From Escherichia phage AV123: a stretch of DNA of 64,000 nucleotides. The notes under the pieces were generated by a model, which saw only the letters and a list, made by a program, of their open reading frames with translations, had not been told where the DNA came from and did not search any database. The position numbers and the translations under genes are program-made. The stretch is taken from the sequence record OR352953.1. The stretch is one strand, 5' to 3'. This document shows positions 1 to 64,000 of the stretch, one piece after another. The stretch's first letter is position 1; each line of letters begins with the position of its first letter.

Positions 1-2
1 CT

Positions 3-752
3 GGATCAGATGACTGGGAAAACTCTACAATTGTTAGTAATATCAATTGTAATGTTTTTAAATGGCGTGGGCTACCATCTAGCTCTACCTTTAATAATAT
101 TCGTTGCCGTAGTATTGACTTTATTGGTCAACACGGAAGCGGAGAAGGAAGTGGTGGCGGTTTCTATACTCGCAGCCAATTCACGTATATGAAGTGGGTA
201 GGATGTACAGCACTTAGCGGAGATGAAACAACAGTTTCTTTTGCTAAAATCTACACTGATCGTTGCGATCAGGTTGGAAATAACTTTGGTGTTCCAACTG
301 CTGTTGATGGAACAGGTCATCGTGGGCCAGTTTTAACTACTATTTCTGAACAATATTTTACAACTTATGATGAATTCCCAGGTGGGCGTGAATTCCCTAC
401 TGGAACAGTTATTCATTGTGCAAGCGGTAAAAAACATGTTGTTACAGTAGGTGGTGCTTTCTTTAGTGCCAACGAGAAAATAAAAGCAACTGTTACAGGT
501 CAAACCTATCTACAGTCTAATGCTTTAAACTGGGCTAGTAATGGCTACGCTAAAGCAGCAGGTACTAAGATTGTTATTCCAGGTGCAGGTGCAAATGGCG
601 GCGATCTTGTGACAACTATAGCACGTGCTACATATGTGACAAATAGTTTGTACACAATAGATATTGCAGATCCAATTGTAACACCTACAGCAGAGAATAC
701 ACAAATTAAAGCTCTGAACCCTGTTACTTTTGTTACTGTCAATAATGCTTAA
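3..752 (+). CDS. C-terminal part of a structural (tail-fibre-like) protein; 5' end outside window
   Basis: Frame is open from base 3 to the stop at 750-752; track ORF 189..752 is an internal Met of the same frame; hairpin terminator follows. Confidence 0.5.
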   Translation, partial: GSDDWENSTIVSNINCNVFKWRGLPSSSTFNNIRCRSIDFIGQHGSGEGSGGGFYTRSQFTYMKWVGCTALSGDETTVSFAKIYTDRCDQVGNNFGVPTAVDGTGHRGPVLTTISEQYFTTYDEFPGGREFPTGTVIHCASGKKHVVTVGGAFFSANEKIKATVTGQTYLQSNALNWASNGYAKAAGTKIVIPGAGANGGDLVTTIARATYVTNSLYTIDIADPIVTPTAENTQIKALNPVTFVTVNNA

Positions 753-756
753 TTAA

Positions 757-776
757 AAAGGGGCGAAAGCCCCTTT
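757..776 (+). terminator. Hairpin terminator (GGGGC-GAAA-GCCCC then T-run)
   Basis: AAAGGGGCGAAAGCCCCTTT directly after the stop. Confidence 0.6.
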
Positions 777-793
777 ATAAAAGGAGTAGTAAA

Positions 794-2755
794 GTGATTT
801 TAACACGTCCAAATAGTGCCATTGCAGACATGGTAGAGTCTCGCTATAGAAAGCGTAGAAGTTTTGCAAGTGGTTTTACCTTAAGAGATGCTCGTGAAGC
901 ATTGCTCTTTGAAACTGACGGTAACTACTATCAGTGGAAAGGTTCTCTACCTAAAGTTGTACCTGCTAACTCTACTCCTACATCTACTGGAGGGATTTCA
1001 GATACAGCTTGGAAAAATGTGGGTAATGCAGATGACATTGCTCAAATAGAATCAGAATTAGATGCTATTGAAGCTGAAATTGAAGATCTTAGAGAATCCA
1101 TTCCAGAAGCTGGTAAATCAGCTTACCAGATTGCCGTAGACAATGGTTTCCAAGGTACTGAGACAGAGTGGTTGGCTTCTTTAAAAGGTGATCCAGGTGC
1201 TCCATTAAAGCTGCTAGGGACGCTATCTAATACCAACCAATTACCTACAACTGGAAACAATGCAGGAGATGCATGGATTGTAGGCGAGAATATGTATGCT
1301 TGGGATGGTACTGCTTGGAGAAAAGTAAACTCACAGGGGCCAGAAGGTAAATCGGCTTATCAAGTTTGGCTTGCAGCAGGAAACCAAGGTACAGAACTAG
1401 ATTATCTTGCTTCAATTAAAGGTGATAAAGGGGAGCCTGGCCCAGAGGGGCCACAAGGTGTACCAGGTAACAATGCTAATGGTTTTGATTACCAAGGTGC
1501 AGCTAATTCCGTTTCAGATCTTCCTTCTGCATCTCCTGGAAACACATCTCAAGCATGGAATATTGGTACATATCTATACGTGTCAAACGGTGTAGAATGG
1601 ATCAATATGGGCGCTATAGTGGGGCCAAAAGGAGATAAAGGCGACAAAGGAGATAAGGGTAACACTGGTGATTCAGCTTATCAAGTCTGGTTAAACGCTG
1701 GTAACGTTGGTACTATTGACGAATATATTGCCTCTCTGAAAGGAGAAAAAGGTGATAAGGGAGATAAGGGTGATCAAGGTGAGCAGGGTATACAAGGCTT
1801 GACGGGGCCAACTGGTGCAGGGTTGACCATTATTGATATTCTGACTGACACTTCTGAACTACCACAAACTGGAGAAGATGGTGATGGTTATCTGATCAAT
1901 AATGAACTTTGGGTTTGGTTGCAAGGAGCCACACAGTGGACAAATGTTGGTCGTTTAGCTGGTACTCCAATCACTGCAAAAGGACACGTTGCGTCTGCAA
2001 GTGCACTTCCTCCTACATCCAATTACGGTGATGCTTATTTGACGGAAGATACAGGTCATCTTTACATTTACACCTATGATGAACAAACTCAAACTGCTGA
2101 ATATGTAGATATGGGTAGTTTGAAAGGTGATAAGGGTGAGAAAGGTGACGCTGGTACTAACGGTACAGACGGTGCTACTTGGATTGTTAAAACAACAGAT
2201 CCAATCTCTAGTGATGGTAAACAAGGTGATTATGCCTTTAATATCTCCACTGGCGAGGTGTTCTTAAAAACATCTGCAACTGTCTGGACTTCTCAAGGTA
2301 CACTACCTAGCATCACAGATGCACCTAGTGACGGTAAGATCTATGCTCGTAAAGATGGAGCATGGGAAGAACTAACTAGTTCTGTAGATGGTCAAGATAT
2401 AGTTCCAACAAAAGTAACAGCTAATTTTATAGAGGTTACAGCATACACCAACAACTCTGTTACAGGGGACTGGACACCTCCAGGAACACATAACATGAAT
2501 GTGTTGAATCTTACTGGTAACTCTACTATAAAAGCATGGCCTGGTGTCGAAGATAGCACAAAACCTAAACCATTCTCTGCAATAGTTTATCTTATCCAAG
2601 ATGCCACTGGGGGTCATACTGTTACTTTAGATCCATCTTACAAAGTAATTGGTTCTAGTGATATTAATACAGATCCTAACGGAGTAACAATACTACAACT
2701 AACATATTGTGGTGTTGGTGATTACGTGGATGCTATTGTTGCTAAACGCACATAA
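794..2755 (+). CDS. Tail fibre protein with collagen-like Gly-X-Y repeats
   Basis: GTG start 7 nt after AAGGAG; repeated GDKGDKGDKG / GEKGDKGDKGDQGEQGIQGLTGPTG triplets in translation. Confidence 0.75.
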   Translation: MILTRPNSAIADMVESRYRKRRSFASGFTLRDAREALLFETDGNYYQWKGSLPKVVPANSTPTSTGGISDTAWKNVGNADDIAQIESELDAIEAEIEDLRESIPEAGKSAYQIAVDNGFQGTETEWLASLKGDPGAPLKLLGTLSNTNQLPTTGNNAGDAWIVGENMYAWDGTAWRKVNSQGPEGKSAYQVWLAAGNQGTELDYLASIKGDKGEPGPEGPQGVPGNNANGFDYQGAANSVSDLPSASPGNTSQAWNIGTYLYVSNGVEWINMGAIVGPKGDKGDKGDKGNTGDSAYQVWLNAGNVGTIDEYIASLKGEKGDKGDKGDQGEQGIQGLTGPTGAGLTIIDILTDTSELPQTGEDGDGYLINNELWVWLQGATQWTNVGRLAGTPITAKGHVASASALPPTSNYGDAYLTEDTGHLYIYTYDEQTQTAEYVDMGSLKGDKGEKGDAGTNGTDGATWIVKTTDPISSDGKQGDYAFNISTGEVFLKTSATVWTSQGTLPSITDAPSDGKIYARKDGAWEELTSSVDGQDIVPTKVTANFIEVTAYTNNSVTGDWTPPGTHNMNVLNLTGNSTIKAWPGVEDSTKPKPFSAIVYLIQDATGGHTVTLDPSYKVIGSSDINTDPNGVTILQLTYCGVGDYVDAIVAKRT

Positions 2756-2757
2756 TC

Positions 2758-2776
2758 AAAGCCCCTTCGGGGGCTT
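2758..2776 (+). terminator. Hairpin terminator
   Basis: AAAGCCCCTTCGGGGGCTT (UUCG-type loop) after stop. Confidence 0.6.
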
Positions 2777-2794
2777 ATTGTTTAAGGAGATTAA

Positions 2795-4681
2795 ATGTAT
2801 CCTATTCCTTTATTTATGTCAACAACATCAGCTTCAGTAGTAACAGCTACATCTATAACTACTTCCTCTATTGGTATTGCAATAGTTGGTGGTAAAAAAC
2901 AACTGACATACACAGTTACACCGGAAGATGGTGCATTATTTGATATAGCTTTTTCATCTTCAGATGATACCAAAATGGTTATAGATAATAATGGTATGAT
3001 GGAGTTTGTTGCCGAAGGTGGTTTTGATGCAATAATGACAGCTAAAAATAATTTAGGTGCTGTCTTAACTGATCAATCTGGTGGTTATGCTTCAGAATTA
3101 AGTGTGTACACTGAAAGTCTATCGGCTATGGATGTAGGCACTACTCAACAGTTGGTTGCTACAATCCGTCCAGAAGGTGCTAAAGACCTTCCAGACATGG
3201 TAATTACATACACCACAACAGATCCAGAAGTAGCTACTGTAAGCTCTACAGGATTAATAACTGCTCTTAAAGATGGCAATTGCCGTATAGGTTGTACTGC
3301 AACGTATCAAGGAACAGTTGTGGCCTCTGATAGTTCTTATTTAGGTGTTAATGCTATTCCTGTTATTTCTAATGTAACAGCCGTGGCAAACAGTTATGGA
3401 GACGTTCGTGTTGCTTGGGATGTAACTGATCCGCTAGATGGTGATACTTATACTGTAGAAGTATTAGATTTAAGTGATAATAGTGTCCAGTGGACTACAA
3501 CAACCACAAATACTTACGCCTACTTTGATATCTCTGACTCTATTCCTCTTTATGGGTTTGCTCCAACATACCTTAAAATTAGCGTTAAGAGCACCAAAGC
3601 AGCAGCCGTTATCTTTAATAGCTCAATAGCTACAGATGATTCATTCATTAAAGAAGTTATTGTCTTTGCTGGACAAGATAACGTAAATGCACACTTTACA
3701 GAACTATCTGGCGCAAATAAAGCAGCAATGAGTAGCACAACAGCCCGTAATGCATATGCTACGCAACGTGGTTTAGCAAATGCTGAAGTTCTTCCGTTAA
3801 ATGCAGCTTCTGGATCATCAGCAGCAGATAAATATGCAGATGATAAAGCCGGAACAGGAACGCCAGACAACTACTGGTATGATCTGGATAACACAGCAGA
3901 TGGGCCATGCTTAACTAACTTTATCACTAAAGTCACACCTTATGCAAGTAAGGTTAAAGCAATTATTTGGGGACAAGGTGAAAATGATGCTGTATCAGCA
4001 TCTTCGACTGTTGCAGGTAGGTACAGTAACACTACACGTTACCATGATGCTACGATAGCTATCTTTGATAAGATGCGTACAATAGTTCCTGCTTCTCAAG
4101 CAAAAATTGTTTGGCAGATCCTAGGACGTTCTTATTTATATGGTGTAGAAGTTAATGGTGTGGATTGGCAGAAGTACAGAAATGTACAAAGAACCATCTC
4201 TACAGCACGTGATGATGTTATCATTGGTTCTTGGGTAGATGGTGCTGAACGTTACAGTGGTTATGTTTATGAAGAAGGTATTGATGGTCGTATCCATTAT
4301 ATTTCTTCTGTATACCAAACAGCAGCTACAAAACTTGCTAAATCGGCAGCAGACGGTACAGACTTAACATCAGCGTCACCTGTTTGGGTTGATATGTCTG
4401 TTCCAACAGGAGGAGCCGCTGTAAGACAAGCTAACCAAGATGCAATTATCTCTTGGGAACCAGCAGGATATACTAAACATTACTTCCGAAATGTAAACGT
4501 CCTCACAGCAGCAATTCTTACAGAACAAACCCTGGATACTAACACTTACACATTTACTTATGCAGATCAGGTTGAACAATATGGATTTGCAGCAGGTACA
4601 ACAGCGTTTGATGTTGCACACTATGATGCTGATAATGACGTGTTATCACCTCTTGTCAGATTTACAGTCAATGTTACATAA
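2795..4681 (+). CDS. Large tail fibre/spike protein with possible SGNH/SASA-type esterase motif
   Basis: AAGGAG RBS; T/S/V-rich Ig-like N-terminal region; IIWGQGENDA resembles the W-x-QGE-xD motif of sialate O-acetylesterase-like hydrolases. Confidence 0.55.
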   Translation: MYPIPLFMSTTSASVVTATSITTSSIGIAIVGGKKQLTYTVTPEDGALFDIAFSSSDDTKMVIDNNGMMEFVAEGGFDAIMTAKNNLGAVLTDQSGGYASELSVYTESLSAMDVGTTQQLVATIRPEGAKDLPDMVITYTTTDPEVATVSSTGLITALKDGNCRIGCTATYQGTVVASDSSYLGVNAIPVISNVTAVANSYGDVRVAWDVTDPLDGDTYTVEVLDLSDNSVQWTTTTTNTYAYFDISDSIPLYGFAPTYLKISVKSTKAAAVIFNSSIATDDSFIKEVIVFAGQDNVNAHFTELSGANKAAMSSTTARNAYATQRGLANAEVLPLNAASGSSAADKYADDKAGTGTPDNYWYDLDNTADGPCLTNFITKVTPYASKVKAIIWGQGENDAVSASSTVAGRYSNTTRYHDATIAIFDKMRTIVPASQAKIVWQILGRSYLYGVEVNGVDWQKYRNVQRTISTARDDVIIGSWVDGAERYSGYVYEEGIDGRIHYISSVYQTAATKLAKSAADGTDLTSASPVWVDMSVPTGGAAVRQANQDAIISWEPAGYTKHYFRNVNVLTAAILTEQTLDTNTYTFTYADQVEQYGFAAGTTAFDVAHYDADNDVLSPLVRFTVNVT

Positions 4682-4683
4682 AC

Positions 4684-4713
4684 AAAAAGGAGCCTATTGG
4701 CTCCTTTTCTTTT
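4684..4713. terminator. Bidirectional hairpin terminator between convergent genes
   Basis: AAAAAGGAGCCTATTGGCTCCTTTTCTTTT lies between + gene end 4681 and - gene end 4717. Confidence 0.65.
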
Positions 4714-4716
4714 ATC

Positions 4717-5148
4717 TTAATCAGTGAAAATTACGCTTACATCTTCTTTAGAGAAGAGTTTATGATCTTCACCTTTTGTCTCAAGAGTTTCATACAGGTT
4801 AAGAAGTTCTGAAACATCCTTCTCTACCAGTTTCTTCAATGTTGCAATTTTCTGTTTGCGATTCTTAATACGTTCAGCTACAACCTTACGTTGGTATCCG
4901 GCAGTACGATAACCTGAGAAAGTTACACCAGTGAGACTTGCAGTTACAGGATCGTAATGACGTTCAATCTGAAATTTATTAAAAGGTACAGCGTCATCAC
5001 GAATAATCTTACCGCCATTACTTACTTGACGAAGACCAGTAACTTGTTCCAGTCGTGCCATAGAAATCTTTGGAGACAGACCAGAGTCCAGGTTCATACC
5101 GTTGTTAATCAGTGCTTTCAGGGTGATTTTGCTGTTCAGTGTACTCAT
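4717..5148 (-). CDS. Hypothetical protein
   Basis: GGAGGAA RBS before ATG at 5148; overlaps 3' end of the methyltransferase gene. Confidence 0.5.
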   Translation of the reverse strand: MSTLNSKITLKALINNGMNLDSGLSPKISMARLEQVTGLRQVSNGGKIIRDDAVPFNKFQIERHYDPVTASLTGVTFSGYRTAGYQRKVVAERIKNRKQKIATLKKLVEKDVSELLNLYETLETKGEDHKLFSKEDVSVIFTD

Positions 5149-5836
5149 TTAGTCGTTCCTCCGCTTGCTTAAAAATATTTACATCGGCTTCACAGCCTAA
5201 GTATTCTCTACCTGTTAAAAGTGCCGCAACTTGTGTTGTTGCACTTCCAGAGAAGAAGTCTAAGACTACATCTCCTTCGTTGGTGTGTATATTAATAAGG
5301 TCACAAAACAAAGTCAAGTGCTTTTGTGTTGGATGAAAACGATCTGCTCCTTGATAGATAGGATACTCAAACACACCCTTATGGTAGGAAGCATTGAAGG
5401 TTGGCTTCGAACCTTTAACACAAACAATAGCCATCTCTTTAGCGTTACTAAGGTAGTTAACACCACTGTTGATGGGTACAGGGTTTGTTTTAATCCATTC
5501 AATAGTACGGAACATACGAAAACCAAGCGGTTCAAGGATTTCACGTAGCTCCTGGATCTTCCAGATATCATACCAAACTATGCAAGTACCACCTTTTCTA
5601 AGCACCCTATAGGCTTCTTTGAATACTTCTTTAAAGTAAGGAATATCTACAACATCCCAATCACCAAAGTTGTAAGATACACGGAATCTATCTGTATCTT
5701 TTCCAGTAGGCTCTCCAGATTGAAAATTTGTATCACGAGAAATAGCATATGGTGGGTCAGTAAGAATCAAATCTACACTGTTGCTTTCGAGGGTTTGCAG
5801 GTAGTTTAATGCGGTGTTGTTTACAAATTCGCTCAT
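5105..5836 (-). CDS. DNA methyltransferase (beta-class N6-adenine or N4-cytosine)
   Basis: LILTDPPYAI (DPPY motif) precedes DFFSGSATT (FxGxG SAM motif); that motif order defines the beta class. Confidence 0.8.
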   Translation of the reverse strand: MSEFVNNTALNYLQTLESNSVDLILTDPPYAISRDTNFQSGEPTGKDTDRFRVSYNFGDWDVVDIPYFKEVFKEAYRVLRKGGTCIVWYDIWKIQELREILEPLGFRMFRTIEWIKTNPVPINSGVNYLSNAKEMAIVCVKGSKPTFNASYHKGVFEYPIYQGADRFHPTQKHLTLFCDLINIHTNEGDVVLDFFSGSATTQVAALLTGREYLGCEADVNIFKQAEERLNEYTEQQNHPESTD

Positions 5837-5854
5837 TATATCTCCTTCAAAGAA

Positions 5855-5874
5855 AAGGAGCCGTTAGGCTCCTT
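5855..5874 (-). terminator. Hairpin terminator
   Basis: AAGGAGCCGTTAGGCTCCTT between genes. Confidence 0.5.
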
Positions 5875-5896
5875 ATATTCACACAATATTTAACTA

Positions 5897-6844
5897 TTAG
5901 AAACAGTGCAGGAAGTTTCGACCATACTGCAAACCAATAGGAGCAAATGGGATATCATCATCGAAATCTTGAACAACAGGTTCTGGCTCTTTCGGTGCTG
6001 GCTCTTTCTTCTCTACTTTTTTAGTTTCTTTCTTAACTTCTTGTACTGGGGTAGACATTCCACGGATAGCAGCAGCTACTTTATCAGACAAAGCAAGAAC
6101 TTCACGAGCAGCTTCAATAATCTCTTCTGCCGTTACAGTTTTACCTGTATGATCACGACAAGCATTAAGAATTGCGTGTCCAACTGAAGCACCAAGATCA
6201 TAATCAGTTACATCAACGCCACGATCTTTAGCAATTTCAGCTTTCAGAGTAACAGTTGCAGATTGTACCACACCAGCCAAATCGAAAGCATCACCTTTCA
6301 CACCAGCACGTAGAAGCTCCAGAGCGCCGTTTACAGCGTGTCCTGTTTCAATCCCTACGGTATCACGTTTTTTGTAGTTAGGCTTGCTACCATCGTTATT
6401 AGATGGCTTATTTCCACCTTTTGAAGAAGATTGTGCTTGCTGAACACCTTCTGTTGAAAGAATAGTGATTTTACCTTTAGAGGAATTGTAGTATGTTTTG
6501 CCATTCCATTCAGAAGGTTTAACATCCATAGTTAGTTCTACACCTTTTTCGATAGTAACCCACTTATCACCATCTTTAACTTGCAGGTTTTCATGTTCTG
6601 GGTGCAGTTTAACTTCACCTAAGCTAACCCAAACACCTTTATCATCAGCACCAGCACCTTTCTCTTTAATAAGCAGAGATGCTTTGTGAGTTGATTCAAT
6701 TTTCTTATCTGGCTGACCTGCAACCTTAATATAAGAGACTTTCATTTCATCAAACTTATCTAGTTTGACATATTCGACAATACCTTCAGCCCAGAATGCT
6801 TCTTTTTTAGTACGGCGGTCGATTTCAGAATTAATTACTGGCAT
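5897..6844 (-). CDS. Putative ssDNA-binding protein with SSB-type acidic tip motif
   Basis: GAGGAG RBS; translation contains DFDDDIPF (E. coli SSB C-terminal tip) 18 residues before the end; K/E-rich linker. Confidence 0.45.
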   Translation of the reverse strand: MPVINSEIDRRTKKEAFWAEGIVEYVKLDKFDEMKVSYIKVAGQPDKKIESTHKASLLIKEKGAGADDKGVWVSLGEVKLHPEHENLQVKDGDKWVTIEKGVELTMDVKPSEWNGKTYYNSSKGKITILSTEGVQQAQSSSKGGNKPSNNDGSKPNYKKRDTVGIETGHAVNGALELLRAGVKGDAFDLAGVVQSATVTLKAEIAKDRGVDVTDYDLGASVGHAILNACRDHTGKTVTAEEIIEAAREVLALSDKVAAAIRGMSTPVQEVKKETKKVEKKEPAPKEPEPVVQDFDDDIPFAPIGLQYGRNFLHCF

Positions 6845-6860
6845 AAATTCTCCTCTATAA

Positions 6861-7259
6861 TTACATTACTTTAACACAAAACTCTCGTAAAAGAGTAGCG
6901 TCAGTTTCTTCCAACAGGTATTTACCAAGACCAATACCAAAGCCTATTTCACCACTTTCAAAATGGAGAATTTGTATCTTTTCTCCACCAAGATTAATTA
7001 CTTTTGCTTTTCCAGGATTATCCAAAACATCTCGTATTGTATCCTGTAATAACATAAGCTCACGTTTTGTGATAGTGGTTTCAGATATCTCTTTGTTTTC
7101 TACTCTCACTGTTAAACGATTGTATCCACCAAAGAGACACAGTATTTGAATAAAAAAGGTATTATCTTGAGGTTCAACATCTTTTTTGGTTAGCTCAAGA
7201 CGATTAGTTTCTCTACTGTAGAACGTCTCGACTAAGATTTTAGAACGATTATCTGTCAT
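6861..7259 (-). CDS. Hypothetical protein
   Basis: ORF with GAGGA RBS in operon context. Confidence 0.5.
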   Translation of the reverse strand: MTDNRSKILVETFYSRETNRLELTKKDVEPQDNTFFIQILCLFGGYNRLTVRVENKEISETTITKRELMLLQDTIRDVLDNPGKAKVINLGGEKIQILHFESGEIGFGIGLGKYLLEETDATLLREFCVKVM

Positions 7260-7302
7260 TCAAGTCCTCATAATAACACATAATTATAATGTTTGTCAAC
7301 AC

Positions 7303-7896
7303 TTAAATTTTAAATTCTTCATTGTTAAATGAATCCAGTGTACGTACTTCTGGTTCTTTGGGAATGAAAACGTCTTTTACAAAACGGAACATAGGGAAAC
7401 GTTCTGCCATTTTACGGACGTGTGCTTCTTTACCTGTGTATCGGTGATTAATAGTGCAAATATTAGTCTTCAATGCAAATTCAAAATCTGGATGATATAC
7501 ATAGTTTTGACCATCCCAGTAACACAGGCAGATAGCTACATCAAAGTTCCATACGATTTCACTGCGTACACCTTCTTCCATGATCATAAAGTTAAACTTA
7601 AGATCTTTATAGTATGCTTCAAATACCCATTTCAAATGTGGTAGTTCGGCATAAGTGTGTTCTGTTTGCTTAGTAAGTTGTTTCACATTACGTGCACCAA
7701 CACCCAACATCAAAAATTTCTCTACTAATACGAGTGTATTGTGGTTAGGCATACGCAAGTAAATGTCAATATCTTGCGCAGGTTTCTCTAATCGCCAATC
7801 ACGTACAGCGCCGCCAGCTACAATTGCAAACGGATCTACCAGTTGGCACATACGTAATACTTCTAAAGCTCGTACTTTTTGATCTTCAATATTCAT
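7303..7896 (-). CDS. Pol-beta superfamily nucleotidyltransferase (CCA-adding / poly(A) polymerase head-like)
   Basis: GGAVRD followed by DIDI catalytic motif in the N-terminal 50 residues; 197 aa. Confidence 0.6.
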   Translation of the reverse strand: MNIEDQKVRALEVLRMCQLVDPFAIVAGGAVRDWRLEKPAQDIDIYLRMPNHNTLVLVEKFLMLGVGARNVKQLTKQTEHTYAELPHLKWVFEAYYKDLKFNFMIMEEGVRSEIVWNFDVAICLCYWDGQNYVYHPDFEFALKTNICTINHRYTGKEAHVRKMAERFPMFRFVKDVFIPKEPEVRTLDSFNNEEFKI

Positions 7897-8033
7897 ATTT
7901 TCTCCTATCTCTTATGGTCTTTGCGTTATTCTAGATGTTCAAACATCTAATTATGAAATGGTTTAAAAGTGCGGAACAACCTTGGCAATCACAGATTGTT
8001 CCACATAAAAACTCCTTTAAAATCAAATAGATA

Positions 8034-10613
8034 CTAGTGACAACTGGCCCATGAGTTACCAACATCGTAACCAGCAGTGAGAGGTACATTAAGATTGTAA
8101 TACTCACCAGCTTTATTAACAGCGATAGATGCTAATTCTCCAGCACGACTGTAGGCTGTAAACCAACCACCTTTTGGAGACTCATGTACGTTAGCCCAAA
8201 TCTTGCCAGTACGTTTCTCTTCCTCTTCTTTCCAGGCATTAACTTTATCCAAACATTCTTTATCAATTTTCTTTTGTTCATCTGGATCATCAACTTGAGT
8301 CCAACCTAAAGATTCTTTAGAGAACCATTTAAAATGCACCAGATCACGAGTTACTTCAAGCTGTGCTTCATCGTGATATGCAATCATTTGTTGAACGAAT
8401 GACTTATTTTTCCAGTCATCAACAAAAAAGTCAACAGCTAATCCTTCTTCTTCGATAAGATCGTCGTAGATAACCATTGCTCTTTTTGCACAAATAACAC
8501 CACCACTCTGGAACAGAGAGTTAAGTATTGCGTGTGCAGATCGTGTAGGTACTTTTCTACCATCAATACCAAGAATGTATTTCTTACCTGTTTTAACCCA
8601 AAAATCATGCAGACGTTCTTTAAGAAGCGCAAGAGGTTTTGCAGCTTCCCAGAAAGCATCGTATACAAGCTGTCCTGTATACATATCACTACCTATAGTT
8701 TTTGCTACTTTTGCAGCTTGAGCACCATAAGTAATACCATACTTAACAGATTTAGCAGGGCTTCGTTCAAACTTACGACCAATAGTGTCAGAAATACGTC
8801 GAGCCATCATTGTATGAACATCATTAGGTTTTTCCAATAACAGAGCATTACAATATTCGTGTGGTTCCTGCTCGTACCGCCAACAGTAGTGTGATTCTAT
8901 TTTTGCCTCAAGAGAATCAAAGTCATAACCAATTTGGAAATATTTTGGAACTTCTACACCAAATAAGTTACGCATTTCATATCCGTACAGAGATGTTACA
9001 CGTGGGATATTTGCTACTAACCTATGTTTCATACGAGACGTAGCTGCATCACACGTTGCAGCAGGAGTTGGTATACGACCATCAGCCCTTACTGCCGCCA
9101 GATAACCTTTATCGTAATCCTCTTCATCTTCTTCCCAATCAGCACCACCCCCTAGGATAGAGTTTCTACGATGTTTATACGTAAGATACTGCACAATCTG
9201 CGTAGCATAAGGAAACTTTTCACCTAGTGCTTCCAAGTTAGGACAAATATCCTTCTCTTGCCCTTTTGTAAAGGAAGGGTTAGTAAGCACTTTAACACCA
9301 CGACCTTTAGCTTTAGCAATACGATCTCTTAGTTTCCATTCCAAAGTTTCTGGTGTGCACTCCAGATGATCACATCTGTCCTGGCAGAAGTTAGATGCTA
9401 ATGTTTGATCAACATAGTCACGAATAGCTTTCTCCATTTGTGCTTCATCTTTCTTAATCTTAGTGCCAGATTTAAGAGTGATATCTTTATCTTTATATTC
9501 AGATGGACTCCAACCTAAACCAACCAGCCAATTTTTAATATGCGTAGTGTCGTCTAAAGTAGCAGGTACTGTAGGATCACAAATAGGTTCCTCTGCTGGA
9601 ATAGGGAGTTTAAACTCTTTACCTAATGCAAATAACCACCAACCATCTTCTTTTTGTACAAGTTCACCAGAATGTTTCTCTGCAAACTTTACCATGTTAC
9701 TTGAAGGTTCACCATTCTTTTTAAACTGTAGTTTAGGTGGAATGAATGATTTCAAATAACCTTTAGTAGCAGGTTTAGGAGGTAGCACAGGTTCTGCCTC
9801 TAAACGACATGCTTCCATTCGAGCATCCAGATCACGAATATTATCTTCTGCTTGTTTCATATTGAAAGCAAAGCCACGGTGCTCTTGACGTGTAATAATA
9901 TCAGCTACACGTTGTTCTAAGTTAAATGGTTCAGACCACTTACTATAATCACCCCACTCTTCCATCAAATAACGGAACACTGCGGTGTTAGCTTTGTTAT
10001 CGTAAATACAGTAATACAGCATATCTGCTGCAAATGTTCTAAATCTTTCAGCTTCAGGAATGTTTTTTCTGAAATCAATTTTAACATCCCCTCCAGCCTT
10101 CTTAGATAACTCTGCCAGACTATGACCACCGAAGCGATCAGGGTTTAGTGTCTTACTTAAGATCATAGTATCACAAATTTCAATGTTACTATTACCCCAA
10201 GTATTGTACTTAACACTGTAGTTGAGTTTAAAAAATAATTTAATTGCCAGTAAGTCGAAGTTAATGATGTTGTGTCCAACTACTTTGGTAATTTTATAGT
10301 TTGAATTACCTTTAAATTTACCTGTTCCATTTACAAAATCAGGAAAATCTTTAAGAGGGAAATGGGTATATTCTAAATGCTCATATTCCTCCAGTCGGTA
10401 TTCATACTTTCCGTCAGTCTCAACATACGGACGACCATCGAAAAGATATTTATCACCATCATGGAAAGCAATAATCTCTCCAGTATCATGACTTTCGCAC
10501 ACAATACAGTGCATTGCAAAACTATCTTTTAAACGATATGGACTTGCCAAGTAATCTACACTTTCGTCATTAAGCAAGTTGTTACTTTCAATGTCGAAAG
10601 TAAAAGCTCCCAT
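8034..10613 (-). CDS. Family A DNA polymerase
   Basis: AGGAGGG RBS; motif A-like DFDSLEAKI, motif B-like RSPAKSVKYGITYG, motif C YHDE; 859 aa. Confidence 0.85.
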   Translation of the reverse strand: MGAFTFDIESNNLLNDESVDYLASPYRLKDSFAMHCIVCESHDTGEIIAFHDGDKYLFDGRPYVETDGKYEYRLEEYEHLEYTHFPLKDFPDFVNGTGKFKGNSNYKITKVVGHNIINFDLLAIKLFFKLNYSVKYNTWGNSNIEICDTMILSKTLNPDRFGGHSLAELSKKAGGDVKIDFRKNIPEAERFRTFAADMLYYCIYDNKANTAVFRYLMEEWGDYSKWSEPFNLEQRVADIITRQEHRGFAFNMKQAEDNIRDLDARMEACRLEAEPVLPPKPATKGYLKSFIPPKLQFKKNGEPSSNMVKFAEKHSGELVQKEDGWWLFALGKEFKLPIPAEEPICDPTVPATLDDTTHIKNWLVGLGWSPSEYKDKDITLKSGTKIKKDEAQMEKAIRDYVDQTLASNFCQDRCDHLECTPETLEWKLRDRIAKAKGRGVKVLTNPSFTKGQEKDICPNLEALGEKFPYATQIVQYLTYKHRRNSILGGGADWEEDEEDYDKGYLAAVRADGRIPTPAATCDAATSRMKHRLVANIPRVTSLYGYEMRNLFGVEVPKYFQIGYDFDSLEAKIESHYCWRYEQEPHEYCNALLLEKPNDVHTMMARRISDTIGRKFERSPAKSVKYGITYGAQAAKVAKTIGSDMYTGQLVYDAFWEAAKPLALLKERLHDFWVKTGKKYILGIDGRKVPTRSAHAILNSLFQSGGVICAKRAMVIYDDLIEEEGLAVDFFVDDWKNKSFVQQMIAYHDEAQLEVTRDLVHFKWFSKESLGWTQVDDPDEQKKIDKECLDKVNAWKEEEEKRTGKIWANVHESPKGGWFTAYSRAGELASIAVNKAGEYYNLNVPLTAGYDVGNSWASCH

Positions 10614-10680
10614 TCTCCCTCCTTAAAATATTTCTAAAGTCTTAATTTGTTAATACTGTACCATAAATTAATTGTTTTGT

Positions 10681-10699
10681 AAAGGGGCTTTCGCCCCTT
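10681..10699 (-). terminator. Hairpin terminator
   Basis: AAAGGGGCTTTCGCCCCTT. Confidence 0.55.
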
Positions 10700-10703
10700 C
10701 TTG

Positions 10704-11099
10704 TTATTTATTGTCAGCACTTAATTGTACTTTAATAAGGCAATTAGGGACACCATTGGTATTTCTCAAGCCTACACGGTCAATTTTAACTGTCCCTGTT
10801 AAGCCACTAAAAGTGGAAACAATGTTATTAATGTTTTCATCCTTACTAGCGATATCAAGAACAACTTTATCACTAACATTTTTCAGCATACGATCTACAA
10901 GCTCTCCCACAAAACCACTGGTAGTTTGAATGAGAAGGTATAGGCAACCATCCTCAAACCACAAATGTTCACCATAAGCATAACCATATGGTTCTAACTC
11001 CGATCCATCTTGAAATTTAAACTTAGCAACAGTTTTCGTATAATCATACCCTAACGCAGAAGGGGATACACCATAGAGGATATTTTCGTTGTCTTTCAT
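10704..11099 (-). CDS. Hypothetical protein
   Basis: Start moved to internal ATG (MKDNENIL) with AGGAGAG RBS, 11 nt downstream of primase stop; track ORF extended into the primase gene. Confidence 0.5.
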   Translation of the reverse strand: MKDNENILYGVSPSALGYDYTKTVAKFKFQDGSELEPYGYAYGEHLWFEDGCLYLLIQTTSGFVGELVDRMLKNVSDKVVLDIASKDENINNIVSTFSGLTGTVKIDRVGLRNTNGVPNCLIKVQLSADNK

Positions 11100-11109
11100 A
11101 TTTCTCTCC

Positions 11110-12882
11110 TTAATAAGAACCATCAGGAATATTCTCTGGGTTACTTGTATATTGATCGTAATCGTGAAGTGTAGCTGTTTTAATCTCATAGAAGAAACTA
11201 CCTGCTGCACCAGTCTCTGAGAACTCACGGTTCTTTAGAATGTAGCAATATGTACGGTTACGTTCCATAGGATCTTCAGCTTGTTTATCACGCTCCAGCG
11301 CAATTGTAATACCAGCACCTTTAGCAAGGAAGCTACTACCCATTGCATCATCTTCTACAATATGTTCATTACTATTGTTAGAAGACTTTTTAACGTGTGA
11401 AATTACAACAATGGTAATTGCGTACTCTTTCATAATGCGTTTCAGCCACGTCGCAAGTTCCTCTTGTTGTGACACGTCCATACCAGAAAGCAAATCAGAA
11501 TAAGGGTCGATAACAAGAATGGTTACTCCGAAATAAATAATCATTTCCAGAACCTTCTCTTTAATCACATCTACGTTAGCTCCACGATCATCACAAACAT
11601 AGAAACGTGGTGTTCCATCTTCTCGTTCGTAAAAATCACGAATCTTTTCTTCATTATCTTTTAAAATCTTTTCCTTCTCTTCTTTTGTTTTACGGTGAAG
11701 AGGGATATGCAAGAATGAAGACAGCAAGTTACGAGAATACTTCTTATACGTTGCCTCCAAAGATAAAATACCAAGAGTATGTTCTGGGTGTGCAAGAATA
11801 ATGTGTTTCGTAATCTCGTTAACCAACAGTGTCTTACCGATACTTGTTTTTGCAAGTATAACAGTAATTTCTTCTTCTACCAAGCCTCCACCTAACATAT
11901 TAGAAGCAACACGCATGAATGGAGGAAGGGTGATCATTTTAGCTTCCAGGCATTCCAGGGCTGCTTCATACAGTACGTTAGAAGCGTAAACACCAGCAGG
12001 TGTGTACAGTTTAGCTTTGAAAAAGCGATCAATAAAATGATCAATTTTTCCTTCTACTAGTGCCTGGTTAGGATCTTTAACATCCGTTAGTTCCATCACG
12101 TAAACTTTATTACGTGGTAAGATTTTAACACATTTCTCAACTGCTGCACGTCCAGCTTCATCATTATCCATACATAGAACAATCTTTTTAAATTGATCTA
12201 AGAATTTATAACGATGTTGAAGCTGCTTATGCAGAGATGTTTCGCCACAAGTACCAGATACTACAGCAGGAACAGGATATTTACCACCCTTATTATAATC
12301 TTTTAGCATCTGTGTTGCAGCCAGCATATCGTGTTCACCACCAACGATTAGAATAGTACCGCTGTGGTTACGATATTTAAACTCCCCAAAAAGATCACAA
12401 TCCTTTCCTGTTTCACCGATAGGATGCGAGAAATCTTTTGGATCGATACGTTGTTTATACCCAGCAATATTGTAATCTTTAGTTGTAGGGTATAGTGTTG
12501 AAATTACTTCGCCAGTAGCCTCATCGTACATATAGCGTACACCGAAAGGCTTAGAGATATCTTCACGAATACCACGATAACCTTTTGGATTAGTTCCAGT
12601 GCTGGCTTTTAGTTTATCATGTACTTCTTGATTAAACTCACTACCCAAGATATCCTCCTCTTCAATTTCTTCGCCGTGTGCATTTAACCATTTTTGATCA
12701 GGGATAGTAAAGCCACAAGAAAAACAATGTGCGCCTCGATGGTCTTCATCGGCATCTAAGCCATATACCATCAAATTGTTTTGTGATCGATCACGCCCTC
12801 CTTTCATACAACGAGGACACCCAGTATGTCCTTCTTGACTTAGATCAATGTTATACCCATATTTATTTACAACATAAGACAC
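11110..12882 (-). CDS. Primase-helicase (T7 gp4-like)
   Basis: GTG start after GGAGA; N-terminal Cys4 zinc ribbon (CPRC...CFSCGF), TOPRIM-like DNDEAG, DnaB-type Walker A AKTSIGKT. Confidence 0.85.
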   Translation of the reverse strand: MSYVVNKYGYNIDLSQEGHTGCPRCMKGGRDRSQNNLMVYGLDADEDHRGAHCFSCGFTIPDQKWLNAHGEEIEEEDILGSEFNQEVHDKLKASTGTNPKGYRGIREDISKPFGVRYMYDEATGEVISTLYPTTKDYNIAGYKQRIDPKDFSHPIGETGKDCDLFGEFKYRNHSGTILIVGGEHDMLAATQMLKDYNKGGKYPVPAVVSGTCGETSLHKQLQHRYKFLDQFKKIVLCMDNDEAGRAAVEKCVKILPRNKVYVMELTDVKDPNQALVEGKIDHFIDRFFKAKLYTPAGVYASNVLYEAALECLEAKMITLPPFMRVASNMLGGGLVEEEITVILAKTSIGKTLLVNEITKHIILAHPEHTLGILSLEATYKKYSRNLLSSFLHIPLHRKTKEEKEKILKDNEEKIRDFYEREDGTPRFYVCDDRGANVDVIKEKVLEMIIYFGVTILVIDPYSDLLSGMDVSQQEELATWLKRIMKEYAITIVVISHVKKSSNNSNEHIVEDDAMGSSFLAKGAGITIALERDKQAEDPMERNRTYCYILKNREFSETGAAGSFFYEIKTATLHDYDQYTSNPENIPDGSY

Positions 12883-12894
12883 ATGATTCTCCTA

Positions 12895-13164
12895 CTAAAA
12901 TGATTCGTTTGTCTCCATAATATATTGCATTTCCAAATCTTCCATATGTTTCTTAAATTGGTAAACAATTTCCGATGGGGAAATATCTATATCAAAAAGT
13001 TCTTTTGTGCCAGAATAAAACCTAATACCATCAACAATAAGACCACCATAATAATCCCAATCACTTTCTCGTGAGAAAGGATTAGGTTCTTCATAATAGT
13101 AATCTACTTCAACAATAATAGGTTCTTTATTATCTTGTTTATACTCAAAATCAAAAGTGTTCAT
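12895..13164 (-). CDS. Hypothetical protein
   Basis: ORF in operon, overlaps neighbour by 1 nt. Confidence 0.45.
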   Translation of the reverse strand: MNTFDFEYKQDNKEPIIVEVDYYYEEPNPFSRESDWDYYGGLIVDGIRFYSGTKELFDIDISPSEIVYQFKKHMEDLEMQYIMETNESF

Positions 13165-14108
13165 TATAAATCCTCGATAAGCAGTCTGCGGGTTTCATTT
13201 AAATCATCAATATTGTAGTTATCTCTTACATACTTAGCAAGAGCCAATCCTTTCTCAATACAAACATCAGGAGATTCGATTAAGTATTCTACAATATCTT
13301 TCCACTCTTTAACTGAATCAGCAAAGAAGATTAGGTCTTTAAATTCTTCAGTATAATAGTTCTCTCGTGGTGAACAAACGAGTGGCAAACCTTTAGCACC
13401 AGCTTCAAGAATTTTTAAATTACTTTTGGCATTATTAAAATGATTATTTACCAATGGAGCTATGGAGATTTGATGACCATCGTATGCTTCCATATAACAT
13501 TCATAAGGACGAATACCTTCATAAACACAATCTGGTTGAATATCTTCTTTAATTTGCAACCATTGAGCACTACTTAACTCTTCGTGATCTCTACGAAATC
13601 CACATAAAGTTAAATCTTTACCAAAATCAGGAAGAATTGCTAAATCATGTTTATGTGTTTCACTTCCCGCCCAAACTAGTGGACTTTTAGAATAACGGTC
13701 TTTCGTAAGAACAAACTGTCCTTCATCAAAAGGTAATCCGTTAGGCACAATATGTACATTATCATTGTATTGGCTTAATTCAACCTTTAATGCCGGAGTT
13801 GTTGTAGTTACAAGATCGCTTCTTTCAAGGAACCATTTTAGGTCATCTCGGATTTGATTTTCAAATAGTCCTTCAAGCATATGCCCTTCAGGAATAATTA
13901 AAGAATCATCCAGATCCATTACCAATTTAAACCCAAGTTGTTTAAGAGCCAGGAAACCTGGCTTTCCACGTGTTGGTACTCCATTGAACACAAAAATATT
14001 ATGCTTAGGATTAATTGTCAGTTTGCGTTTATATGGCAAAATGATTCTATGAAAATCACATACACTATACTTTTCATTTCCGCGTGTGTCAAGAATAATA
14101 TTAGGCAT
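13164..14108 (-). CDS. Glycosyltransferase (GT-B fold, GT4-like)
   Basis: C-terminal KILEAGAKGLPLVCSP matches the GT4 E-x7-E region; paralog of adjacent gene. Confidence 0.6.
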   Translation of the reverse strand: MPNIILDTRGNEKYSVCDFHRIILPYKRKLTINPKHNIFVFNGVPTRGKPGFLALKQLGFKLVMDLDDSLIIPEGHMLEGLFENQIRDDLKWFLERSDLVTTTTPALKVELSQYNDNVHIVPNGLPFDEGQFVLTKDRYSKSPLVWAGSETHKHDLAILPDFGKDLTLCGFRRDHEELSSAQWLQIKEDIQPDCVYEGIRPYECYMEAYDGHQISIAPLVNNHFNNAKSNLKILEAGAKGLPLVCSPRENYYTEEFKDLIFFADSVKEWKDIVEYLIESPDVCIEKGLALAKYVRDNYNIDDLNETRRLLIEDL

Positions 14109-14119
14109 ATAACTCCTTG

Positions 14120-15094
14120 TTAAAGACTTTCAATAACTTGACGACGCAGTTCATTGGCATCTGCAAGATTATAATTAAGACGAACGTGTTCTGCAAGCAT
14201 CATACCACGATCTTCTGTGTATCTAGGGTTCCTCATTAGCTTGACAACTTCATAATGCCAAGATGCTTTAGAATCTGCATAGATAACAGCCTTTGCATCT
14301 ACCGGATTGAAGTACGGCAGCACAGGAGAACAGATAATAGGAAGACCCTTTGCACCTGCTTCCAAAATCTTCAAATTGCTTTTACAGTTGTTGAAGTCAT
14401 TATCTACCAGGGGAGCAATTGCAATACTGTGACCGTCATACACAGACATATACTCACCTAAATTTTTAATAGCTGGTTTATACTGTGCATTTGGAATTTT
14501 ACGTTTTATTTTAACCCACTCCGCAGTAGTTAGATACTGACTGTTATTTCCAACAGGTGCAGAAGGATACACTTCATACCCTGCAATTGTCAATAGTGTA
14601 TCATCAAATGTATTAGCTACAAGAGATAAATCAGGTTCGTGGCTTGCTCCTCCAGCCCAGATAATAGGCGTGTCAGAATTACGGTCTTTTGTCAAAGTAA
14701 ATTGACCTTCGTCGTAAGGTAGTGCGTTTCTAATAACGACAACATTACGATTTAAATGACGAATTTTGTAAGCTAGGTATTCTGTTGTTACAGTAACAAC
14801 ATCTGCTAACTTGACCATCTCTACAATAGTCTTTGAGTGATTAGTAAATACGCCAGCCATATAATGTTCAGGATTAAGTGAATAAAAATCATCTAAATCA
14901 ACAATAATCTTAACACCTTGTGCCTTCAGGCGTTTAACCTCGTCTGCTCCACGAGAATACACTCTATTAAAAACTAAAACGTCTTTCTTAGGTTTAAACG
15001 TATTTCCAGCAAATGGCATTACAATACGATGGTAATCACAACCACTGCCTAACTTATTATCACACTTAAGTACAGGAGTATTAGGATTTACCAT
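14120..15094 (-). CDS. Glycosyltransferase (GT-B fold), tandem paralog
   Basis: KILEAGAKGLPIICSP and YDGHSIAIAPLVDNDFNNCKSN parallel the upstream gene; start set at internal ATG with GAGGAGG RBS. Confidence 0.6.
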   Translation of the reverse strand: MVNPNTPVLKCDNKLGSGCDYHRIVMPFAGNTFKPKKDVLVFNRVYSRGADEVKRLKAQGVKIIVDLDDFYSLNPEHYMAGVFTNHSKTIVEMVKLADVVTVTTEYLAYKIRHLNRNVVVIRNALPYDEGQFTLTKDRNSDTPIIWAGGASHEPDLSLVANTFDDTLLTIAGYEVYPSAPVGNNSQYLTTAEWVKIKRKIPNAQYKPAIKNLGEYMSVYDGHSIAIAPLVDNDFNNCKSNLKILEAGAKGLPIICSPVLPYFNPVDAKAVIYADSKASWHYEVVKLMRNPRYTEDRGMMLAEHVRLNYNLADANELRRQVIESL

Positions 15095-15767
15095 ATTTTT
15101 GAGCCTCCTCATAAGAGATAAAAGTTTTACCATTGCGAAGATCCTCCAGTGATTGTTTATATTGTTCCCAGTTTACACCAATCCCCTGTTCTTTCTCTTC
15201 TTTTGACAGATTCGCAAAAGGTAAAGGATTGTCTCCAAATACATCATCAGGATGGATAAACGCCATAATTCGAATAGGACATGGCACGCCTTGAATACCT
15301 CGGTTCAAACCTGCCAGTGGAACGCGATGAATCCACTCTGCATCTTCATATCCATAACCGTGGGTGTATGAGCGGAAATAGCCAGCTTTCTCAATAACTG
15401 CACGGGAATACATACCAAACTGGCACATACCTAGTTCCCAAATAACCACTTCCCCTTCAATACCTTTTACTTTATCTTTAAAGTATTCAGGCATACCAAA
15501 GAAATCCCAACCATTTTCCTTCGCCTGTTTTACAAAATATGTTTCCCAACCTTGAACAACAGGATAGCAATCATCATCAAAAATAAACCAGTAATCATAC
15601 CCTTCATCATAAAACTTTTTCATCAGTTCATTACGAGCATATGCAACACCTTTTCGTTCCCGATCATACTGTACAACAAAAGTAGCATTAGGATCAGTCA
15701 CAAGATAATCTTTAAGAGGACGCTTACCTACAGTAATAACACCAACACCAATTTTTGTATTTTCCAA
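15081..15767 (-). CDS. Putative GT-A-like glycosyltransferase
   Basis: TTG start after AAGGAG; WFIFDDDCYP DxD-type motif. Confidence 0.45.
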   Translation of the reverse strand: MENTKIGVGVITVGKRPLKDYLVTDPNATFVVQYDRERKGVAYARNELMKKFYDEGYDYWFIFDDDCYPVVQGWETYFVKQAKENGWDFFGMPEYFKDKVKGIEGEVVIWELGMCQFGMYSRAVIEKAGYFRSYTHGYGYEDAEWIHRVPLAGLNRGIQGVPCPIRIMAFIHPDDVFGDNPLPFANLSKEEKEQGIGVNWEQYKQSLEDLRNGKTFISYEEAQKYGKS

Positions 15768-15776
15768 AATAACTCC

Positions 15777-16340
15777 TTAAATAATTTTATTCATGTCTTG
15801 ACAATGTAAAAGGTGTGAAATAGCTTTTCTAGGATCATCATTACCTAAACGGTATGTGTGAAATAAGTATAACCCACGTAGTAAACCTAGCCTTTTATTG
15901 TTAGCGTGTAATGCTTTAGAGAAAATTATATCAAACTGTATTGACCTTTCCTCAAAAGGGATTTCATTCCACAGACTCTTACGAAAGAGAAGAAAGAATC
16001 CTGCTAAGATAGCATCTGTAGGTACTTCCTCTATTGAGTTTCCCCATTCTAGATGTGCTCTTTTTGCAATCTCAATGTGGTGTAATATATTCGGATCTTC
16101 ACTTCTTTCATTATTAAATAATTGATATGTTGATCCCAATCTGTTACAAGATGCACCAAGAACATCAAAATCAGGATTTGAACGGACAATTGATTCCAGC
16201 CAAGCAGGTTGTTCTGGAAGAAGAAACATTGTATCAATGTCTCTTAGGCAAATCCAACTATCTTCTGGTAAGACACTTATTGTGTCATTGATACCTTTTC
16301 CAATATCTCCAGAAAGATAGGGAGTTATGTGAAATATCAT
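15777..16340 (-). CDS. Putative nucleotide-sugar glycosyltransferase-like protein
   Basis: GGAGGGAG RBS; LRDIDTMF DxD-like motif. Confidence 0.4.
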   Translation of the reverse strand: MIFHITPYLSGDIGKGINDTISVLPEDSWICLRDIDTMFLLPEQPAWLESIVRSNPDFDVLGASCNRLGSTYQLFNNERSEDPNILHHIEIAKRAHLEWGNSIEEVPTDAILAGFFLLFRKSLWNEIPFEERSIQFDIIFSKALHANNKRLGLLRGLYLFHTYRLGNDDPRKAISHLLHCQDMNKII

Positions 16341-16397
16341 ACTCCCTCCGTATTATTACTTTAGCATTTTTAGACTAAAAAGTCCAAATGGTTTTAC

Positions 16398-16592
16398 CTA
16401 TTGATTACGTTTTGCGAGTTCCATTTGGATAGCTAAACTGTGATCTCGTGCTTCCATATACTCTTTATATGTTTCATTAAGATGATCACGACAAACATCA
16501 CGCAGTTTAATCAGTTTATCTGTAGGGATACCACTAAGATCATCCCAAGATTTTACAACTTCACCAGTATCATTGATCCCAATGGTTTTCAT
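16398..16592 (-). CDS. Hypothetical protein
   Basis: AAGGAGG RBS. Confidence 0.45.
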   Translation of the reverse strand: MKTIGINDTGEVVKSWDDLSGIPTDKLIKLRDVCRDHLNETYKEYMEARDHSLAIQMELAKRNQ

Positions 16593-16800
16593 CTACAACC
16601 TCCTTAATTGCTACAGCACAGTTTTTGCAGATACACTGCCCTTTACCTTTAGAAATCTGAATGTAAGGTTCATTTTCATTTTCGCCCTTACGTGAGTCAT
16701 ATATTACAGTATTGAAGCACACAACGCAAATATTTTTTAAGATTGTATACTTATCAACTTTCTTTTTTGTTTTAAAGTTAACTTCAATAACATCAGCCAT
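16570..16800 (-). CDS. Zinc-ribbon microprotein
   Basis: Start ATG overlaps upstream stop (TGATG); two CxxC pairs (CVVC...CKNC). Confidence 0.45.
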   Translation of the reverse strand: MADVIEVNFKTKKKVDKYTILKNICVVCFNTVIYDSRKGENENEPYIQISKGKGQCICKNCAVAIKEVVDENHWDQ

Positions 16801-17078
16801 CAGTGTAACACTCCCAGTATATTGCTTTGTGACATAACCATAGAACATTCAACATTATCGTGACTACGTGAAAAACGTTCCCAAACCTCTTCATCGACTC
16901 GTAAAGCTATACAAGGATAGACGTTATCATTGATCATTTCAATTGAATAAACATCCATATTGTCTTCGTCTTCGATGAACATCATTGCAAACTGTTCTAA
17001 ATGTTTCCTAATGTAATGTACATCCTCTTCTGTAAGACCAATAACAAGATAACTTGCAACGATAACGCCATCTTTCAT
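16800..17078 (-). CDS. Hypothetical protein
   Basis: ORF in operon. Confidence 0.45.
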   Translation of the reverse strand: MKDGVIVASYLVIGLTEEDVHYIRKHLEQFAMMFIEDEDNMDVYSIEMINDNVYPCIALRVDEEVWERFSRSHDNVECSMVMSQSNILGVLH

Positions 17079-17088
17079 CTATATCTCC

Positions 17089-17598
17089 TTAGCGATAAAA
17101 TTGATGTTCTTTGTAGCGGTACACTAGAACCATATCTTTTTCCCAGTGTGCTCTTATTGTAGATTTTTTAAAGTATAATGCTCCTTTTGTAATATCTAAT
17201 GCAATTCGTAATTCTGGAAAATGCGTATCGAGATAAAGTAGACGTTCTGCTATAGCCTTAGCTTCCTTCCACTTATCACGTTCCATAACGTTGAATGTCT
17301 TTGTGTAAGAGAATTGTCCTTTTTGAAACAAAACTTCTTTTATAGTATCAGGGAAATATGAATCTCTAGCCCTATTCAATACTACATTACCAACAGCAGA
17401 CATACCGCGCTTTCCTTGATTACGACTTTCTGCATAGATTGCACAAGCTAATAGATTTTCTTTACTATCACGCTTTGTACACTTGTGAACTACTTTAGCA
17501 GTTTTTACGTTTGCAGCTTCGGCTTGCGCCACAACAGGTGTAAATGTAAAAGCAGTTAAGGATAGTAACGCAATTGCGACAAAGGTTTTTATTGACAA
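17089..17598 (-). CDS. Secreted cell-wall hydrolase (SleB / Hydrolase_2-like), candidate endolysin
   Basis: TTG start after AGGAGG; N-terminal signal peptide ending AQAEA; AVGNVVLNRARDSYFPDTIKEVLFQKGQFSY resembles the SleB-type core. Confidence 0.6.
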   Translation of the reverse strand: MSIKTFVAIALLSLTAFTFTPVVAQAEAANVKTAKVVHKCTKRDSKENLLACAIYAESRNQGKRGMSAVGNVVLNRARDSYFPDTIKEVLFQKGQFSYTKTFNVMERDKWKEAKAIAERLLYLDTHFPELRIALDITKGALYFKKSTIRAHWEKDMVLVYRYKEHQFYR

Positions 17599-17660
17599 AC
17601 TTGCCTCCTATTTTGTTAAACGAACTTTTATTGTAACACAGAAGAGGCTGTTTTGCAAGT

Positions 17661-17680
17661 GGAGGGGGATAACCCCCCTC
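17661..17680 (-). terminator. Hairpin terminator
   Basis: GGAGGGGGATAACCCCCCTC. Confidence 0.5.
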
Positions 17681-17690
17681 TTACATTCTG

Positions 17691-18293
17691 TTAGATACTG
17701 TAAACCTTCGTATGAGTTACTACACCATCTTCTACAAAATCAATACGTTCTTGATCCGTAACTAGTGCAGACAATACTTTAAATTTAATTGTTACACGTT
17801 CAAAAGCTGGTTGACCATCTTTAAGATAATTATGTTCAGTTGTTACTGTCTTGTTTACAAAATCAACTTTTGCTTTACCGTTTTCGCGCAAGTGGAATGT
17901 TTTTCCTGCTTTATACACAATTTCAACATTACCTTCGAGAGTAATTCCTTCAAAAAGTTCACCCTCTTCTTCATTTTCTTCATTTTTGAACAGACGACGA
18001 AACTCTTCCATATCAAGATAAACAACATCTTCAGAATAACTATCAGTAAGGTATGTCTTACCATCCATTAACCCGAAATATTGCCAGATTGCAGAATAAA
18101 CATCACTAGTTGATCCAAGGGTTTCTCTGAGTTTAGTTCCACGGATTACTTCATAAACTTCAAAATTGAAACCAGACTGCAAAGCATTAAACAGTACATC
18201 ACTAACTTCTAAAGCATAATCTTCATTGTTGTCAATATCCACAAGAAAATTACCGCTGCGAATAAGTTTTTGACCTTCTAAAGTAATACCCAT
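17691..18293 (-). CDS. Hypothetical protein
   Basis: GAGGAGAA RBS; acidic 200-aa product. Confidence 0.5.
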   Translation of the reverse strand: MGITLEGQKLIRSGNFLVDIDNNEDYALEVSDVLFNALQSGFNFEVYEVIRGTKLRETLGSTSDVYSAIWQYFGLMDGKTYLTDSYSEDVVYLDMEEFRRLFKNEENEEEGELFEGITLEGNVEIVYKAGKTFHLRENGKAKVDFVNKTVTTEHNYLKDGQPAFERVTIKFKVLSALVTDQERIDFVEDGVVTHTKVYSI

Positions 18294-18322
18294 TGTTTTC
18301 TCCTCTTCTATTTAAAATATGC

Positions 18323-18338
18323 GCCCCGAAGGGCGCTA
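18323..18338 (-). terminator. Hairpin terminator
   Basis: GCGCCCCGAAGGGCGC. Confidence 0.5.
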
Positions 18339-18345
18339 TGATTTA

Positions 18346-18942
18346 TTACTCGAACCAATCGTCGCCAGCGCCAAACGCTTTAACTACATCATAAATGTCA
18401 AGTCCAGCTTTACCTACACCATATGCTTTCAGTTTCCATTCGCTATCTTCCCGCACCAGGGAGGCAACGTGGCAAATGGTATTACCTGCAAGTTCTGGAG
18501 CCAAGAAGTCAAAATCCAGCAGTTCAACGTTACGTTCATCATCGAAGATTTTAAGGAAACCTTCGGTAGCGTGACCAAGGCGTTTCTTACCCGTTTCGTC
18601 ATCAATAGTGATTACGAATGCAATTTCCTGTGCTTCAGCAGAGATATTATCCAGTGTAACATCAATCTGCTCCATTTGTCCTACACCGTCACGAACATCT
18701 TCACCTGCAAAAGTAGAACGTTCAGGATCAAATTTCTGTGCGTAGCATACCAGGTGGCGAGGAGACAACAGTTCCGGCAGACCAGATGCATTGTGTCGGC
18801 AAATCAGAGCACTAACATCCAGATCCAGTTTTTCGTTAGATTTCCAAGAGAATTCCAGACGAATGCGTTTCAGTGCTGGTGCAATCTTTTTCAGAGAAAC
18901 TTTTTCGCTAGAACCTTTTTTCAGGGAAATTTTCTGAGTCAT
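18346..18942 (-). CDS. TerD-family protein
   Basis: N-terminal ISLKKGSSEKVSLKK and acidic GEDVRDGVGQME region resemble TerD signatures; about 198 aa. Confidence 0.65.
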   Translation of the reverse strand: MTQKISLKKGSSEKVSLKKIAPALKRIRLEFSWKSNEKLDLDVSALICRHNASGLPELLSPRHLVCYAQKFDPERSTFAGEDVRDGVGQMEQIDVTLDNISAEAQEIAFVITIDDETGKKRLGHATEGFLKIFDDERNVELLDFDFLAPELAGNTICHVASLVREDSEWKLKAYGVGKAGLDIYDVVKAFGAGDDWFE

Positions 18943-19014
18943 AATTTATTATCTCCTTTGTTGTTAATTTACGTTGTCTATTTTACTAATCTTTTCTACA
19001 AAGTCAAGCGTTTT

Positions 19015-19809
19015 TTACGCTTTTGCTCCAAATTTTTTAACCCACTCGCCAAACTCTTCGGATAGCAGTTTATTGTAAAGTTCTTCGTCAGACAAGGACA
19101 AATCTGCAATACCGATAAAATCAACGTTATCGTATTCTTTTGCCAAGTCTTTCAGGAATTTAAAGTTTGCATTACCTACACCAACCATAAACCAGTAAAC
19201 AGGAGTGTTGCGGTGTTTGTTCAGCAAACTACGTACTGCTGAAGTATCCATGTTCTCCCCGTCAGTTTGGAAGAAAATCATTGCAGGAGTACGATCAACT
19301 TGTGCATCAGTATCTACAACCTGTTCTACAACAGTACGTGTAACTTCTACACGTTCTTTTTTACCAGTTAGTTTAGCAAGGAAACCCTTAGCCGGAACTT
19401 CTTCATACTCAACGACTTCGCGTGTAATATTTTTCATAGGTACACTACCGAAGTATGTATCATAGATCTCTTGCATTACTGGAGCATAAGCTGTACCACC
19501 ATTGATGCAAACATTAGACATACAAGAGCCGACATAATCATCATATACATCAGCCGTTGCAGGAGGCAGTTCAAAAGAAGAACTATTGAAAGCCCACATG
19601 TCAATCTGTGCATTATCATCAAACTTCATACCAAACGGCAGCAGCTTACCTACAAAATCACTGACAGTGCCATCACGATACAGCTCACACATACTACCCG
19701 AAATATCTAAGGCGCTACCTACACGAAGAACAACATCGTTAATCTTTTTCTTACGCAGGGATACAGTAAGAGTTTCTTGACGTTTTTTAAGACTGATTTT
19801 ATTGGACAT
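19015..19809 (-). CDS. vWA-domain protein (TerY-like)
   Basis: MIDAS motif DISGSM after a hydrophobic strand; TerD-like ISLKK N-terminus. Confidence 0.6.
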   Translation of the reverse strand: MSNKISLKKRQETLTVSLRKKKINDVVLRVGSALDISGSMCELYRDGTVSDFVGKLLPFGMKFDDNAQIDMWAFNSSSFELPPATADVYDDYVGSCMSNVCINGGTAYAPVMQEIYDTYFGSVPMKNITREVVEYEEVPAKGFLAKLTGKKERVEVTRTVVEQVVDTDAQVDRTPAMIFFQTDGENMDTSAVRSLLNKHRNTPVYWFMVGVGNANFKFLKDLAKEYDNVDFIGIADLSLSDEELYNKLLSEEFGEWVKKFGAKA

Positions 19810-19810
19810 A

Positions 19811-20080
19811 TTATTTCTCCTTTCTGACTGTAATGTTAGTAACTTCTAAATCCACTTCTACCACTTCTGTATCATATAAAATACAGTTAAGTTGACCTCT
19901 TTGTGAACCGTTCAGACACATTGCTTGGTTTGTATTAACCTTAATAAACACTAAGTTTCTGAACGTATCTAAACCAGCATCTTGATAGGCAACATAATAT
20001 ACGAATGTATCACCTGTGTCAAGTTCTCCAAAACATTTAGGTTCATCTGATTTGTCGTCTTTGATATTAAATTTAAGCAC
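19811..20080 (-). CDS. Hypothetical protein
   Basis: GTG start after AAGGAGA. Confidence 0.45.
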   Translation of the reverse strand: MLKFNIKDDKSDEPKCFGELDTGDTFVYYVAYQDAGLDTFRNLVFIKVNTNQAMCLNGSQRGQLNCILYDTEVVEVDLEVTNITVRKEK

Positions 20081-20636
20081 TGTCTTCTCCTTTACCTGCT
20101 CTCAAGCCTAAATAGAAAGCCTCTCTGGTGATCTTTTGCAACTCGTTTAAAGAGATAGTTACAACTAAATCATCTTCAATTTCTAGCTTTGAGTCTTCTT
20201 CTGTCTCAATGCAAGTATTATGCACTTTGTGGTAAGGATTGTCAACACGTTTAAATTTATTATTTTCAGTGCTGAAGAAGCAATCTGGATCTTCTTCCCC
20301 ATCACCCCAACCCTGGTTAGGATCTTCTTCAGATCTTTCTGTTGGGATCTCGCCTGTAAAGTGCTCTTCTAATACCAGAGCAATCCCATCTCCAAGATCG
20401 GAAGAGAACATCAAATTACAAACTTCTTCCCAAGGCATAGACCACTTAAATCTTTTACGATTGCCATGTTTATCTTCTTCGTTAGAGAAAACACTACCAT
20501 AGCTATCATAATTCCCATACATCTCTTCGACAACCTTACCACCTTTCAAAAGAAATAGGTAGCAAGGAGAGCCATCGAAAGAGGTAGAAAGAGCAGCATT
20601 ACCAGACTCTTTGCACAAGAAACTAAAACACCCCAT
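20073..20636 (-). CDS. Hypothetical acidic protein
   Basis: Start overlaps upstream stop (TAATG). Confidence 0.45.
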   Translation of the reverse strand: MGCFSFLCKESGNAALSTSFDGSPCYLFLLKGGKVVEEMYGNYDSYGSVFSNEEDKHGNRKRFKWSMPWEEVCNLMFSSDLGDGIALVLEEHFTGEIPTERSEEDPNQGWGDGEEDPDCFFSTENNKFKRVDNPYHKVHNTCIETEEDSKLEIEDDLVVTISLNELQKITREAFYLGLRAGKGEDSA

Positions 20637-20836
20637 TATACACCAGCCTTAAGATCAATTAAAGCCAAAGTTGTTTCAGAGTGTGTTTGCTCGTCTACAG
20701 GTGCAGTCATATGATAATACAAAAAATCTTCGGCATCATACCAATCTGATTCTTGACCTTGTTTCCAACCATCAATGAAAGCATCTTCCATAATGGTTTG
20801 CAATTCTTCACGAGTTAAGTGAATATCTTTACTCAT
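20636..20836 (-). CDS. Hypothetical protein
   Basis: Coupled ORF. Confidence 0.4.
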   Translation of the reverse strand: MSKDIHLTREELQTIMEDAFIDGWKQGQESDWYDAEDFLYYHMTAPVDEQTHSETTLALIDLKAGV

Positions 20837-21069
20837 TACACATTCTCCTCTTTTACCAATTCCATTGTTGAATTGTCAAAACCATCTTTAGAAGAATAGG
20901 TATAGACAGCACGTAGTTCTCGCAGGACAGTGAATACATTAGGATCATCTAACCAAGCATCCTGGAGGAGAACATAACGATCTTCATTGTCATACTGGAC
21001 AGCAATCATAGAGCCAGACAGTTTGTAAATTTTAATATTCATAATATATTTCTCCTTAAAGTAGACCAC
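20836..21069 (-). CDS. Hypothetical protein
   Basis: Coupled ORF. Confidence 0.4.
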   Translation of the reverse strand: MVYFKEKYIMNIKIYKLSGSMIAVQYDNEDRYVLLQDAWLDDPNVFTVLRELRAVYTYSSKDGFDNSTMELVKEENV

Positions 21070-22159
21070 GTTTAACAGTTTGAATCATACCATCTTCAAG
21101 AGATTGCACTTCTTGAATGTAATCAATACGAGCAGCACGGGCTTCAGTGTTGATTCGGTTAGTTTCTTCCAACATTTTAACTAAGTTTTCTTGATCACGA
21201 CGCAATGTTTCAATATCCAATACTTGACGATTAGCAAGTTGTGTAGCTTCAATCTGGTTTTGTGCAGCCAGATCACTACCCATTGCAATAGCAGCATTAA
21301 ATTCATTCAGTACGTTGTTCTGTGTATCGGCTGCTTTCTTCTGGCGCAGACTTTCAATATACATAGAAAAGTTTGCAGAGTAAGCAGGAATAACATTGTT
21401 CACAATATTACGGGCTGATCGCATCAAACTTGCAGATACTTTCTGCATACTTTGTACACGTGGCCCCATCTGAACGCACAGTAAGCGTAAGGCTTTCAGG
21501 TCTGCAATACGAATTTCAAGCAGATCCATAGTGTCACGAGTACGTTGACGCTCTTCTACTTCATTTTCAGGTAGTGTATTAAGGCGAACTTCTTCTTTTT
21601 CATAAGTAGCTGTTAGAAGCTCTATATCCCTGTTTAAGCTAAGAGCATATTTTGCAATAGCCTCCTCTAAACGTTGCAGATATCGTAAAGAATCTTCTTC
21701 TTTTTTCAAGTCTGTTTGGAGTGTCTTTACCAAACCCTCAATACGATTATTGATGGTGTCAAATTCTCCAAACAAATCTTCTTTCATACCTAATACTTTC
21801 TTAACTAACTTACCTAAACCTTTAGATTGTTTAATAGAATTAGGATCAAGTTGCTTTGCTTGCTTAATAAGTGCAGTTAAACGTTCACTCATTTCATCTC
21901 CCTGAGATGAACGCTGGTGTTTAAGCACTTCAGCATTAAGGTTACGAAGAGTAAGTCCTGCATCAGCACCAACTTGTTCAATCTCTTCACGAGACATTGG
22001 AGGCAGCATTTGTACAGGTCGTGCAACAGCAGGGGCATATACAGGACTTGCATCCATAGCACTTGGAGCAAACAAAGACTTACTTTTTTCTGTTGTTGCC
22101 GTGAATACACTCATTTCAGACGGTTTGCTTTTTACGGCACTGATAAAAGGACTGGACAT
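21056..22159 (-). CDS. Coiled-coil protein, possibly TelA-like
   Basis: 367 aa, extended heptad-rich helical regions; size and context within Ter-type cluster fit TelA/KlaB; no diagnostic motif seen. Confidence 0.4.
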   Translation of the reverse strand: MSSPFISAVKSKPSEMSVFTATTEKSKSLFAPSAMDASPVYAPAVARPVQMLPPMSREEIEQVGADAGLTLRNLNAEVLKHQRSSQGDEMSERLTALIKQAKQLDPNSIKQSKGLGKLVKKVLGMKEDLFGEFDTINNRIEGLVKTLQTDLKKEEDSLRYLQRLEEAIAKYALSLNRDIELLTATYEKEEVRLNTLPENEVEERQRTRDTMDLLEIRIADLKALRLLCVQMGPRVQSMQKVSASLMRSARNIVNNVIPAYSANFSMYIESLRQKKAADTQNNVLNEFNAAIAMGSDLAAQNQIEATQLANRQVLDIETLRRDQENLVKMLEETNRINTEARAARIDYIQEVQSLEDGMIQTVKRGLL

Positions 22160-22227
22160 TCAATTTCCTCCATATTCTTTAGTAGATGGTGATACCTCTG
22201 TACCACCATCATAACACAAATTAAGTA

Positions 22228-23079
22228 TTAAACAAACATATCTAAATAATTTGTAGTAATAAATGCTCCATCTGCTTCCAGATTAACATAACCAGTAGCA
22301 TTAGTGGTTAAGAAATCCAGATCGAAGGACTCTTTAACACCCCGTACCTCAACACGAGAGATATCGAATACAGGTAGTGTAACAGCCTCTTCGTGCAATA
22401 CCGTACCTTTGTAGGTTGCCTTAATGATAAACTTGATATTACCCGTTCCAGCATCATACAAAACACTTTCAAACCCTTTGAGAGTATATTTATCACCAGA
22501 AGTGAAGTGCAAAGTTGCTTTGTTTACAGTACGTTTTTTACGAGGAGTTCCTTTCACACGTTTATGATCACTACGTTTTTTGTACTTAGGAATGAATACA
22601 AACGATACATTCTGAAGAAAGGTATCAACATCAAGGATTTTAATATCCTCTGTTGCAGCAAATTTTGAAGTCGTTGCATCAAAATGCTTTTCCCTGCGAT
22701 CATACATAAAGATATCAAACCGATCTTCTAAATCAAACAAATTATGTATTTTAATTTCAGAATGCTTGCGCATTGCAGCAACCTTGAACTCTTCAAAACG
22801 TGGGTGTTCTACAAGTTCTTCAAGTTTTACACCAAAGACAGTATATTGCTTCGGAGTTTTTTCTGGTGTTGGCATTACAGAAGCATAATCCCCGATTGCG
22901 CTCTTAAAGCAAAATTGTTCTTGACCTGTATTTTTACCAACGAATTTACAGTATTCATCATTGTGCATACTTTCCTTAGTAGTACCAACAAACTCAAAAC
23001 CATCTTTATTCTTCTCAAGAATTTCTTGATTAAAGATCCAACCTTCCAGGTGATATACTTTACCAACTTCTAGTTTCAT
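22228..23079 (-). CDS. Hypothetical protein
   Basis: AAGGAG RBS. Confidence 0.5.
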   Translation of the reverse strand: MKLEVGKVYHLEGWIFNQEILEKNKDGFEFVGTTKESMHNDEYCKFVGKNTGQEQFCFKSAIGDYASVMPTPEKTPKQYTVFGVKLEELVEHPRFEEFKVAAMRKHSEIKIHNLFDLEDRFDIFMYDRREKHFDATTSKFAATEDIKILDVDTFLQNVSFVFIPKYKKRSDHKRVKGTPRKKRTVNKATLHFTSGDKYTLKGFESVLYDAGTGNIKFIIKATYKGTVLHEEAVTLPVFDISRVEVRGVKESFDLDFLTTNATGYVNLEADGAFITTNYLDMFV

Positions 23080-23114
23080 CTGTTTCTCCTTCTTATTTAA
23101 TCTGTATTAAATTA

Positions 23115-23720
23115 TTAACGACGACGTGAGCTACTAAAACTACGTTTCGACGAAGAATAACTTTTCGAAGACTTACTATAAGAGCTAATAGGACTTGAGT
23201 AAGACTTACGAGCAGAGTAATCACTATTCACTTTTGTTGTTGACGGGCGTGAATACGTTTGTACACTTTGCTGCTTAATTGTGTTTTGTTTAGTGGTTGT
23301 ATATGTATTCCCTTGTTTATCATAAAAACGATGCTTTTGTGTTGTATATGCTTTACTATTAGTTGTAGGAGCAGCGTTGTTATTGATAATTGTTGTATTG
23401 CTACCGCCATCTCTATAACCACCACCGCCACTATTACCACTCAACATATGACCAAGAAGCATACCTGTAGCAAACTCACCTACACCAGAAGAACCACTGC
23501 CGCCTCCTTGCACAACAACTGTTGAAGGTTGTGCAGGTGCTGCTTGAACAACTTGAGGTGCAGGCTGATTTACATATTGTTCATCTACCATCTGATTTGG
23601 TGTTTGTTGGTAACGTTGATTTTGTACATTTTCAGAATCATCACAACCTACCAGCAATGCACTACCTAAAACAACTGCAACAATAAAAGATTTAATGTTT
23701 TTCATTTGTAACCCTCTCAT
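23115..23720 (-). CDS. Putative lipoprotein with low-complexity Q-, G- and S/Y-rich regions
   Basis: Signal peptide with lipobox LVGC; C-terminal YSSPISSYSKSSKSYSSSKRSFSSSRRR. Confidence 0.55.
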   Translation of the reverse strand: MRGLQMKNIKSFIVAVVLGSALLVGCDDSENVQNQRYQQTPNQMVDEQYVNQPAPQVVQAAPAQPSTVVVQGGGSGSSGVGEFATGMLLGHMLSGNSGGGGYRDGGSNTTIINNNAAPTTNSKAYTTQKHRFYDKQGNTYTTTKQNTIKQQSVQTYSRPSTTKVNSDYSARKSYSSPISSYSKSSKSYSSSKRSFSSSRRR

Positions 23721-23898
23721 TTAAAGTCTCAACACAATTTTTAAAATCCCTAGAGAAACAATACATCTGTTCTCCGTTCCTGTTGATAGTAATTGTATGG
23801 TTATCAATGTATGTTGTCAAGATAAAAATCAAACAAAATAACCCTAAAGCAAAACAAATATTTTCAAACAGAATCCAAAGAACACGTAAAACTACCAT
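23692..23898 (-). CDS. Small hydrophobic protein (tentative)
   Basis: GAGGTGA RBS; fills otherwise empty gap upstream of lipoprotein gene. Confidence 0.3.
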   Translation of the reverse strand: MVVLRVLWILFENICFALGLFCLIFILTTYIDNHTITINRNGEQMYCFSRDFKNCVETLNERVTNEKH

Positions 23899-23937
23899 CA
23901 GATCACCTCAACAAAGCCCCCGAAGGGGCTTAATGAA

Positions 23938-24915
23938 TTAAGCAACAGTCTGGTCTTCTTTTTCAGGGAAGATTAAACTTGCAATAACACCCAACCCAAG
24001 AGTACCTAACACAATATACATACTGATCGTCGGATCAATGTGTGCTGGCAGGAAACTCATTTTTGCGTGCAGAGTTTCTGCAAACGGGTGATACATCAGT
24101 TTTACACCCACAAATACCAGGACTACGATAACTGCTTTCTCCAGATGAACCAAATACTTCAGTGCAACACTAAGAACAAAGAACAGAGCACGTAAACCTA
24201 AGATTGCACAGAGCATCGAAGAGAACACCAGTAGAGGTTCTTGTGTCACTGCAATTACTGCTGGAACAGAGTCTACTGCAAAGATTACGTCAACCATTTC
24301 CATTACAAACACACAAACCAGAGCCGGAGTTGCTACACGAACACCATTTTTGATTGTGAAGAACTTCTCACCATCCATCTGATCAGATACAGGGAACAGC
24401 TTACGAACAATGCGAGTAGCCCAGTGTTTAGAGTAATCAACTTCTGCATCATTATCTCCAGCGAATACCATTTTAGCCGCACAGAAAAGGATGACAGCAC
24501 CGAAGAAGATATTAACATACCAGCCCAAACTCAACAAGTAAGTACCTACTGCTACAAACACACCTCGGAAGACAATCGCACCTGCAATACCCCAAAGTAG
24601 AATCTTGTGCTGCAAGTGTGTGCTTTTAATACCAAAACTTGCGAAGACTGCCACAAATACTACTAAGTTATCTACAGAAAGAGATTTCTCCAACACATAC
24701 CCACTCAAAAACAAGCTCGCAAAATCAGCACCGTGTTGGAAGTATACAAAACCATAGTAGGCTAATGATACCCCAATCCAGAAAATTGACCAGCCAATTG
24801 CAGATTTAAATGAAATTTCTTTGTTTTCTCTGTGTCCAAAGAAGTCAATACAAATCGACAAGACTAAAATACCCACTAAAACAACCACATCAATAATTGG
24901 GAAACCCAGTTGCAT
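23938..24915 (-). CDS. TerC-family integral membrane protein
   Basis: Multi-pass hydrophobic profile; LEKSLSVDN matches the TerC E-x-SLS-x-DN motif. Confidence 0.75.
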   Translation of the reverse strand: MQLGFPIIDVVVLVGILVLSICIDFFGHRENKEISFKSAIGWSIFWIGVSLAYYGFVYFQHGADFASLFLSGYVLEKSLSVDNLVVFVAVFASFGIKSTHLQHKILLWGIAGAIVFRGVFVAVGTYLLSLGWYVNIFFGAVILFCAAKMVFAGDNDAEVDYSKHWATRIVRKLFPVSDQMDGEKFFTIKNGVRVATPALVCVFVMEMVDVIFAVDSVPAVIAVTQEPLLVFSSMLCAILGLRALFFVLSVALKYLVHLEKAVIVVLVFVGVKLMYHPFAETLHAKMSFLPAHIDPTISMYIVLGTLGLGVIASLIFPEKEDQTVA

Positions 24916-24933
24916 TCTTTTCTCCTCTTTAAT

Positions 24934-24952
24934 GCGGAGGACAATCCTCCGC
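24934..24952 (-). terminator. Hairpin
   Basis: GCGGAGGACAATCCTCCGC. Confidence 0.45.
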
Positions 24953-24992
24953 TCTATGTCTTATACTATAAACTGTTTTTAAAGAAAGTCAA

Positions 24993-25241
24993 CTAGTTCA
25001 GTTCTGTAATTTTAAGTTTATCTTCTTTGTTAATGACAGGGAAAGCTACAGCATCACCTACGTCATCAATAAAGCAAATAGCAATACCACCTTCCACTTT
25101 GCTAATCTGACCATTAAAGGCGTGATACGGGGCAGGAACTTGATCTCCATCTTCAAGGAGAATAGCCTCGTAAACCTTGCCGATAGTACAATCACGAGTG
25201 TTTCTAAATTTTTCAAGCACTTCAACATTTACTTTACGCAT
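24993..25241 (-). CDS. Hypothetical protein
   Basis: GAGAGGA RBS. Confidence 0.45.
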   Translation of the reverse strand: MRKVNVEVLEKFRNTRDCTIGKVYEAILLEDGDQVPAPYHAFNGQISKVEGGIAICFIDDVGDAVAFPVINKEDKLKITELN

Positions 25242-25255
25242 ATAAAAATCCTCTC

Positions 25256-25462
25256 TTATTTGTTAGATTGAAAGATACCACGAAGTACCGCAAGAATGAA
25301 CGTCACACAGACTACACTCCAAAACGTTACAGGAACATGATGCCAGTCTAAGCCGATAATGTCAATCATATAGTTGTATGCTAAAAGCAGTAGCCAACTA
25401 GGGATTAACACAATCAAAAACACAACAATAAAACAACCTAATACTGCTAAAACACCTGCCAT
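25256..25462 (-). CDS. Small membrane protein
   Basis: AAGGAG RBS; two hydrophobic helices. Confidence 0.45.
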   Translation of the reverse strand: MAGVLAVLGCFIVVFLIVLIPSWLLLLAYNYMIDIIGLDWHHVPVTFWSVVCVTFILAVLRGIFQSNK

Positions 25463-25471
25463 ACTTTCTCC

Positions 25472-26188
25472 TTATTTCAGTTTGTAAACAATTACATTTA
25501 AACCTTTGTTTACTAGAGTTTCTTCGATCATAAGTTTTACAATACTCCAAGAACCTCCAGCCAAACCACAACCAAGCATTGGTAAACCTACAATTTTACC
25601 GCCTGAAGATACAACATCGTCTCCCATACTATCTAACGCATTGTAGATAGCTTCATAATTCAGGTCACGCTTACCTTCCTCACGACGACTATAACCATAT
25701 TGTCCATATAAATTATAAATTGTCAAATTGTTTTCTGTATACTTAGTAAACGTACCTAATTTTTTATAATCACCACGTTTAGTGGCACAATCTGCTTTAA
25801 ACGCACCAGGCCACTTACTTTTAATTTTTGGTGCAATACCACTACCCATAGTGCAAAAACAGTTACAGCAGTGTGCTATAGCGTCTATATCGCCTCTCTC
25901 GGCTGCTGCTAAAAGATCACCGTATACCTCAATGATACCTGCTGGATAACTTGTTACAATTTCATCTTCCCAGTACATTTTCTCTACACCACCGATCAGT
26001 GCAAAGTTTTGTGTAATGCGATCATCAATATAGTTAAGACCTGAAACATACACAGCATATTCATCCTGTGCTGTAATACCTTGTACACGAATTCTTAAGA
26101 CACCATCTTTATCTGTTGCTACACGCCCAAAATCTTTTTCTGTAATATTGGTGATAGGATCTCCGAAAGTCATTACTTTATTAGACAT
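25472..26188 (-). CDS. Macro-domain protein (OARD1/TARG1/Poa1-like ADP-ribose processing)
   Basis: IAHCCNCFCTMGSGIA and LPMLGCGLAGGSWSIV...VIVYKL parallel the H-x-C-N...G-x-GIA and GCGLD...VYTL motifs of that macro family; start ATG overlaps upstream stop (ATGTCTAA). Confidence 0.7.
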   Translation of the reverse strand: MSNKVMTFGDPITNITEKDFGRVATDKDGVLRIRVQGITAQDEYAVYVSGLNYIDDRITQNFALIGGVEKMYWEDEIVTSYPAGIIEVYGDLLAAAERGDIDAIAHCCNCFCTMGSGIAPKIKSKWPGAFKADCATKRGDYKKLGTFTKYTENNLTIYNLYGQYGYSRREEGKRDLNYEAIYNALDSMGDDVVSSGGKIVGLPMLGCGLAGGSWSIVKLMIEETLVNKGLNVIVYKLK

Positions 26189-27038
26189 AATAATCCCCTT
26201 TAACATTAGATTTGTTGATAATGTTGCTTTCAAAAAATTGACGTAGGAAATCAAAGTTCTCTTTATATTTTTCAATGTTATTGTAGCCTTCTGCAAGGCA
26301 ACCAAAGAACAGTTGTTCTACATAATACAAAGGAAGCTGTGAAAGTGCAATTTTAAAATCAACTTCGCTTTGACTCATTAGATACTTAATAGGACGAACC
26401 AAACATTTAGCATCAGTTTCTTGCTTAATCATCTTAATAAAAGCTGCCAGGTTATTGATATAGTTGAAGTTAAGTGCAGCTTCGGTGTTGGCTTCTGTAC
26501 CTTCATACTTTGCAAAGTACAGGAAAAACGTATCGTTTTCAACACCTTCTTTGTCTAAAATTTCAATAAGTTTTTCTTCGTGCGTTCCTGTAATATTAAC
26601 ATCATCAATGAAAATCAGAGTTTTATTACCCCAGAAATCACGATTGATAGAGAAAGTGTCACCATCGATCAAAGCCTTACGATCTTCTTTGCTAAGAAAT
26701 CCATAATCATTGATATAGCTCACTTTACGATGAACGATATCCCACTCCACTGGTTTACCACCTTTGATAGAGATTAGGTAGTTGAGGTGATCTACAAAAT
26801 GTTCAGATAACACTGTAGCTGCATTTTTCACATAGTTATATGGAGATGGAATAACAACAAAACTTTCATTTACCAGTCGTTCTTCATACTTGGAAAAGAA
26901 ACTTTCAGCCAGAATGCGCCCCATTCTTTTTGCTGCCTGGTTACTACCAAACTTTAGTTTGGAATAATCTGCAATGTTAAATTTTGCTTCCTTCAGGTTA
27001 GTAAAAGTATTAGCAAAATGTTGAATTTGATTACGCAT
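26181..27038 (-). CDS. Phosphoribosyltransferase-like protein
   Basis: TLIFIDDVNITGTHEE resembles the type I PRTase PRPP-binding loop. Confidence 0.5.
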   Translation of the reverse strand: MRNQIQHFANTFTNLKEAKFNIADYSKLKFGSNQAAKRMGRILAESFFSKYEERLVNESFVVIPSPYNYVKNAATVLSEHFVDHLNYLISIKGGKPVEWDIVHRKVSYINDYGFLSKEDRKALIDGDTFSINRDFWGNKTLIFIDDVNITGTHEEKLIEILDKEGVENDTFFLYFAKYEGTEANTEAALNFNYINNLAAFIKMIKQETDAKCLVRPIKYLMSQSEVDFKIALSQLPLYYVEQLFFGCLAEGYNNIEKYKENFDFLRQFFESNIINKSNVKGDYYV

Positions 27039-27687
27039 TAATAAGTTCCTCTTTTTTAAGTTTAGCCAACAAGTCTTCTGGATTAATAATATGACAGAAC
27101 TTCATCCCTATGTCAACAGCTTTTCCATCATAAATCAAACTATCTCCAACGTGTAAAATCTCCTCTGGTGCGAGATCAAACGTCACCATTTCATCAAAAG
27201 AGAGTTTAAAAAACCTAGGATCTGGTTTACACAAGCAAAACTCGTCAGAAAAATGCATAAAGTCGAATGGTAATTTTGTTAAACCAGAATATACAGCTAA
27301 GAAACTACCTGGTACAAAATTAGTATTGCTCTTAATACTCAAAGAGTAGGTTGAACTTAGCTCTTCCAACTTCTTGCAAAGTTCAGGATTCAATGTTGGA
27401 GGATGTTTTATAAACATTGCCAAACAATCTCTTTTTAACCCATCCACTTTATCAAGATCAATGTTCAAACGAGTAGAAAGTGTTACCCAAGCATCCTTAG
27501 ACGTTCCACAAATGCCTTTTTCTGCTTTTAAATCCAAGAGAGTTTTTACCTCTTTATATACGGTAGCTGCTTCTGCCTCAGAACAAGAGGCATACTCGGC
27601 AATAACCTTGTTACGCTCTTCTGCATACAAAGGGTTAGCAGTAATAAGAGTATTCCATACATCAAAAGAAATATGCTTAACAGTCAT
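27031..27687 (-). CDS. HAD-superfamily hydrolase-like protein
   Basis: ISFDVWNTLI (motif I-like) and HVGDSLIYD (motif IV-like); start set at MTVKH after GGAGG. Confidence 0.5.
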   Translation of the reverse strand: MTVKHISFDVWNTLITANPLYAEERNKVIAEYASCSEAEAATVYKEVKTLLDLKAEKGICGTSKDAWVTLSTRLNIDLDKVDGLKRDCLAMFIKHPPTLNPELCKKLEELSSTYSLSIKSNTNFVPGSFLAVYSGLTKLPFDFMHFSDEFCLCKPDPRFFKLSFDEMVTFDLAPEEILHVGDSLIYDGKAVDIGMKFCHIINPEDLLAKLKKEELINA

Positions 27688-27689
27688 TT

Positions 27690-27845
27690 TTAATCCTCCG
27701 TCCAAAAGAATATCATCTGCTTAATTTTATTGATTTCTTGATGTAGTAACTTTCCAGCATGTGATTGATCTTTAATATTGACAGCAAGAATTTCAAGTTC
27801 CGTTAGTTTTTCTTGGATAGCTTTATATTCATCATCTGTAAGCAT
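27690..27845 (-). CDS. Small ORF (51 aa), not in track
   Basis: AAAGGGGAAG RBS before ATG at 27845; stop abuts HAD RBS. Confidence 0.3.
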   Translation of the reverse strand: MLTDDEYKAIQEKLTELEILAVNIKDQSHAGKLLHQEINKIKQMIFFWTED

Positions 27846-27856
27846 TTTCTTCCCCT

Positions 27857-28048
27857 TTAGAATGGTAATCTTTGTATGTCACTTATCCCCACACCAAGAA
27901 GTCTAGCAACATCCTTATCTAAAAGCAACTCTTTTTGTTCTAAAATGTTAATCAGATCTCCTAATACTTCTTTAATGTCACGATCATTTTTAGCAACGTG
28001 ACCACCTGCTGTATCAACTTTATCTTTAAAAACAAAATAATGATCCAT
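27857..28048 (-). CDS. Hypothetical protein
   Basis: Start set at second ATG (MDHYF) with GGAGGA 5 nt upstream. Confidence 0.4.
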   Translation of the reverse strand: MDHYFVFKDKVDTAGGHVAKNDRDIKEVLGDLINILEQKELLLDKDVARLLGVGISDIQRLPF

Positions 28049-28066
28049 AATATCCTCCATATAAAT

Positions 28067-28089
28067 AAAGGAGGCTTTCGCCTCCTTTT
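28067..28089 (-). terminator. Hairpin terminator
   Basis: AAAGGAGGCTTTCGCCTCCTTTT. Confidence 0.6.
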
Positions 28090-28094
28090 ATCAC

Positions 28095-29255
28095 TTAGTA
28101 AGAACGACCACCAAACACATACTCTGTGTAGTTTTTACGTTCTTTGTTTTTAATAACAACTTCAATGTTGTTGCCTTTATCATCGGTGAACACAAAGTGA
28201 TAACCGTCACCACCCATTGTACGGATGTGTTTTTCATCATACATCAGCAAGATACGGTCTACACCCCAGTAGTAGTCACCTTCTTCATCTTTATCTTCTA
28301 CGGTAACGACTCCTTCCATTTCAGGAAGATGCTCTTCTCCTAGCTTATGGTCTACAGCTACAACATAACGATTACCGCTAAACAAACCTTGTGCTGTCAT
28401 ACCGTCAATATCGGTATCTGACGAAACATCTCCTGTACGATCTACACCGTTAACTTTCAGAAGTTTAACCTCTTTTGCAGCATAGCGGTGTTCAGTAATA
28501 CTGATACCCATCAATGCAAGTGCATCAGAGAATTTGTCATTAGGGTAACGGTTAAGTTCTTCTACTAATGACTGAACAATATCAAAGTTCAAATCCACGG
28601 AGAGATTATAAAGCGTTTCAAAATCTGGTAAGAAGGCTTTGTTCTCCAGATTTTTAGCCAGATAATCATCCATAGTAGCTTTAGGTAGTTTCTTATAGCT
28701 AAAACTGTAGAAAATACGGCTAGGACGATTACGCAAAAATTCTGATACATAACCATCATTTTTAGTCAATACAAACAGTTTGTCGTAGCCACCAACACCA
28801 TCCAACAGGGTAAGCAAACCATCTTGTGCATCTTTTTCAGCATACAGTTTATCAAATTCATCGATCATAATCATCACAGGTTGTGTGATTTTAGACATAA
28901 AATTGATAAAACCTTCGCCATTAAAAGCACTGCCGATAGAAATAGTAGGAATACCCATTTCACGAAGAGCAGAAGACAGCATTTTAGCTTGCAAAGTTTT
29001 ACCGCTACCTTTCGTACCCTCAAGGAGAACACCTGTGTTTTTACCTTTGCGGCTAAGGAACGTTTTGATAATACGTTCTGATTTATCATCAGTATCACCG
29101 TATGTTACTGAAGGCACTTCCATATCGTTTTTAGGATACAGGAAGAACTCACCACTTTGAGTAACACCTACACCAAAAGTTCCTGCTGGAATTTCTTCAA
29201 TATCTGTACCAGATTTCTGACGCAGGAAGATTTGATTGCCGAATACTGTAAACAT
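28095..29255 (-). CDS. P-loop NTPase (AAA-like), paralog of 43218..44345
   Basis: Walker A GTKGSGKT, Walker B MIMIDEFDK; aligns along its length with the + strand paralog. Confidence 0.65.
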   Translation of the reverse strand: MFTVFGNQIFLRQKSGTDIEEIPAGTFGVGVTQSGEFFLYPKNDMEVPSVTYGDTDDKSERIIKTFLSRKGKNTGVLLEGTKGSGKTLQAKMLSSALREMGIPTISIGSAFNGEGFINFMSKITQPVMIMIDEFDKLYAEKDAQDGLLTLLDGVGGYDKLFVLTKNDGYVSEFLRNRPSRIFYSFSYKKLPKATMDDYLAKNLENKAFLPDFETLYNLSVDLNFDIVQSLVEELNRYPNDKFSDALALMGISITEHRYAAKEVKLLKVNGVDRTGDVSSDTDIDGMTAQGLFSGNRYVVAVDHKLGEEHLPEMEGVVTVEDKDEEGDYYWGVDRILLMYDEKHIRTMGGDGYHFVFTDDKGNNIEVVIKNKERKNYTEYVFGGRSY

Positions 29256-29275
29256 AGTTTTCTCCTCTATTTAAT

Positions 29276-29746
29276 TTAGTCAGATTCCCAAATGTTGTCT
29301 TTCTTAACCCACATTCGTTGATTATCTGAACCTCTATAACGTTTCGTTGTTGGTTGATTCATATCATACTTACCATCTATCACTATGTCAACCAGTTTTT
29401 TAATTTTCTCTGGAATTTCTTCAAAAAGATATCCTGTATATAAGACAATATCTTTTTTGTTTCCAAAACAATCTCTTACCTTCTCAAGAACATACTCTAC
29501 AGTGTCAATGTTCTCTTTGTCAAGAGGTTCACCACCTAAAACTGTTAATCCTTTAATGAAAGGTCGAGATAAATCTTCCAAGATAAGATCTAATGTTTCA
29601 GCAGTGAACTCTTGTCCGTAGTTATACGACCAGGCTTTCTGGTTAAAGCAGCCACGGCAACCGTGGCTACAACCGCTCACCCACAAAGAGCATCTTACAC
29701 CGTCACCGTTGAGCATGTCAACAGGTTCATATCCGGCGTAATTCAA
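29276..29746 (-). CDS. nrdG: Anaerobic ribonucleotide reductase activating protein
   Basis: Radical-SAM CxxxCxxC cluster CSHGCRGC near N-terminus; 156 aa; directly downstream of nrdD with ATGA overlap. Confidence 0.85.
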   Translation of the reverse strand: MNYAGYEPVDMLNGDGVRCSLWVSGCSHGCRGCFNQKAWSYNYGQEFTAETLDLILEDLSRPFIKGLTVLGGEPLDKENIDTVEYVLEKVRDCFGNKKDIVLYTGYLFEEIPEKIKKLVDIVIDGKYDMNQPTTKRYRGSDNQRMWVKKDNIWESD

Positions 29747-31542
29747 AAGTGTTTCTCCCTTTCTAGTACCTCTTGCATTTTACCTTTATTATAAGGGCGA
29801 GAGTTAGGGGCAGAAAGGTATCCTGACACTCTTCTGATCACAGATATGGATTCTTCTTCATGATTACCGCAACTTGGACACTCGAAGCCTTTAGCTGTTG
29901 CCTTAAATTCACCATGAAAACCACATTTGAAACACTGATCTACAGGTTGGTTCACGCCAAAATAAGGAATTTTGTTGTAGGCATAATCTACAAGAGTTTC
30001 CAGTGCTTGCAAGTTATTTTTAAGGTTTGGTGTTTCTACATAACCTATGTTCCCACCATTACTAATTTGTGCAAAACCTTCCTCATAATCCCATTTTTGG
30101 AACGGGGTAGTGTGCATCCATACAGGTTGATGGAAAGAGTTTGTCAAGTAGTCACGATCAATAGAACCAGGATAGCGATCATTTAACGCTTTGGCAAATT
30201 TATAGCACAAGGATTCTGCTGGTGTTCCATACAAACTAAAAGCTAAACCAGAACGTTCTTTAAATGTGCAACAGATATCCTTCATATATTGAAGGATGTT
30301 TTTACCCATTGCTTTTGGATTGGTGTTATTTGGGTATAAAATCTCCATAGCTTCTGCTAAACCTACATAACCGATACTAATAGAGGCATAACCACCTTCA
30401 AATAGTTTACCAATCTCTTCATTAGCTTCTAGTCGAGCTAAAGCCCCTTCCATAAACAATGTAGGGTTTTGAGATGCTTTGGTATGTCTAATACGGTTAA
30501 CACGTAGCATATGTGCCTTATACGCCATCTCCATATGTTGTTCCAACAGTTCAGTAAATAAGATGCCCTTTTCACGGGACTCTGCTGCAATGATAGGTAA
30601 GTTTAAAGAAACTACGCCTAAGTTGAAACGACCATCATATTTTTCACCTTGCTCTGTTGCATAGTATGACAAGAAGCTACGGCAACCCATGCTTGTGACA
30701 CGACCATCTGAAGATCCTGTAACTTCTTTGTTTAAAGGTACAGAGATAAAATCAGGATAAATGCGTTCAGCACAACACTCCATTGCCAGTTGCTTCAAAT
30801 CATAGTTTGGATCGCCAGCTTTCATGTTAACACCATCTTCCAAGAAGAAGATAACTTTAGGAAACACAGGAGTTACCCTATCTTTTCCTAATCCTTGTTT
30901 GTGCACCATTAGGTAGTTTTTAGTGATCATTCTACCAAAAGCAGAGGTATCCAAACCTAAACTAATTGTTATAAAAGGTGACTGACCATTTACACTCATT
31001 AGGGTGTTCACCTGGTAGATTAAAGTTTGCATTGCATCGTAAACCTGTTTATCTACCATACGCATAGCAATATCATAATCGCCAACATCGGCATATATTT
31101 TGTTAAAACTTGCTTTAACGTATTGACTAAGCCCAGTATCAATATGTGCACAAGTTTGTCCACCATATTGGCTAGAAGCTACTGCTTGAATAATTTGAGT
31201 TAGGACAGTAGTTGCTACGCCAATAGATTTTGGTTTTTCAATATGTGCATTACCAATACGGAAACCGTTCTCAAGCATATCTTGGTAATTTACCAGGCAA
31301 CAATTAGTTAGAGGTGAGAGTAAATAATCTAAATCGTGAATGTGACCATACCCACTTTTATGCCATTCTGCTAGATCTTCCGGTAAAATATGGGTCATTG
31401 CCATGTGCTTGCTTAGGATACCTGCTAGTAAGTCTCGGTGAGTATTAACAATCATTGCAGGTTTGTTTGCATTTTCACGAGTAAATTCTTCGGATGTTTG
31501 TTCGAGGAATCCGATTACATCCTCATATAGTTTTTGGGTCAT
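29743..31542 (-). CDS. nrdD: Anaerobic ribonucleoside-triphosphate reductase
   Basis: C-terminal zinc ribbon CFKCG...CPSCG and glycyl-radical-like RVSGYL; start set at MTQKLY after GGAGGA. Confidence 0.85.
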   Translation of the reverse strand: MTQKLYEDVIGFLEQTSEEFTRENANKPAMIVNTHRDLLAGILSKHMAMTHILPEDLAEWHKSGYGHIHDLDYLLSPLTNCCLVNYQDMLENGFRIGNAHIEKPKSIGVATTVLTQIIQAVASSQYGGQTCAHIDTGLSQYVKASFNKIYADVGDYDIAMRMVDKQVYDAMQTLIYQVNTLMSVNGQSPFITISLGLDTSAFGRMITKNYLMVHKQGLGKDRVTPVFPKVIFFLEDGVNMKAGDPNYDLKQLAMECCAERIYPDFISVPLNKEVTGSSDGRVTSMGCRSFLSYYATEQGEKYDGRFNLGVVSLNLPIIAAESREKGILFTELLEQHMEMAYKAHMLRVNRIRHTKASQNPTLFMEGALARLEANEEIGKLFEGGYASISIGYVGLAEAMEILYPNNTNPKAMGKNILQYMKDICCTFKERSGLAFSLYGTPAESLCYKFAKALNDRYPGSIDRDYLTNSFHQPVWMHTTPFQKWDYEEGFAQISNGGNIGYVETPNLKNNLQALETLVDYAYNKIPYFGVNQPVDQCFKCGFHGEFKATAKGFECPSCGNHEEESISVIRRVSGYLSAPNSRPYNKGKMQEVLEREKHF

Positions 31543-31560
31543 TAATCCTCCGTGGAAAAT

Positions 31561-31584
31561 AAAAGCCAGCATTAAGCTGGCTTT
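31561..31584 (-). terminator. Hairpin terminator
   Basis: AAAAGCCAGCATTAAGCTGGCTTT. Confidence 0.55.
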
Positions 31585-31631
31585 AGGGTGGATCTTTATT
31601 TTAAATCTTTTTCGTAAGATTGTCCTTGATC

Positions 31632-32582
31632 TTAGTCAAGGTTTTTGGTAATACGTGTACAACCGTCAGAAGTCAAACCGTCAACTTGAGTTTCCCAAGT
31701 ACCATGAATATTTCGGAACAATGTTGTTACACCTTTTGGTTCATTAATAATGATTGCCATAACAAGTTTAGGATCGATAACAGACATAATCTTTTCCTCA
31801 ATACCCTCTGTAATAACATTATTACGCACAATATTAATTACATCTTCTTGTACAGTAAGAGTGCTTACGTTCTTAAGAGTATATACCTGCTGCGTAGTGT
31901 AAATGATACGAACATAACTTACAGAACGAGTAGGCACAGGTTTACGTGGACGACGAAAACGTGGTTTTGGTGAAGATTCAGTCTTACTTTCATTTTTTGA
32001 ATAATACTCCTCAAACAGTTTAGTAAATGTTTTTACATCAACTACAAACCGATCTTTCCTATATGGAGAATTCTTATGTGCACCATTAATACCACTATTT
32101 TCATCGAAGAAAGTAATGTTTTCTTCAGTTGAATACATTAGATAATGATCTGCATTTTTCCAATGTGGTTGTGGACAATGAGGATTACAAACGGAAAGCA
32201 AGTAATTAATATTTTCCTCCGTGGCCTCAGTATCCAGGAAACACGTATTATGCACAGTCAGTTGTACTTTTTCAGCCATATCTTTTTCTTTATCCTCTTT
32301 AGCAAGATATTCAGTACGAATAATCTCCAGAAAACCTTCAGGTGTTACTTCCATAAATGTATATTCAGGATGAAGCTCCATATATTCAAATCCACAACCA
32401 TCTAATTGCTGTAGAAAGTTAGGGTAGAAGAACAAGTCATTAACACTGTGAATCAGATCATTGATTTCTGCTTCGGTTGTGTAACCAAAACTCTTGTGAA
32501 TTGCTTCGTTAAGAATATGCAGGATACCCATCTCTTCTGCTGCTTTTTTAACTTCCAGTTTATTAGCGTAAAATGCAATCAT
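31632..32582 (-). CDS. Hypothetical protein
   Basis: AAGGAG RBS; 316 aa. Confidence 0.5.
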   Translation of the reverse strand: MIAFYANKLEVKKAAEEMGILHILNEAIHKSFGYTTEAEINDLIHSVNDLFFYPNFLQQLDGCGFEYMELHPEYTFMEVTPEGFLEIIRTEYLAKEDKEKDMAEKVQLTVHNTCFLDTEATEENINYLLSVCNPHCPQPHWKNADHYLMYSTEENITFFDENSGINGAHKNSPYRKDRFVVDVKTFTKLFEEYYSKNESKTESSPKPRFRRPRKPVPTRSVSYVRIIYTTQQVYTLKNVSTLTVQEDVINIVRNNVITEGIEEKIMSVIDPKLVMAIIINEPKGVTTLFRNIHGTWETQVDGLTSDGCTRITKNLD

Positions 32583-32599
32583 TATGTTCTCCTTCTAAA

Positions 32600-33034
32600 T
32601 TAGTTTAAAATTTCTTTTGCAATGGTAGAAGCAAGTTTTCCATCATATTGATTCGGATACTCTGCTTTAAGGTGTTTCATCATATCTGGCATTTTCTTGC
32701 CTGTCAAGGCAAATTCTTCAGCAATAGCTCGAAGATCATCTTCAGATAGCATTTCTGGCAAATATTTTTCCAGAGTGGTGATATCACGCATAGCTCGCTC
32801 ACACTTGCTAATGGAGGCATTAACTTTCTTAAGTGAGTCTAGTTCCTCTTTAGCATGTGCAATACCAATCTTAACAATGTTAATCATAATATCGTCTTCT
32901 GATTTATTCAGATTTGCCTTTTGAGTACGAGCAAGGTCAAACTCACCAATAATATTAGTTAACAAAGCAAAAGCACCCTTATCGGTTGTACGTGCTAAGA
33001 TACGATCTGCTTTCATTTGTGTCACAATAGACAT
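32600..33034 (-). CDS. GatB/YqeY-domain protein
   Basis: LEKYLPEMLSEDDLRAIAEEF...MPDMMKHLKAEYPNQYDGKLASTIAKEIL matches the YqeY signature (yLP...G...DGk...v...L). Confidence 0.6.
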   Translation of the reverse strand: MSIVTQMKADRILARTTDKGAFALLTNIIGEFDLARTQKANLNKSEDDIMINIVKIGIAHAKEELDSLKKVNASISKCERAMRDITTLEKYLPEMLSEDDLRAIAEEFALTGKKMPDMMKHLKAEYPNQYDGKLASTIAKEILN

Positions 33035-33046
33035 TCTATTCTCCTC

Positions 33047-33619
33047 TTATTTGCTAATGCTTTGAATCTTATTTACAACACGGTTTATTGCCAGTGAAGC
33101 CCTAGGCTCCGCAATACCTGTTGCATAGATATAAGGATGACCTTTTGGAGACTCCCTCATACCGAATGAACCTAATTCTAAACCATATTCATCCTCTACG
33201 TCAACCCCAATATTAGTGGGTACTAAATATGTTTTAACTCCATAATAAGTAGAGAAGAAACAGCGCATAGAGTTAGCATACTCTTCAATTGTAGCATCAG
33301 GGTAGAACTCAATCAACTCCAATTTCAAGAAAATATTAAAATGGGTATCATCTAAATTTTCTTCTGTGCGGTAACATGGTGTTAGTGCCATATAAGGATT
33401 ACCTGCTGCAAATTCAAAACCATCCTTCTCCATTTGCAGGAAAGATTGTTCTGCACTAGCTACATAGTATTTACCGTTAGGATGCCCTAATGGGCGATCC
33501 TCTTTATTTTCTGGTAGTGTGTACGCCAGTATATCAGCATCCACGAGATATGGAACTTCCAACATTTGTGCAAACCGACCATAGTAATCAATAGCTTGAG
33601 CTATTACTGCAACATTCAT
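33047..33619 (-). CDS. Hypothetical protein
   Basis: GGAGG RBS. Confidence 0.5.
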   Translation of the reverse strand: MNVAVIAQAIDYYGRFAQMLEVPYLVDADILAYTLPENKEDRPLGHPNGKYYVASAEQSFLQMEKDGFEFAAGNPYMALTPCYRTEENLDDTHFNIFLKLELIEFYPDATIEEYANSMRCFFSTYYGVKTYLVPTNIGVDVEDEYGLELGSFGMRESPKGHPYIYATGIAEPRASLAINRVVNKIQSISK

Positions 33620-33867
33620 GATCGACCTCCATTGCGGAATGCACGTTTAGTAATGTTCGACATAGTGATCAAATCTTGAAGCGTCATATCAGGAAAATGC
33701 TGTTCAAGAACACCTTCAACAGCGCCTACAATATCTGATAACTCAATAAGTTGCATCAGCTTGCAATCTTGATCAATAGCATCCTGAAGTTCATAAAGCT
33801 CTTCTTGAATTTTAGCAATAGAACCATATTCCTCTTTGCTAATCTCCTTCAAATGATACCCTGCCAC
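33616..33867 (-). CDS. Small all-alpha NTP pyrophosphohydrolase (MazG-like)
   Basis: GTG start after AAGGGGG; EELYEL...ELSDIVG metal-binding-type helices; 83 aa. Confidence 0.45.
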   Translation of the reverse strand: MAGYHLKEISKEEYGSIAKIQEELYELQDAIDQDCKLMQLIELSDIVGAVEGVLEQHFPDMTLQDLITMSNITKRAFRNGGRS

Positions 33868-33877
33868 TTTAACCCCC

Positions 33878-35614
33878 TTAGTTTACCAGTTTATTTATGT
33901 CTGGTAAAAGATTTATTTCACCTAAAAAATCACCTTCACCTTCCTCTAGCCAACTCTCATATGCTTGTGCATGATTATAGTTACCATCAAAAGAATCTGC
34001 AACAAATTTTTCTACAGTTTTTCGAGATGTGCCAGCGCCAAATACACCAAGTTTAATACCATTGATCGGTAAAGTGGTACTTGTGGGTACTTTCTCTGTT
34101 GCAACACGGTTGATATCTATAATCTCCTGTACGGTTGTGTTCCATTGTAAGCATTTAACACAACGGGTATGCGCTACATACAGTAGGTTTCGCTCTGCCT
34201 CTTCCAGTCCTACCCATTCACCAGTCTTTTTATCATAGTTGGAAGGAAAATCATTAGCAACAATAACCTGATCCCACTCCAAACCTTTAGACTTGTGTGC
34301 TGTAGTCAGTGTGACTTTTGCTGTAGGAGAATTTCTATGCGTTCTAAGTGTATGTGCTATAGTGTTTGCCTTACCAGAAACTACGATGTTTAACAAGCGT
34401 TTAGCATCTGGATCAGCCTCTGCACACTCAACAAATTCATCCCAGTCTGCGTAAGGTAATACAGTTTCATGTTTTACTTTCTCAATATCTCCTCTACGAA
34501 GAGCATTAACACTATCTACCATAGAGATAAAATCCCTGGTATCTACGTTAATAATAATTTCTTCCCCATCTGCAATACGATCCATTGCCTCCATAAGCAA
34601 GGTTAAATTCTTGCGAAAGATGATAGTGTAAGGTTTTGTATAGTCTACAACATCTGATTTGTAGCTACCTACTACAGTATCAAAGCCTTTACCAACCAAA
34701 GGATGACGCAAAGGTTCTTTATCGCTTAAAATCATATTGGCAATGTTTGCCACTTTGGGGCCAAAACGGAAGCAAGCAGTTAATGGAAGCTCTGCCCCAT
34801 ATGTAGAGGTTTCCTTCATCATATTTTGGCTTCCACGGAACTGGTAGATGCTCTGATATTCGTCACCCACCACTACTACTTGTTTTGCAGATTTAGCATT
34901 TCGCAGAATAGACAAGAATGCAGGGTTAACATCCTGGAATTCATCCCCAAAAATAATGTCATAACCAAGATCAGCACCAGACAATTCAAACAATTTTACA
35001 TAGGTGTCATGCGTCATCAAAGTATCTGTATTAGGATCAATGCGCTCTCGCCACAATTGTTTTGCATACTTAACTACTTCTGTAATTAGTTTGTGTTCGT
35101 TAATACCTTTTCTTTTAATATCTGCAAGATGTACACCAGGAAAATGTTTACGGCTGATAAAAGGATCATCCGAAAATTCAAACTTACCTACGGTTTGCTT
35201 GATCATTAAACCAATCATAGCACGAGTTAAAAGTGTTTTCCCTCGCTTATCAATAAGATTATTAATCTTAAATTTCTTTGCTATTTCACTACCTGTACCT
35301 GCAACGTTAACATACTGTCCTTCTGGTCGTGACAGTTTTGCACGTAAACGATGATCCAGGAATTGATAGCAAATAGAATGCAATGTACGGCATTCTACAT
35401 TTAGTGGCATCTTACGTCGTGCTTCTTCTGCCATGCTTTTATTGAAAGCTAAGTAAAGAATGCGATCTTCTGTACTGTTAGCCAGCAAATAAAGTGTTGA
35501 CGTTTTGCCTGATCCAGATTTAGCTTGGATAGTTAAAAAGCGATGGTCTGGAAAAGCCTCCTTAATAGCTGTTTGCTCTTCTGTTGGAGTGAAGCTCAAC
35601 TCTTTCTTAGCCAT
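33878..35614 (-). CDS. UvrD/Rep-family DNA helicase
   Basis: Walker A AKSGSGKTS, motif II GDEFQD, C-terminal TAHKSKGLEWDQV; start set at MAKKELS. Confidence 0.8.
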   Translation of the reverse strand: MAKKELSFTPTEEQTAIKEAFPDHRFLTIQAKSGSGKTSTLYLLANSTEDRILYLAFNKSMAEEARRKMPLNVECRTLHSICYQFLDHRLRAKLSRPEGQYVNVAGTGSEIAKKFKINNLIDKRGKTLLTRAMIGLMIKQTVGKFEFSDDPFISRKHFPGVHLADIKRKGINEHKLITEVVKYAKQLWRERIDPNTDTLMTHDTYVKLFELSGADLGYDIIFGDEFQDVNPAFLSILRNAKSAKQVVVVGDEYQSIYQFRGSQNMMKETSTYGAELPLTACFRFGPKVANIANMILSDKEPLRHPLVGKGFDTVVGSYKSDVVDYTKPYTIIFRKNLTLLMEAMDRIADGEEIIINVDTRDFISMVDSVNALRRGDIEKVKHETVLPYADWDEFVECAEADPDAKRLLNIVVSGKANTIAHTLRTHRNSPTAKVTLTTAHKSKGLEWDQVIVANDFPSNYDKKTGEWVGLEEAERNLLYVAHTRCVKCLQWNTTVQEIIDINRVATEKVPTSTTLPINGIKLGVFGAGTSRKTVEKFVADSFDGNYNHAQAYESWLEEGEGDFLGEINLLPDINKLVN

Positions 35615-35615
35615 T

Positions 35616-36092
35616 TCAACCTCTCTTAATTTGTTTAACAAGCATAGGAACAAAATCTCGTTTTAAAATTTGTTCAATAATATGATCAGGTAGCTGTTGG
35701 AAATTATAATTAAAAGCTACTGTCTCACCTTTAGGTGTTTCTACCCGCACATATAACATGTTACGAAGTTTATCCACTTGTGCTGTATATTCTAAACCAT
35801 GTAATTGATGCATTGCAAACATCAAATCATCAGTTTCAGTTTGTAATCTATCATTTGCTTGCATCAAGGACAAGGTAAAAGGTAGATTTTCCCTAAGAGC
35901 CACCTTCTTAGGAACTAGTGAAGGAAAATACTCACCAATAACTTCCTGTGTAAGCTGGATACACTCTTTTTCAAGTTGGTTTTGTTCCTTAAGTTCACAA
36001 ACACTTTTTTGTAAAGTGTTAACCTCTTTTTGCAAAGCTGCTAGTTGAGCACTTAACTTTCTTTTTTGATTACGACCAAAACGTTTAGACAT
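35616..36092 (-). CDS. Hypothetical coiled-coil protein
   Basis: AGGGGGAA RBS. Confidence 0.5.
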   Translation of the reverse strand: MSKRFGRNQKRKLSAQLAALQKEVNTLQKSVCELKEQNQLEKECIQLTQEVIGEYFPSLVPKKVALRENLPFTLSLMQANDRLQTETDDLMFAMHQLHGLEYTAQVDKLRNMLYVRVETPKGETVAFNYNFQQLPDHIIEQILKRDFVPMLVKQIKRG

Positions 36093-36100
36093 ATTTCCCC

Positions 36101-36616
36101 CTAGTAAAACCCTTTAACAATCTGTATTAACTCGGCACAACGGTTGACCAACTTTTCCTCATACAATACACGTTGTGGCATATGTTGTATAATATACTCC
36201 ATTTGCTCATGCCATGTCCACTTTTCTTTTTTGTCTGGGATAACATCACTAGCACGAGAATTATCTTTTAATGTTTGTATAATCCAATTGCTTGGAAAGT
36301 GCTCTCCACCTTTCTTAAATGGTTTATAGTGGCCTAGAGTAAATTGAGAATCCCCTGTTAGAGCACCCAATTTATTTAGATGGATAATCAAACTACGAAA
36401 CACATAGTATTCATAGATGTTATCCACCGTATAGCAAGCATAATATTTCAAGATGCCCTTATCTCGCGGATACTTACCAACATCCAGATTGCACCAGTTG
36501 ACATTTTCTGGATCATAGTGGTGTTCCTTAAGCCATATTTCTCTTTCATCAAAGTCTGGATATATTACCGCTCTGCTTACAGAGTCAACAAGTGGAGATT
36601 GAGCATCAAAAAACAT
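36101..36616 (-). CDS. Hypothetical protein
   Basis: AAGGAA RBS. Confidence 0.5.
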   Translation of the reverse strand: MFFDAQSPLVDSVSRAVIYPDFDEREIWLKEHHYDPENVNWCNLDVGKYPRDKGILKYYACYTVDNIYEYYVFRSLIIHLNKLGALTGDSQFTLGHYKPFKKGGEHFPSNWIIQTLKDNSRASDVIPDKKEKWTWHEQMEYIIQHMPQRVLYEEKLVNRCAELIQIVKGFY

Positions 36617-36637
36617 TATATTTTCCTTATTGGTTTG

Positions 36638-37003
36638 TTAAACGTTTTCTAAATCTTTTAAGGCATTACCCAACGTTAGAACAATAACATCATTTGCTGC
36701 CTCTTCCCCATTGATATTGGTGAAATTTGGTGTTACAAAAGTAACCATATAAAACTCGTCCACCTGGAAGATAGCAATAACACCATCCATCTTAACATCT
36801 TGACGAAAGGAAAAACCAATCATCTTCTCTTGCAAAGGCATATCCCCTTCCTTCATTACTGCCAGGGAGTCTTCAGGAATGTTATATTTATCTGCTCCGA
36901 TGTAGATGTATGTAATGTTATCTTTATCGTGATGATACAGGGTTGCTTTTTCCATATCTAAACCTGACAGATCAAATACGTTAATTTCTTGTGTAGTCTT
37001 CAT
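36638..37003 (-). CDS. Hypothetical protein
   Basis: Start set at MKTTQE with GGGAGGA RBS. Confidence 0.45.
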   Translation of the reverse strand: MKTTQEINVFDLSGLDMEKATLYHHDKDNITYIYIGADKYNIPEDSLAVMKEGDMPLQEKMIGFSFRQDVKMDGVIAIFQVDEFYMVTFVTPNFTNINGEEAANDVIVLTLGNALKDLENV

Positions 37004-37367
37004 AAATATCCTCCCAAATCCAATAATCATCTGTGTAAGTAGGATGCCTTTTATCCCACTCTGTTCTAGCCCAAGCAACCGCTGCTACCAACACATCACC
37101 ATGACAAGGTTGAGGTGCGCAGAAGCAAACTAAGTCTTTCCCTTCTAATTCTAACAAATCCTCAAGAGTGATTTTACCACAACGAATTTGTTCCCACAAC
37201 CACTCTTTATATCTTTGTATAGTTGACCCTCGTGGTTCATCATCCTTTAACTTAAAAGGATTTGCAAACTTTGAGGCTTTTAACCCCATATGAGGCATAG
37301 CTCTGCCAATGTAAACTGCACCTTCAGGTATTACTTTACCTAAGTGGTAAAAATTTAATACTTTCAT
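36981..37367 (-). CDS. Hypothetical protein, DUF4326-like motif pattern
   Basis: YIGR...NPF and GKDLVCFCAPQPCHGDVL; start ATG one nt after upstream stop. Confidence 0.35.
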   Translation of the reverse strand: MKVLNFYHLGKVIPEGAVYIGRAMPHMGLKASKFANPFKLKDDEPRGSTIQRYKEWLWEQIRCGKITLEDLLELEGKDLVCFCAPQPCHGDVLVAAVAWARTEWDKRHPTYTDDYWIWEDIYEDYTRN

Positions 37368-37368
37368 A

Positions 37369-37719
37369 TTAACCCAAACACATCTGTGCAATCAAGCCCT
37401 GTATAAATTTATTAGCTTCTTTACTGTCGTAGTCAGTCTCTTCTGGATATCCATCTTCATCGTACACAACTGTACCTTCAATATACCCTGCCTCAATTAA
37501 GGCGCGGATCATATCAAATTGCCAGCATGAGTTACCAAATGGACGTTTACCATTAAAACACTCTTCTTCTCTCCATAACGTAGAGAGTAGTTGTCGGAAA
37601 TATTCCCGTACAGTGACAGTACCAAGATCTGAATCCTCAAACATAACATCCAAGGCATCAGGATTGCTTTTCTCTACATAAGGAATATATTTAACACCAT
37701 TAATAGTTACATCAAGCAT
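37369..37719 (-). CDS. Hypothetical protein
   Basis: AAGGAGAAA RBS. Confidence 0.45.
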   Translation of the reverse strand: MLDVTINGVKYIPYVEKSNPDALDVMFEDSDLGTVTVREYFRQLLSTLWREEECFNGKRPFGNSCWQFDMIRALIEAGYIEGTVVYDEDGYPEETDYDSKEANKFIQGLIAQMCLG

Positions 37720-38082
37720 TTATTTCTCCTTATCATCATATTCTAGGAACATATCTGCACGATATGCTTTACGCTCTTCAAACTTAGCAGGATCTACAAC
37801 AATAAGCAATACAAGGTTAACATCTAAATACTTCTTAACAAATAGAAATAAATCTTTTCCACAGTTAAAACCTACACCAGTATAGGCATCCCCATATTGA
37901 TCTACTGATTTAATCTTCTTACTAACCGTACACTCTATGCTATTCTTTTCTTCTTGGTATAAGGCTTTCCCACCCCAATATGTAAAGAATTTAGTACCGT
38001 CAGCACCAAGTTTAAAACCCTCTGTTGCATGTCCCGCAAATGAAAGTAAACATAACCAAGTGATCATCAGGTACTTTAGCAT
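37720..38082 (-). CDS. Secreted hypothetical protein
   Basis: Start at MLKYLM with GGTGG RBS; signal peptide ending AGHA. Confidence 0.45.
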   Translation of the reverse strand: MLKYLMITWLCLLSFAGHATEGFKLGADGTKFFTYWGGKALYQEEKNSIECTVSKKIKSVDQYGDAYTGVGFNCGKDLFLFVKKYLDVNLVLLIVVDPAKFEERKAYRADMFLEYDDKEK

Positions 38083-38083
38083 T

Positions 38084-38566
38084 TTAACCACCCAATTGTA
38101 AATGTTTAGAAAGAACAATATCCCATTGATCACCACAGCCGTTATCTATGCGGAACATAATGTACGTATCATCTTCTTCTACGACATATAATACCTCATA
38201 GGAATTACAACAACCTTCCCAATTTTTAACAGCCTCTGGTGTATCATGTGTAAGAATTTCATTACCATCGTATGACCAAAACAAAGGGGTAAGGTTTTCG
38301 AAGGTCAGTGAAGTAGGGTTTACTTCATCTTTAACTGCTTCCTCATATTCTTTATGCGTTTGTACTGCTTTAGTTAGTGTACTCATGTCTATCTCCTTTT
38401 CTCCTTCTTGACTATGGAGGATAGCGAACTCTCTAAACTCCACTTCACGCCATGTTTTTAGGTAGTGCTTTATAATTTTATCAACATCTGCCTGTTCAAC
38501 ATTACTTTTCAAGCAATAGTAATCATGGTCTTCGCCCATTCTACCCCATATGCTATACCTTGTCAT
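38084..38566 (-). CDS. Hypothetical protein
   Basis: ORF in operon. Confidence 0.45.
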   Translation of the reverse strand: MTRYSIWGRMGEDHDYYCLKSNVEQADVDKIIKHYLKTWREVEFREFAILHSQEGEKEIDMSTLTKAVQTHKEYEEAVKDEVNPTSLTFENLTPLFWSYDGNEILTHDTPEAVKNWEGCCNSYEVLYVVEEDDTYIMFRIDNGCGDQWDIVLSKHLQLGG

Positions 38567-38834
38567 CTGATTGATCCTTTACATTGCTCTTGGTATACAC
38601 AGGAATAACATCGTGTTGATCTTTATTACTTTCATCTGTTAAAGCCCAAAACAACTTACCTGCTGGATGTTTAAAGATGTAGGCAATAGGTTCCTCTTCC
38701 TGTGCTTCTTTGCTACGGATACCATCCCGCCAGGCAAGCCAAGTGTAGATCATCACTTCTTGACGTTCTTCTTCGTTAGGCCACATATGTGGTGGGAAGG
38801 TTTTATCAAACCATTGCTTAAATTCTTCGGTCAT
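38553..38834 (-). CDS. Hypothetical protein
   Basis: AAGGAG RBS. Confidence 0.45.
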   Translation of the reverse strand: MTEEFKQWFDKTFPPHMWPNEEERQEVMIYTWLAWRDGIRSKEAQEEEPIAYIFKHPAGKLFWALTDESNKDQHDVIPVYTKSNVKDQSDDKV

Positions 38835-38844
38835 AATCTACTCC

Positions 38845-39009
38845 TTAACGTACAAAGTTAACCTCTGCTTCTTTCAGCTTTGACACTTCTACATAACCAC
38901 CATGATCATCTTTAATCCATTCTTTTCCTTTACGGATGATAACAGGGTAGGTAGAGTGAGTAAGTTTAGGTACAGATCTTTTTGTTTTAGTGATAGAAAT
39001 GTTTTGCAT
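38845..39009 (-). CDS. Small ORF (54 aa), not in track
   Basis: AAGGAG 6 nt before ATG at 39009. Confidence 0.35.
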   Translation of the reverse strand: MQNISITKTKRSVPKLTHSTYPVIIRKGKEWIKDDHGGYVEVSKLKEAEVNFVR

Positions 39010-39069
39010 AATAATCTCCTTAGTAAACTTTACATAGAGTCTAGATTATTTAGTAGATAGAGTCAATAA

Positions 39070-39336
39070 CTAATTACTGTTAGATCTGTATTCTGTCTTC
39101 CATTCACAATGGTAAACTTCAACAGGTTCTAACTTCCAGTGTTCAGGAACTAGTTCAGGACAATATCTACAAAAGAGAAATAGATAGATAACTAAGACAG
39201 GTATTAAATAGTAAAATGGTATACGATCATAACCATACTTACGAGATAACATGTAGACATATAGATATGGTATAACAATTAAACCTATAACTATAAGTAA
39301 GAAGAGAAGTATAAACCTTAGTGTAGTAACATCCAT
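39070..39336 (-). CDS. Small membrane protein
   Basis: AGGAGAA RBS; two TM helices. Confidence 0.45.
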   Translation of the reverse strand: MDVTTLRFILLFLLIVIGLIVIPYLYVYMLSRKYGYDRIPFYYLIPVLVIYLFLFCRYCPELVPEHWKLEPVEVYHCEWKTEYRSNSN

Positions 39337-39500
39337 AGTATTCTCCTATACAGTAATATACTCTGTTCCTGCCCCTCCATGAGTGACAGGAACAATATCT
39401 ATAGAGAATACTAACTCGCTTCGCTCGTCACCTTTCAGGTTTAGGGTAGCATGTTTTTCTGAAAAAGTCAATACTCTCCACAAAACTTTACAAAATACTT

Positions 39501-39773
39501 TTACATAGGTACAACAGAATCTGTTTTGAAGTCGTACATATGATTTACACCTGTGATTTTTGACATAGAGATTGCACGTTTAGCACCTGCAATTACCTGG
39601 TCTGTCTTCTTAATCTCTTCACGGAACTTACGTACAGTTAAAGAGAAGAAACGATGATCCATCCATTGACGATTCACACGATCACGCTTGAAGTGACGGA
39701 AATCTTCAATCTGCTTATTGCGCAATCGGCGCAGTACATGCAATAGTTGATAGTAAGGGTGTTTATTTTTCAT
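39501..39773 (-). CDS. Hypothetical basic protein
   Basis: GGAGAA RBS. Confidence 0.45.
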   Translation of the reverse strand: MKNKHPYYQLLHVLRRLRNKQIEDFRHFKRDRVNRQWMDHRFFSLTVRKFREEIKKTDQVIAGAKRAISMSKITGVNHMYDFKTDSVVPM

Positions 39774-39776
39774 AAA

Positions 39777-40205
39777 TTATTCTCCAAATCGAAAATCGTC
39801 AATATCATCAAACCATACACAATGGCGAGTCCTTTCTTTTTCTGTTGCAGACATTGTTTCAACAGCTTTAGGACTAAGCACAACAGGAGTGTAACGAATA
39901 GGTCGTTCATAATAGTAGCCATACTTTTCTGTATTAGCTGCCTCAAAGACTTTACGGCGTTCTTCAAGATCTTCTATGGTGAATCCTACCATATAACCAT
40001 CATGTTTGCTACCCCATCCTTCCTCACTTTCAACAATCGGGATATAAAAGCCGTTACGCGTCCCTGACACTGGTTTTTCTTGAGCCTGAAGGCAAGCCTC
40101 CCATCCTGCTTTAAAGACGTTATAGAGCGATTTACGCACGTTATGAGTGCCGCTTTCGCTTGCTGGATAGAGTTCATTAAATTTGTCTTGAATTTGTTGT
40201 GTCAT
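39777..40205 (-). CDS. Hypothetical protein
   Basis: AAGGGGCG RBS. Confidence 0.5.
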   Translation of the reverse strand: MTQQIQDKFNELYPASESGTHNVRKSLYNVFKAGWEACLQAQEKPVSGTRNGFYIPIVESEEGWGSKHDGYMVGFTIEDLEERRKVFEAANTEKYGYYYERPIRYTPVVLSPKAVETMSATEKERTRHCVWFDDIDDFRFGE

Positions 40206-40348
40206 ACTCGCCCCTTAGTGATTATTTGACCAGCTAAACAAATAGCTTGTAGTACAATAAAGAAGTAGCCTAATTTTACACTACCTAATACCCAGAATGC
40301 AATGTTTGCAAACAAACAGAAAGCAATATTAAGTTTAAAGAATAACAT
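40202..40348 (-). CDS. Small hydrophobic ORF (48 aa), coupled
   Basis: GAAGGGG RBS; ATGA overlap with downstream gene. Confidence 0.3.
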   Translation of the reverse strand: MLFFKLNIAFCLFANIAFWVLGSVKLGYFFIVLQAICLAGQIITKGRV

Positions 40349-40549
40349 TTAATCCCCTTCATATTTAGGTAAAGGCATATATGCCACAATAGGAGGGTAA
40401 TCAAAGTGAAAATGATGGTTCACCACAATAATCTTACCAGACATACTTTTATGCACTTCACAATACCCTTTTTCACCATCTTCCATTACCACCACATACT
40501 CACCTAGTGGGATATCGTATGGATCTTCTACTTTTACCCATCCTGTCAT
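40349..40549 (-). CDS. Hypothetical protein
   Basis: GAGGAG RBS. Confidence 0.45.
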   Translation of the reverse strand: MTGWVKVEDPYDIPLGEYVVVMEDGEKGYCEVHKSMSGKIIVVNHHFHFDYPPIVAYMPLPKYEGD

Positions 40550-40698
40550 TTTGTAAACTCCTCATAGTAAGGTAAAGCCTTGATCAGTTGTTCTGAAGTG
40601 CCATTTTGCACCCACGTAACACCATTGTCAACAGAAACATACCCTTTTTTGTCAATAAATTTACGCAGACAACCAGTGAACTTATTTTTGTAGATCAT
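40546..40698 (-). CDS. Small ORF (50 aa), coupled
   Basis: ATGA overlaps at both ends; AAAGGAAAG upstream. Confidence 0.35.
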   Translation of the reverse strand: MIYKNKFTGCLRKFIDKKGYVSVDNGVTWVQNGTSEQLIKALPYYEEFTK

Positions 40699-40862
40699 TT
40701 CTTCTTTCCTTTTTTGATTACAGCCCCATCACTTCCTTGCCAAACTTCCGCTCTAAATTCCATCTCAAACCACTCACCACCGCAAAAACGGCTGTGTTCA
40801 ACACGTCTATCTTCCTTCATTGCTTCTTTAGCTTCGATAGAAGTTAGTTCGATGTTTTGCAT
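40695..40862 (-). CDS. Small ORF (55 aa), first gene of - strand block
   Basis: AAAGGAGAAAAG before ATG at 40862 (MQNIELTS...); track ORF 40695..41036 is an upstream extension. Confidence 0.4.
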   Translation of the reverse strand: MQNIELTSIEAKEAMKEDRRVEHSRFCGGEWFEMEFRAEVWQGSDGAVIKKGKKK

Positions 40863-40980
40863 TTGCTTTTCTCCTTTCATTTGGTATGCGCTAATCTTAA
40901 CAAAATAAAAATGTATGTCAATACTTGATTTGAAATTAGTTTCTGGTACTCTGTGTGTATCGTAACAAAAGAGGTTAGAT
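40863..40980. promoter_or_regulatory. Divergent promoter region at strand switch
   Basis: 118-bp AT-rich gap between divergently oriented first genes (- 40862, + 40981). Confidence 0.4.
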
Positions 40981-41271
40981 ATGAACATCACACTAGCAAC
41001 TAAGAATATTACAGAAACTTTCGATGGTTTTGGCATTATTATTGCTGTTCATGGGCATAACGAAAAATGGTTAGCCTCTTTTGAAGAGGACAAAGAACGC
41101 AATGTACGTTTGAATGCACCAATCAAAGTTTTACACCAGGTAGGTGAGAATAAGAAACAATGGAGATCATACAAAGAGTGGAACATTACAAACGAATTAA
41201 TACACAAACTTGACAAAGTGCTAAACATGTTCGACAATGCACCAAGCAGTGCAAAACGTGTTTTACTATAA
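40981..41271 (+). CDS. Hypothetical protein
   Basis: ORF with AGAGG RBS. Confidence 0.5.
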   Translation: MNITLATKNITETFDGFGIIIAVHGHNEKWLASFEEDKERNVRLNAPIKVLHQVGENKKQWRSYKEWNITNELIHKLDKVLNMFDNAPSSAKRVLL

Positions 41272-41282
41272 AGGAGAGTGAT

Positions 41283-41636
41283 ATGAAAATTGTACACGAT
41301 GAAATTCAATTTGAAGAGAGTGATCTTCTTGATCTGGATGTGACACTAAGTAAACTGATCTACAACGCACTTTCTGCATATCGTGCAAAAGTGATAGCCA
41401 CAAACAATGTTAAAATTCCTAGCGGGTTACTTCGTCGGATGTACCCACACGCTAAAGGTGACTATCTACCTTATATGGAAGAACGAGCAGCAGAACACTG
41501 GTTAGAAATTCTTGAAAAAATGGAGTCCTCTTTTAAGGATTCAACTCCACCTGAAGAAGTTAATGAAAAACAACGGCAAGAGCGTTTAGAAGGTCGTATT
41601 TTGTTTGCTAAGTATTTCCATAATTTGTGGAGCTAA
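41283..41636 (+). CDS. Hypothetical protein
   Basis: AAAGGAGAG RBS. Confidence 0.5.
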   Translation: MKIVHDEIQFEESDLLDLDVTLSKLIYNALSAYRAKVIATNNVKIPSGLLRRMYPHAKGDYLPYMEERAAEHWLEILEKMESSFKDSTPPEEVNEKQRQERLEGRILFAKYFHNLWS

Positions 41637-41716
41637 ACATATCTGGTAAAATCACTTATATGTTCTTAGTATACTTGTGTAAAGAAGTTATCGGTCTAAT
41701 TAATTAAGGGGAAGAT

Positions 41717-41968
41717 ATGATTCAGTTTCAAAAAGGTCAAAAGATGACAGTTCACGATGCAGAGGAAATGGAGTTTGCACTTAAACTTCTCGAAAATGCT
41801 GGGTTTGTGTGGATCAACGGTGGAGAGAAGCCTACAGCTTGGCTTCCGCATGAGAAAATAGCCAACCACACCTTCCCTGATAGTATCAATTGGCATTCTG
41901 ATGGTAAGATTTGCCGTGGAAGTTACCCAACAGGTGTTGAGTGGACTATTAAATTAGGAGGGCTTTAA
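41717..41968 (+). CDS. Hypothetical protein
   Basis: AAGGGGAAG RBS. Confidence 0.5.
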   Translation: MIQFQKGQKMTVHDAEEMEFALKLLENAGFVWINGGEKPTAWLPHEKIANHTFPDSINWHSDGKICRGSYPTGVEWTIKLGGL

Positions 41969-41969
41969 T

Positions 41970-42308
41970 ATGTTTAGTAAAGAAATGAGAGAAGTAATTG
42001 CCACTTTGGTAGTTGATCATGGTGTTGAAGTTGAGCGTCACGTTTGGAACGATGAACCTCCTTTCTTCGATTTGGCATCACGAGCTAAAAGTCATATGCA
42101 CCTGCTGGAAGACGGTAATGAGTTTGTTCTCCGTATGCGTTATGATCGAGAGTTTCGAATTCCGCTTGACACTGAACCAGATGGTGTAGTAATGTGGTTG
42201 GCAGAACATTTCGCATACGATGCACTACATGGAAGAAGTTTTGGTAATGAGCGTTGGGATGCCATTTGTCGTAAGCATAATATTGAACCAGAGTACGGAG
42301 TTTTATAA
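41970..42308 (+). CDS. Hypothetical protein
   Basis: AGGAGGG RBS. Confidence 0.5.
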   Translation: MFSKEMREVIATLVVDHGVEVERHVWNDEPPFFDLASRAKSHMHLLEDGNEFVLRMRYDREFRIPLDTEPDGVVMWLAEHFAYDALHGRSFGNERWDAICRKHNIEPEYGVL

Positions 42309-42559
42309 TGTTAAGTATCAAACCTAAAATGATAACAGCAGATGAAGCAGACTTTATTTTCAAATGTGGACGTGTATGGAGAGAATTCACAAAAGGGAAT
42401 GAAGTGGTGGTTGTTGTCGAACACAAGATATCTATCCAGGATCTGTTTGGACAATATGTTGATGTTATTAAATTAGGTATTGACAAGGGTTTAGTTGAGG
42501 TGTTAACATTAGATCAAGTTGAAGCAGAGCACCTCGACAAAGTAGTGGTTGAATTTTAA
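42308..42559 (+). CDS. Hypothetical protein
   Basis: Coupled (TAATG). Confidence 0.45.
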   Translation: MLSIKPKMITADEADFIFKCGRVWREFTKGNEVVVVVEHKISIQDLFGQYVDVIKLGIDKGLVEVLTLDQVEAEHLDKVVVEF

Positions 42560-42579
42560 AATACAGATGGGAGAAAGGT

Positions 42580-42753
42580 ATGAGTTTCTTTGTTACAGTA
42601 TTTATGGCTATCTGGATTGTAGTCTCACTCGTTCTTTTCCTGGTGGGTTGTCTGGAAGAGATTAAGAAAGCGGTTATTTGCGGTTTCTTTGGCTTTATTA
42701 TCTCTCCTGCCTGGATGTGGTTCTTCATTATGATTGGTTTCCTTAAAAGGTAA
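42580..42753 (+). CDS. Small membrane protein (57 aa), not in track
   Basis: GGGAGAAAGG RBS; two hydrophobic helices. Confidence 0.4.
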   Translation: MSFFVTVFMAIWIVVSLVLFLVGCLEEIKKAVICGFFGFIISPAWMWFFIMIGFLKR

Positions 42754-42767
42754 GTGAGGAATAAAGA

Positions 42768-43205
42768 ATGAGTAAAACAAACGCAATCGCAGATAAAGCA
42801 ACTGATGTACTTCTGAACATGGTTAACGTCACTATTCAAACAATGAGTGATGTTGTAGAGTTTGGAAAACAACAAATTCCAGAAGTAATTCATCAATTAT
42901 TAATGTGGAAAGCAGTATCCGCAGGTTTATGGCAACTTTTTAGTATTTGCTTTATGTTTATTACTTTTATTGTTGTGCGGAACCTCATAAAAGCAATTAA
43001 AGATAAAGAATGTCTGTGGTCACGAGATCGCTATGGTGAGGTATCTGCTTTGCCTATTGTTGGTCTTGTTGTCTGTGCTTTCTTTTTCTTTTTAGGATTT
43101 GTTATTTTCTTTTCGAATTTCGATTGGCTAAAAATTATTATTGCACCAAAAGTGTATCTGATTGAATTTGCTGCTGATTTAATTCGTTCATCTCAACAAA
43201 GATAA
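42768..43205 (+). CDS. Membrane protein
   Basis: GAGGAA RBS; several TM segments. Confidence 0.5.
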   Translation: MSKTNAIADKATDVLLNMVNVTIQTMSDVVEFGKQQIPEVIHQLLMWKAVSAGLWQLFSICFMFITFIVVRNLIKAIKDKECLWSRDRYGEVSALPIVGLVVCAFFFFLGFVIFFSNFDWLKIIIAPKVYLIEFAADLIRSSQQR

Positions 43206-43217
43206 AAGGGGTTTAAA

Positions 43218-44345
43218 ATGAAATACACGATTTATGGTGATATTGTAAGTGTAAATAAAGATATGGGCGTGGAATCTAACTATCTTCCACCTGGATTCTA
43301 TACTGTTAGTCGTGATCCCCTTGGCAATTACTTTTTAAGCCGTGGTAATCTAACAGGTGTACCGGATGTTCTGTATGGTGAAACAGAAAAACGAGCAAAT
43401 CACGTTATTCGTACATTCCATCGCCGGAGTGCACAAGGTAAAAATACAGGTTTGCTCCTGACAGGCACTAAGGGCAGTGGTAAAACTATGTTAGCCAAAC
43501 TCATTAGTCGTGACCTTGTAGAAGAAGGTATTCCAACTATTATGGTTACTCAAGCCTACAGCGATGCTAATTTCATTGAACTTATTAGCAAGATCACCGA
43601 CAAAGCAGTGATTATTTTTGACGAGTTTGATAAAGTATATGAGAAGAAACAAGATCAAGAAGCACTTCTCACTTTGTTAGATGGTACTGGCAGTGGTAAT
43701 AAACTGTTTATTCTAACTAAAAACAGTGGCTTTATCTCTGAATTCTTTCTAAATCGTCCTAGTCGTGTGTTTTATAATTTTAATTATGATAAAATCTCAC
43801 TAGAAACTATGATTGACTATTTAGATAAAAACCTGGATAACAAAGCACACTTTGATAATTTCCAAAGGCTTTGGGATGTAAGTTTAGAGTTGTCCTTTGA
43901 TGTGATCCAAGGTATAGTAGAAGAACTTAATTTCTACCCTGATTTATCCTTTAAAGAATGCATCTCTATGATGGGCGTTTCTTTGGGTGGTGGTAATAAG
44001 TGGGATATCAGCAGCGTTGTTATTAATGGGAAACTTCAGAAAGTTAGCTGGGTATCTAGTTGGCATAACTTCACACCTGCAATCTTTTTAGGTGGCTCGT
44101 GCACACTAGACGTGTACTTGTCATCTCCAAGTGATGCAGACTCTAAAGAAGCCCTTGCTAATAGCTCTTACGTGGTTTTTGATGATGAAGGAGATGCTCG
44201 AATTCCATTGAATGCGACAAAAATGAAAGCAGATCTTATTACAGGCGGTAAAATCGTTGTGTTTAGTGATGATCCAGAAGATTCTTTCCGTATTGTTCTG
44301 GAACCAACTATCACCAATGGTGCAACTTTGGCAAGCGTGTTTTAA
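43218..44345 (+). CDS. P-loop NTPase (AAA-like), paralog of 28095..29255
   Basis: Walker A GTKGSGKT, Walker B IIFDEFDK; LLTLLDG and NRPSR segments shared with the - strand paralog. Confidence 0.65.
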   Translation: MKYTIYGDIVSVNKDMGVESNYLPPGFYTVSRDPLGNYFLSRGNLTGVPDVLYGETEKRANHVIRTFHRRSAQGKNTGLLLTGTKGSGKTMLAKLISRDLVEEGIPTIMVTQAYSDANFIELISKITDKAVIIFDEFDKVYEKKQDQEALLTLLDGTGSGNKLFILTKNSGFISEFFLNRPSRVFYNFNYDKISLETMIDYLDKNLDNKAHFDNFQRLWDVSLELSFDVIQGIVEELNFYPDLSFKECISMMGVSLGGGNKWDISSVVINGKLQKVSWVSSWHNFTPAIFLGGSCTLDVYLSSPSDADSKEALANSSYVVFDDEGDARIPLNATKMKADLITGGKIVVFSDDPEDSFRIVLEPTITNGATLASVF

Positions 44346-44360
44346 GTAAGCCAGCAAATA

Positions 44361-44388
44361 AAAACCCGCTCCGGCGGGTTTTCTTGTA
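44361..44388 (+). terminator. Hairpin terminator
   Basis: AAAAACCCGCTCCGGCGGGTTTTCTT. Confidence 0.65.
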
Positions 44389-44419
44389 TTGATGCCAGAT
44401 TTAATAAGAGGAGTAATAG

Positions 44420-45409
44420 ATGACAGCACCAAAATCATGGGAACAATATAAAGAAGAGTGTATACCAATAGCAGAGAGTAAGCAAATCCAAATCTTAGGA
44501 TGGACGGGACAATGGAAAGGGGTCCACACAAAACTTGATTTGTTGTGCCATTGTGGTTATAAATGGGATACTACAAGTATTAACAGTTTTAAATGTGGTA
44601 GCGGTTGTCCACAATGTAGGAGGAAGAATATAAGGAAGTCACAAACAATGTCCGACGATCAACATATTGCAGATTTCTTTTCTACAGGGGAATTTAAGGA
44701 AGGCACTATCTTCACTAACACAGGAACACGGGGTAAAGGATGTAGGAATATTATCTGGATGGTTGAATGTCCTGTTTGCTCTCATGATGAATATGTTCAA
44801 GCAGGTGTTTGTGATGGTAAATTTTACTCTGAAGGAGATAACCTTAAACGAGGGTATATTCCGTGTCGTTGTGGGAACTATCGGTATACAGAAGACCAGA
44901 TCACCTATAGGGTAAAAAAGGAAGTAGAAGGGAAAGGGTATGTCTGGGTAGATTGGATTACCAAACCCTCTTCTATAGGTAAGTTTAAATATCTTTGTCT
45001 TGTGCATGGTGAGCAGATAGGGAGTGCTAATAATTTATTAAGCCTCGGTCGAGGTTGTCCTATGTGTGCTGGTCATAGTCAGCAGCAGTTATATATTAAT
45101 ATTGTTAAGGATGATAATATTATAGTTGCTCTTAAGTTTGGTATAGCTAAAGATAGTGATAGGCGATTAAACATTCAAAATAGCCGTAATCTGTTTTTTA
45201 TGGAACGTATTTGTTTATATGATTTTAGCACAGTGAAACAGTGTAAGGCTGCTGAAAGAGCTATAAAGAAAAAATTAAAAACTGGTATTTTAACAGCAAG
45301 AGAGTTGAAAGACGGTCATACAGAAACAGTAAGTGTTTCTGATTTGGAAAATCTTCAAAAAATTATTACACAATATGGTGGCAAGTTAGTATACAATAAG
45401 GAGGTGTAA
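44420..45409 (+). CDS. Multi-zinc-ribbon protein with C-terminal T5orf172 (GIY-YIG-like) type region
   Basis: At least four CxxC pairs; C-terminal LYINIVKDDNIIVALKFGIAKDSDRRL resembles T5orf172 core. Confidence 0.4.
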   Translation: MTAPKSWEQYKEECIPIAESKQIQILGWTGQWKGVHTKLDLLCHCGYKWDTTSINSFKCGSGCPQCRRKNIRKSQTMSDDQHIADFFSTGEFKEGTIFTNTGTRGKGCRNIIWMVECPVCSHDEYVQAGVCDGKFYSEGDNLKRGYIPCRCGNYRYTEDQITYRVKKEVEGKGYVWVDWITKPSSIGKFKYLCLVHGEQIGSANNLLSLGRGCPMCAGHSQQQLYINIVKDDNIIVALKFGIAKDSDRRLNIQNSRNLFFMERICLYDFSTVKQCKAAERAIKKKLKTGILTARELKDGHTETVSVSDLENLQKIITQYGGKLVYNKEV

Positions 45410-45961
45410 ATGCGGATTACTGATAAGTATGTGTTCTTCTTTTCAGCAAAAGATGAATTTAGCAACTGGTATCTATCATCTTTTATTGAACCTTTAGCAC
45501 CCAAGTATAATAATTCTATTACAAGTTCTGTTGAATTTACTTGTGTGGAACAATATATGATGTGGAGAAAAGCATGTTTGTTTTATGATTACAGTATTGC
45601 ATCTTCTATTTTAACCGGAGATCTAAGATATACAGGAGAAAAAGAACAAGCATATTATAAGCGACTAGGCAGATTAGTTAAAGATTATGATGAAGATACC
45701 TGGACTTCTTTACGGGAGAAGATTGTCAAACGTGGTTTGTATCTTAAATACACACAAAATGAAGATCTCAAAAATAAACTTATAACCTACGCAGATAAGG
45801 AGTTCGTAGAGGCAAGCCCTTATGATTCTATTTATGGTATCAAAATGGGGATGTGGGATCGTGACGTGGAAAATAAGGACTGTTGGAAAGGACAAAATCT
45901 TTTAGGAAAATGGCATACAGACCTTGCTGTTTATCTAAAAGCACAATCTGATATTTCCTGA
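45410..45961 (+). CDS. NADAR (YbiA-like) domain protein
   Basis: FFFS...SNWY...F...EQYMMWRKA...LGRLV...EASPYDSIYGIKMG...GQNLLGK matches NADAR signature blocks. Confidence 0.65.
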   Translation: MRITDKYVFFFSAKDEFSNWYLSSFIEPLAPKYNNSITSSVEFTCVEQYMMWRKACLFYDYSIASSILTGDLRYTGEKEQAYYKRLGRLVKDYDEDTWTSLREKIVKRGLYLKYTQNEDLKNKLITYADKEFVEASPYDSIYGIKMGMWDRDVENKDCWKGQNLLGKWHTDLAVYLKAQSDIS

Positions 45962-46177
45962 TATTTTGAAAATTTTTATTTTTATAAAAAGGGGTGTGGG
46001 TTTCATGTACGGAAATTCACCCTCTGAATAATATATTCAGAGTAAATATTATTTTGTACTCTGTTAATAAATTATTTAATTTGTTTGTTGGATTATGATA
46101 TCTGGTTTTTAAAAGGCATACTATCTCTTAACTACTATTTATAACAGAACAGTAAAATCATTTTTATAAAAAGGACA

Positions 46178-46390
46178 AAATTATTTAAAGTTTTTACAGA
46201 TTTTTGGATACAAATTTTGAAAATGAAAAGTTCAAGTTTGGTCAAAATTATTTAAAGTTTTTGTATGTATTTCTATCCAGATTTTGAAAATGAAAACTTC
46301 AATTTTTTAAAAATTCCCCAGTTTATTTAAAGTTTTTTTGCCTTTTTCCGTAGAAAAATCAAAAATGAAAAGTTCAATTTCGTGTTTTTA
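46178..46390. repeat. Three tandem direct repeats (66-78 bp units)
   Basis: AAATTATTTAAAGTTTTT...TTTTGAAAATGAAAAGTTCAA recurs at about 46178, 46244 and 46320. Confidence 0.6.
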
Positions 46391-46394
46391 TAGG

Positions 46395-46510
46395 TGTGTT
46401 AATGAGAATCATTTTCGTTTGTAAATGAGAATCATTATCATTTAACTATGTAAGTGATAATCATTCTCACTAAGAGAATGAGAATCATTAGCAAATGAGA
46501 ATTTTTCTCA
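46395..46510. promoter_or_regulatory. Cluster of Fur-box-like palindromes
   Basis: AATGAGAATCATT (46401), AATGAGAATCATTATCATT (46424-46442), GATAATCATTCTC, and perfect inverted repeat AATGAGAA-TTT-TTCTCATT (46492-46510). Confidence 0.5.
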
Positions 46511-46774
46511 TTTAGAGAATAACGCGCAGGGGTGGTGTTTGTCTCGCGCTCCCGTGTCCCCTCGCCATACAATAAGAATAGCATAACCAACAACAAAAGC
46601 AAGCGATTATTTTTATCTTTACATTTCTTTACAAATTTATTTTAGACGAGCTACCAGCGATCAACCTTCCAACCAGTGCCCCCTGGTATGTTAGCCCCGC
46701 CTTTACGCCGTGGGGATGGCGCTTCCTCTTCTGTATGTAAAACAGTATAAGCCCGATCCCTGGGCTTGTCAAGA

Positions 46775-47041
46775 TTATTTTTTGTTTTCTTGCCAGGATA
46801 GGACACCTAACCAAAAATACATGTCGCCCCGCGCCCCTGGCGGGATCTTGCTTTCCCCGCCGCCACTGCAAGCCCATAGATAACCATTTGCGAACGTATC
46901 AAAATGATCTATTTCTTCCACCTTATGATCGCCCAGGTTGAGAACGGTTTCAACCTTTAAGCCCGTTGCGCTTGCTACCTGGTGCACCGTGCCGCCTTGC
47001 CAGCCTAATGAGTGCATGAGGTGTGAAGTAGTATTTGTCAT
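46775..47041 (-). CDS. Hypothetical protein, GC-rich gene on opposite strand
   Basis: AAAGAAAGGGCG leader and GCGCC...GGCGC hairpin upstream on - strand; GC-rich codons. Confidence 0.45.
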   Translation of the reverse strand: MTNTTSHLMHSLGWQGGTVHQVASATGLKVETVLNLGDHKVEEIDHFDTFANGYLWACSGGGESKIPPGARGDMYFWLGVLSWQENKK

Positions 47042-47246
47042 GGTATCGCCCTTTCTTTGATGTGCGCCCTGGTTGGCGCGGTAGAAAGATAATAGCCCTT
47101 TCCTTTATAGATAGCAAGCAAAAAAGAAATGAAAAAAAGATTAAAAAAGGGGTTGACGGTTGGAACGATTAACGCTATTTTGTTAGCCGTTCCAGTGTGG
47201 ATCACTGTAGCAATTGTTGTTTCAATCATTCTATAAGGCGCACACT

Positions 47247-47529
47247 ATGAGCAAGGTAATTAATCATAAAGAGTTAAACCCTACCCTTTCAATGAGTGAA
47301 TGTACCGATGGTTTTTGGCTGTATGATGATACGCGCGGTATGAATTTAGCCATGCGTGAAAAAAACAGAAGAGGCGGCGTATATTAAAGCCCTGGGCTAC
47401 TATCAGGAGCGATTAAAGGAAGTAGAAAACAATTATAATAACCTAAAAGCAAAAGTAGATCACTTTATCAGCCAGGTAGCTCATGACGACGATGATCACT
47501 ACTGCGAACAATGTGGATCATATAGTTAA
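47247..47529 (+). pseudogene. ORF interrupted at an A7 run (possible +1 frameshift or sequencing error)
   Basis: Frame from ATG 47247 stops at 47385-47387; downstream frame is open to 47527-47529 and reads as a coiled-coil continuation; A7 run at 47359-47365. Confidence 0.35.
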
Positions 47530-47547
47530 AATTATCTAAAAATATTC

Positions 47548-47607
47548 TTGACAACGTTTTTTAATCTGATAAGATGTAACAAATAAGGCGGGAAGTGGTT
47601 TCCCACC
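47548..47607 (+). promoter_or_regulatory. Sigma70-like promoter plus leader hairpin (PeSL-like cassette)
   Basis: TTGACA 47548-47553, -10 TAAGAT, hairpin GGCGGGAAGTGGTTTCCCACC 47587-47607, then RBS and ATG 47633. Confidence 0.55.
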
Positions 47608-47632
47608 AGGCAATCAAAGAAAGGGTAACACA

Positions 47633-47995
47633 ATGAGCAAGCAAATCAATACTATCATGTTAAACCTGGTATCTTTCCGCGATGACGTGAAAAACCTTCC
47701 GCGTGATGCAGTGGATGCACGGATCGAAAGCTATCGCACACAGATCGCAACATTACCGTTAAAACGTGATCAACATGCCGCTAATATGATGCTTGATGCT
47801 ATGATTAAAAAGATGATTCAGTGTGATATTACCCTGGCTTATGAATATGCTGGCGATCTATTTGTAACATACAATAAACCCGTTCCAGGTATGAGCACAA
47901 CCGAAGAATTGCATGCCTTAAATCTGAGACAAGATGCATGGGATAACATGCGCCGTGTTATGGTATGGGTAGAAAGCGGCAAAATTTACGCGTAA
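47633..47995 (+). CDS. Hypothetical protein
   Basis: AAAGAAAGGG RBS after cassette. Confidence 0.55.
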   Translation: MSKQINTIMLNLVSFRDDVKNLPRDAVDARIESYRTQIATLPLKRDQHAANMMLDAMIKKMIQCDITLAYEYAGDLFVTYNKPVPGMSTTEELHALNLRQDAWDNMRRVMVWVESGKIYA

Positions 47996-47998
47996 AGA

Positions 47999-48051
47999 TT
48001 GACATTGCACTAAAACCTGATAAGCTATCTTAAAGCGGGAACTATTCCCGC
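47999..48051 (+). promoter_or_regulatory. Promoter plus leader hairpin
   Basis: TTGACA 47999-48004; hairpin GCGGGAACTATTCCCGC 48035-48051. Confidence 0.5.
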
Positions 48052-48070
48052 TTACATAGGATAAAACTTT

Positions 48071-48217
48071 ATGAAACAATATGTAATGAGTATTCACACC
48101 AAAAACGGCGCTACTGTTACGACTCCGGCACGGTTTGCACTTGTAAACCGTTGCAAAAGACTAAAACGAGAGCTAAAAAACAACCGTGCAACGGGCTTTA
48201 AACGCTGGGGAGGATAA
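48071..48217 (+). CDS. Small basic ORF (48 aa), not in track
   Basis: ATG 48071 after hairpin; stop 48215-48217. Confidence 0.3.
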   Translation: MKQYVMSIHTKNGATVTTPARFALVNRCKRLKRELKNNRATGFKRWGG

Positions 48218-48219
48218 TC

Positions 48220-48480
48220 TTGTTTTTTCTAAAAGTTTTTGATAATGTGATCGCTTTTGAACATGCTACAACGTTCGACCTGGCGAGATACGCTATCAGG
48301 TTTAAAGATAATGTTTATCCCCGTGCTGGCGGCGGTTACACTATTTTTAATCATCGCAACGCGCAACTAACTGATATAACTAATCCAGATCCTGGAGTGT
48401 ATCGGATAGGCTGGCTACCGTCAAAAGATGCGGCAAGCATGTTTAAGGTATGTAAACTACTAACAGAAGAGGCGAACTAA
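48220..48480 (+). CDS. Hypothetical protein
   Basis: TTG start 8 nt after GGGAGG. Confidence 0.45.
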   Translation: MFFLKVFDNVIAFEHATTFDLARYAIRFKDNVYPRAGGGYTIFNHRNAQLTDITNPDPGVYRIGWLPSKDAASMFKVCKLLTEEAN

Positions 48481-48481
48481 C

Positions 48482-49036
48482 ATGGGGCGTGAATATGTGA
48501 TCCAGTCCTGGGTAAAGCATGATGCTAATGATCCGCGCATAATACCAGATGACATGATCGATCACATGGTAGGGTATAGCGGGGAGCAGATAGGAAATCG
48601 AGCGGCAAAGAGCAACGGCAACACCAGGACGCGATCCGTTCGCCCTGGATGGCTGGCAAATGGTAACGCTGACATTGCAAGCGCCGCAGATCCAAGCGAT
48701 GACGCTAAAAATAATCCCTTATACAGTATTGATCCGGCTTTTAAGGTGTTGGAAGAGTATCCCGCTAAATTAGCCGCACTAGATAAAGCATACGAAGAAA
48801 AACGGGTGGCATGGACTGTATACAACACCGCTAAAATGGTGCTAGATGCAAAATTGATTAAAGCCCAGGAGAAGATCAATAAACTTGTTACCATAGCGCG
48901 AGAGGAAGACCAGGACGACCAGGAGGAAGAGGAAGAAATCATGCCTAACCTGGAAGAGGAAGAGATCCAGCCATACACGCCGACAGAAGAGGAAAAAATA
49001 CAAGCCTTAAAAAATTATAAAAATTGTATTGTGTAA
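48482..49036 (+). CDS. Hypothetical protein with acidic E-rich C-terminal region
   Basis: Coupled to upstream (TAACATG). Confidence 0.5.
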   Translation: MGREYVIQSWVKHDANDPRIIPDDMIDHMVGYSGEQIGNRAAKSNGNTRTRSVRPGWLANGNADIASAADPSDDAKNNPLYSIDPAFKVLEEYPAKLAALDKAYEEKRVAWTVYNTAKMVLDAKLIKAQEKINKLVTIAREEDQDDQEEEEEIMPNLEEEEIQPYTPTEEEKIQALKNYKNCIV

Positions 49037-49039
49037 GGC

Positions 49040-49095
49040 TTGACATATGCAAACAAGCCCCGTAATATGTACCACATAAAGCGGGGCAACGCCCC
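49040..49095 (+). promoter_or_regulatory. Promoter plus leader hairpin
   Basis: TTGACA 49040-49045, 17-bp spacer, TAATAT 49063-49068, hairpin GCGGGGCAACGCCCC 49081-49095. Confidence 0.55.
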
Positions 49096-49117
49096 ATAAG
49101 GTGAAATAAAAAATCAC

Positions 49118-49145
49118 TTGACACCTGAAATCAGTAAGCTATAAT
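49118..49145 (+). promoter_or_regulatory. Consensus sigma70-like promoter
   Basis: TTGACA 49118-49123, 16-bp spacer, TATAAT 49140-49145. Confidence 0.6.
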
Positions 49146-49182
49146 GCTTATATAGATTGAAACATTACTAAGGAATAAAAGC

Positions 49183-49362
49183 ATGGCTATTATTGCAAAG
49201 ACTGAGATCGTAGGTTTAGATTCTATCATCCTGGCATATGAGGAAGCTATAGAAATGTATGTGGTTTCCTATGGTGATTATATCCGTGAATATAAATCTA
49301 TTGATCTAGCTTTTGAATGCTATATTCGCCAGGTCAATAAAGCATATGATGATTATCGTTAA
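49183..49362 (+). CDS. Small ORF (59 aa), not in track
   Basis: AAGGAA RBS; sits behind two tandem promoters. Confidence 0.4.
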   Translation: MAIIAKTEIVGLDSIILAYEEAIEMYVVSYGDYIREYKSIDLAFECYIRQVNKAYDDYR

Positions 49363-49381
49363 AAGTTTTAGTCTTGTGCTA

Positions 49382-49411
49382 TTGACAACGAACGATAGTA
49401 CAAGCATAATA
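49382..49411 (+). promoter_or_regulatory. Sigma70-like promoter
   Basis: TTGACA 49382-49387 and CATAAT about 17 bp downstream. Confidence 0.45.
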
Positions 49412-49457
49412 ACTTTTATCGGGAATACTCCTAACTAATCAAAAGAGATTAAAGACT

Positions 49458-49823
49458 ATGGCTAAAAATATCAATGTTTCTGCTTATGCTACCCTGGCTA
49501 ACACTGCTAAAATTGAACTATCCAGCATTGAAGCGGTACATATTAGCGCCCGTCGCTGGTTTCAAAAGTCTTATGGTAATACTTATTTCTCTTTGATGGT
49601 TGACGTTGAGATCGGCGGTAAACTGATTGAAGTCGTTAACGTTCCGTTTCAATATGGTTATGGTGATCATTTTGATACCGTTGCCCTAGAAGAGTTTAGC
49701 AAGGTTATCAACCTGGAAGGTAAAGAGTTTTCAAATTATGCATACCTTTCCCGTTTTTGCCGTGATAATGGGATCGCTGTATACAGTCATGCAAGCGATG
49801 TTAAACGTAAAAAAGATTTATAA
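49458..49823 (+). CDS. Hypothetical protein
   Basis: AAGAGA RBS. Confidence 0.5.
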   Translation: MAKNINVSAYATLANTAKIELSSIEAVHISARRWFQKSYGNTYFSLMVDVEIGGKLIEVVNVPFQYGYGDHFDTVALEEFSKVINLEGKEFSNYAYLSRFCRDNGIAVYSHASDVKRKKDL

Positions 49824-49829
49824 AAAGCA

Positions 49830-49887
49830 TTGACAGCACGAATAAAAAGCATATAATACTTATATCGAGAGCGGGAATAGTTCCCGC
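49830..49887 (+). promoter_or_regulatory. Promoter plus leader hairpin
   Basis: TTGACA 49830-49835, TATAAT 49852-49857, hairpin GCGGGAATAGTTCCCGC 49871-49887. Confidence 0.6.
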
Positions 49888-49911
49888 CTCACTGAAAAAG
49901 AGATTAACATC

Positions 49912-50151
49912 ATGGCTAAATCTAAAATGTTCTTAGGTCACAAAAACAAAACTCATTGGAATGTAAGCCTTTGGATCAACAACGATGAAGGTTTTTATAA
50001 TCTTGCGCGTGAATTTATCGCAGCTAACACCAATAAGAATGACGCAGCGCGGGATATGATGTTATTTCTTGAAAGTATGGATCAAGATAAAACGCCAGAC
50101 GGATTCAAGTTCAGTAAAACCGCGATCCGTGCCGCTATGGTTGGAATGTAA
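49912..50151 (+). CDS. Hypothetical protein
   Basis: AAAGAG leader. Confidence 0.5.
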   Translation: MAKSKMFLGHKNKTHWNVSLWINNDEGFYNLAREFIAANTNKNDAARDMMLFLESMDQDKTPDGFKFSKTAIRAAMVGM

Positions 50152-50246
50152 AGGAGGTATAAAAATGAAACATCGTTCGACCTATCTCACAAAACGTTTT
50201 AGCTTAGATCATAAGTTAGGCTATTACGGAAGAAATAGAAAATAAT

Positions 50247-50306
50247 TTGACACTGTTTAAAATTCTGGTATAGTTTATCACATAGGGCGGGAAATGGTTT
50301 CCCGCC
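50247..50306 (+). promoter_or_regulatory. Promoter plus leader hairpin
   Basis: TTGACA 50247-50252, TATAGT, hairpin GGCGGGAAATGGTTTCCCGCC 50286-50306 (9-bp stem, 3-nt loop). Confidence 0.6.
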
Positions 50307-50328
50307 AAATCAAAGAAAGGTTATCATT

Positions 50329-50556
50329 ATGGCTATCGTTATTGTTCGCGTATCCGGTACGGTTGGAAGCTCCCAGGTAGTAGCAGTTATCACAGAGAAG
50401 AAAGGGGATGATCTTCACTCCTCCTTGAATAGCTGGGCGGTCGCTAACTTTGGGCAATGGTCGAGCGTTGAGTACATCGAATCCTACCAGGTGCCAACGA
50501 TTAGCCTAACCGATCTAAATGTTGATCGCTTGTTGTGCCTGGATCAATTAAACTAA
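50329..50556 (+). CDS. Hypothetical protein
   Basis: AAAGAAAGG leader. Confidence 0.5.
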   Translation: MAIVIVRVSGTVGSSQVVAVITEKKGDDLHSSLNSWAVANFGQWSSVEYIESYQVPTISLTDLNVDRLLCLDQLN

Positions 50557-50564
50557 AAATAATA

Positions 50565-50620
50565 TTGACAAGATAACTAAAATCAGTAAAATGTAATGCA
50601 TAGGGCGGCAATAGTGCCGC
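50565..50620 (+). promoter_or_regulatory. Promoter plus leader hairpin
   Basis: TTGACA 50565-50570, TAAAAT, hairpin GCGGCAATAGTGCCGC. Confidence 0.5.
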
Positions 50621-50643
50621 TCCTAGTGAGAGAGATTATCAAG

Positions 50644-50859
50644 ATGGCTAATATCCGCACACTGTTAAAAAATGCAAGTCAAGTTTTATTTTCAGATGAC
50701 GAGTATTTCAACAAAGACATTACAGGCGTGAAAAATTTAAAAGACGTGAAGGATGTTATCGGTATCCGTGGATCTTTACGTAAAGGTGACATATACGGTA
50801 ACAAGGTGCAATATAAACTGTCAAAAGATTATGATTTTACTTTGACATTTATTTCATAA
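50644..50859 (+). CDS. Hypothetical protein
   Basis: Start at MANIRT after leader; track start is an upstream extension through the hairpin. Confidence 0.5.
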   Translation: MANIRTLLKNASQVLFSDDEYFNKDITGVKNLKDVKDVIGIRGSLRKGDIYGNKVQYKLSKDYDFTLTFIS

Positions 50860-50865
50860 AACCGC

Positions 50866-50926
50866 TTGCAATACTGCAAAAATAAAGTAAACTGTATTCA
50901 TCAAGGCGGTGGAATAGCCCACCGCC
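50866..50926 (+). promoter_or_regulatory. Promoter plus leader hairpin
   Basis: TTGCAA, TAAACT, hairpin GGCGGTGG-AATAGC-CCACCGCC 50905-50926. Confidence 0.45.
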
Positions 50927-50949
50927 TAACAAAGAGAAGAGGAAACATC

Positions 50950-51120
50950 ATGATCACTTTCGCTACCCGTGAAGCCGCTCGCAACGTTGCACGTAAAGTT
51001 AACGCCGCCAACCTGGGCGCTACGCTTAAAGCCCCGGTAAAAGATGAATCAGGTAAATGGATCTTCCCTGGTCTGCGTCACGCTGATAAGCTGGGAACGT
51101 TAACGCTAAAAAATAAATAA
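50950..51120 (+). CDS. Small hypothetical protein (56 aa)
   Basis: AGAGAAGAGGAAA leader then ATG 50950. Confidence 0.45.
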   Translation: MITFATREAARNVARKVNAANLGATLKAPVKDESGKWIFPGLRHADKLGTLTLKNK

Positions 51121-51127
51121 AATCCGC

Positions 51128-51186
51128 TTGACAGTAGCATCATTTATAAGTAAAGTAACAACAACGGCGGGAAATGGTTTCCCGCC
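51128..51186 (+). promoter_or_regulatory. Promoter plus leader hairpin
   Basis: TTGACA 51128-51133, TAAAGT, hairpin GGCGGGAAATGGTTTCCCGCC 51166-51186. Confidence 0.6.
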
Positions 51187-51206
51187 ATCAATAAAGAGAT
51201 AAGATC

Positions 51207-51566
51207 ATGAAATCAGTAAAAGCAATTAAAACTTACATTGTGTCGGCTATTTCTTTTGATGGTACTACAACCGAAAAAGAAAAGATCACCGAACTGATGC
51301 GCCGTTTTAACTCTGAATACTGGTATCCCGATAATCAAAAACGTTACAATTATAACGTGATCAAGGCGATAGCCTCATGGTTACAAGGTTTACCGTCAGA
51401 CATTAACATCGCCTTTGATTATAACGAGATTGATCATTTATTAATTGAATGGAAGTACATAAAAGAAACAAGCAAAGAAACAACCGTTACCCGTGAGCGG
51501 GAAAATTATTGGTTATATATTGCAAGCATGATCGTAATCCTGGCAAAACAGCATAACGTGGCGTAA
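51207..51566 (+). CDS. Hypothetical protein
   Basis: AAAGAGA leader. Confidence 0.5.
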   Translation: MKSVKAIKTYIVSAISFDGTTTEKEKITELMRRFNSEYWYPDNQKRYNYNVIKAIASWLQGLPSDINIAFDYNEIDHLLIEWKYIKETSKETTVTRERENYWLYIASMIVILAKQHNVA

Positions 51567-51581
51567 TTAAGAGGAAGAAAC

Positions 51582-51719
51582 ATGAACGCATCACAGCAGA
51601 TCGAAAAATTCAACCGCAGCAAGGCGCGTAAAGATTGGAACGAAGAGATCACCAAAAAAGGCGACAAGCGGAACAAAACAAAGAGAGATCGCAGCACAAA
51701 AAGATACTGGAACGAATAA
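51582..51719 (+). CDS. Small highly basic ORF (45 aa), not in track
   Basis: GAGGAAGAAA RBS; K/R-rich product; terminator follows. Confidence 0.35.
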   Translation: MNASQQIEKFNRSKARKDWNEEITKKGDKRNKTKRDRSTKRYWNE

Positions 51720-51723
51720 CAAA

Positions 51724-51747
51724 AAAGGGCGCAATAAGCGCCCTTTT
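51724..51747 (+). terminator. Hairpin terminator
   Basis: AAGGGCGCAATAAGCGCCCTTTT. Confidence 0.65.
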
Positions 51748-51838
51748 AGCTTATATAGAGGCTTGTTACCCATAGGCAATGGTAACGCCAGGATAAGCCT
51801 ATAAATCAACGTTAGACGGCTTTACAGGAGCTTTAAAA

Positions 51839-52021
51839 ATGAAATTAGACGAAATAAGCAAGGCACTAGCCCAGGGGCAAAGGTTATGCGCCCGATATCG
51901 TGATCAATATGGCTTCATAACTAGCGGCGTGATCCTGGGGATTGAAGGCAATAAGATTTTTATTGACACGTTGAAAAACGTTGTATATAGTGACAATATA
52001 ATCTCAATAAAACATATATGA
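51839..52021 (+). CDS. Hypothetical protein
   Basis: AGGAG RBS. Confidence 0.45.
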   Translation: MKLDEISKALAQGQRLCARYRDQYGFITSGVILGIEGNKIFIDTLKNVVYSDNIISIKHI

Positions 52022-52029
52022 GGCAAGAA

Positions 52030-52431
52030 ATGAAAAAATTATTGATCGCTGGTTTAATCTCTTTTGGCATGGTTGGAACATCTAGCGCGGCGATATCCTC
52101 CACAGTAGCAGAATTAAGCGCCGTTGATGCAATGGAAAACGTCATGCTTATTAATAATGCGATCCCCGATGAAATCATGGAGGATTCACACATGATCGCT
52201 TATGGTGCTGTTACACAACTAACGGCAAAAATAGATAAATCTATTGTTAACGGCTTAAATGAAGATGTGCCATGTGAAATTATTACCAGTGTGCTGACTA
52301 CTCAAAATTTTACGCCGTGGTTAAAAAGTATTCAAAAAGTACACAGTACAGCCGCAGATCGTAGCAATGAAAAACTAGTGTCAGCACTTGCAACGTATAC
52401 CCTAGCAAAATGCACCGAGATAAAAGATTGA
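52030..52431 (+). CDS. Secreted hypothetical protein
   Basis: Start at MKKLLIAG with GAGG RBS; signal peptide ending SSAAIS. Confidence 0.5.
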   Translation: MKKLLIAGLISFGMVGTSSAAISSTVAELSAVDAMENVMLINNAIPDEIMEDSHMIAYGAVTQLTAKIDKSIVNGLNEDVPCEIITSVLTTQNFTPWLKSIQKVHSTAADRSNEKLVSALATYTLAKCTEIKD

Positions 52432-52456
52432 CAACATAGAAAGCACGTTATAAGAT
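52428..52456 (+). promoter_or_regulatory. Sigma70-like promoter
   Basis: TTGACA 52428-52433, 17-bp spacer, TAAGAT 52451-52456. Confidence 0.5.
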
Positions 52457-52478
52457 ACACACAACAAAGGAGAACTAC

Positions 52479-52781
52479 ATGAACGGCATAGCTAAAACGT
52501 TTTTTCTTTTTTCTGGTGTAAATGATCCATCAATAAAAGTCGATAGTGTAAAAGAAAACAATACTATCACCGCTAAATTGTTTCAAGATGAAACAAATAA
52601 CGTGCTAATCATTAATCTTAAAGAAATAACGAAAGGTTATTATACTATTGCTTACCATGCAATCTATCGTGCTGGTACTAGTGAGGAAGTGCAAACAAGC
52701 AACAACGAAAGCGCGGCACTACCTGGTGATCTGGTGCTGGGCGTTATCAGTTTAATTGTCAATGATTTTTTTAAGGAGTAA
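52479..52781 (+). CDS. Hypothetical protein
   Basis: AAAGGAGAA RBS. Confidence 0.5.
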   Translation: MNGIAKTFFLFSGVNDPSIKVDSVKENNTITAKLFQDETNNVLIINLKEITKGYYTIAYHAIYRAGTSEEVQTSNNESAALPGDLVLGVISLIVNDFFKE

Positions 52782-52785
52782 AACC

Positions 52786-52881
52786 ATGCCCTATTTACAT
52801 TTATTTTTCGGTATCTTATTGACAGGATCTTTTTTCTTCTGTATGCTTGTTTCTATTGTAAACCACGTTTTAAGACATTAA
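52786..52881 (+). CDS. Hydrophobic micro-ORF (31 aa), tentative
   Basis: AAGGAG 7 nt upstream of ATG. Confidence 0.25.
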   Translation: MPYLHLFFGILLTGSFFFCMLVSIVNHVLRH

Positions 52882-52890
52882 GGAAACAGC

Positions 52891-53010
52891 ATGAAAATTA
52901 TTCCCGTACAATATAGCGTAATAAATCCAGCATACGAGGAAGGAAGGAAAACAAGCATGGCTTTATGTTGTATTGCTACTATAGCCATGTTGTTATACAT
53001 TGTGTTTTAA
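52891..53010 (+). CDS. Hydrophobic micro-ORF (39 aa), tentative
   Basis: AGGAAA RBS; C-terminal TM helix. Confidence 0.25.
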   Translation: MKIIPVQYSVINPAYEEGRKTSMALCCIATIAMLLYIVF

Positions 53011-53110
53011 TAGGTTTTATAGTTGTACGCTTTAAAGGCTTGACAATTTTTTGTTATGCTTTAAACTATATCTTGAAAACGGCAAAGGCCGCAAACAAAA
53101 GGGTAAAATT

Positions 53111-53434
53111 ATGAAATCTGTGATCGGTGTTTATTTGGATAACTCTGATTTTTTCTATCATCGCGCGCGTTTACTTGATGCTATTGAAATGATAGAATCA
53201 GGCTTTAAAGAGTATCGCCTTGCACATGATGACCTGGAAGCATTACAGGGCAATAGTGTTTTTACATTGCAAGCGAAAGCACTATGCAAAAGCCGGATCG
53301 AGATTGCAAGTAAAAAGATACAACGCGGCATGTCCTGGTTGCGCACCGCAGAAATCAACATGGGGCAATGGTACGGCGAAAACTTAGAAAATAAACGCAC
53401 TTTTGTAAATGTAGAAAATCTTAAAGATTATTGA
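53111..53434 (+). CDS. Hypothetical protein
   Basis: Start at MKSVIG; TTGACA at 53040-53045 upstream. Confidence 0.5.
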   Translation: MKSVIGVYLDNSDFFYHRARLLDAIEMIESGFKEYRLAHDDLEALQGNSVFTLQAKALCKSRIEIASKKIQRGMSWLRTAEINMGQWYGENLENKRTFVNVENLKDY

Positions 53435-53496
53435 TTGACAGCACACCTAACAGATAGTATATTGTATCTCATAGAGCGGGGAAATGGTTTCCCCGC
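53435..53496 (+). promoter_or_regulatory. Promoter plus leader hairpin
   Basis: TTGACA 53435-53440, TATATT, hairpin GCGGGGAAATGGTTTCCCCGC 53476-53496. Confidence 0.6.
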
Positions 53497-53516
53497 CTTA
53501 ACAGAAGAGATAAGCT

Positions 53517-53801
53517 ATGAAGATCACAAAAGCACTTTCCAACTATGCAGCACGTCGCGGATTATGTTTAACCGTTGAAAATTTAGGGAAAGAAGATTTT
53601 TTGTGCTTTTGGGAGCTTGAGAATGATAATGAGTGGATCTTCTCTTATTCTATCTGCGAAGATCAAAACGGTTGTTTATTAACCTGGCGCGGTAATATCT
53701 ATCTACCGGAAGAAATCAAAGAAGAATTACCAGGCACGATCATGACTGAGAAACAGCTTAAGGAAGTGATCAATTTTGTAGGGCAAAACATTAAAAAATA
53801 A
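53517..53801 (+). CDS. Hypothetical protein
   Basis: AGAAGAGA leader. Confidence 0.5.
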   Translation: MKITKALSNYAARRGLCLTVENLGKEDFLCFWELENDNEWIFSYSICEDQNGCLLTWRGNIYLPEEIKEELPGTIMTEKQLKEVINFVGQNIKK

Positions 53802-53802
53802 T

Positions 53803-53862
53803 TTGACACTAGGCAAACAACGTAGTAAAGTTTATCACATAGGGCGGGAAATGGTTTCCCGC
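53803..53862 (+). promoter_or_regulatory. Promoter plus leader hairpin
   Basis: TTGACA 53803-53808; hairpin GCGGGAAATGGTTTCCCGC 53844-53862. Confidence 0.55.
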
Positions 53863-53885
53863 TCACAACAGAAGAGAAACAAATC

Positions 53886-54056
53886 ATGATCCCAACTATG
53901 TTTTATGTATCGCGCAAAGGTCACAATATTTTTTGGTCTGAAGATTTAAATGAAGCCATGACGTTTGCCCGTGATCGTGTTGCTATCGGTGGCGTTAACA
54001 TTACTGTAACCGATGAAAACGGCATTGAATACTATAACGGCGACGATGAAGAGTAA
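53886..54056 (+). CDS. Small ORF (56 aa), not in track
   Basis: AGAAGAGAAA leader. Confidence 0.4.
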   Translation: MIPTMFYVSRKGHNIFWSEDLNEAMTFARDRVAIGGVNITVTDENGIEYYNGDDEE

Positions 54057-54063
54057 TTAATAA

Positions 54064-54084
54064 GGCGGGGGAGTATTCCCCGCC
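54064..54084 (+). promoter_or_regulatory. Intercistronic GC-rich hairpin without own -35/-10
   Basis: GGCGGGGGAGTATTCCCCGCC; no T-run after it. Confidence 0.4.
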
Positions 54085-54103
54085 GTCAATAAAGAGGTAA
54101 ATC

Positions 54104-54373
54104 ATGAAAATATCTTTGGACGTTGCAATCAAGGCCATTGAATCCGGTTACACCCTGGTAAAAGATGATAAGGCTAAAACCGTGCACCACGTTAACAAGG
54201 AAACAGGCGAAAGCATGATCACATATAAAACCGCCTATTTTCTCCAATCAGTAGCAGATCCGCGCGTACAACGCCAGGTTACGGCGGCTATTGCTAAAAA
54301 ATTATGTGCTTTACAGGGTACAAGTTTTAACGAGATCGCCCCGTGTTTTGACTGGTCGAGCTTGAAAAAATAG
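54104..54373 (+). CDS. Hypothetical protein
   Basis: AAAGAGG leader. Confidence 0.5.
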   Translation: MKISLDVAIKAIESGYTLVKDDKAKTVHHVNKETGESMITYKTAYFLQSVADPRVQRQVTAAIAKKLCALQGTSFNEIAPCFDWSSLKK

Positions 54374-54374
54374 T

Positions 54375-54430
54375 TTGACAACAATTATAAATCGGGTAGA
54401 ATGTATTTCGTAGGGCGGCAATAGTGCCGC
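54375..54430 (+). promoter_or_regulatory. Promoter plus leader hairpin
   Basis: TTGACA 54375-54380, TAGAAT, hairpin GCGGCAATAGTGCCGC 54415-54430. Confidence 0.55.
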
Positions 54431-54453
54431 TCACAACTAAAAGAGAAATCAGC

Positions 54454-54648
54454 ATGGCGCTTAAAAAACTAACAAGCAATACTCGTTGGGATGAAATCGA
54501 CGGAGAAGTTTACATTTTCGCCCGTAAACCAGGTGATCAAAAATGGTCTAAGGCTTTTACTTGCCACCCTGCAACAATAGACCTGATAAAAAGGGAAGGT
54601 TTACGTGAAGCGGTAGCAAGAAGTTTACTGATCCCTTATAAAAAATAG
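54454..54648 (+). CDS. Hypothetical protein
   Basis: Start at MALKKL after leader. Confidence 0.5.
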   Translation: MALKKLTSNTRWDEIDGEVYIFARKPGDQKWSKAFTCHPATIDLIKREGLREAVARSLLIPYKK

Positions 54649-54713
54649 TTTGACAATACGCGGTTATCTGGTAAAGTGTACGACATAGGGCGGGGCAATA
54701 AGGCAACGCCCAT
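54649..54713 (+). promoter_or_regulatory. Promoter plus degenerate leader hairpin
   Basis: TTGACA 54649-54654; GGGCG...CGCCC stem. Confidence 0.4.
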
Positions 54714-54729
54714 TAATGAGGGTAGAATC

Positions 54730-54834
54730 ATGTTAGAGAAAATTTTCACGGTTGTAATAGTTGGCCTGGCGTTATCGGTTGGATTGGTTGCAACTATGGC
54801 TAACATGATCCTATCTTCCCACGGTATTGGATAA
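54730..54834 (+). CDS. Hydrophobic micro-ORF (34 aa), tentative
   Basis: GAGGG leader; single TM helix. Confidence 0.3.
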   Translation: MLEKIFTVVIVGLALSVGLVATMANMILSSHGIG

Positions 54835-54844
54835 GGTGAATCAA

Positions 54845-55060
54845 ATGATCACGAATAAGACAGGTAAAACAGAATTTTTACGCGGCTTGCAAATAGGTAA
54901 ACCTGAGATCTGGCATTGCACTAAATCCGCGCATAATGAAATGAAAGATTTTACCGCTACTTTACAACGTGTTAAAATATCTATCACGCAGAAAAAAGCC
55001 TTGTTAGTAGTAGAAAACGAGATACCGCAAACCATTATTATTGTCGAGCGTACAGCATGA
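54845..55060 (+). CDS. Hypothetical protein
   Basis: AAGGTGA RBS before ATG 54845. Confidence 0.45.
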   Translation: MITNKTGKTEFLRGLQIGKPEIWHCTKSAHNEMKDFTATLQRVKISITQKKALLVVENEIPQTIIIVERTA

Positions 55061-55443
55061 AAACTGAAATCATTATTGAAATCATCAACGGTTATAAAGA
55101 AGCCTTTATTTTTGCTGAATCAGCCAGGGATCATGAAGGCTATTTTATTGATAACTTAGACGATTATGATTTTTCAGATCAAGCCCATCAGCGGATCATT
55201 CATGACGTAGCGGCTTATTGTGATGCCAATGATGCTGCTATCTCTGAGGCAATGAGCGACGGCGCTACAGCAAACCAGATCGGGAATGATTTACATTTTA
55301 CCCGTAACGGTCACGGCGTAGGCTTTTGGGATCGCCCTGAAATATACACTACTAACACCGCCAACCGCCTAACAAATGCAGCTAAATTAATGCCATCGGT
55401 GCATGCTTACATTGGTGAAGATAATTTGATTTATATTGAATAA
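55057..55443 (+). CDS. Hypothetical acidic protein
   Basis: ATGA coupling. Confidence 0.5.
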   Translation: MKTEIIIEIINGYKEAFIFAESARDHEGYFIDNLDDYDFSDQAHQRIIHDVAAYCDANDAAISEAMSDGATANQIGNDLHFTRNGHGVGFWDRPEIYTTNTANRLTNAAKLMPSVHAYIGEDNLIYIE

Positions 55444-55449
55444 AAAGTA

Positions 55450-55508
55450 TTGACACCGATCCCCAATATGTTATTATTTACCACGTAGGCGGGAAATGGT
55501 TTCCCGCC
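55450..55508 (+). promoter_or_regulatory. Promoter plus leader hairpin
   Basis: TTGACA 55450-55455; hairpin GGCGGGAAATGGTTTCCCGCC 55488-55508. Confidence 0.6.
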
Positions 55509-55531
55509 AGGTAATCAAAAAGGTAAATACT

Positions 55532-55921
55532 ATGCGCAACCTGGTTTCTGTTTCTAACGTTGAAAAATTCCAATCTTTACAGGGTATCGTTAACAACGTA
55601 GCGCCTTTTTTAGTCAATGGCTTGATTGCAAAGATGAAAAATAAACATCATGCGGCATGGTCTGCTTACTGCTTTGATAATGATGAAAAAGCGGCTGAAA
55701 TGATGTTAAATATGCTGTTAGACAGTGTAGAATCATCTTTACCGGAAAACATCGCAGAAGAGATCACCTATCGTTATAATATGGCGATCACTTACCAGGA
55801 GGTTGCGCAATTTAATATGATGGATGATGACGAACAACAGGATCAGGAAATGTTCTGGGAGTATGCAGATCGTCAATCGGCTTTTGATGAAAAGTTAGCG
55901 ATGTATTATAACGAATATTAA
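55532..55921 (+). CDS. Hypothetical acidic protein
   Basis: AAAAAGG leader then ATG 55532. Confidence 0.5.
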   Translation: MRNLVSVSNVEKFQSLQGIVNNVAPFLVNGLIAKMKNKHHAAWSAYCFDNDEKAAEMMLNMLLDSVESSLPENIAEEITYRYNMAITYQEVAQFNMMDDDEQQDQEMFWEYADRQSAFDEKLAMYYNEY

Positions 55922-55934
55922 TACACGGTAAAAG

Positions 55935-55962
55935 AAAGGGGCGCACTAAGCGCCCTTTTTTG
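55935..55962 (+). terminator. Hairpin terminator
   Basis: AAAGGGGCGCACTAAGCGCCCTTTTTTG. Confidence 0.7.
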
Positions 55963-56305
55963 TATTCTTTTTCACAATGGAAGCGACACGTAAAGAATAG
56001 GCGTAAAGGTGGCGTAAAACCATCTAAAACCGACTGTAACCGCTTAAACAAGGTAGGAATGATTAATCACCTTACCAGGATGAAAAAGCTGTTATAAAGC
56101 TATCTAGAGCGTTTAAAGCACATAGGAAATAATTTGCTTTTTATCTTGCCTTTTATCCTGCTTTTGATTATTATTATGGAACGGGCGGCACCTGGGGACA
56201 GGGGAAGATAATCACCGGAAGATCCCGCTATATATTAATAGCTAATACCTATCAAACAACAAAACATCAAAGGAATAAACTATCAAATCTTTACAATCCT
56301 ACCTA

Positions 56306-56365
56306 TTGACACCGGATCGCCCTTATACTAAGATGTATCACGTAAGGCGGGAAGTGGTTTCCCGC
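56306..56365 (+). promoter_or_regulatory. Promoter plus leader hairpin
   Basis: TTGACA 56306-56311, TAAGAT, hairpin GGCGGGAAGTGGTTTCCCGC. Confidence 0.55.
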
Positions 56366-56384
56366 TCAATATAGGAATCATATC

Positions 56385-56615
56385 ATGATCGAACAAATTA
56401 AACGCGCTGAAGCTATTAACGGCAATGTGATCTATTCTGTCAGCAATAACGAAAAAGGCGTACCCTATGCAGCGGTGATAGTACAGCCTGACGGTGATTA
56501 TTGGTTTACTGTATACGGATCTTATTCTTTTGGGCGTCCAGTACATGATAAAATTTTGAAAGTAGCTAATCCCACTGGGAAGAATATCACAGTAGAAAAA
56601 TTTTTTGAAAAATAA
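56385..56615 (+). CDS. Hypothetical protein
   Basis: AGGAAT leader. Confidence 0.5.
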   Translation: MIEQIKRAEAINGNVIYSVSNNEKGVPYAAVIVQPDGDYWFTVYGSYSFGRPVHDKILKVANPTGKNITVEKFFEK

Positions 56616-56690
56616 CTTGCTTTATAGCCTCTGTTAACTTATAGTTATCGTGTAGGGCAAACAATTTTAAACGGTAAACGAGGAATCACC

Positions 56691-57074
56691 ATGAGCAATA
56701 TCATCAACCTGGCGGCTACTGTAAACGGTAAAGACTTTAACGGCGCTGTAGACCGTGATCCTATGTGGTGCTTGTCAGTGTTTAAAGGTGACTTGGTTGA
56801 AGTTAGAACAACCGAAGGGTATAGCGATGATTATAAATGCGAGATCCATTTACACAACTGGTACACGGGTAAAACTTATGCACTGAATCATGCGTTTATC
56901 GGCAAGGTTGAATATAGAGAAATGATCGACGAAGAAACGGGGCAAGATTTTAGCGAGCATGTTTATATTCGTTCAGAAACATTAGCCGAACGTTTGATCG
57001 AGAAAATGAAAGCAAAAAATAAAATTAATTTATCTCATTGGATTGATATAACAAACGATCCAGCTTATCAGTAA
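56691..57074 (+). CDS. Hypothetical protein
   Basis: ACGAGGAA RBS. Confidence 0.5.
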   Translation: MSNIINLAATVNGKDFNGAVDRDPMWCLSVFKGDLVEVRTTEGYSDDYKCEIHLHNWYTGKTYALNHAFIGKVEYREMIDEETGQDFSEHVYIRSETLAERLIEKMKAKNKINLSHWIDITNDPAYQ

Positions 57075-57088
57075 ATAACATTTCAAAC

Positions 57089-57116
57089 AAGGGCGCTTAT
57101 TGCGCCCTTTCTTTTT
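57089..57116 (+). terminator. Hairpin terminator closing the island
   Basis: AAGGGCGCTTATTGCGCCCTTTCTTTTT. Confidence 0.7.
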
Positions 57117-57321
57117 ACCTAAATAAAGATGATAGCTTTTACCTATCAAAAACGTTCACCGAAAAAAGTGAATAGATCGCGGTATCGAGCTAATCAAGGA
57201 GCAGATGAACAACCATACCATGAAGATCATAAGGCGCTTACAACGTGTTTTAGACCGCTTATTTTTAATTTCTTCATGTAATTACCTGGCAAAAACAGCC
57301 TTTTTCTTGTCTTTCCTCTTA

Positions 57322-57397
57322 AATGATAATCATTCTTATTTATAGCTGATTATTTATGCAATAAATTGCATAATGCAATAATGAGAATCATTCTTAA
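57322..57397. promoter_or_regulatory. Fur-box-like sites flanking an 18-bp palindrome
   Basis: AATGATAATCATT at 57322-57334 (exact Fur-box core), TAATGAGAATCATTCTTA at 57378-57395, palindrome TATGCAATAAATTGCATA between them. Confidence 0.5.
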
Positions 57398-57689
57398 CTT
57401 AAGACCATCTAACCTATAAAATAATAAGTTATCTAACTAAATTAAAACTAATTATCTCACCTTTATTTATAACTTACTGTTACTATCTCATTGATAACAT
57501 TGTATTAAACAATAATAACTAATATAAATCATTACTAAGCTAAATATAATCTATCTAACCCTTAAAACTACAATTATAATCTATCGAATTGTTGCACAAA
57601 GTAACTATTAAATTGTTAGTAACATTACTAAATAATTCACATCCTATCTATTTATGATCTAATCTTTACCTTCCTATCTATTACTTAGA

Positions 57690-57737
57690 TAATCATTTCA
57701 TACAGTAACCATTTCATGTAGTAATCATTCCATACAA
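57690..57737. repeat. Three tandem 16-bp iteron-like repeats
   Basis: TAATCATTTCATACAG / TAACCATTTCATGTAG / TAATCATTCCATACAA. Confidence 0.55.
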
Positions 57738-58241
57738 TAACTATAACAAGAAATATAATTCGCAAGCGTATCATTAGCAGCCTATGCCGGACACATAGGC
57801 GGCTAATAATAACGCAACTACACACCCCACATAATAACCATCACCGATAGTTATTATTTGTGCTTATGTAGCTTGCAACAATTGCAAGCGCAACAATATA
57901 CTAGGGTATATTGTATCCCTTACATTGTTGCGGTGCGTTATTATTAGCTAATGTTTAGAACATTGGCTATAATATAAGCTATCCAATAATAAACATGGTG
58001 AATAATGACACTGATGATCATAATGCGCCACCCTCCAGGGGGCGCTATGTGAACACAAAGAAATCTTTCTTGTCAAGAAAAATATCACCATTATTGCGCA
58101 AAATTATTTATATCTGAATAGATGATTTTTCATACTATTGCCCCCTTGATTATTACCATTTGTTGAGCCTACTTTCTTAAAAGCGCAATAAAATAGAATT
58201 ATATTGATTTTTAGTCGGTTTTATAGTACAGAAAGTATGCA

Positions 58242-58455
58242 AATGATAATCATTATCAGCTATCTTCCACGGGTGGCACTATTTCACACCAGATCATTTC
58301 ATTTGGCAAGGTGTATATAGATGTTTAGACTTGCCAAGCCATTGATTTCCTTAGAATTTATCTGTTTTGTTGTGAGTAGTACCTTTCTTGCTTAGAAAAT
58401 AATCAAAAGTCTTATAAGTCATTGAATGATAATACAAATGATAATTATTCTCATT
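58242..58455. promoter_or_regulatory. Fur-box-like sites upstream of the 58.8-kb gene block
   Basis: AATGATAATCATTATC at 58242-58257 (16/16 to positions 4-19 of GATAATGATAATCATTATC); AATGATAATTATTCTCATT at 58437-58455. Confidence 0.5.
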
Positions 58456-58814
58456 GATATTTGAGGGGGACGGTCGGCAGAAATCGGGGGGTGCTGAAAA
58501 TCGCGTTAAGCACCTCTCGCAAGCGAGCAGTATTTTGCGGCAAGTTATTGATATTATTGACTTTACGCTTATGAAAAGGGGGTGTGTCGAAATAAATCGG
58601 GTATACCGGAAAATTTTTGTGGCATAGATATTTATTTGTCTATATTATGTACAAAGGGGTGTGTTAAAAATAATAGGTATATATAGAATAATTGATAGGG
58701 AATATCTATACTAATTCCTCCATTAATGATATTCCTATGCTACTGCTCTTGTAATAGATGAAAAGACGCTGTATGATGTGTGGCATGAAACGTAAACTTA
58801 TAAAGGAGTCTGAT

Positions 58815-59180
58815 ATGTGTGTTCCTCTTAGCAGTCCACTGCTGTTAGAATTTTACAAAGCATGGATGCAAGATCATTCCTCAATGCATCGTGAGAATGT
58901 TGGTTTGTGTATTTGCCTTATGGATTATCTGGCAACCACTATGTCAAAGAAAAAACCTACGCGAGAAGATATAGAACATTTCAAAATGGTTCGCAGTAAA
59001 ACGCTGGAAGAGATGAAATTGCAATTCACGTGTGCTGGGCTATCCTCCTTCCTGCCCTTTAATGATGATCTTCTGTGTTATGAAGATGAAGGTAAGAAAC
59101 ATTCTTGCCATACTAACCCAGGGAGATTGCAGTGGGTGAAAGACAGACTCGAAGATGCAAATAATGCTTGCATTGAATAG
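58815..59180 (+). CDS. Hypothetical protein, paralog family member 1
   Basis: AAGGAG RBS before ATG 58815; shares LLxFY, GLCxCL, LxPFN, RxQWVxDR blocks with 60961..61329 and 61953..62537. Confidence 0.5.
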   Translation: MCVPLSSPLLLEFYKAWMQDHSSMHRENVGLCICLMDYLATTMSKKKPTREDIEHFKMVRSKTLEEMKLQFTCAGLSSFLPFNDDLLCYEDEGKKHSCHTNPGRLQWVKDRLEDANNACIE

Positions 59181-59250
59181 AAATGCCTGTACACTGTGTT
59201 CCATAAGATATGCAATATCGCGCATAACAAACTACTAATGAGAGGTGTAA

Positions 59251-59568
59251 ATGAGAACCTTAGCTTTGTATATTGATCCTCACTCCATTCGAGAAATGCG
59301 AGATGTACAACAGGATTATGAATTCTACCCAGAAATTTGTGAACGCTATGAAACTATTCTTAGTTCTGTAGAAGATCCAGATACTAGTGAAACAGGTGTT
59401 TCCCACTTACTGTGGATGTTGAATGAAATTCAGGATGGGTGTAATGATATGTCTGAAACCAAACGCCATCGTTGGCTAGGCTATATTCAGGGTGTTATGG
59501 TTATGAAAAACCTTATTACAGTGAATGATGAACGTAATGCTACACGCCCCGTCTTTAATGGAGCATAA
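59251..59568 (+). CDS. Hypothetical protein
   Basis: GAGAGGTG RBS. Confidence 0.5.
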   Translation: MRTLALYIDPHSIREMRDVQQDYEFYPEICERYETILSSVEDPDTSETGVSHLLWMLNEIQDGCNDMSETKRHRWLGYIQGVMVMKNLITVNDERNATRPVFNGA

Positions 59569-59569
59569 C

Positions 59570-59785
59570 ATGAAAAGCATTCAGGTGTGTATTGAAAATA
59601 ATTGTGGTTATCTGGGATTGACACATGTTGCTTTCCCTCTTATGTTAGATGCCGATATCGCTTACAGCGGAGTTGCTTATGTGTCATTCAAGACAATGAG
59701 CCAAGTACCTGGCTGGAAGTGGGAAGTAGTTGATGTTGTTGAAGGAGAAGACTATGTTTTCCTTCCACACGAATATACTGTTTAA
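59570..59785 (+). CDS. Hypothetical protein
   Basis: Start at MKSIQV, 1 nt after upstream stop. Confidence 0.45.
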   Translation: MKSIQVCIENNCGYLGLTHVAFPLMLDADIAYSGVAYVSFKTMSQVPGWKWEVVDVVEGEDYVFLPHEYTV

Positions 59786-59799
59786 AAGAGGAAAAGAAG

Positions 59800-59976
59800 A
59801 TGGATAAAGAGACTACTGTGTACTTAGTAACAAAGAATACCCCAGGCTGGAGCCAATGCAGCACTGTACCTTACAAAATCTGTGCAACACTAGAACTAGC
59901 ACAACGTGCAGAAGCAGAAGTGAATGCCATGCAATACAGCTATGGTGAAATCATTCCTTTTACTCTTGAACAATAA
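59800..59976 (+). CDS. Small ORF (58 aa), not in track
   Basis: AGAGGAAAAGAAG RBS. Confidence 0.4.
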   Translation: MDKETTVYLVTKNTPGWSQCSTVPYKICATLELAQRAEAEVNAMQYSYGEIIPFTLEQ

Positions 59977-59987
59977 GGAGTTGTGTA

Positions 59988-60440
59988 ATGTTTGAAATTG
60001 GTAAAGTGTATCGTTTTAAAAACCCATCTTATATCCGTAAGTTTGCTAACGTGTCTGAGTGCAATAGCAGGATTGCTTCTTTTTTAGGTGATTCCTATTT
60101 TCGTGTATTAGATGTGGATGATTGGTATGGTGTCACTGCTTTGCAATCCTTAGCAGGAGAACAAGAAATTATCGCTCAAAATGAAGGAGACTTTCTTCAG
60201 TGTTACACGTTGCTTGCAAAAAGTGAGTTTGAGTATTTTGTAGAAGTTTTAGAGGAAGCACCAAAAAGTAAACACGAAGAGAAATACCTGCTTGTAGTGG
60301 ATGGAGTTCCGATCATGGAAACCATCTCCCGTGAGGAAGTTGAAAAAGAGGCGAAACGTTACAAGCTGAATCGTACACAGAGTGTAGTTGAAGTCTATTC
60401 TCTTGTTGGTGTTGCAGATATTAGTGTGAACATTGTATAA
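59988..60440 (+). CDS. Hypothetical protein
   Basis: AAGGAG RBS. Confidence 0.5.
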   Translation: MFEIGKVYRFKNPSYIRKFANVSECNSRIASFLGDSYFRVLDVDDWYGVTALQSLAGEQEIIAQNEGDFLQCYTLLAKSEFEYFVEVLEEAPKSKHEEKYLLVVDGVPIMETISREEVEKEAKRYKLNRTQSVVEVYSLVGVADISVNIV

Positions 60441-60651
60441 TATATGTGTAATGACAGATACATTCTTCGTGTATCTGATAAGTCCCCTATGTTTGACTGG
60501 CGGGCTGGTGGCTACTAGCTCCGATGCAAGGTCTGACAGACGTGGAAAAGGAGGCTTATGTGTATACAAAAGAAGAGATAGAAAGTAGCCTTTATTTGAC
60601 AGATAACATTAAGAATGGTATCTTTGAGTGTAAATTGAAAGGAGAGGAAGA

Positions 60652-60951
60652 ATGACTATTACAGAAAAACTGCGCTGTATTGCAAAGCAAAGTGGAGAAG
60701 GCTTATGGTTTCCTATTGAGGAAATTATTCAGGACTGTTATGATCAGGCTAAGACTGGCAAATACTCCAAAGCATTTAAACCATCTGTTTTCGGTTTGGA
60801 TGATTATCCAAAAAATGAACAAGCAAAGAAACGACAAGTTGATTTGATTGATCTGGCTATGGAAGCACTACGAGAGCATGGACTTAGTAAGGTGTATGCT
60901 TTAAACACCAAAGAGGGCTTTGTAGATTCAGTGATCGTAGACTGGTATTAA
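60652..60951 (+). CDS. Hypothetical protein
   Basis: AAAGGAGAGG RBS. Confidence 0.5.
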
Positions 60952-60960
60952 GGAGAAGTC

Positions 60961-61329
60961 ATGCAAGAGAATAGTAAAGTGTGTAGCATGAAAAGCAGCC
61001 CCTATTTGCTACAATTTTATGAGTGGTGGTTAGAACAAGAAGATACAAACTTTAGCAAAAAGCATTATGGTCTTTGCACGTGTCTTGTAGACTTCTTATA
61101 CAATATTGCTTGGATAAAAGATGTTGAGAATGTAGCAAACCTCCAGTCCTCTGTACGAGAGGAAATGAAGGAACAGTTTAAGAAAGCGGGTTTGAACCAT
61201 TTACACCCATTTAATACAGATTTCTCACATTACTTTACGGAAACAGAGTTAGGCATTGCACACCTTAACAAAGAACGTGTACAATGGGTGATTGATCGTA
61301 TTCGTGATATGGAGGAATACAATGGTTAA
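60961..61329 (+). CDS. Hypothetical protein, paralog family member 2
   Basis: AAGGAG RBS; conserved blocks as in member 1. Confidence 0.5.
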   Translation: MQENSKVCSMKSSPYLLQFYEWWLEQEDTNFSKKHYGLCTCLVDFLYNIAWIKDVENVANLQSSVREEMKEQFKKAGLNHLHPFNTDFSHYFTETELGIAHLNKERVQWVIDRIRDMEEYNG

Positions 61330-61540
61330 GTTTAAAACTTTCTGTGCGATTACTGTTTGCCTTATTCTTGCATACGTGTTATTCTCTGGTATCGTTCGTT
61401 TAGGCGAGTATATGGCAAGAGAAGCTCGTGAAAGTGCAGCTAAAAAAGAACAGTGTATTGTGTTCAAGCATCAAAGAGATGCTGAAAAGTTTCTCGCACT
61501 TGATTGTAATCGCTATGTATCTTATCAAATGTATGAGTAA
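61322..61540 (+). CDS. Small membrane-anchored protein
   Basis: GGAGGA RBS before ATG 61322; N-terminal TM helix. Confidence 0.45.
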   Translation: MVKFKTFCAITVCLILAYVLFSGIVRLGEYMAREARESAAKKEQCIVFKHQRDAEKFLALDCNRYVSYQMYE

Positions 61541-61549
61541 GGAGGATTT

Positions 61550-61774
61550 ATGGTAAAACGTCTGGAATGGGATGCGTGTACTGCTCACGCTTGTCACTGT
61601 GATATTGTTGAAGACCCTAATGGAGAAATGGTGTATTATGAGGATTACGAAGCATTGCATAATGCTGTGATCGCTTTACTGGATGATATTAGCTCACGCT
61701 ATCCAGGACAACAGTTTACGTGTCCACATATCCAACTGTTAGCCAAACTTACGGAGTATCCAAGTGTTCCATAG
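61550..61774 (+). CDS. Hypothetical protein
   Basis: AAGGAGGA RBS. Confidence 0.5.
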   Translation: MVKRLEWDACTAHACHCDIVEDPNGEMVYYEDYEALHNAVIALLDDISSRYPGQQFTCPHIQLLAKLTEYPSVP

Positions 61775-61775
61775 T

Positions 61776-61943
61776 ATGGGTATCCCTGAACAACTGCTAT
61801 TTATTGTAGGATTAGTAGGTTTATTGGCGGCTGGCGCTAAAGCCGCTTCTCACACGCATCACATAATGTTAAGATTTCTATTCCTACTCCCTTCTATCCT
61901 TGTATTATTAGTCATACTGATTGATAACATTTTTCACAATTAA
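61776..61943 (+). CDS. Small membrane ORF (55 aa), tentative
   Basis: Fills gap between genes; two hydrophobic helices; no clear RBS. Confidence 0.25.
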   Translation: MGIPEQLLFIVGLVGLLAAGAKAASHTHHIMLRFLFLLPSILVLLVILIDNIFHN

Positions 61944-61952
61944 GGAGAGGCT

Positions 61953-62537
61953 ATGAGTAAAGTTATACCAAGCAGTTATGAATTATTACAGTTTTATGTG
62001 TATTATATAGACTGGGTTAGTAGATCGAATGTTAAAGACAATGCGATGTTTAGTAAAAACATCTGTTTAACAGAAAGTATCTTCCGTTACTGGCACACAG
62101 GTAGAAAGTGTACACACAGTGAAGCTATGCGCATTGTAGGAGAATATCTGGAGCAATTGCAAAAAGCAGAGCTACCTGTCCTTCACCCATTCAATGAATC
62201 TAAAGAAGAATTAGAACAAGAATGTAGGGAAGGTAAGTGCCATTTGAATGAAAAACGTATCGAATGGGTGAGGCAACGTTTAGCCGATGCAGGGAATCCT
62301 CCTAGTGACTCTGACTATACGTGGTATGATGTAGAGGGTTTAGTTCAAGGTTTTGAGGCTTGTGCTATAGGTAATACCAACTTTGCCAAAGTTTTATGCG
62401 AGGTTTATGATCTGGCAGATAAAATCCGAAATCACGGATGGAAACAAGAGCATAAAGAATCATATGAACGCCTTGACAAGATTTTCAAACAGATCTATTC
62501 TAACCACAAAGAGATGTTCCAAATGGAGGATGTGTAA
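61953..62537 (+). CDS. Hypothetical protein, paralog family member 3 (extended)
   Basis: AAGGAGAGG RBS; conserved blocks plus C-terminal extension. Confidence 0.5.
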   Translation: MSKVIPSSYELLQFYVYYIDWVSRSNVKDNAMFSKNICLTESIFRYWHTGRKCTHSEAMRIVGEYLEQLQKAELPVLHPFNESKEELEQECREGKCHLNEKRIEWVRQRLADAGNPPSDSDYTWYDVEGLVQGFEACAIGNTNFAKVLCEVYDLADKIRNHGWKQEHKESYERLDKIFKQIYSNHKEMFQMEDV

Positions 62538-63223
62538 TGAAAGAGATTATGTTTGAAGGGCATCGTTACGAAGTTCCAGACAATGCAAATTTCATGGCTC
62601 GTGATATCACTGGAGATGTGTTCTGGTTTGAAGATGAACCTGTGTTTTCTTCGAACAAACACTGGTTTTCACAACAATCTTCTTCGGAAAATATGACTTT
62701 TGGCTACGTAGAGCCTAAAGTGCGCTGCAAAGCAGCTTCTTCTTTGGTAAAAATTTCCCAAGATGATCAAGAAAATACTCCAGATGTTGTTAGTGCACTA
62801 CTGAAATACATTGCAGAACTTGAGAATAAAATTAAAGAAGCAGAAACTAAGGTGAAAGCACGATCAGCCATCATTGAAGCTATGTCTGAACGTATCTTAG
62901 AGCTAGAAGATTTGTGTGGAGAGGCTTATCAAGTGGTCGGTGCACTGGCTTATGAAGCACAAATGTTTGAAACTTCAGAACAAGTTTCACATATGTTAGA
63001 TAATTTAAGTGAATGTAAAATGATTCATGATGATGTATTGCCATTTTGTTGCAATGTTAACAAAACAGAGCAAACAGAAGATTCAGAAACAGTTTATGTT
63101 CCGCTGATGTGTGTTCCAGATCATTTAAAAGGTGTATTCTCTTGTAAATGGTCACTGTTGAGCGTTACTAATTGTGGTGAAAACTATTCTGCCAACATTG
63201 AATTGCTAAAACACGTTAAATAA
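62537..63223 (+). CDS. Hypothetical protein
   Basis: ATGA coupling. Confidence 0.5.
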   Translation: MKEIMFEGHRYEVPDNANFMARDITGDVFWFEDEPVFSSNKHWFSQQSSSENMTFGYVEPKVRCKAASSLVKISQDDQENTPDVVSALLKYIAELENKIKEAETKVKARSAIIEAMSERILELEDLCGEAYQVVGALAYEAQMFETSEQVSHMLDNLSECKMIHDDVLPFCCNVNKTEQTEDSETVYVPLMCVPDHLKGVFSCKWSLLSVTNCGENYSANIELLKHVK

Positions 63224-63233
63224 GGAGAGTAAT

Positions 63234-63638
63234 ATGTGGTCTGTTAAAATCAAATATAATGCGCAGTATTATGGTGGAAAGCCTTACGAAGTTGTTATTT
63301 GTGACTGTATCTCTAAAGAAGTTGCACAGCTTTGTGGCACTGGTGTTAGTGAAGCTATGAACAAAATGCATAACTCGACTGTGCGTTACCTGGATCAAGA
63401 TATTCCAGAAGATGTAAATGACTATGCTTACGAAGTTATTTACAGTGAAGGTAAGAAGCTCTCTATTGAAGATGCACTTAAAGCACTACCTGCTATGTGC
63501 AGCCCAACACCAGAAGCAGTTAAAGAGATTTTACCAGAATCCAACCCCGATGAATATGCCTCTATGGTTGCTTCAGACATGTGGAATCTCTGTCGAGAAA
63601 CTATGATTAAAAATCTTGTGGAAATGGCGCATGAGTAA
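63234..63638 (+). CDS. Hypothetical protein
   Basis: AAGGAGAG RBS. Confidence 0.5.
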   Translation: MWSVKIKYNAQYYGGKPYEVVICDCISKEVAQLCGTGVSEAMNKMHNSTVRYLDQDIPEDVNDYAYEVIYSEGKKLSIEDALKALPAMCSPTPEAVKEILPESNPDEYASMVASDMWNLCRETMIKNLVEMAHE

Positions 63639-63849
63639 AACACACTTTATACATCCGTTTGATCCAAAGAACAAGGCGGTTATACACCGCCGTTGGACTG
63701 AAACGCGCATTACAAAATGTCCTGTGCCAGCAGCACAGGAATATAACAAAACATATAAAGCAGAATTTGTGGAGTACACCTTTGTAAATAACAAAGGGAA
63801 GGAGGTTTATGTTCCAGAATACTGCCTTTGGATAAAATGGGAGGAATAA
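63631..63849 (+). CDS. Hypothetical protein
   Basis: Start at MSKTHF overlapping upstream stop. Confidence 0.4.
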   Translation: MSKTHFIHPFDPKNKAVIHRRWTETRITKCPVPAAQEYNKTYKAEFVEYTFVNNKGKEVYVPEYCLWIKWEE

Positions 63850-64000
63850 TGCAAACATTTTTTATCGACAAGTTCAATAAAAGTATGAATACGTGGATGG
63901 CAACATTCACTATGCAATTTGCGTCATTTAAAGAAGCTCAAGAATGGTGCGATCAACACAAGGATTTTGATTTTTACTATCAAGTTAATGCAAACCTTTC
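63849..64000 (+). CDS. Hypothetical protein, 3' end outside window
   Basis: GGAGGAATAATG start overlapping upstream stop; frame open to window end. Confidence 0.45.
   Translation, partial: MQTFFIDKFNKSMNTWMATFTMQFASFKEAQEWCDQHKDFDFYYQVNANL

Follow-up and report, generated by a model that had tools for sequence, protein, structure and literature searches.

Fur-box-like palindrome arrays in two noncoding regions of a phi92-like coliphage

Fur boxes are textbook bacterial operators, and phage-borne examples are known. The stx1 promoter of Shiga-toxin prophages is iron-regulated, and its Fur box ties a phage-carried function to host iron. Repeats of another kind are the iterons of the lambda origin, which are part of the initiator gene itself and serve as binding sites for the phage O protein.

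Related palindromes are present in phage T5 (NC_005859), where TTTTTAAATGAGAATCATT and similar sequences occur five times at 9545-9725, within the annotated injection stop signal (9140-10149). They adjoin a DnaA box and GTGCGAATCCGACA repeats and lie near the estimated shear point of first-step transfer, allowing for an offset between T5 records that is put here at about 60 bp. The repeats of the injection stop are described in the T5 literature as unexplained, and in the part of that literature that was searched there is no mention of Fur. A further strong Fur-like site of T5 was identified at 228-252, which is 228 bp from the left genome end and inside the dmp gene.

The locus described here is a phased array of Fur-box-like palindromes in a coliphage, aligned by blastn to T5-like phages through the palindrome motifs. 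The feature is real and highly non-random, and its conservation runs deep. A literature search found no paper on conserved Fur-box arrays in the noncoding backbone or terminal repeat of virulent phages, and what is new is best described as putative Fur operators occurring as arrays in these two places.

The array, its genomic setting and its conservation

The window analysed comprises 64,000 nucleotides of Escherichia phage AV123 (OR352953.1). It belongs to a virulent phi92-like myovirus (Justusliebigvirus, Stephanstirmvirinae); phi92-like coliphages are 97-99% identical to the region, the closest being VEcB. Records of the MG0656xx series labelled 'Campylobacter phage' are 97.8% identical to this coliphage over the query, and their host label looks doubtful.

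The array is located in a gene-free gap of 813 bp (45962-46774) flanked by convergent genes, gp223 on the left and a homologue of phi92 gp224 on the right (Table 1). The latter is a small conserved gene adjoining the same module in several genera; it gave no match in a Pfam search, and the Seunavirus sequence, when read directly, shows an unrelated ORF in its place. The earlier note had placed the palindromes at a left island border, an apt description, since they form the left edge of a block of small rightward genes, presumed to be early genes, that reaches the terminal repeat and continues across it. The distance from the array to the right end is about 11.6 kb, or 7.8% of the phi92 genome, where the entering end may be either one. 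Ribonucleotide reductase genes of class I and of class III are present in the phage genome. At 44420-45409 an ORF codes for a CapR plus T5orf172 endonuclease-like protein. Its phi92 counterpart is longer by about 200 nt, and the ORF may represent a mobile nuclease gene adjoining the noncoding region.

Five palindromes that follow the pattern AATGA(G/T)AAT-N-ATT(C/A)TCATT are arrayed in phase at 46398-46512. Four to five Fur-box-like copies in 115 bp had been counted before, and reading of the sequence gives five discrete sites, centred at about 46410, 46433, 46462, 46486 and 46503 (23, 29, 24 and 17 bp from centre to centre). The 13-mer AATGAGAATCATT is exact at 46401, 46424 and 46477. An agreement with 15 of 16 consensus positions, also claimed earlier, was recovered by setting the first 16 nt of AATGAGAATCATTATCATT against consensus positions 4-19. 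The perfect inverted repeat AATGAGAA-TTT-TTCTCATT is present as described, at 46494-46512, with its right end 2 nt beyond the 46510 given in the earlier note. The copies at 46401-46416 and 46474-46492 are not self-complementary. The phi92 counterpart of site 1 is GATGATAATCATTCTCATT, a better palindrome than that of the window; the core of site 2, AATGAGAATCATTAT, exactly reproduces the published iron box GATAATGAGAATCATTATT, presumably the aerobactin iucA operator; and site 5 is the sole copy retained in every related genus.

Table 1. Positions of the Fur-like sites and associated features in the window
Feature	Position	Strand	Remarks
NADAR-domain gene (gp223)	ends 45961	+	left flank of gap
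Three AT-rich direct repeats, about 70 bp each (family D1)	46160-46380		directly left of array
Fur-like site 1, GTTAATGAGAATCATTTTC (core AATGAGAATCATT, 46401-46413)	46398-46416		20.9 bits; 3 mismatches to 19-bp consensus
Fur-like site 2, two overlapping 19-mers with 6-bp offset (AATGAGAATCATTATCATT, 46424-46442)	46421-46445		20.8 and 13.8 bits
Fur-like site 3 (7-1-7 motif TGATAATCATTCTCA, 46455-46469)	46450-46469		15.2 bits; 0 mismatches to TGAnAATnATTnTCA
Fur-like site 4, GAGAATGAGAATCATTAGC	46474-46492		19.9 bits
Fur-like site 5, AATGAGAA-TTT-TTCTCATT and in-phase extra hexamer GAGAAT (46515-46520)	46494-46520
GC-rich noncoding elements A and B	46521-46735	+ (tentative)	directly right of array
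Sigma-70-type promoter TTGACA-17-TATACT with covarying spacer hairpin	46744-46772	-	11/12 consensus positions
88-aa gene, phi92 gp224 homologue	47041-46775	-	right flank of gap
Two Fur-like sites	57319-57343, 57377-57395		15.1 and 17.7 bits; repeat family D1
Counterpart of phi92 343-bp direct terminal repeat	58166-58508		phi92 repeat aligned to window
Fur-like site GCAAATGATAATCATTATC in terminal repeat	58239-58257		17/19 consensus positions; 22.9 bits
Fur-like site in terminal repeat	58434-58458		14.6 bits

Four or five further Fur-like sites were identified in a second noncoding region (57075-58757), starting at 57319, 57377, 58239 and 58434. Direct terminal repeats of 343 bp are annotated in the phi92 record (NC_023693) and measure 342 bp in phage BME3; since the phi92 repeat aligns to this region of the window, two strong sites lie at both ends of the virion DNA. 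Between them is a promoter, TTGGCA-17-TAGACT (TTGACA in phi92), at 58303-58331, and site 57377 abuts the -35 element of a weak predicted promoter. Two other repeats were observed. The sequence AAAGGGGTGTG is confined to the two large noncoding regions, at 45988, 58576 and 58653 (3 occurrences, 0.8 expected). The 16-bp tandem unit TAATCATTTCATACAG is present in three to four copies at 57690-57753 and, with many other short repeats, adjoins the terminal repeat; these repeats may be packaging signals.

One to six palindromes were identified at the same position of a conserved noncoding module in at least 13 genomes of Stephanstirmvirinae and Vequintavirinae, whose hosts are Escherichia, Klebsiella, Salmonella, Cronobacter, Enterobacter, Erwinia, Pectobacterium and Raoultella. 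The genomes with this architecture include tuntematon (Phapecoctavirus), Klebsiella phage KP13-26, W70 and A73; GEC_vB_MG, PVP-SE1, Csp-D17 and Enterobacter phage EC152 (Seunavirus); KaOmega and phiTE (Certrevirus); KB57 and Ro1 (Mydovirus); and an Erwinia phage. From left to right on the plus strand of the window the module is formed by three to four direct repeats of 60-75 bp, one to six palindromes, an in-phase 'nnGAAT', element A, an AT-rich stretch with CTTTACAnnTCTTTACAAA, the GC-rich element B and the hairpin between the -35 and -10 elements of the leftward promoter. In an alignment of 13 genomes, TGA.A...TTC..T and the downstream GAAT are invariant and the flanks vary. Individual sites turn over between genomes, and the commonest spacing in relatives is 29 bp. 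Seunaviruses contain only one or two copies at the locus, several genera keep one or two, and in an Aeromonas relative element B is kept and a nearby Fur-like site was not found. The direct repeats of other genera (three to four at the same position) are unrelated in sequence, several being rich in GATC. The start of the EC152 record, inside these repeats, was considered as a physical end and rejected, as the end of the record does not repeat it. When 5,426 E. coli genomes were searched with the array by blastn, the best E was about 1, a value inflated by the size of the database.

Elements A and B retain about 70-90% identity in other genera; in an Aeromonas phage the match shrinks to 37 nt. 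Their helices show compensatory changes (CCCC/GGGG to CCAA/TTGG in three genomes), and eight G-U pairs fit the plus strand versus three A-C pairs, a modest indication of the strand of the RNA. These features are a weak hint of a structured RNA that would run rightward, beginning right after the last palindrome. RNAalifold gave a weak consensus for the whole 300-nt module (-12.8 kcal/mol). Scanned against Rfam at E<=1, the stretch from 45 to 60 kb gave nothing but a spurious match to mir-1468, caused by the palindromes, and ARAGORN found no tRNA or tmRNA. A search of IMG/VR with the conserved 15-mer gave 48 matches, mostly due to chance, with only 5 true homologues. A possible H-type pseudoknot (CCCC/GGGG and CGCC/GGCG) and a duplicated CTTTACA motif were also observed at 46521-46772, and this module may be an undescribed phage RNA or origin element.

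The leftward promoter (46772->46744) is the only strong one and points at the array, about 225-340 nt downstream; equivalent hexamers and the hairpin were identified in all genera examined. A promoter scan of both strands found no acceptable sigma-70 promoter overlapping the 46.4-kb sites. The 'nnGAAT' was considered as a -10 element and discarded, as it lacks a conserved -11 A; an additional Fur hexamer is the better reading. The scan of 46395-46512 for intrinsic terminators was negative: the stems are AT-rich and without a U-tract, and several copies are non-palindromic.

Fur-box identity of the palindromes

The position weight matrix for Fur was built from the 11 published iron boxes listed in PMC10665472, which themselves score 7-27 bits; the phage sites score 15-23 bits. 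Such scoring had been proposed in the earlier note, and the array sites, at 15-21 bits, fall within the range of the published boxes. In the window all seven matches of at least 15 bits are in the two noncoding regions (the 46.4-kb array and 57075-58757), and in the VEcB genome (148 kb) this is the case for six of eight. The array itself contains four such matches in about 140 bp, versus 0.002-0.005 per kb expected from Markov-1 backgrounds, and the enrichment exceeds 6,000-fold, AT-rich background included in both figures. The 13-mer, allowing up to two mismatches, occurs 19 times in the window versus 4.8 +/- 2.2 in shuffled sequences, and the 19-bp Fur consensus, allowing up to three, occurs five times versus 0.03 expected.

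The phage sites agree with the Fur-box consensus at 16-17 of 19 positions and differ from TGAnAATnATTnTCA by zero or one mismatch. The core of the phage sites is identical to one of the Gram-negative iron boxes of the published list, GATAATGAGAATCATTATT. From 43 phage sites the consensus TAAATGA(G/T)AAT(C/G)ATT(C/A)TCATTTA was derived, in which the flanking A/T positions are conserved although they were not used in selecting the sites.

The perfect 19-mer AATGAGAATCATTCTCATT, the form found in relatives, was identified at no fewer than 120 loci in bacterial contigs representing one genome per species, including Massilia, Nitrosomonas, SAR86, Methylophilaceae, Polynucleobacter and Trichococcus. 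A callable ORF that begins no more than 300 nt from the 19-mer and is read away from it was available at 50 loci, and at 20 or more of these it belongs to an iron-related gene. The downstream genes comprise TonB-dependent receptors, FeoB, an FTR1 permease, a Fur-family regulator, Peripla_BP_2/FbpA-like proteins and an ABC ATPase. The count is a lower bound, ten hand-picked genes being confirmed by Pfam and the rest assigned to those ten by BLAST. AATGAGAATCATTCTCATT is a genuine Fur box, since FeoB, FTR1, TonB-dependent receptor and fur genes directly follow it. No Enterobacterales are among these genomes, so the link to E. coli depends on the list of published iron boxes. Taken as sequences, the identification of the phage palindromes as Fur boxes is strongly supported.

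In viral contigs of IMG/VR the G-variant palindrome was found at 120 or more loci and the canonical AATGATAATCATTATCATT at 82, versus none for each of two composition-matched scrambled palindromes. The contigs with the identical 19-mer range from 27% to 59% GC. Two or more sites within 300 bp are present at 22 of 105 loci; within 600 bp of one contig (L321, 10770-11325) there are 12 or more canonical palindromes, and another (L130) has three copies 30 bp apart (1810-1888). The palindrome directly follows a TTGACA-17-TATAAT promoter in 9 of 69 occurrences, and in other viral contigs it occupies roughly positions +1 to +25 relative to consensus promoters. Uncultured contigs such as L102, L104, L133, L140 and L183 have large palindrome arrays, or a promoter and palindrome accompanied by 'cggcgcc'. 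The combination TTGACA-17-TATAAT, palindrome and 'cggcgcc' looks like a widespread operator arrangement. The over-representation of Fur palindromes in viral metagenomes suggests that such phage-borne Fur-like sites are a general phenomenon.

Possible functions of the arrays

Host Fur probably binds the palindromes, and it is probably the reason why selection keeps the sites. The preferred reading is that host-Fur sites, in phased arrays in two gene-free regions, act as an iron-dependent insulator or roadblock. This reading as a whole is held at even confidence, and the insulator or regulatory consequence is tentative, with somewhat less than an even share of the total. The phage would have placed predicted high-affinity sites as phased arrays at the left edge of the early block and in or beside the terminal repeat. 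In an iron-replete cell Fe2+-Fur dimers would occupy the inverted repeats of 19-21 bp, and the bound dimers would form a nucleoprotein block beside the conserved structured noncoding element. Most likely, this block would, depending on iron, insulate against or obstruct transcription starting at or entering the boundaries of the early region. The transcripts affected would be the leftward one from 46772->46744 and the putative rightward structured RNA after the last palindrome. Genome replication would add sites and draw Fur from the host regulon, as an unavoidable side effect or possibly as the main effect. Early transcription tied to iron status, proposed in the earlier note, is plausible.

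Several points count against this reading. Promoters overlapping the sites were not found, the flanking genes are convergent, and the array is at +225 to +340 from the only strong promoter. The strict position and the 29-bp phasing would equally suit an origin, packaging or DNA-entry element; the one or two copies of Seunavirus are too few for a sponge; and the Aeromonas relative has element B without a Fur-like site. As no good promoter overlaps the sites, the function is left between insulation or repression, titration and architecture. At the E. coli ftnA promoter Fur displaces H-NS, and an anti-silencing role of the array would be a further possibility.

Titration comes next and is unlikely as the main function. 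Here the replicating phage DNA would act as a Fur sponge, derepressing iron uptake and RyhB-type sparing and thus feeding the iron-dependent ribonucleotide reductases. The principle is that of the Fur titration assay, in which a multicopy Fur box derepresses chromosomal Fur-regulated genes. It is favoured by at least nine very strong sites per genome, mostly away from promoters and with duplication in the terminal repeat, by the class I and class III reductases of the phage and by the larger arrays of other viral contigs (such as the 12 or more palindromes of L321). However, a sponge needs neither a fixed position by a conserved element nor 29-bp phasing, several genera have only one or two copies at the locus, and infection may shut off host transcription.

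Rather unlikely, too, is an architectural cis-element for entry, packaging or replication, in which Fur or another protein would form a complex such as a T5-type injection stop or an iteron-type origin. The five copies of the motif in the T5 injection stop signal, near the shear point, argue for it. So do the position of the array (7.8% from the right end, whichever end enters first, versus 7.9% in T5) and the two sites inside the terminal repeat. As in iteron-type origins, phased sites (29 bp in relatives) are found beside AT-rich repeats (46160-46380); a strong promoter towards the array and a conserved structured element complete this picture. However, the terminal repeat measures 343 bp and not 10 kb, with the 46.4-kb array outside it. 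DnaA boxes are not enriched (26 near-matches to TTATCCACA in the window versus 22 expected, none in either noncoding region), and tblastn found no homologues of the T5 pre-early A1, A2 and dmp in the phage. A recognisable initiator gene does not adjoin the array, the neighbours in the Pfam search being NADAR gp223 and the 88-aa gp224, and no report of two-step entry in the phi92-like group was found in the literature. For rV5, the published changes of AT/GC skew tracked the direction of transcription and not an origin.

The earlier note had also raised operators for a phage-encoded protein, or iterons, with a specificity merely similar to that of Fur, and this is improbable. In its favour, the copies prefer GAGAAT over the canonical GATAAT (G 0.60 versus T 0.35 at position +/-4), the phasing is regular and the small conserved gp224 adjoins the module in several genera. 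The G variant is nevertheless a Fur box by its bacterial genomic context and figures among the published iron boxes; gp224 matches no Pfam family and gives way to an unrelated ORF in Seunavirus. The motif is common to unrelated phages (T5-like, rV5-like and many uncultured), with no detectable protein shared with the T5-like ones, and the identical 19-mer spans viral contigs of 27% to 59% GC. A Fur homologue was not found in the phage by tblastn (best E = 0.15). A universally conserved host protein would explain this distribution of the motif far better than a phage repressor.

Two further readings are very improbable, namely hairpins acting at the RNA level (for instance to terminate the leftward transcript) and an origin of the palindromes by chance in AT-rich DNA: some copies are perfect inverted repeats and the only Rfam match, a spurious microRNA precursor, is driven by the palindromes, but several copies are not self-complementary, the AT-rich stems lack a U-tract, the sequence is conserved beyond what pairing alone would require and the enrichment is above 6,000-fold even against an AT-rich background.

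Implications and comparison with known systems

Iron availability is a dominant variable in the gut and in infection, and phi92-, rV5- and T5-like phages are widely used in therapy collections. If Fur binds the palindromes, iron status would feed directly into the programme of these phages, and a replicating phage would upset the iron regulon of its host. The T5 injection-stop repeats, a question more than 50 years old, would gain a concrete hypothesis, and if the T5 connection holds the finding bears on this long-standing question. There is a small chance that Fur is the recruited host part of an end-proximal complex gating DNA entry or the early programme in both phi92/rV5-like myoviruses and T5-like siphoviruses, which are unrelated groups of large virulent phages of enterobacteria. 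If so, the T5 injection-stop repeats would be Fur boxes, and iron or Fur occupancy would influence the pause or restart of genome delivery or the first transcription.

The injection stop of T5 ('Repeat Region 3' of the left terminal repeat) resembles the array in being a large noncoding region with direct repeats and palindromes, about 8% from an end, and in sharing the TTTTTAAATGAGAATCATT / AATGAGATTGATTCTCATT motif, five times within 180 bp. T5 differs in its terminal repeat of about 10 kb, which carries the pre-early genes, in its paired DnaA boxes, in its nine GTGCGAATCCGACA repeats and in A1/A2, all four of which are absent from the phi92-like phage; the 46.4-kb array lies outside the 343-bp repeat of the latter. 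Two-step entry has been demonstrated only for T5.

The lambda origin iterons share with the array several inverted repeats of about 19 bp, a regular spacing and an AT-rich neighbour, whereas the array has no adjacent initiator gene and its sites are, by sequence, Fur boxes. The stx1 system consists of one operator at a defined promoter, that of a cargo gene carried by a temperate phage, and the present one of an array conserved in the noncoding backbone of a virulent phage. The bacterial Fur boxes (19-bp GATAATGATAATCATTATC; 7-1-7 TGATAATnATTATCA) are like the array in motif, in hexamer phasing and in overlapping sites offset by 6 bp. Unlike these, the phage sites lie between convergent genes and in the terminal repeat, where no overlap with a recognisable iron-gene promoter is seen, and form arrays of five to six discrete sites, 17-29 bp apart, in a virulent phage.

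Follow-up and report, generated by a model that had tools for sequence, protein, structure and literature searches.

The locus analyzed in this work lies on the + strand of a 64,000-nucleotide stretch of the Escherichia phage AV123 genome (GenBank OR352953), hereafter referred to as the window, in which positions 47247..47529 harbor a disrupted ortholog of phi92 gp225 (phrog_19040, with a weak match to DUF1033). The whole disrupted gene spans 283 nt, against 282 nt in its close relatives. Its first frame opens at ATG 47247-47249, reads MSKVINHKEL...AMREKNRRGGVY and ends at TAA 47385-47387, the whole product being MSKVINHKELNPTLSMSECTDGFWLYDDTRGMNLAMREKNRRGGVY. A putative Shine-Dalgarno-like AGG, detected from the sequence, is found at 47236..47238 (+ strand), 9-11 nt 5' of the ATG, and its position coincides with that of the annotated ribosome binding site of Phi92_gp225 in FR775895.2. 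The resulting 5' piece (47247..47387, + strand, frame 0) comprises native residues 1-39, which constitute the beta-sheet part of the protein, followed by seven out-of-frame residues (NRRGGVY) and the TAA. The junction peptide thereby reads ...AMREKNRRGGVY in the truncated product and ...AMREKTEEAAYIK in the native one.

The +1 frame is closed by a TAG at 47347-47349 and, from 47350, stays open up to the TAA at 47527-47529. This 3' piece (47350..47529, + strand) encodes family residues 40-93, including the long helix, an acidic tail and a C-terminal CxxC. From ATG 47247 to this second stop there are 283 nt, a multiple of three plus one. The two frames meet at a tract of seven A (47359..47365, + strand) carrying a one-base insertion. 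Each of the 14 close orthologs tabulated has A6 at this site, and the more distant orthologs have A5, A4 or A2. Runs of seven A are scarce in the window (two, versus 37 A6 runs), and the second of them (47132-47138) has the same length in the closest relative. The start (ATG 47247), the stop (47385), the open +1 stretch (47350-47529) and the A7 run (47359-47365) had all been placed at these positions by an earlier sequence-only reading, and all hold. That reading had also described the +1 frame as lacking a start codon and a ribosome binding site of its own, which is correct as regards the latter, since no Shine-Dalgarno-like sequence precedes it, but not as regards the former, since GTG 47356, the sole ATG/GTG/TTG in the open +1 frame, is a possible start.

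Both pieces belong to one Phi92_gp225-family gene

At the same place, the phages cardinal, SKA64, ECO340P2 and phi92 each carry one annotated 282-nt CDS, named Phi92_gp225 in phi92. The DNA alignment of the window with these four genomes contains a single gap, located inside the A-run, where the relatives have A6 and the window A7. The coincidence of the A-run with the frame junction, to which the sequence-only reading had drawn attention, is therefore not due to chance, as the single-base gap falls exactly in the run. Deletion of one A yields a protein of 93 aa (the repaired protein), and this protein matched the phrog_19040 profile over positions 1-94 of 94 (E 2.5e-54), the separate pieces mapping to positions 1-41 (5' piece) and 38-94 (3' piece). 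The proposal that the two pieces form a single gene split at the A-run was thus borne out by a repaired product that spans the whole profile. The Pfam DUF1033 model also matched the repaired protein, with 26.7 bits (cut-off 25) over residues 17-92, a region that spans the junction.

The search of 5.8 billion protein clusters retrieved 177 homolog clusters of the repaired protein, the closest representative sharing 98% identity with it. Among the best 120 of these 177 clusters, 118 have lengths of 81-105 aa and no split half of the gene was present; the two short ones correspond to a shorter start call (78 aa) and to a fragment at a contig end whose sequence runs on across the junction (52 aa). 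The junction was free of gaps in a 50-sequence family alignment, with invariant columns on either side. The AlphaFold2 model of the protein (mean pLDDT 88) forms one compact unit with four beta-strands (residues 4-38) and one long helix (41-80), and the frame break falls at the joint between sheet and helix. When the repaired protein was compared with the PDB using Foldseek, no significant match was obtained (best E 0.24).

The Phi92_gp225 family, labeled 'DUF1033 family protein' by NCBI, has orthologs in phAPEC8, PD114, SKA64, cardinal and the jumbo phage SP27. An intact member of this family would be a single ORF of about 82-105 codons; the window copy is not encoded in one ORF, but once repaired it matches the family profile over its full length. 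Both short ORFs are one gp225-family gene, of which the window copy is a disrupted member. The family protein is predicted from the structural model to be a 93-aa protein comprising a four-stranded beta-sheet and a long helix, often with a C-terminal CxxC. The existence of two independent short genes was rejected, because both pieces fit one profile and one fold and the only start available to the 3' piece is a GTG without a Shine-Dalgarno.

Genomic context and dispensability of the gene

The gp225-family gene opens a rightward block of early genes and adjoins a divergently transcribed gp224 homolog. Most Justusliebigvirus genomes lack it, their matches covering about 21-23% of the query, namely the flanks, and in EmilieFrey an unrelated 273-nt gene occupies its position (window 47158-47562 compared with 47832-48455 of L015). 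Orthologs are nevertheless distributed through Phapecoctavirus, jumbo Asteriusvirus phages (SP27, 347 kb) and a Vequintavirinae phage (W70), the last two at 73-79% nucleotide identity, and this distribution suggests that the gene has been exchanged between unrelated E. coli phages. The gene is an exchangeable and dispensable accessory cassette. As an accessory cassette of the early region absent from most of the genus, its loss can be tolerated by the phage.

The downstream edge of the cassette is formed by a candidate strong sigma-70-like promoter (TTGACA, 16-nt spacer, TAAGAT with TG) with a GC-rich hairpin 3' of it, both identified by consensus scan at 47548..47607 (+ strand) and assigned to the next gene (47633-47995). 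The 5' arm of the GC-rich hairpin (47587-47607) bears the motif TAAGGCGGG, which recurs on the + strand of the small early-gene block, in front of further small early genes, at 47584, 48031, 49077, 50283, 53840, 54061, 54686 and 56343. On both strands together, 14 matches to this motif were counted versus 4.6 expected. These sites look like promoter/stem-loop cassette boundaries and could mediate gene shuffling.

The extra A in comparison with relatives

BLAST comparison with GenBank phages placed the window among the phi92-like E. coli myophages of the Stephanstirmvirinae (Justusliebigvirus/Phapecoctavirus), with 96-98% identity to ALITA, outra, EmilieFrey and VEcB. We tabulated 21 orthologous DNA loci, taken from GenBank phages, from IMG/VR and from metagenome assemblies of ENA/Logan. 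In all of them (21/21) the gene is one uninterrupted ORF with a length of 282-288 nt. Measured by its longest A-run, the site has A6 in 14 of these loci, A5 in one, A4 in five and A2 in one, and A7 in none. The orthologs of W70 and KP13-16, beyond these 21, are likewise annotated as single CDSs.

The nearest sequences differ from the window by almost nothing else. The exact repaired 93-aa protein is present on 10 contigs, and seven metagenome contigs encoding exactly this protein are identical to the window over the gene and 60 nt on each side, except for the extra A. The extra A is also the sole difference between a 147,661-bp contig from ERZ27280411 and window positions 44424-50495, and between a Logan contig and the window over 1395 nt. 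No substitutions separate the gene from these near-identical contigs elsewhere in its length, and because no other change has accumulated around the insertion, it must be either very recent or not real. Among ~15 billion proteins, a single one equals the truncated 46-aa product, namely WPK37415.1 of Escherichia phage AV123 itself, and a look-up of contigs found no assembly encoding it. Pattern scans allowing A5 to A9 detected only PD06, with A6, in IMG/VR; the scans of JGI metagenomes and of GTDB genomes yielded no additional allele. A second independent sequence with A7 was found in none of the collections searched. The extra A is a single-base insertion private to the AV123 record.

Some of the host labels encountered among the relatives appear inconsistent. 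Four records labeled 'Campylobacter phage' with host C. jejuni (MG065639, MG065645, MG065656 and MG065689) share ~98% identity with this group of E. coli phages over the 301 nt that were compared, and 'Pseudomonas phage PsgM04F' bears a gp225-family ortholog identical to that of phAPEC8 at the junction codons. The 'Campylobacter' and 'Pseudomonas' labels of these records are probably wrong or the result of contamination.

Other disrupted genes in the window

A second small gene of the window, at 60433-60655, is also frameshifted. Here a run of three G (60502-60504) corresponds to G4 in 55 GenBank relatives, and the change from G4 to G3 splits a conserved CDS of 213 nt/70 aa (inny_226; cardinal XLQ98141.1) into the ORFs 60433-60588 and 60524-60655. 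Among the 110 EmilieFrey genes projected onto the window, this one (projected at 60444-60655) was the only one with a real frameshift, and it is shared with the lineage: the G3 looked private against the 55 GenBank phages but is common to two metagenome contigs, ERZ27280411 and Logan ERR2241665, whose source may be one and the same sample. Since it is shared with these contigs, the G3 represents a real, naturally persisting lineage mutation, which indicates that homopolymer slippage inactivates small early genes of this lineage in nature.

Two other differences from EmilieFrey were recorded along the window. At 7983-8004 the window lacks about 500 nt, comprising most of bas61_0041, a 198-aa hypothetical gene directly downstream of the DNA polymerase gene, and the neighboring gene starts seven codons later in the window. 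At 56100-56267 (- strand), the EmilieFrey CDS bas61_0139 (55 aa) has a premature stop that involves no indel, although the gene call itself is doubtful.

Origin of the insertion

The insertion is an ordinary, non-programmed one-base homopolymer insertion that disrupts a conserved small phage gene. Most likely, with a probability that we put at roughly 60%, it arose recently by replication slippage in an accessory early gene that the phage can do without. According to this explanation, the A6 tract of the Glu-Lys-Thr codons (GAA AAA ACA) would have gained one A through replication slippage on the homopolymer (the Streisinger mechanism), very recently, either in the AV123 lineage or in the laboratory stock. 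The expected outcome would be loss of function, with the 46-aa stub retaining the beta-sheet part, lacking the helix and ending in seven wrong residues, and with the 3' piece presumably not translated to any meaningful extent. The sequence-only reading had listed programmed frameshift, phase variation and sequencing indel as the options. What remains is a plain one-base insertion, which may be either a real mutation, an origin that reading did not list separately, or an error of sequencing or assembly.

The main rival is an artefact, in which the phage DNA would have A6 like its relatives, with the extra A confined to the deposited consensus and the gene intact and ordinary. An artefact of this kind is a possibility to be taken seriously, though a distinctly less probable one than slippage. 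Only this record has the extra A, against seven contigs that otherwise match it exactly, homopolymers are the commonest sites of indel miscalls, and a single difference in 6 kb from the nearest relative would look the same for an assembly error as for a very recent mutation. At very high coverage, a de novo assembly can occasionally get the length of a homopolymer wrong. On the other hand, consensus-level miscalls of homopolymer length are not expected from Illumina MiSeq at a run of 6-7 nt. AV123 was isolated from broiler faeces, sequenced by Illumina MiSeq (2x250, Nextera XT), assembled de novo with CLC Genomics Workbench and annotated automatically by RAST, with manual curation not described (PMC10844046); the platform was thus not 454, Ion Torrent or Nanopore. 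In the window, which contains 83 A6/T6 runs and six longer runs (>=7 A/T or >=6 G/C), five of the six longer runs could be matched in relatives, and besides the A7 in question they agreed except for one intergenic T7/T8 difference. The latter is a T7 at 52766-52772, also T7 in EmilieFrey and T8 in two metagenome contigs (L019 and L020), which appears intergenic and lies directly 5' of an AAGGAG Shine-Dalgarno-like motif; it adds a further case in which near-identical genomes differ in homopolymer length. No other gene, among the 110 projected from EmilieFrey, bears a frameshift private to the AV123 record. Neither an error-prone platform nor several such errors in the 64 kb accompany the insertion, and a general signature of homopolymer error in the assembly was discarded on the basis of the gene projection and the long-run check. 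The MiSeq platform together with the shared frameshift at 60502-60504 tilts the balance toward a real slippage mutation, and we infer that the extra A is present in the phage DNA, not only in the assembly, and arose by replication slippage.

If the A7 is real, a full-length protein could in principle still be made by programmed or leaky recoding, either because tRNA-Lys slips +1 on A-AAA-AAA-C or because RNA polymerase drops one A, both of which would give the wild-type ...REKTEE.... A +1 slip of tRNA-Lys from AAA 47361-47363 to AAA 47362-47364 would restore full pairing and yield the native sequence, two rare AGA codons (47367-47372) follow shortly 3' in frame 0, and systems are known in which an indel in an A-run is partly rescued (PMC1088944, PMC5009743). 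However, the two-ORF layout occurs in 0/21 orthologs, and the tract itself is not conserved, being replaced by GCG AAG AGC, GCA AAG ACA or GCT AAA ACC in more distant orthologs; because these use other codons, the A6 run is simply what Glu-Lys-Thr codons spell in one subgroup. The surroundings are equally unfavorable: a Shine-Dalgarno-like stimulator is absent upstream, shuffled versions of the 101-nt region mostly fold as well as the region itself (148/200; z +0.72), so that no downstream structure is apparent, the codon beside the slippery Lys is AAC, which is neither slow nor a stop, and the AGA pair lies one codon too far 3'. No tRNA genes were found beside the locus. A programmed +1 frameshift, for which one would expect conservation of the split layout and of a shift site, a slow or stop codon directly 3' of that site, and stimulators, was therefore rejected in view of the non-conserved layout and site, the missing stimulatory structure and the wrong codon geometry; every ortholog is one uninterrupted ORF with at most A6, contrary to this option of the sequence-only reading. 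As for the polymerase, slippage of the E. coli enzyme needs at least seven T and still more A (PMC6260861), and functional slippage sites have nine A, or eight A in a few organisms (PMC1088944). Designed transcriptional slippage would call for about 8-9 or more A/T, conserved together with overlapping ORFs, but the run is A7 only here and A6 or shorter elsewhere, and it was rejected on the grounds of run length and non-conservation. At best, a percent-level leak would be expected from recoding at the A7, and recoding as an explanation of the locus is highly improbable.

Even less probable is phase variation, in which the A-tract would serve as a contingency locus whose frequent length changes in phage populations turn the gene on (A6) or off (A7). 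Such switching classically acts on homopolymer tracts, and the change seen here is a one-unit change in length. Typical contingency tracts, though, are longer than 6-7 nt, and the tract-length polymorphism that marks a contingency locus was seen neither in the close orthologs nor in the A5-A9 scans. The tract is A6 in 14/14 close orthologs, isolates and metagenomes alike, IMG/VR, JGI metagenomes and GTDB genomes yielded no A5, A7 or A8 allele, and the truncated product is a singleton among the ~15 billion proteins. The tract is a by-product of the Glu-Lys-Thr codons that is lost in distant orthologs, and it is not special, as the window holds 83 other A6/T6 runs. Phase variation was thus rejected for the lack of length polymorphism in the 14 close orthologs, IMG/VR, JGI metagenomes and GTDB genomes; the ortholog comparison speaks against this option too, with no second A7 allele in any collection searched.

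There is also a small chance, slightly above those given to recoding and to phase variation, that the allele has consequences of its own. Either the extra A would be real and selected, with loss of the gp225-family protein helping the phage on its isolation host (ESBL12), for instance because a trigger of host defence would be gone, or the allele would be leaky, with low-level native protein made via +1 slippage of tRNA-Lys or RNA polymerase slippage on the A7. If the leaky reading were true, AV123 would be a lytic phage in which a 'leaky' frameshift allele has arisen naturally.

Returning to recent replication slippage as the preferred explanation, no new mechanism is involved and the kind of event is already known. 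The interest of the locus lies mainly in its annotation: WPK37415.1, recorded as 'hypothetical protein', represents one half of a disrupted gp225-family gene, and the sequence that follows, which carries no annotation, represents the other. The record calls for a label of frameshifted gene or pseudogene at this locus, or for a correction should the reads show A6. Taken together with the G4 to G3 change at 60502-60504, the insertion indicates that phi92-like phages lose small accessory genes of the early region by homopolymer slippage without visible cost.

Comparison with known systems

The closest known counterpart of the gene is Phi92_gp225, which has the same length as the repaired protein (93 aa) and shares 83% identity with it. 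In both genomes the gene adjoins gp224/gp227 homologs and is preceded by the same ribosome binding site; unlike the members of the Phi92_gp225 family, the window copy has its reading frame broken after codon 39.

The layout of the locus, with overlapping ORFs at a slippery-looking run where a +1 slip gives a sensible fusion, resembles that of the prfB +1 site, the A-AAA-AAG of dnaX, the A9 of Thermus dnaX, the A9 runs of IS elements and the G/GT sites of phage tail-chaperone genes. Programmed frameshift and slippage systems, however, have a conserved split and a conserved slippery site, both of which the window lacks, and here stimulators are absent and the run is shorter. A second likeness is to homopolymer indel errors in deposited phage genomes, which also appear as a single-base length difference, restricted to a single record, that splits a conserved gene; in the present case the platform was MiSeq and the rest of the window is free of such a pattern. 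The locus also agrees with Streisinger slippage, for which A-runs in the rII and lysozyme genes of phage T4 are hot spots, as a one-unit expansion of an A-run within the coding sequence of a lytic E. coli phage leads to a truncated product. In AV123 it is the result of the event that is seen, not the event itself, and nothing in it is distinctive. The change from G4 to G3 at 60502-60504, which is common to natural relatives, gives a second example of such slippage within the same window.

Follow-up and report, generated by a model that had tools for sequence, protein, structure and literature searches.

The Bacillus phage SPO1 carries a host-takeover module in its terminal redundancy, with many small early genes and strong host-type promoters. 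Lambdoid phages carry morons, units that consist of a promoter, a gene and a terminator (PMC2839356). For the promoter early stem-loop (PeSL) elements, Arbiol et al. 2010 defined five classes, in which the stem-loop lies upstream of the -35 hexamer, overlaps the -35 or the -10 hexamer, is located between the two, or falls past the -10 hexamer and before the start; a terminator or attenuator role was assigned to it (PMC2839356). A further feature of PeSLs is that exchange between adjacent copies gives rise to encapsidated mini-circles. Structures at the 5' end stabilise mRNA (reviewed in PMC3997798), and the ompA and papA leaders, as summarised in that review, contain 5'-terminal stem-loops that act as stabilisers (Emory, Bouvet and Belasco 1992, cited through PMC3997798).

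The window analysed here, a stretch of 64,000 nucleotides from Escherichia phage AV123 (OR352953.1), belongs by its closest records to Justusliebigvirus (phi92-like) within the Stephanstirmvirinae. The family-A polymerase attributed to this phage by the initial annotation was recovered in the minus-strand ORF 8034-10613, which matches PF00476 (E = 3e-13). Between 47548 and 56690, the plus strand contains 20 near-consensus sigma-70 promoters preceded by an A-tract, the last of which ends at 56645. The -35 hexamer is a perfect TTGACA in 18 of them (TTGCAA at 50866 and TTGCTT at 56617 are the exceptions), the spacers measure 16-17 nt, and the -10 hexamer is TAnnnT except for CATAAT at 49405. In 14 of the 20, a hairpin of -8 to -18 kcal/mol starts 6-13 nt past the -10 hexamer and ends about 30 nt past it, followed by an A-rich spacer, an AAAGAG-type ribosome site and ATG. 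At 53040, the promoter is followed by no more than a weak hairpin of 4 bp, five promoters (49118, 49382, 51963, 52428 and 56617) have none, and one hairpin (54064-54084) has no promoter. The unit thus described has the upstream stop codon at its 5' end and the ribosome site and start codon at its 3' end. The elements are as follows.

47548-47632, plus strand: cassette 1, with -35 at 47548, -10 at 47570-47575 and hairpin 47587-47607 (one C·A mismatch); gene 47633-47995
47999-48070, plus strand: cassette 2, hairpin 48033-48053; genes 48071-48217, 48220-48480 and 48482-49036
49040-49117, plus strand: cassette 3, an orphan, promoter and 5-bp hairpin 49083-49095; no ORF before the next promoter
49118-49182, plus strand: promoter without hairpin, perfect consensus TTGACA-16-TATAAT; gene 49183-49362
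49382-49457, plus strand: promoter TTGACA-17-CATAAT with a degenerate hairpin remnant; gene 49458-49823
49830-49911, plus strand: cassette, hairpin 49871-49887; gene 49912-50151 (DUF7249), then small ORF 50166-50245
50247-50328, plus strand: cassette, hairpin 50286-50306 (GGCGGGAAATGGTTTCCCGCC); gene 50329-50556
50565-50643, plus strand: cassette, hairpin core 50605-50620, extended to 50603-50622 by G·U and G-C pairs; gene 50644-50859
50866-50949, plus strand: cassette with TTGCAA as -35, hairpin 50904-50927; gene 50950-51120
51128-51206, plus strand: cassette, hairpin 51166-51186; genes 51207-51566 and 51582-51719
51723-51747, no strand assigned: hairpin resembling a bidirectional terminator, A and T runs on its flanks, closing the first cassette run
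51963-52029, plus strand: promoter without hairpin, inside ORF 51839-52021; gene 52030-52431
52428-52478, plus strand: promoter without hairpin, the TGA stop codon (52429-52431) of the upstream gene lying inside its -35 hexamer; gene 52479-52781
53040-53110, plus strand: promoter with weak 4-bp hairpin 53080-53091; gene 53111-53434
53435-53516, plus strand: cassette, hairpin 53476-53496; gene 53517-53801
53803-53885, plus strand: cassette, left boundary of the module shared with NHEP1, hairpin 53843-53863; gene 53886-54056
54057-54103, plus strand: hairpin 54064-54084 and ribosome site without promoter; gene 54104-54373
54375-54453, plus strand: cassette, right boundary of the module shared with NHEP1, hairpin core 54415-54430; gene 54454-54648
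54650-54729, plus strand: cassette, imperfect hairpin 54688-54711; genes 54730-54834, 54845-55060 and 55057-55443
55450-55531, plus strand: cassette, hairpin 55488-55508; gene 55532-55921
55933-55961, plus strand: hairpin resembling an intrinsic terminator, then TTTTTT
56306-56384, plus strand: cassette, hairpin 56346-56366; gene 56385-56615
56617-56690, plus strand: promoter TTGCTT-17-TATAGT without hairpin, leader motif GTGTAGGGC kept; gene 56691-57074
57089-57109, plus strand: terminator-like hairpin with T-run, ending the array
24916-24992, minus strand: lone cassette of the same design, TTGACT-16-TATAGT, hairpin 24952-24934, ribosome site and ATG
58166-58508, no strand assigned: counterpart of the phi92 direct terminal repeat, about 1.1 kb downstream of the array end

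The existence of the cassette array is confirmed, and the layout first proposed for it (TTGACA, a 16-17 spacer, TAnnnT, hairpin and AAAGAG-type ribosome site) was found in the sequence with few variant hexamers. Strictly counted, there are 14 units of promoter plus hairpin, and the earlier figure of at least 15 is reached by including either the weak unit or the one that lacks a promoter. The array runs on beyond its stated end at 56365, to the cassette at 56617 and its gene, 56691-57074. The statement that nearly every small gene lies behind a cassette was too strong, as about half of the 29 ORFs in the array (by our start-codon calls) directly follow a hairpin cassette. The composite pattern TTGACA-N16/17-TAnnnT-N6/14-GCGG has 13 matches against 0.02 expected, all of them on the plus strand and inside the array interval, and none of 100 shuffles reaches that number. 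Given a background chance of 0.0064 that a 20-nt window contains the start of such a hairpin, the probability of a hairpin at 12 or more of the 20 promoters is about 5e-22.

The array constitutes a variable region dense in small genes of unknown function. PHROGs assigned no function to any of the 10 array proteins scanned, and the only Pfam matches among 20 scanned were DUF7249 and Gp30.8, the latter in the T4 Gp30.8-like product of gene 56691-57074 (PF06019); no family of known function was found in either set. The host-takeover or anti-defence role suggested by the initial annotation for these genes found no support in these searches. In the closest relative, according to a genome-wide scan, all GCGG-type cassettes but one lie within this array. 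No description of such cassettes for this phage group was found in the literature searched.

The conservation of the cassettes is unevenly distributed. Across 54 distinct cassettes, the information content amounts to 1.98 bits per position in the -35 hexamer, a value largely forced by the search pattern, to 0.43 bits in the spacer, and to 1.39 bits, unforced by the pattern, in the 12 nt that lead from the -10 hexamer to the stem. The distance between the -10 hexamer and GCGG is 12 nt in 11 of the 15 window cassettes, whereas the distance between hairpin and ATG varies from 17 to 25 nt. The hairpin has arms of 5-9 bp, a loop of 3-6 nt and a nearly invariant outer GCGG...CCGC core. All 15 leaders that were folded contain it in their minimum-free-energy structure, with the ribosome site mostly unpaired.

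In an alignment of 62 distinct sequences, which was fitted to the model and includes paralogous copies that are not independent, 94.2% of the cells pair, both sides vary at five of the nine pairs, and 23 cells are compensatory. None of 500 shuffles reaches the covariation values, and slid controls pair at 32-76%. Divergent stems stay paired through compensatory changes across four genera. The wobble cells comprise 30 G·T and no T·G in the coding-strand orientation, and purines make up 84% of the 5' arm versus 14% of the 3' arm, a strand asymmetry in keeping with an RNA of coding-strand sense and not with a symmetric double-stranded DNA site. The sequence past the cassette stems is A-rich, with 0-3 T in its first 8 nt, and no cassette hairpin passes a T-run test (5 T in 8, plus strand). 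The cassette hairpin was therefore rejected as a canonical intrinsic terminator. Covariation, wobbles that are all G·U in the sense orientation and the lack of a T-run together indicate a sense-RNA structure, not a canonical intrinsic terminator, and support selection of the hairpin on the sense strand. Rfam gave no gathering-score match in the window, only chance-level matches (E at least 0.076).

The reading we favour, with a probability of roughly 55%, is that the cassettes are portable immediate-early expression units whose leader stem-loop most likely protects the mRNA end. Judged from the sequence, the sigma-70 RNA polymerase of the host would start at these near-consensus promoters with their A-rich upstream tract, probably at a purine 7-8 nt past the -10 hexamer, within the conserved GTATCAC-ATAGG motif. 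By the promoter geometry, the hairpin is predicted to occupy the extreme 5' end of the mRNA, with the stem-loop extending from about +2 to +6 until about +25 within the cassette's own transcript. Roughly the first 25 nt of each mRNA would fold into a GC-rich hairpin with, in the predicted folds, 0-4 unpaired nucleotides 5' of the stem. From what is known of mRNA decay in E. coli, such a paired end is expected to impede RppH and 5'-end-dependent RNase E, which would stabilise the short early mRNAs. The hairpin would also keep the A-rich ribosome site open whatever gene follows and, more speculatively, could slow exonucleases or attenuate read-through when located at or near the 3' side of read-through transcripts. 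Against protection of the mRNA end, a start at the predicted A would leave up to four unpaired 5' nucleotides in the predicted folds, which may still admit RppH, and the array includes five promoters without a hairpin and one hairpin without a promoter. In addition, two relatives, Certrevirus PcCB7V and Seunavirus FENT2, have a GC hairpin in the promoter spacer, as does the minus-strand promoter 46772-46744 of the window itself. Since a spacer hairpin lies outside the transcript of its promoter, a shared role would have to be exerted on upstream transcripts or on DNA.

The hairpins may instead act mainly on upstream transcripts, as proposed for T4-type PeSLs, by attenuating or terminating read-through or by blocking 3' exonucleases; each gene would be transcriptionally insulated, and the position in the next leader would be incidental. 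We regard this explanation as unlikely, but as one to be taken seriously. One PeSL stem-loop cut lacZ expression about as much as rrnB T1 (PMC2839356), the spacer hairpins of the relatives are present only in upstream transcripts, the promoterless hairpin 54064-54084 directly follows a stop codon, and public annotation software labels cassette hairpins as terminators. These labels, however, fall mostly on the non-coding strand in the record of phage Paula, and A-rich sequence takes the place of a coding-strand T-run past every cassette hairpin. The cassette runs are closed by three separate T-run hairpins (51723, 55933 and 57089), and the spacing of the cassette hairpins is tied to the -10 hexamer (12 nt in 11 of 15) and not to the upstream stop codon.

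A unit of about 80 bp in about 20 copies of one orientation is a substrate for recombination, and insertions, deletions and replacements between related phages have their junctions in the cassettes. We counted 15 distinct rearrangements relative to nine relatives; 23 of their 30 junction ends lie in cassettes, which make up 21% of the region (P about 1e-10). Whole-gene indels necessarily end between genes, where nearly all of the DNA is cassette; the location of the junctions is therefore weak evidence by itself, and the argument for recombination rests on the chimeric sequences. Chimeric cassettes occur at nearly every indel among the relatives, and three were resolved base by base, in outra, EC_OE_11 and the window itself. 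Cassette 1 is chimeric, with the promoter of Eryne cassette 77376 and the hairpin side of Eryne cassette 77732. The cassette at 49830-49911 is an insertion junction in outra and ZYD, and outra and ESCO8 have an additional 159-nt gene whose junction is the cassette at 50866-50949; gene 54454-54648 is missing from outra and PaulScherrer, and gene 56385-56615 from EC_OE_11. A two-gene module of 598 bp (53833-54430) is 95.7% identical to Vequintavirus NHEP1, the identity beginning in the leader of one cassette and stopping in the hairpin loop of the next. The promoterless unit of hairpin 54064-54084 and ribosome site is also found in NHEP1 (L011 9267-9287), and phi92 lacks both genes of the module, with junctions in the same two cassettes (53803 and 54375). 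Comparison thus shows that recombination between units deletes, inserts and replaces small genes, also across phage subfamilies.

There is a slim chance that the cassettes persist as intergenic repeats that are selfish or prone to recombination and are kept uniform by gene conversion, and that their hairpin has no regulatory function of its own. The many near-identical copies (11 of the 62 distinct aligned sequences have GGCGGGAAATGGTTTCCCGCC as their hairpin) and the ongoing exchange seen in the chimeric cassettes are in line with this view, and the hairpin of cassette 2 (48033-48053) matches its Eryne counterpart exactly in reverse complement, a loop flip that points to DNA-level hairpin activity. 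Yet compensatory changes maintain the divergent stems in four genera, the strict orientation and purine-rich 5' arm argue for strand-specific selection, and the same layout is found in unrelated high-GC mycobacteriophages. Slighter still is the chance that the inverted repeat serves as an operator in the DNA, bound from about +4 to +25 by a phage-encoded dimeric repressor that silences the early promoters when middle or late transcription takes over: the palindrome occupies a classic roadblock position just past the start site, with its near-invariant core and a strongly conserved adjoining 12-nt motif, but arm and loop lengths vary, inner stem positions change on both sides while remaining complementary, the one-orientation G·T wobbles are pairs in sense RNA and meaningless mismatches in duplex DNA, and no candidate repressor was identified.

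Compared with known systems, the array resembles the SPO1 module as a cluster of small early genes with multiple strong host-type promoters adjoining a genome terminus. SPO1 differs in host and phage lineage, and neither a repeated leader hairpin nor cassette-mediated shuffling is known for its module. Like lambdoid morons, the cassettes are self-contained expression units that add single accessory genes to a phage genome. Morons, by contrast, lie between unrelated flanking sequences, and illegitimate recombination is presumed to bring them in; in the array, crossing over takes place in the conserved regulatory unit itself, and the individual genes have no terminator of their own. With the ompA and papA stabilisers the cassettes share a stable hairpin a few nucleotides from the 5' end (here predicted), an unstructured ribosome site thereafter, and a structure conserved more than its sequence; they differ in that the hairpin recurs about 15 times as part of a mobile unit, and its 5' end and stabilising effect are predicted.

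The likeness to T4-type PeSLs (Arbiol et al. 2010, PMC2839356; Comeau et al. 2014, PMC4122927) drawn by the initial annotation holds for the unit of AT-rich tract, sigma-70 early promoter, GC-rich stem-loop, ribosome site and start codon, for its density in a variable (hyperplastic) region of small genes without known function, and for recombination between copies that results in insertions, deletions and replacements with indel junctions in the units. It does not extend to the placement of the stem-loop, which is outside the five classes. A five-class placement is found in the window only at the minus-strand promoter 46772-46744, and the classic layout with the stem-loop between the -35 and -10 hexamers is present in the relatives PcCB7V and FENT2. 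The present phage, moreover, is a member of the Stephanstirmvirinae with a family-A polymerase and not a T4-type myovirus, its stem-loop spans the predicted start region and the transcribed leader, and no T-run follows, with a predicted role at the 5' end of its own mRNA instead of in termination. This leader position would represent a sixth placement, beyond the five PeSL classes, with a different predicted role.

Sequence reading and scans place 20 promoters on the plus strand between 47548 and 56645 and bear out the array of promoters with leader hairpins that was proposed in the initial annotation. The −35 element is a perfect TTGACA in 18 of them, the spacers are 16 or 17 nt long, and the −10 element follows TAnnnT with the single exception of CATAAT. 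In 14 promoters a hairpin begins 6–13 nt past the −10, with a folding energy of −8 to −18 kcal/mol; among the remaining six, one is followed by a weak 4-bp stem and five lack a hairpin. The hairpin at 54064–54084 has no promoter and keeps the usual spacing to the ribosome site. For most hairpin cassettes the distance from the −35 to the ATG is 79–85 nt, and the upstream stop codon touches the −35 or falls within it (TGA 52429–52431 inside TTGACA). The pattern TTGACA-N16/17-TAnnnT-N6/14-GCGG has 13 matches against 0.02 expected, every one on the plus strand and in the array. The background probability that a 20-nt window contains the start of such a hairpin is 0.0064, and a hairpin at 12 or more of 20 promoters therefore has P ~5e-22. 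A whole-genome scan of Escherichia phage Eryne finds GCGG-type cassettes limited to the array and one other site, the counterpart of a solitary unit in the window:

24992–24916, minus strand, isolated cassette copy

At 49040–49182 an orphan cassette, with promoter and hairpin and without an open reading frame, lies directly 5' of a perfect consensus promoter, so that the gene at 49183–49362 has tandem promoters; the orphan is probably the scar of a deleted gene.

By sequence search, the region 47500–56400 has hits in a total of 287 phage records, with 97–99% identity to Escherichia phages Eryne, ESCO9 and Paula. The records of Paula and phi92 place both in Justusliebigvirus, Stephanstirmvirinae, and the family-A polymerase noted earlier is present as the reading frame 8034–10613 on the minus strand, which matches PF00476 (E = 3e-13). 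The phi92 homologues of the array genes are gp225–gp248, the last of which ends ~1.1 kb short of the right direct terminal repeat; because this 343-bp repeat maps to window 58166–58508 with 96.5% identity, the array adjoins the genome terminus. The array is followed by an AT-rich 1.6-kb stretch without convincing genes (57110–58750), which includes the repeat counterpart and, at ~57640–57680, short direct repeats such as CCTATCTATT. The interval holds 29 reading frames by our own start-codon calls (median 76 aa, 77% coding), and their description as uncharacterised agrees with Pfam searches of 20 of the proteins and PHROGs searches of 10, which assigned no function beyond DUF7249 and Gp30.8.

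Several smaller features surround the array. The gp225 homologue of phi92 (47247–47529) is seemingly split over two frames near an A7 run (~47362–47368), the cause being a frameshift or else an error in sequencing; gp225 is present and gp226 absent in the window, and Eryne shows the opposite. Comparison of window 47130–47160 with Eryne 77100–77300 shows that ~180 bp of the relatives are missing upstream of the array, with the junction at a repeated TTGACG; the Eryne counterpart is GC-rich, with G-runs, and non-coding in appearance. Eryne names the probable homologue of reading frame 59988–60440 'goF mRNA metabolism modulator', a correspondence by coordinate offset alone, and a Pfam search of the protein gave no match, so that the name is only tentative.

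The promoter elements were compared across the window and eight relatives, in a set of 54 distinct cassettes.

Information content of the cassette elements
−35 hexamer: 1.98 bits per position, largely forced by the search pattern
Spacer: 0.43 bits per position, not forced by the pattern
12 nt after the −10, GTATCACATAGG: 1.39 bits per position, not forced by the pattern

A promoter is expected to show conserved hexamers and a free spacer, and the cassettes are read as promoters. The conserved 12-mer puts a pyrimidine-purine step (C-A) 7–8 nt past the −10, the usual start distance, and transcription is predicted to begin there. In the reading that we favour, with a probability of about 0.55, host RNA polymerase would use the cassettes as early promoters, each transcript would start with a hairpin that protects and insulates the mRNA, and the unit would double as a recombination junction. 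Secondary structure at the 5' end stabilises Escherichia coli mRNA via RppH and RNase E (PMC3997798); by analogy, the cassette hairpin may have a stabilising effect of the same kind.

The initial annotation named Rho-independent termination of upstream transcripts as one case that would overturn its proposal. None of the cassette hairpins is followed by a T-run on the plus strand, the sequence 3' of the stems being A-rich, and as judged from these sequences they are not canonical terminators. Hairpins with a T-run instead close the cassette runs:

51723–51747, T-run hairpin closing a cassette run
55933–55961, T-run hairpin closing a cassette run
57089–57109, T-run hairpin closing a cassette run

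Most cassette hairpins are annotated 'terminator' in the Paula record (LR865361.1), on the strand opposite the genes, where no gene needs ending, and the ASO2A record likewise places a 'terminator' under one cassette; the opposite-strand calls in Paula are regarded as a software artefact. A role of the hairpin as an attenuator or 3'-end element, which we consider unlikely, is nevertheless kept alive by a second group of promoters that have the classic layout of the promoter-early stem-loops (PeSLs) of T4-type phages, with a hairpin, often GGGGCC-GAAA-GGCCCC, between the −35 and −10 elements. One such promoter of Pectobacterium phage PcCB7V reads TTGACCG-GGGGCCGAAAAGGCCCC-ATAAT, and five others like it share its strand:

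PcCB7V (locus L013) 2241, 2703, 5798, 6481, 7237 and 9756, spacer-hairpin promoters
Enterobacter phage FENT2 (locus L012) 2596 and 11234, two spacer-hairpin promoters
Window 46772–46744, minus strand, spacer-hairpin promoter

Two promoter architectures thus coexist in the phage group, and FENT2 3440–3495 combines the two hairpin types, one in the spacer and one in the leader. This coexistence keeps open an additional action of the hairpins on upstream transcripts.

Pairwise alignment against nine phages yielded 15 distinct rearrangements by our own tally. Their junction ends lie inside cassettes in 23 of 30 cases, cassettes making up 21% of the region, but position is weak evidence because whole-gene insertions and deletions must end intergenically, where the DNA is nearly all cassette. 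It is the junction sequences that are decisive for recombination. Phage outra lacks the gene at 54454–54648, and its cassette consists of the left part of 54375 and the right part of 54650, with the crossover within the shared AAAAAATAGTTTGACAA; EC_OE_11 lacks the gene at 56385–56615, with the crossover in TATCRYGTAGGGC. The first cassette of the window combines the promoter of Eryne 77376 with the hairpin of Eryne 77732, the intervening gene having been lost. Further junctions show overlapping homology of 10–85 nt. A 598-bp module of two genes and a promoterless hairpin (53833–54430) is 95.7% identical to Vequintavirus NHEP1 (L011 9036–9633), whereas outside it the two sequences are at most 77% identical or unalignable. 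The identity runs from TATCACATAGG in cassette 53803 to the loop of the hairpin at 54415–54430, so that phages of different subfamilies have in common a module bounded by cassette hairpins. Both module genes are missing from phi92, with the junctions in cassettes 53803 and 54375, as for NHEP1.

These junctions suit a functionless recombination repeat, a very improbable alternative when the hairpin is considered as RNA. Minimum-free-energy folds contain the hairpin in 15 of 15 leaders, with 0–4 unpaired nt ahead of the stem and the ribosome site mostly open. A plain MAFFT alignment of 14 cassettes with RNAalifold was discarded, since unequal stems were misaligned and just 4 pairs recovered, and a covariance model was made from seven equal-length window copies. 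The motif search of related genomes suggested in the initial annotation was carried out with this model on the window and 12 loci of Justusliebigvirus, Vequintavirus, Seunavirus and Certrevirus phages; it returned 105 copies, with cassette hairpins in loci from four genera. Among 62 distinct hairpin sequences, pairing is kept in 94.2% of cells, changes on both sides affect 5 of 9 pairs, and 23 cells are compensatory, values reached by 0 shuffles (slid controls, 32–76% paired) and biased towards structure by an alignment fitted to the model and by related copies. Apart from this caveat, some variants are fully complementary with differing arms: GGCGGGAAA/TTTCCCGCC, GCGGCA/TGCCGC, GCGGAGGA/TCCTCCGC and GGCGGGG/CCCCGCC. 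All 30 wobble cells have G in the 5' arm against T in the 3' arm, none being reversed, and the purine content of the 5' arm is 84% in the 62 aligned sequences. Because these wobble positions would be mismatched in duplex DNA or if the opposite strand were read, selection on the coding-strand transcript is indicated; a DNA operator, which inverted symmetry might suggest, is likewise very improbable. Rfam scans, with gathering and permissive thresholds, found no relevant family for the hairpin. The hairpin at 48033–48053, AAGCGGGAACTATTCCCGCTT, is the exact reverse complement of its Eryne copy (loop CTA versus TAG; TTG in phi92), a flip of the kind that arises at palindromes through template switching or the processing of cruciforms.

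Three further candidates were set aside by reasoning: RNase III sites, for which the stems are too short; antitermination of the lambda nut/boxB or HK022 put type, as boxA is absent, the hairpin is single and short, and there are few terminators to overcome; and N4-type hairpin promoters, since no virion RNA polymerase is known to us from this phage group.

A pattern scan of viral contigs, in which the 5' arm was forced and the complementary arm and repetition were not, returned single hits for the most part, which are probably chance matches. Arrays were found in three contigs only, from unrelated phages of ~70% GC:

Mycobacterium phage Thonko (L076, 61.8–69.5 kb), 7 units in 3.5 kb at the right end
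Mycobacterium phage Imvubu (L077–L079), 6 units at one locus
IMGVR_UViG_651703110_000001 (L069–L071), array in a further contig

Their units read TTGACA-17-TAnnnT, ~11 nt, GGCGGG-loop-CCCGCC, ribosome site and ATG, and a limited literature search found no prior description. Within the promoter spacers of these arrays there is also a small inverted repeat, CGAC...GTCG. We propose only tentatively that the cassette is a distinct, widespread mobile early-gene unit, with a consensus host promoter, fixed spacing and a covarying 5'-terminal RNA hairpin that would serve to protect the mRNA end or to insulate, rather than to terminate. If so, phages would plug in and swap unrelated small genes across subfamilies via such units, and the right-end arrays of Thonko and Imvubu would make the layout a convergent general solution, not the quirk of a single lineage. 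As a simple sequence marker, the cassette points to probable immediate-early accessory genes, candidates for a part in host takeover or anti-defence, and the recurrent error by which its hairpins are annotated as terminators, for the most part on the non-coding strand, is corrected. The array supplies some 20 natural versions of a compact part made up of promoter, 5' hairpin and ribosome site, a test set for 5' structure versus mRNA life or expression.

A literature search found no description of the cassettes in rV5/phi92-like phages, although the phi92 and PVP-SE1 genome papers may mention them, and no transcriptome of these phages. Promoters and terminators stand in separate lists in the rV5 paper, and in the phi92 record ribosome sites alone are annotated. 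The palindromes of Cluster O mycobacteriophages (PMC4351075) are a repeat of a different kind and were set aside. The closest known system is the PeSL, in which an AT-rich tract and a sigma-70 promoter are combined with a stem-loop, a ribosome site and an ATG; it is dense in hyperplastic regions and mediates shuffling (Arbiol et al. 2010, PMC2839356). Its stem-loop has five possible positions, none within the transcript, and a role in terminating upstream transcription has been proposed and partly shown (PMC2839356). The likeness claimed in the initial annotation stands for composition, genomic setting and recombination behaviour, but fails for the position of the stem-loop, which in the window lies in the predicted mRNA leader, and for the phage lineage. 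The components and the idea of shuffling were already known, so that no new principle is involved, and the find is solid and useful, not revolutionary. It extends PeSL-type modular shuffling past T4-like phages to the rV5/phi92 group, often isolated for therapy, and supports it with base-level junctions, one inter-subfamily transfer among them. The array is a PeSL-like system of a new lineage, with the stem-loop shifted into the mRNA leader; what the initial annotation observed is confirmed, and its interpretation is partly supported.

Follow-up and report, generated by a model that had tools for sequence, protein, structure and literature searches.

The probable genome-end region of a phi92-like Escherichia phage, with a direct terminal repeat, a conserved folded element and Fur-box-like sites

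The concatemer junction of phage T7 combines a terminal repeat with flanking short repeat arrays, a nearby promoter or origin and a hairpin-forming palindrome. At lambda cos, the cut site cosN stands beside cosB, which holds terminase-binding repeats and a site for the host protein IHF, and in T5 a non-coding region that borders the terminal repeat and contains repeats and palindromes forms the injection stop signal of a two-step DNA injection. To our knowledge, the replication and processing of ends in phages with short terminal repeats are understood only for the T7-like phages. The closest described counterpart of the locus analysed here is the pair of direct terminal repeats (DTRs) of phi92 (PHI92_DTR-L and PHI92_DTR-R), a homologous locus with ~97% identity over the repeat-containing stretch, for which the phi92 record annotates nothing besides the DTR.

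We analysed a 64,000-nucleotide stretch of Escherichia phage AV123 (OR352953.1; hereafter the window), in which an earlier note had singled out 57120-58757 as a non-coding candidate origin or control region. Very probably this is the concatemer junction, or genome-end region, of a phi92-like myovirus with a short T7-type direct terminal repeat. Its identity as a terminal repeat is already known, being annotated in phi92; the roles of its accessory elements are those that we infer below.

The window matched 81 phage records, mostly of the genus Justusliebigvirus, with 93-96% identity at the best places, and identifies its source as a phi92-like myovirus. The region is AT-rich, as the note had held (GC 0.297 over 57001-58000 against ~0.38 for the window), and the note was also correct that it holds no credible open reading frames: those present encode only 30-57 aa and none is conserved, while the flanking genes keep 60-99% amino acid identity among relatives. 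Five small frames (57129-57281, 57205-57345 and 58454-58627 on the plus strand; 57685-57825 and 57948-58091 on the minus strand) were rejected as coding because relatives carry in-frame stops, frameshifts or indels in them, or because they are absent outside the genus. A scan for tRNA and tmRNA genes found none. The tandem repeat, hairpins and Fur-box-like sites that had been listed are all present at or very near the positions given for them, and the region's features exceed chance, the 16-bp repeat being the weakest (modest score, least conserved in the genus). Because everything within the genus is 92-100% identical, the within-genus conservation profile discriminates poorly; one truncated sequence depresses its first 400 nt.

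Predicted physical ends and the direct terminal repeat

The features that bear on the genome ends are as follows.

57089-57109, plus strand: intrinsic terminator after the last gene of the right end (56691-57074, a homologue of phi92 gp248)
58025-58045, no strand assigned: GC-rich hairpin GCGCCACCCTCCAGGGGGCGC between the folded element and the repeat, read from the sequence and also found in phi92
58159-58172, plus strand: left boundary motif TTTGTTG^AGCCTAC; predicted left physical end at base 58166
58166-58508, plus strand: direct terminal repeat, 343 bp, by homology to the annotated phi92 and UAB_1 repeats
58484-58513, plus strand: right boundary motif GGGGGGTGCTGAAAATCGCGTTA^AGCAC; predicted right physical end at base 58508
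58574-58600, plus strand: leader motif copy 2, AAAAGGGGGTGTGTCGAAATAAATCGG, resembling the sequence that immediately precedes the right cut site (repeat family D4)
58651-58680, plus strand: leader motif copy 3, ACAAAGGGGTGTGTTAAAAATAATAGGTAT, which overlaps a promoter-like match (58664-58692)

In eight Justusliebigvirus records, one or both ends fall at 58166 or 58507/58508. Those of phi92, UAB_1, W22, PD114, VEcB and PHB05 open at 58166, PD06 closes there, and BME3 opens at 58507 and closes at 58166. The phi92 record (FR775895.2) places DTR-L at 1-343 and DTR-R at 148270-148612, UAB_1 bears the same annotation with the repeat at both ends, and PhageTerm assigned BME3 a 342-bp DTR (PMC12210895). 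The suggestion of a packaging site in the earlier note was therefore essentially right, since the physical ends and the 343-bp repeat of phi92-like phages map to 58166-58508. Relatives of ~95% identity, annotated or mapped with PhageTerm, suggest the same ends for AV123, and by homology the same sequence would lie at both ends of its virion DNA, which would start at 58166 and end at 58508 of the next unit with 343 bp at either end. The right-end non-coding DNA would then comprise 57110-58165 (~1.05 kb), and a leader of 250 nt would precede the first left-end gene (start 58758). The repeat stands once in the window because assembly collapsed the two copies, and the start-of-repeat motif has a single occurrence there.

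The AV123 locus agrees with phi92 in the 343-bp length of the repeat, in its first and last bases and in its flanking genes (gp248 to the left, small early-type genes to the right). It differs in holding one collapsed copy inside continuous sequence, in having three rather than two copies of a 16-bp unit, and in lacking a 35-nt duplication that phi92 carries just before the left cut site. The terminator at 57089-57109 (8 pairs including 6 GC, then a run of T) was recovered by a terminator scan, and the PATM and Paula records annotate terminators at the equivalent position. The genes downstream of the region are small, without function by match and early-gene-like; for all nine flanking genes compared with PHROGs, the best matches were families of unknown function.

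Across eight lineages, the repeat is flanked by two related motifs, TGTTG^AGC and CGCGTTA^AGCAC, spaced 329-412 nt apart. The 329-nt spacing in phAPEC8 fits the repeat of 328 bp published for Schickermooser, a phage of the sister genus Phapecoctavirus (PMC6563267), and the records of one Phapecoctavirus and one Klebsiella phage end at the right motif (Schickermooser with ...CGCGTTA, phi1_175008 with ...CGCGTT). As the boundary 9-mer GTTRAGCMC is not significant on its own within the window, our case for the boundary motifs rests on their conservation across lineages. Record ends and motif conservation together suggest that terminase cuts or nicks at these motifs; it would act at both during packaging, and DNA synthesis would then restore the repeat, as it does in other phages with short DTRs. 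The leader motif pattern has 4 matches against 0.5 expected, and the leaders of other lineages carry related motifs. A point against cleavage at these motifs is that the two are direct repeats, whereas under the simplest scheme of staggered nicks they would be expected on opposite strands.

A conserved folded element beside an AT-rich spacer

To the left of the repeat lie a fast-evolving spacer and a conserved element that folds.

57400-57765, no strand assigned: AT-rich, fast-evolving spacer, by composition G-depleted on the plus strand (C-poor on the minus strand)
57690-57741, plus strand: 16-bp tandem repeat, the "iterons" of the earlier note (TRF, 3.2 copies, 75% matches, score 62; family D3)
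57766-57952, minus strand: conserved multi-hairpin element, defined by covariation, wobble strand and stability

The element is single-copy in the window and lies ~215 nt from the terminal repeat. A repeat search placed hairpins at 57769-57811 (I5), 57828-57860 (I21), 57871-57889 (GCTTGCAA-CAA-TTGCAAGC) and 57883-57924 (I12); a perfect long-range closing stem of 15 nt, overlooked in the earlier note, pairs 57802-57816 with 57934-57948 and encloses the last three of these hairpins, and a separate hairpin at 57774-57806 has a conserved loop. Against shuffled sequences, a 191-nt segment folds with z = -5.9 on the plus strand and -8.3 on the minus strand. Across 21 distinct variants, 12 of the 49 pairs show compensatory (two-sided) changes and 98.7% of cells remain paired, a level reached by none of 500 shuffles, with controls slid along the sequence at 25-55%.

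The strand can be read from the same variants. All 64 wobble cells, at 10 pair positions, are G.T on the minus strand, with none on the plus strand (0 A.C cells), and the minus strand is the more stable in 21/21 variants, by a mean of 17 kcal/mol against the 6.8 +/- 4.1 expected from base composition; GC skew is reversed relative to that of the flanking plus-strand genes. We infer that selection acts on the single-stranded fold of the element, namely that of the minus strand; the wobble asymmetry could in part reflect a C-to-T mutation bias on that strand instead of selection. A structured RNA, which the earlier note had offered as an alternative, thus gains more for the hairpin cluster than was supposed there, since 12 pairs covary, with the qualification that it is the minus strand that folds, in antisense to the genes on either side. 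A hairpin-primer model of the T7 kind was considered for the element and rejected, as it needs a plus-strand fold and the wobbles favour the minus strand. The Rfam scan suggested in the note matched no family: none in the whole window at gathering thresholds, and in the region at E <= 5 only sub-threshold noise, with best scores of 16-23 bits against thresholds of 50-102. We found no earlier description of the element, which appears undescribed.

Vequintavirus LL12, with a PhageTerm-mapped repeat of 459 bp (PMC6658697), gives a match of 29.4 bits to the covariance model R1 at 210 nt beyond that repeat, on the opposite strand to a gene that shares 90% identity with phAPEC8 gp246. A sigma-70 promoter match of 11/12 at the LL12 repeat boundary points toward the element match, and a weak terminator-like hairpin lies between the two. 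LL12 carries a candidate homologue of the element that agrees with it in position and orientation. The covariance model had no match in more distant relatives (L011-L014), and the boundary motifs and skewed spacer are also absent there.

These observations make it a realistic possibility, somewhat short of even, that a leftward non-coding transcript, with its start close to the boundary of the repeat, crosses the element and enters the C-depleted spacer. Among nine sequences, the interval from element to repeat held no positionally conserved candidate for a minus-strand sigma-70 promoter; in the phi92-like and phAPEC8-like lineages neither a conserved promoter for a leftward transcript nor a clear terminator after the element was found, and our literature search returned no transcriptome for any phi92-like phage. 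An alternative, which we consider rather unlikely, is folding of the displaced minus strand of the DNA itself.

Fur-box-like sites and competing readings of the region

We scored Fur-box-like sites, to which the earlier note had assigned no role, against the 19-bp E. coli consensus GATAATGATAATCATTATC.

57319-57337, no strand assigned: site 1, TTAAATGATAATCATTCTT, 14/19 (repeat family D1)
57377-57395, no strand assigned: site 2, AATAATGAGAATCATTCTT, 15/19, overlapping the -35 of a weak promoter-like match at 57394-57422 (plus strand)
58239-58257, no strand assigned: site 3, GCAAATGATAATCATTATC, 17/19, within the repeat at 73 nt from its left boundary
58428-58458, no strand assigned: site 4, overlapping boxes, 13-14/19 (14/19 at 58434), ~75 nt from the right boundary

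The sites are genuine and mostly conserved in position. Six in the window reach at least 15/19, against 0.43 expected, and the core AATGAKAATCATT has 12 matches against 0.64 expected, all within two non-coding regions; five more sites of Fur-operator grade at 46398-46510 bring the total to nine. In all eight other regions compared (8/8), a Fur-like site lies 220-440 nt from the folded element on the side away from the repeat; inside the repeat, a site at 71-167 nt from the left boundary recurs in 7/8 lineages, and the offset of site 4 to the right boundary is -69 to -81 in 7/8. The best E. coli matches fall upstream of the gene for an FTR1 iron permease and in the chuA-chuT intergenic region. 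In LL12, the region has no Fur-like site of at least 14/19. From sequence, host Fur probably binds the four candidate sites; its binding would couple promoters or an end-processing complex to iron status, or the sites would alternatively soak up Fur as phage DNA multiplies. Our searches, one of them too broad, found no paper on Fur boxes in phi92-like phages and no earlier description of the sites, which appear undescribed.

The part of the earlier note that read the region as a packaging site or terminus stands, and the part that read it as a replication origin is unsupported. An origin of the iteron type, in which an initiator binds the 16-bp repeats and an AT-rich core unwinds, could draw on the G-depleted 365-nt core, the 3.2-copy repeat and the hairpins close by. 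Such origins have at least three direct repeats of an initiator-binding unit, conserved in sequence and number, and an adjacent initiator gene or host DnaA boxes; here the copy number differs between AV123 (three) and phi92 (two), the repeat is the lowest-identity block within the genus (0.67), and the spacer that occupies this position in Phapecoctavirus cannot be aligned. The window contains 93 DnaA-box-like sites where 102 would be expected, none of those in the region being perfect, and the nine flanking genes gave no replication-initiator match among PHROGs. The second non-coding region, 45962-47630, with longer repeats (67 bp x2, TRF score 185), is at least an equal candidate. Because the 16-bp repeat is variable within the genus and absent from its sister, DnaA boxes are not enriched and no replication gene is matched nearby, we regard an origin as unsupported and the iteron version as very unlikely; the 16-bp repeats would be products of slippage. 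ATCATTAGC, tried as an iteron-like motif, was rejected, with 38 occurrences against 20 expected window-wide and only five in the region. A different kind of origin would have the leftward transcript fold and then hybridise in the C-depleted spacer, priming DNA synthesis, and would resemble ColE1 RNA II or T4 oriF. The minus strand is the one that folds, and the plus-strand spacer (57400-57765; A.41, C.175, G.052, T.363) gives the minus strand downstream of the element G 17.5% and C 5.2%, a skew with G > C on the transcript strand of the sign associated with R-loops. This composition is kept in phAPEC8 and KP13-26, whose spacers cannot be aligned to that of AV123 and are G-poor too (10% and 4.7%), and the strong LL12 promoter match points toward the element. 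The failure to find a conserved promoter in phi92-like or phAPEC8-like lineages weighs on the other side, and the spacer composition could be a plain mutational footprint; we think an R-loop or primer-RNA origin improbable. Such an origin is compatible with the identity of the region as a terminus and is not an alternative to it.

The hairpins might instead be cruciforms or protein-binding palindromes that terminase recognises in duplex DNA, with no single-stranded form. The 8-3-8 palindrome GCTTGCAA-N3-TTGCAAGC has a stem invariant in nearly all variants and so could be the site of a duplex-binding protein, and the element lies within ~215 nt of the cut site. The stems of hairpin 1 and of hairpin 2 (57828-57860) and the closing helix, however, change in sequence yet keep their pairing, which recognition as duplex would not demand, and the confinement of every wobble to one strand would not follow from a cruciform; we think this explanation improbable. 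The Fur-like sites raise a further reading, in which the region is an iron-governed control region for early promoters and Fur represses promoters at the genome end when iron is plentiful. It would account for four operator-grade boxes, most of them positionally conserved across lineages, for promoter-like matches that overlap sites 2, 3 and 4, for downstream genes that are small, of unknown function and typical of early genes, and for nearest E. coli matches at iron-uptake promoters. Yet the promoter matches reach only 9/12, in a region that holds 21 against 13 expected, and none is conserved across the genera scanned; LL12 lacks such boxes, and the fixed distance of site 4 to the cut site fits an architectural role at least equally well. 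We judge it an unlikely account of the region, with some evidence in its favour.

Returning to the genome-end identity that we prefer, we tentatively suggest a joint reading, doubtful as a whole, in which an undescribed structured RNA or single-stranded DNA signal acts in end replication or packaging and Fur is recruited to nine sites. The element, read in antisense to its neighbouring genes, would then, for example, serve as a primer or form an R-loop, and the Fur sites would tie end function or early transcription to iron, or would titrate Fur; titration would raise iron uptake for iron-dependent enzymes of the phage.

Significance and comparison with known systems

The position and orientation of the element relative to the genome end are kept in phi92-like, phAPEC8-like and related Klebsiella phages, and the groups that bear it, together with the candidate rV5-like counterpart, account for more than 250 database matches (138 + 118 records). 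The group is widely isolated for therapy and biocontrol and most of its database records are opened at arbitrary points; with the boundary motifs, the true ends and the repeat can be located in any member from sequence alone. A strand-specific folded element that keeps a fixed distance to the genome end in three lineages of phi92-like phages, and has a candidate counterpart in another subfamily, provides a concrete, mutable handle on end replication and processing in short-repeat myoviruses. If Fur binding holds, operator-grade sites in a group described as lytic would form an unusual link from host iron status to phage development; if the accessory elements are inert, the region is the already annotated terminal repeat and its flanks.

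Set against the systems with which we began, the locus resembles the T7 junction in its short, non-permuted repeat with defined ends, in related short motifs beside the boundaries and in hairpin-forming DNA that lies within the right-end sequence, some two hundred bases from the repeat. The two belong to unrelated phage families with no sequence similarity, and a 185-nt, strand-selected multi-stem element stands here in contrast to the simple palindrome of T7; we know of no T7 counterpart of the Fur-type sites. As at lambda cos, a predicted cut site is accompanied by short related repeats and by a candidate site for a host DNA-binding protein at a fixed distance (site 4, ~75 nt), but the ends carry a 343-bp direct repeat rather than 12-nt cohesive ends, and the candidate host factor would be Fur rather than IHF. 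The sites are like E. coli Fur operators in their 14-17/19 matches and in the overlapping hexamer arrays of site 4; unlike those operators, they belong to a phage of a group described as lytic, cluster at the ends of the genome and within a second non-coding region, and do not stand in front of iron-uptake genes. With T5, the locus shares a kilobase-scale gene-free stretch with many direct and inverted repeats that adjoins the boundary of a terminal repeat; the T5 repeat is ~10 kb, and the role there is in injection, on which nothing in the present locus bears.

The junction of the genome ends

The stretch without genes lies between two plus-strand genes, and its parts are arranged as follows.

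56691-57074, plus strand: left flanking gene
57075-58757: gene-free stretch
57319-57337 and 57377-57395: Fur-like sites 1 and 2
57400-57765: AT-rich spacer, with 16-bp tandem repeats at 57690-57741
57766-57952, minus strand: folded element, a cluster of hairpins (hairpin 2, 57828-57860)
58166-58508: terminal repeat (putative left cut 58165/58166, right cut 58508/58509)
58239-58257 and 58428-58458: Fur-like sites 3 and 4
about 250 nt from the terminal repeat to 58758: leader
58758-59180, plus strand: right flanking gene

ORFs within 57075-58757 reach only 30-57 aa, and the five that we translated and compared across 15 related loci are, in each case, either broken in relatives by in-frame stops, frameshifts or indels, or not found outside the genus; the flanking genes keep 60-99% amino-acid identity in relatives. 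The earlier note was thus right that the stretch holds no credible ORFs, and right about its AT-richness (GC 0.297 at 57001-58000 vs ~0.38 for the whole window). GC skew changes sign in the same kilobase, which with the non-coding 46001-47000 forms the only 1-kb bins of negative skew inside a plus-skew block; the window-wide switch lies near 41000 (~6000-41000 vs 41000-64000) and coincides with a change in ORF strand bias. The first gene right of the repeat belongs to a paralogue family of unknown function, phrog_2510, also found at 60961-61329, and the window and its relatives carry two or three copies (37-50% mutual identity) within a few kilobases of the left end.

The window is matched by 81 phage records, mostly phi92-like (Justusliebigvirus, Stephanstirmvirinae), at 93-96% identity in the best places. 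In annotated relatives the left neighbour gene is homologous to gp248, the gene that closes the phi92 genome, and the right neighbours are homologues of phi92's first genes. Window base 58166 is the first base of the phi92 record, which annotates a 343-bp left terminal repeat and, at the opposite end, the identical 343 bp as the right one; the UAB_1 record is annotated in the same way. The records of W22, PD114, VEcB and PHB05 start at 58166, that of PD06 ends there, and that of BME3, in the opposite orientation, starts at 58507 and ends at 58166, its authors reporting a 342-bp direct terminal repeat by PhageTerm (PMC12210895). By comparison with these annotations, record ends and the PhageTerm repeat, 58166-58508, which occurs once in the window, is the direct terminal repeat, and the region is the junction of the right and left genome ends. 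This identity is ordinary and already explained, having been annotated in phi92 and reported for relatives.

Two oddities of the records deserve mention. About 720 nt of the region (window 58507 down to 57785) apparently stands at both ends of the BME3 record (PP239276.1), the copy at the 3' end being followed by a third copy of the terminal repeat; its 'DTR-L' feature is offset by ~73 nt from the phi92 repeat, and the record nevertheless begins and ends at phi92-type boundaries. The duplicated ends are probably an artefact of assembly or rearrangement. Several 'Campylobacter phage' records (MG065639, MG065645, MG065656 and MG065689, among others) share 94-96% identity with the E. coli phage region described here and others match the Vequintavirus element, and their host label, C. 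jejuni, looks doubtful.

Across eight lineages (phi92-like, phAPEC8-like, two types of Klebsiella phage, and four contigs of metagenomic or viral origin), a left boundary motif, ...TGTTG^AGC(C/A)..., and a right one, ...GAAAAT(T)CGCGTTA^AGCAC..., are conserved at a spacing of 329-412 nt. The record of Schickermooser (Phapecoctavirus) ends exactly in ...CGCGTTA and one Klebsiella phage record terminates at ...CGCGTT, and the 329-nt spacing in phAPEC8 is consistent with the 328-bp terminal repeat of Schickermooser (Korf et al., PMC6563267). We infer that the motifs are terminase cut or nick sites; the boundary 9-mer by itself shows no statistical excess in the window. GGGGGGTGCTGAAAATCGCGTTA directly precedes the right cut, and the leader carries two similar copies (58574 and 58651) that could be either terminase-binding repeats or promoters. 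The module ending TGTTG^AGC, directly before the left cut, is doubled in phi92 (2606-2665 of locus L007, CCCCCATAATTATCTTTATTTGTTA then CCCCTAAATATCCTATTTGTTG) and present in three copies in KP13-26 (3235-3405 of L017), so the left boundary region grows by tandem duplication.

A strand-specific folded element

All three hairpins named in the earlier note are present in the folded element, which is single-copy in the window, and a perfect 15-nt long-range stem (57802-57816 with 57934-57948) encloses three hairpins; against shuffled controls, folding gives z = -5.9 and -8.3 on the two strands. Genera align only in blocks, one of them 57770-57893 at ~81% identity. Among 21 distinct variants from phage records, IMG/VR and metagenomes, the consensus comprises 49 pairs in six helices, 12 pairs with two-sided compensatory changes; 98.7% of cells are paired, a value matched by none of 500 column shuffles, and sliding partners by 1-3 columns reduces pairing to 25-55%. 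The stem sequences of hairpin 2 differ almost entirely between lineages, with pairing always kept. The folded element is under structural selection.

Every non-Watson-Crick cell in the well-supported helices is C.A on the plus strand, that is, G.U on the minus strand, and in a structure-aware alignment 959 cells are Watson-Crick and 64, spread over 10 pair positions, are G.T on the minus strand, with no wobble cells on the plus strand. The minus strand is the more stable in 21/21 variants, by a mean of 17 kcal/mol (composition-matched shuffles, 6.8 +/- 4.1), and the spacer that follows on that strand is depleted in C (5.2%), a property common to phAPEC8 and KP13-26 although the sequences are unalignable. 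Structure, wobble strand, stability and composition point to a single-stranded minus-strand form, which could be a leftward RNA antisense to the flanking genes or a displaced minus DNA strand. The same wobble asymmetry would result from a C-to-T mutation bias if the minus strand is often single-stranded, and the GCTTGCAA-N3-TTGCAAGC hairpin, because its sequence is invariant, may equally be a protein-binding palindrome. The Rfam scan named as a check in the earlier note returned no family matching the element. For the hairpin cluster, the structured-RNA alternative of the earlier note gains support from a strand-specific conserved fold with covariation; this fold has no Rfam family and may be RNA or minus-strand DNA.

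Outside the subfamily, we find a candidate homologue in Vequintavirus LL12, whose 459-bp terminal repeat was placed by PhageTerm inside a 2.5-kb non-coding region (PMC6658697). A covariance model of the element has a match (29.4 bits, rough E ~1e-7) located 210 nt past the repeat, with the same layout of closing stem, internal hairpin and terminal hairpin. The match runs antisense to a gene with 90% identity to phAPEC8 gp246, which in that genus is the final gene ahead of the non-coding region, so synteny and orientation agree with the window; LL12-type sequence occurs in 118 Vequintavirus records. Just past the LL12 repeat boundary, an 11/12 sigma-70 match (TTGACA-16-CATAAT) is directed toward the element, with a weak terminator-like hairpin between them; no positionally conserved promoter was found in the phi92-like and phAPEC8-like lineages. 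About eight GACAC/TGACA units, ~10 bp apart, span the right repeat boundary of LL12 (2890-3000 of L129). Within this array are promoter matches of 10/12 and 11/12, both strong and sigma-70-like; the phi92-like window has no counterpart of the array.

Fur-like sites and the origin question

The Fur-box-like sites reported in the earlier note hold up: sites 1-4 match 14, 15, 17 and 14 positions of the 19-bp E. coli consensus, and the window contains 6 sites at >=15/19 vs 0.43 expected. The core AATGAKAATCATT has 12 matches vs 0.64 expected, all inside two non-coding regions. Comparison with eight other regions shows Fur-like sites at matching positions in most of them. Beyond the element, on the side away from the repeat, all eight have one or more sites and five have two; all eight also have sites within the repeat, each of the two repeat positions being missing in one lineage. 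Site 4 lies 69-81 nt from the right cut in 7/8 lineages. The best E. coli matches to site 3 are on plasmids, ~67 nt ahead of a gene for an FTR1 iron permease, and between chuA and chuT; a third match examined lies among transposase pseudogenes. The chu heme-uptake genes are under Fur control. Because of the conserved positions and these best matches near FTR1 and chuA-chuT, binding of host Fur is plausible. The LL12 region has no Fur-like site at >=14/19, and such sites are therefore not essential to the shared end architecture.

Tandem Repeats Finder recovers the 16-bp repeats at 57690-57741 (3.2 copies, 75% matches, score 62), but they do not behave as the iterons that the earlier note took for a sign of an origin: copy number is 3 in the window vs 2 in phi92, at 0.67 identity the repeat block is less conserved than any other 50-nt block in the genus, and in Phapecoctavirus its position is taken by a spacer that cannot be aligned. 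There is no enrichment of DnaA-box-like sites, and a PHROGs scan of nine neighbouring genes gave no replication-initiator match, their best matches all being families of unknown function. Since, in addition, longer repeats occur at 45962-47630, an iteron-type origin at 57690-57741 is not supported by these comparisons. The proposal of a replication origin or packaging site thus stands in so far as the genome ends and terminal repeat map here, but not for an iteron-type origin.

The second large non-coding region, 45962-47630, carries a 67-bp tandem repeat in two copies (46176-46306, TRF score 185), five tightly spaced Fur-box-like sites (46398-46510, 13-16/19), a AAAGGGGTGTGGG motif at 45988 that is also present in the leader, and a tail rich in GC; its GC skew, too, is negative. 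Its phi92 equivalent has only one small minus-strand CDS. It is no weaker a candidate than the terminus region for an origin or control region.

A proposed mechanism and known systems

During packaging, terminase would recognise both boundary motifs on the concatemer, and synthesis would restore the terminal repeat, by analogy with other short-repeat phages. The folded element would work near the right end as a folded minus-strand molecule, and we favor a leftward non-coding transcript that enters the C-depleted spacer and could there either serve as a primer for synthesis or stabilise the opened strands. Fur, if it occupies the four sites, may be a regulator of end-proximal promoters, an architectural cofactor or a titrated protein. 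The region fits neither an iteron origin nor any Rfam family. The parts that deserve follow-up are the strand-specific folded element and the Fur-type sites, which are unannotated in the records examined and absent from the literature searched (we found no paper describing Fur-like sites in these phages). The region is alike in kind to the concatemer junction of T7-type phages, and, as at lambda cos, repeats and a candidate host-factor site lie near the cut.
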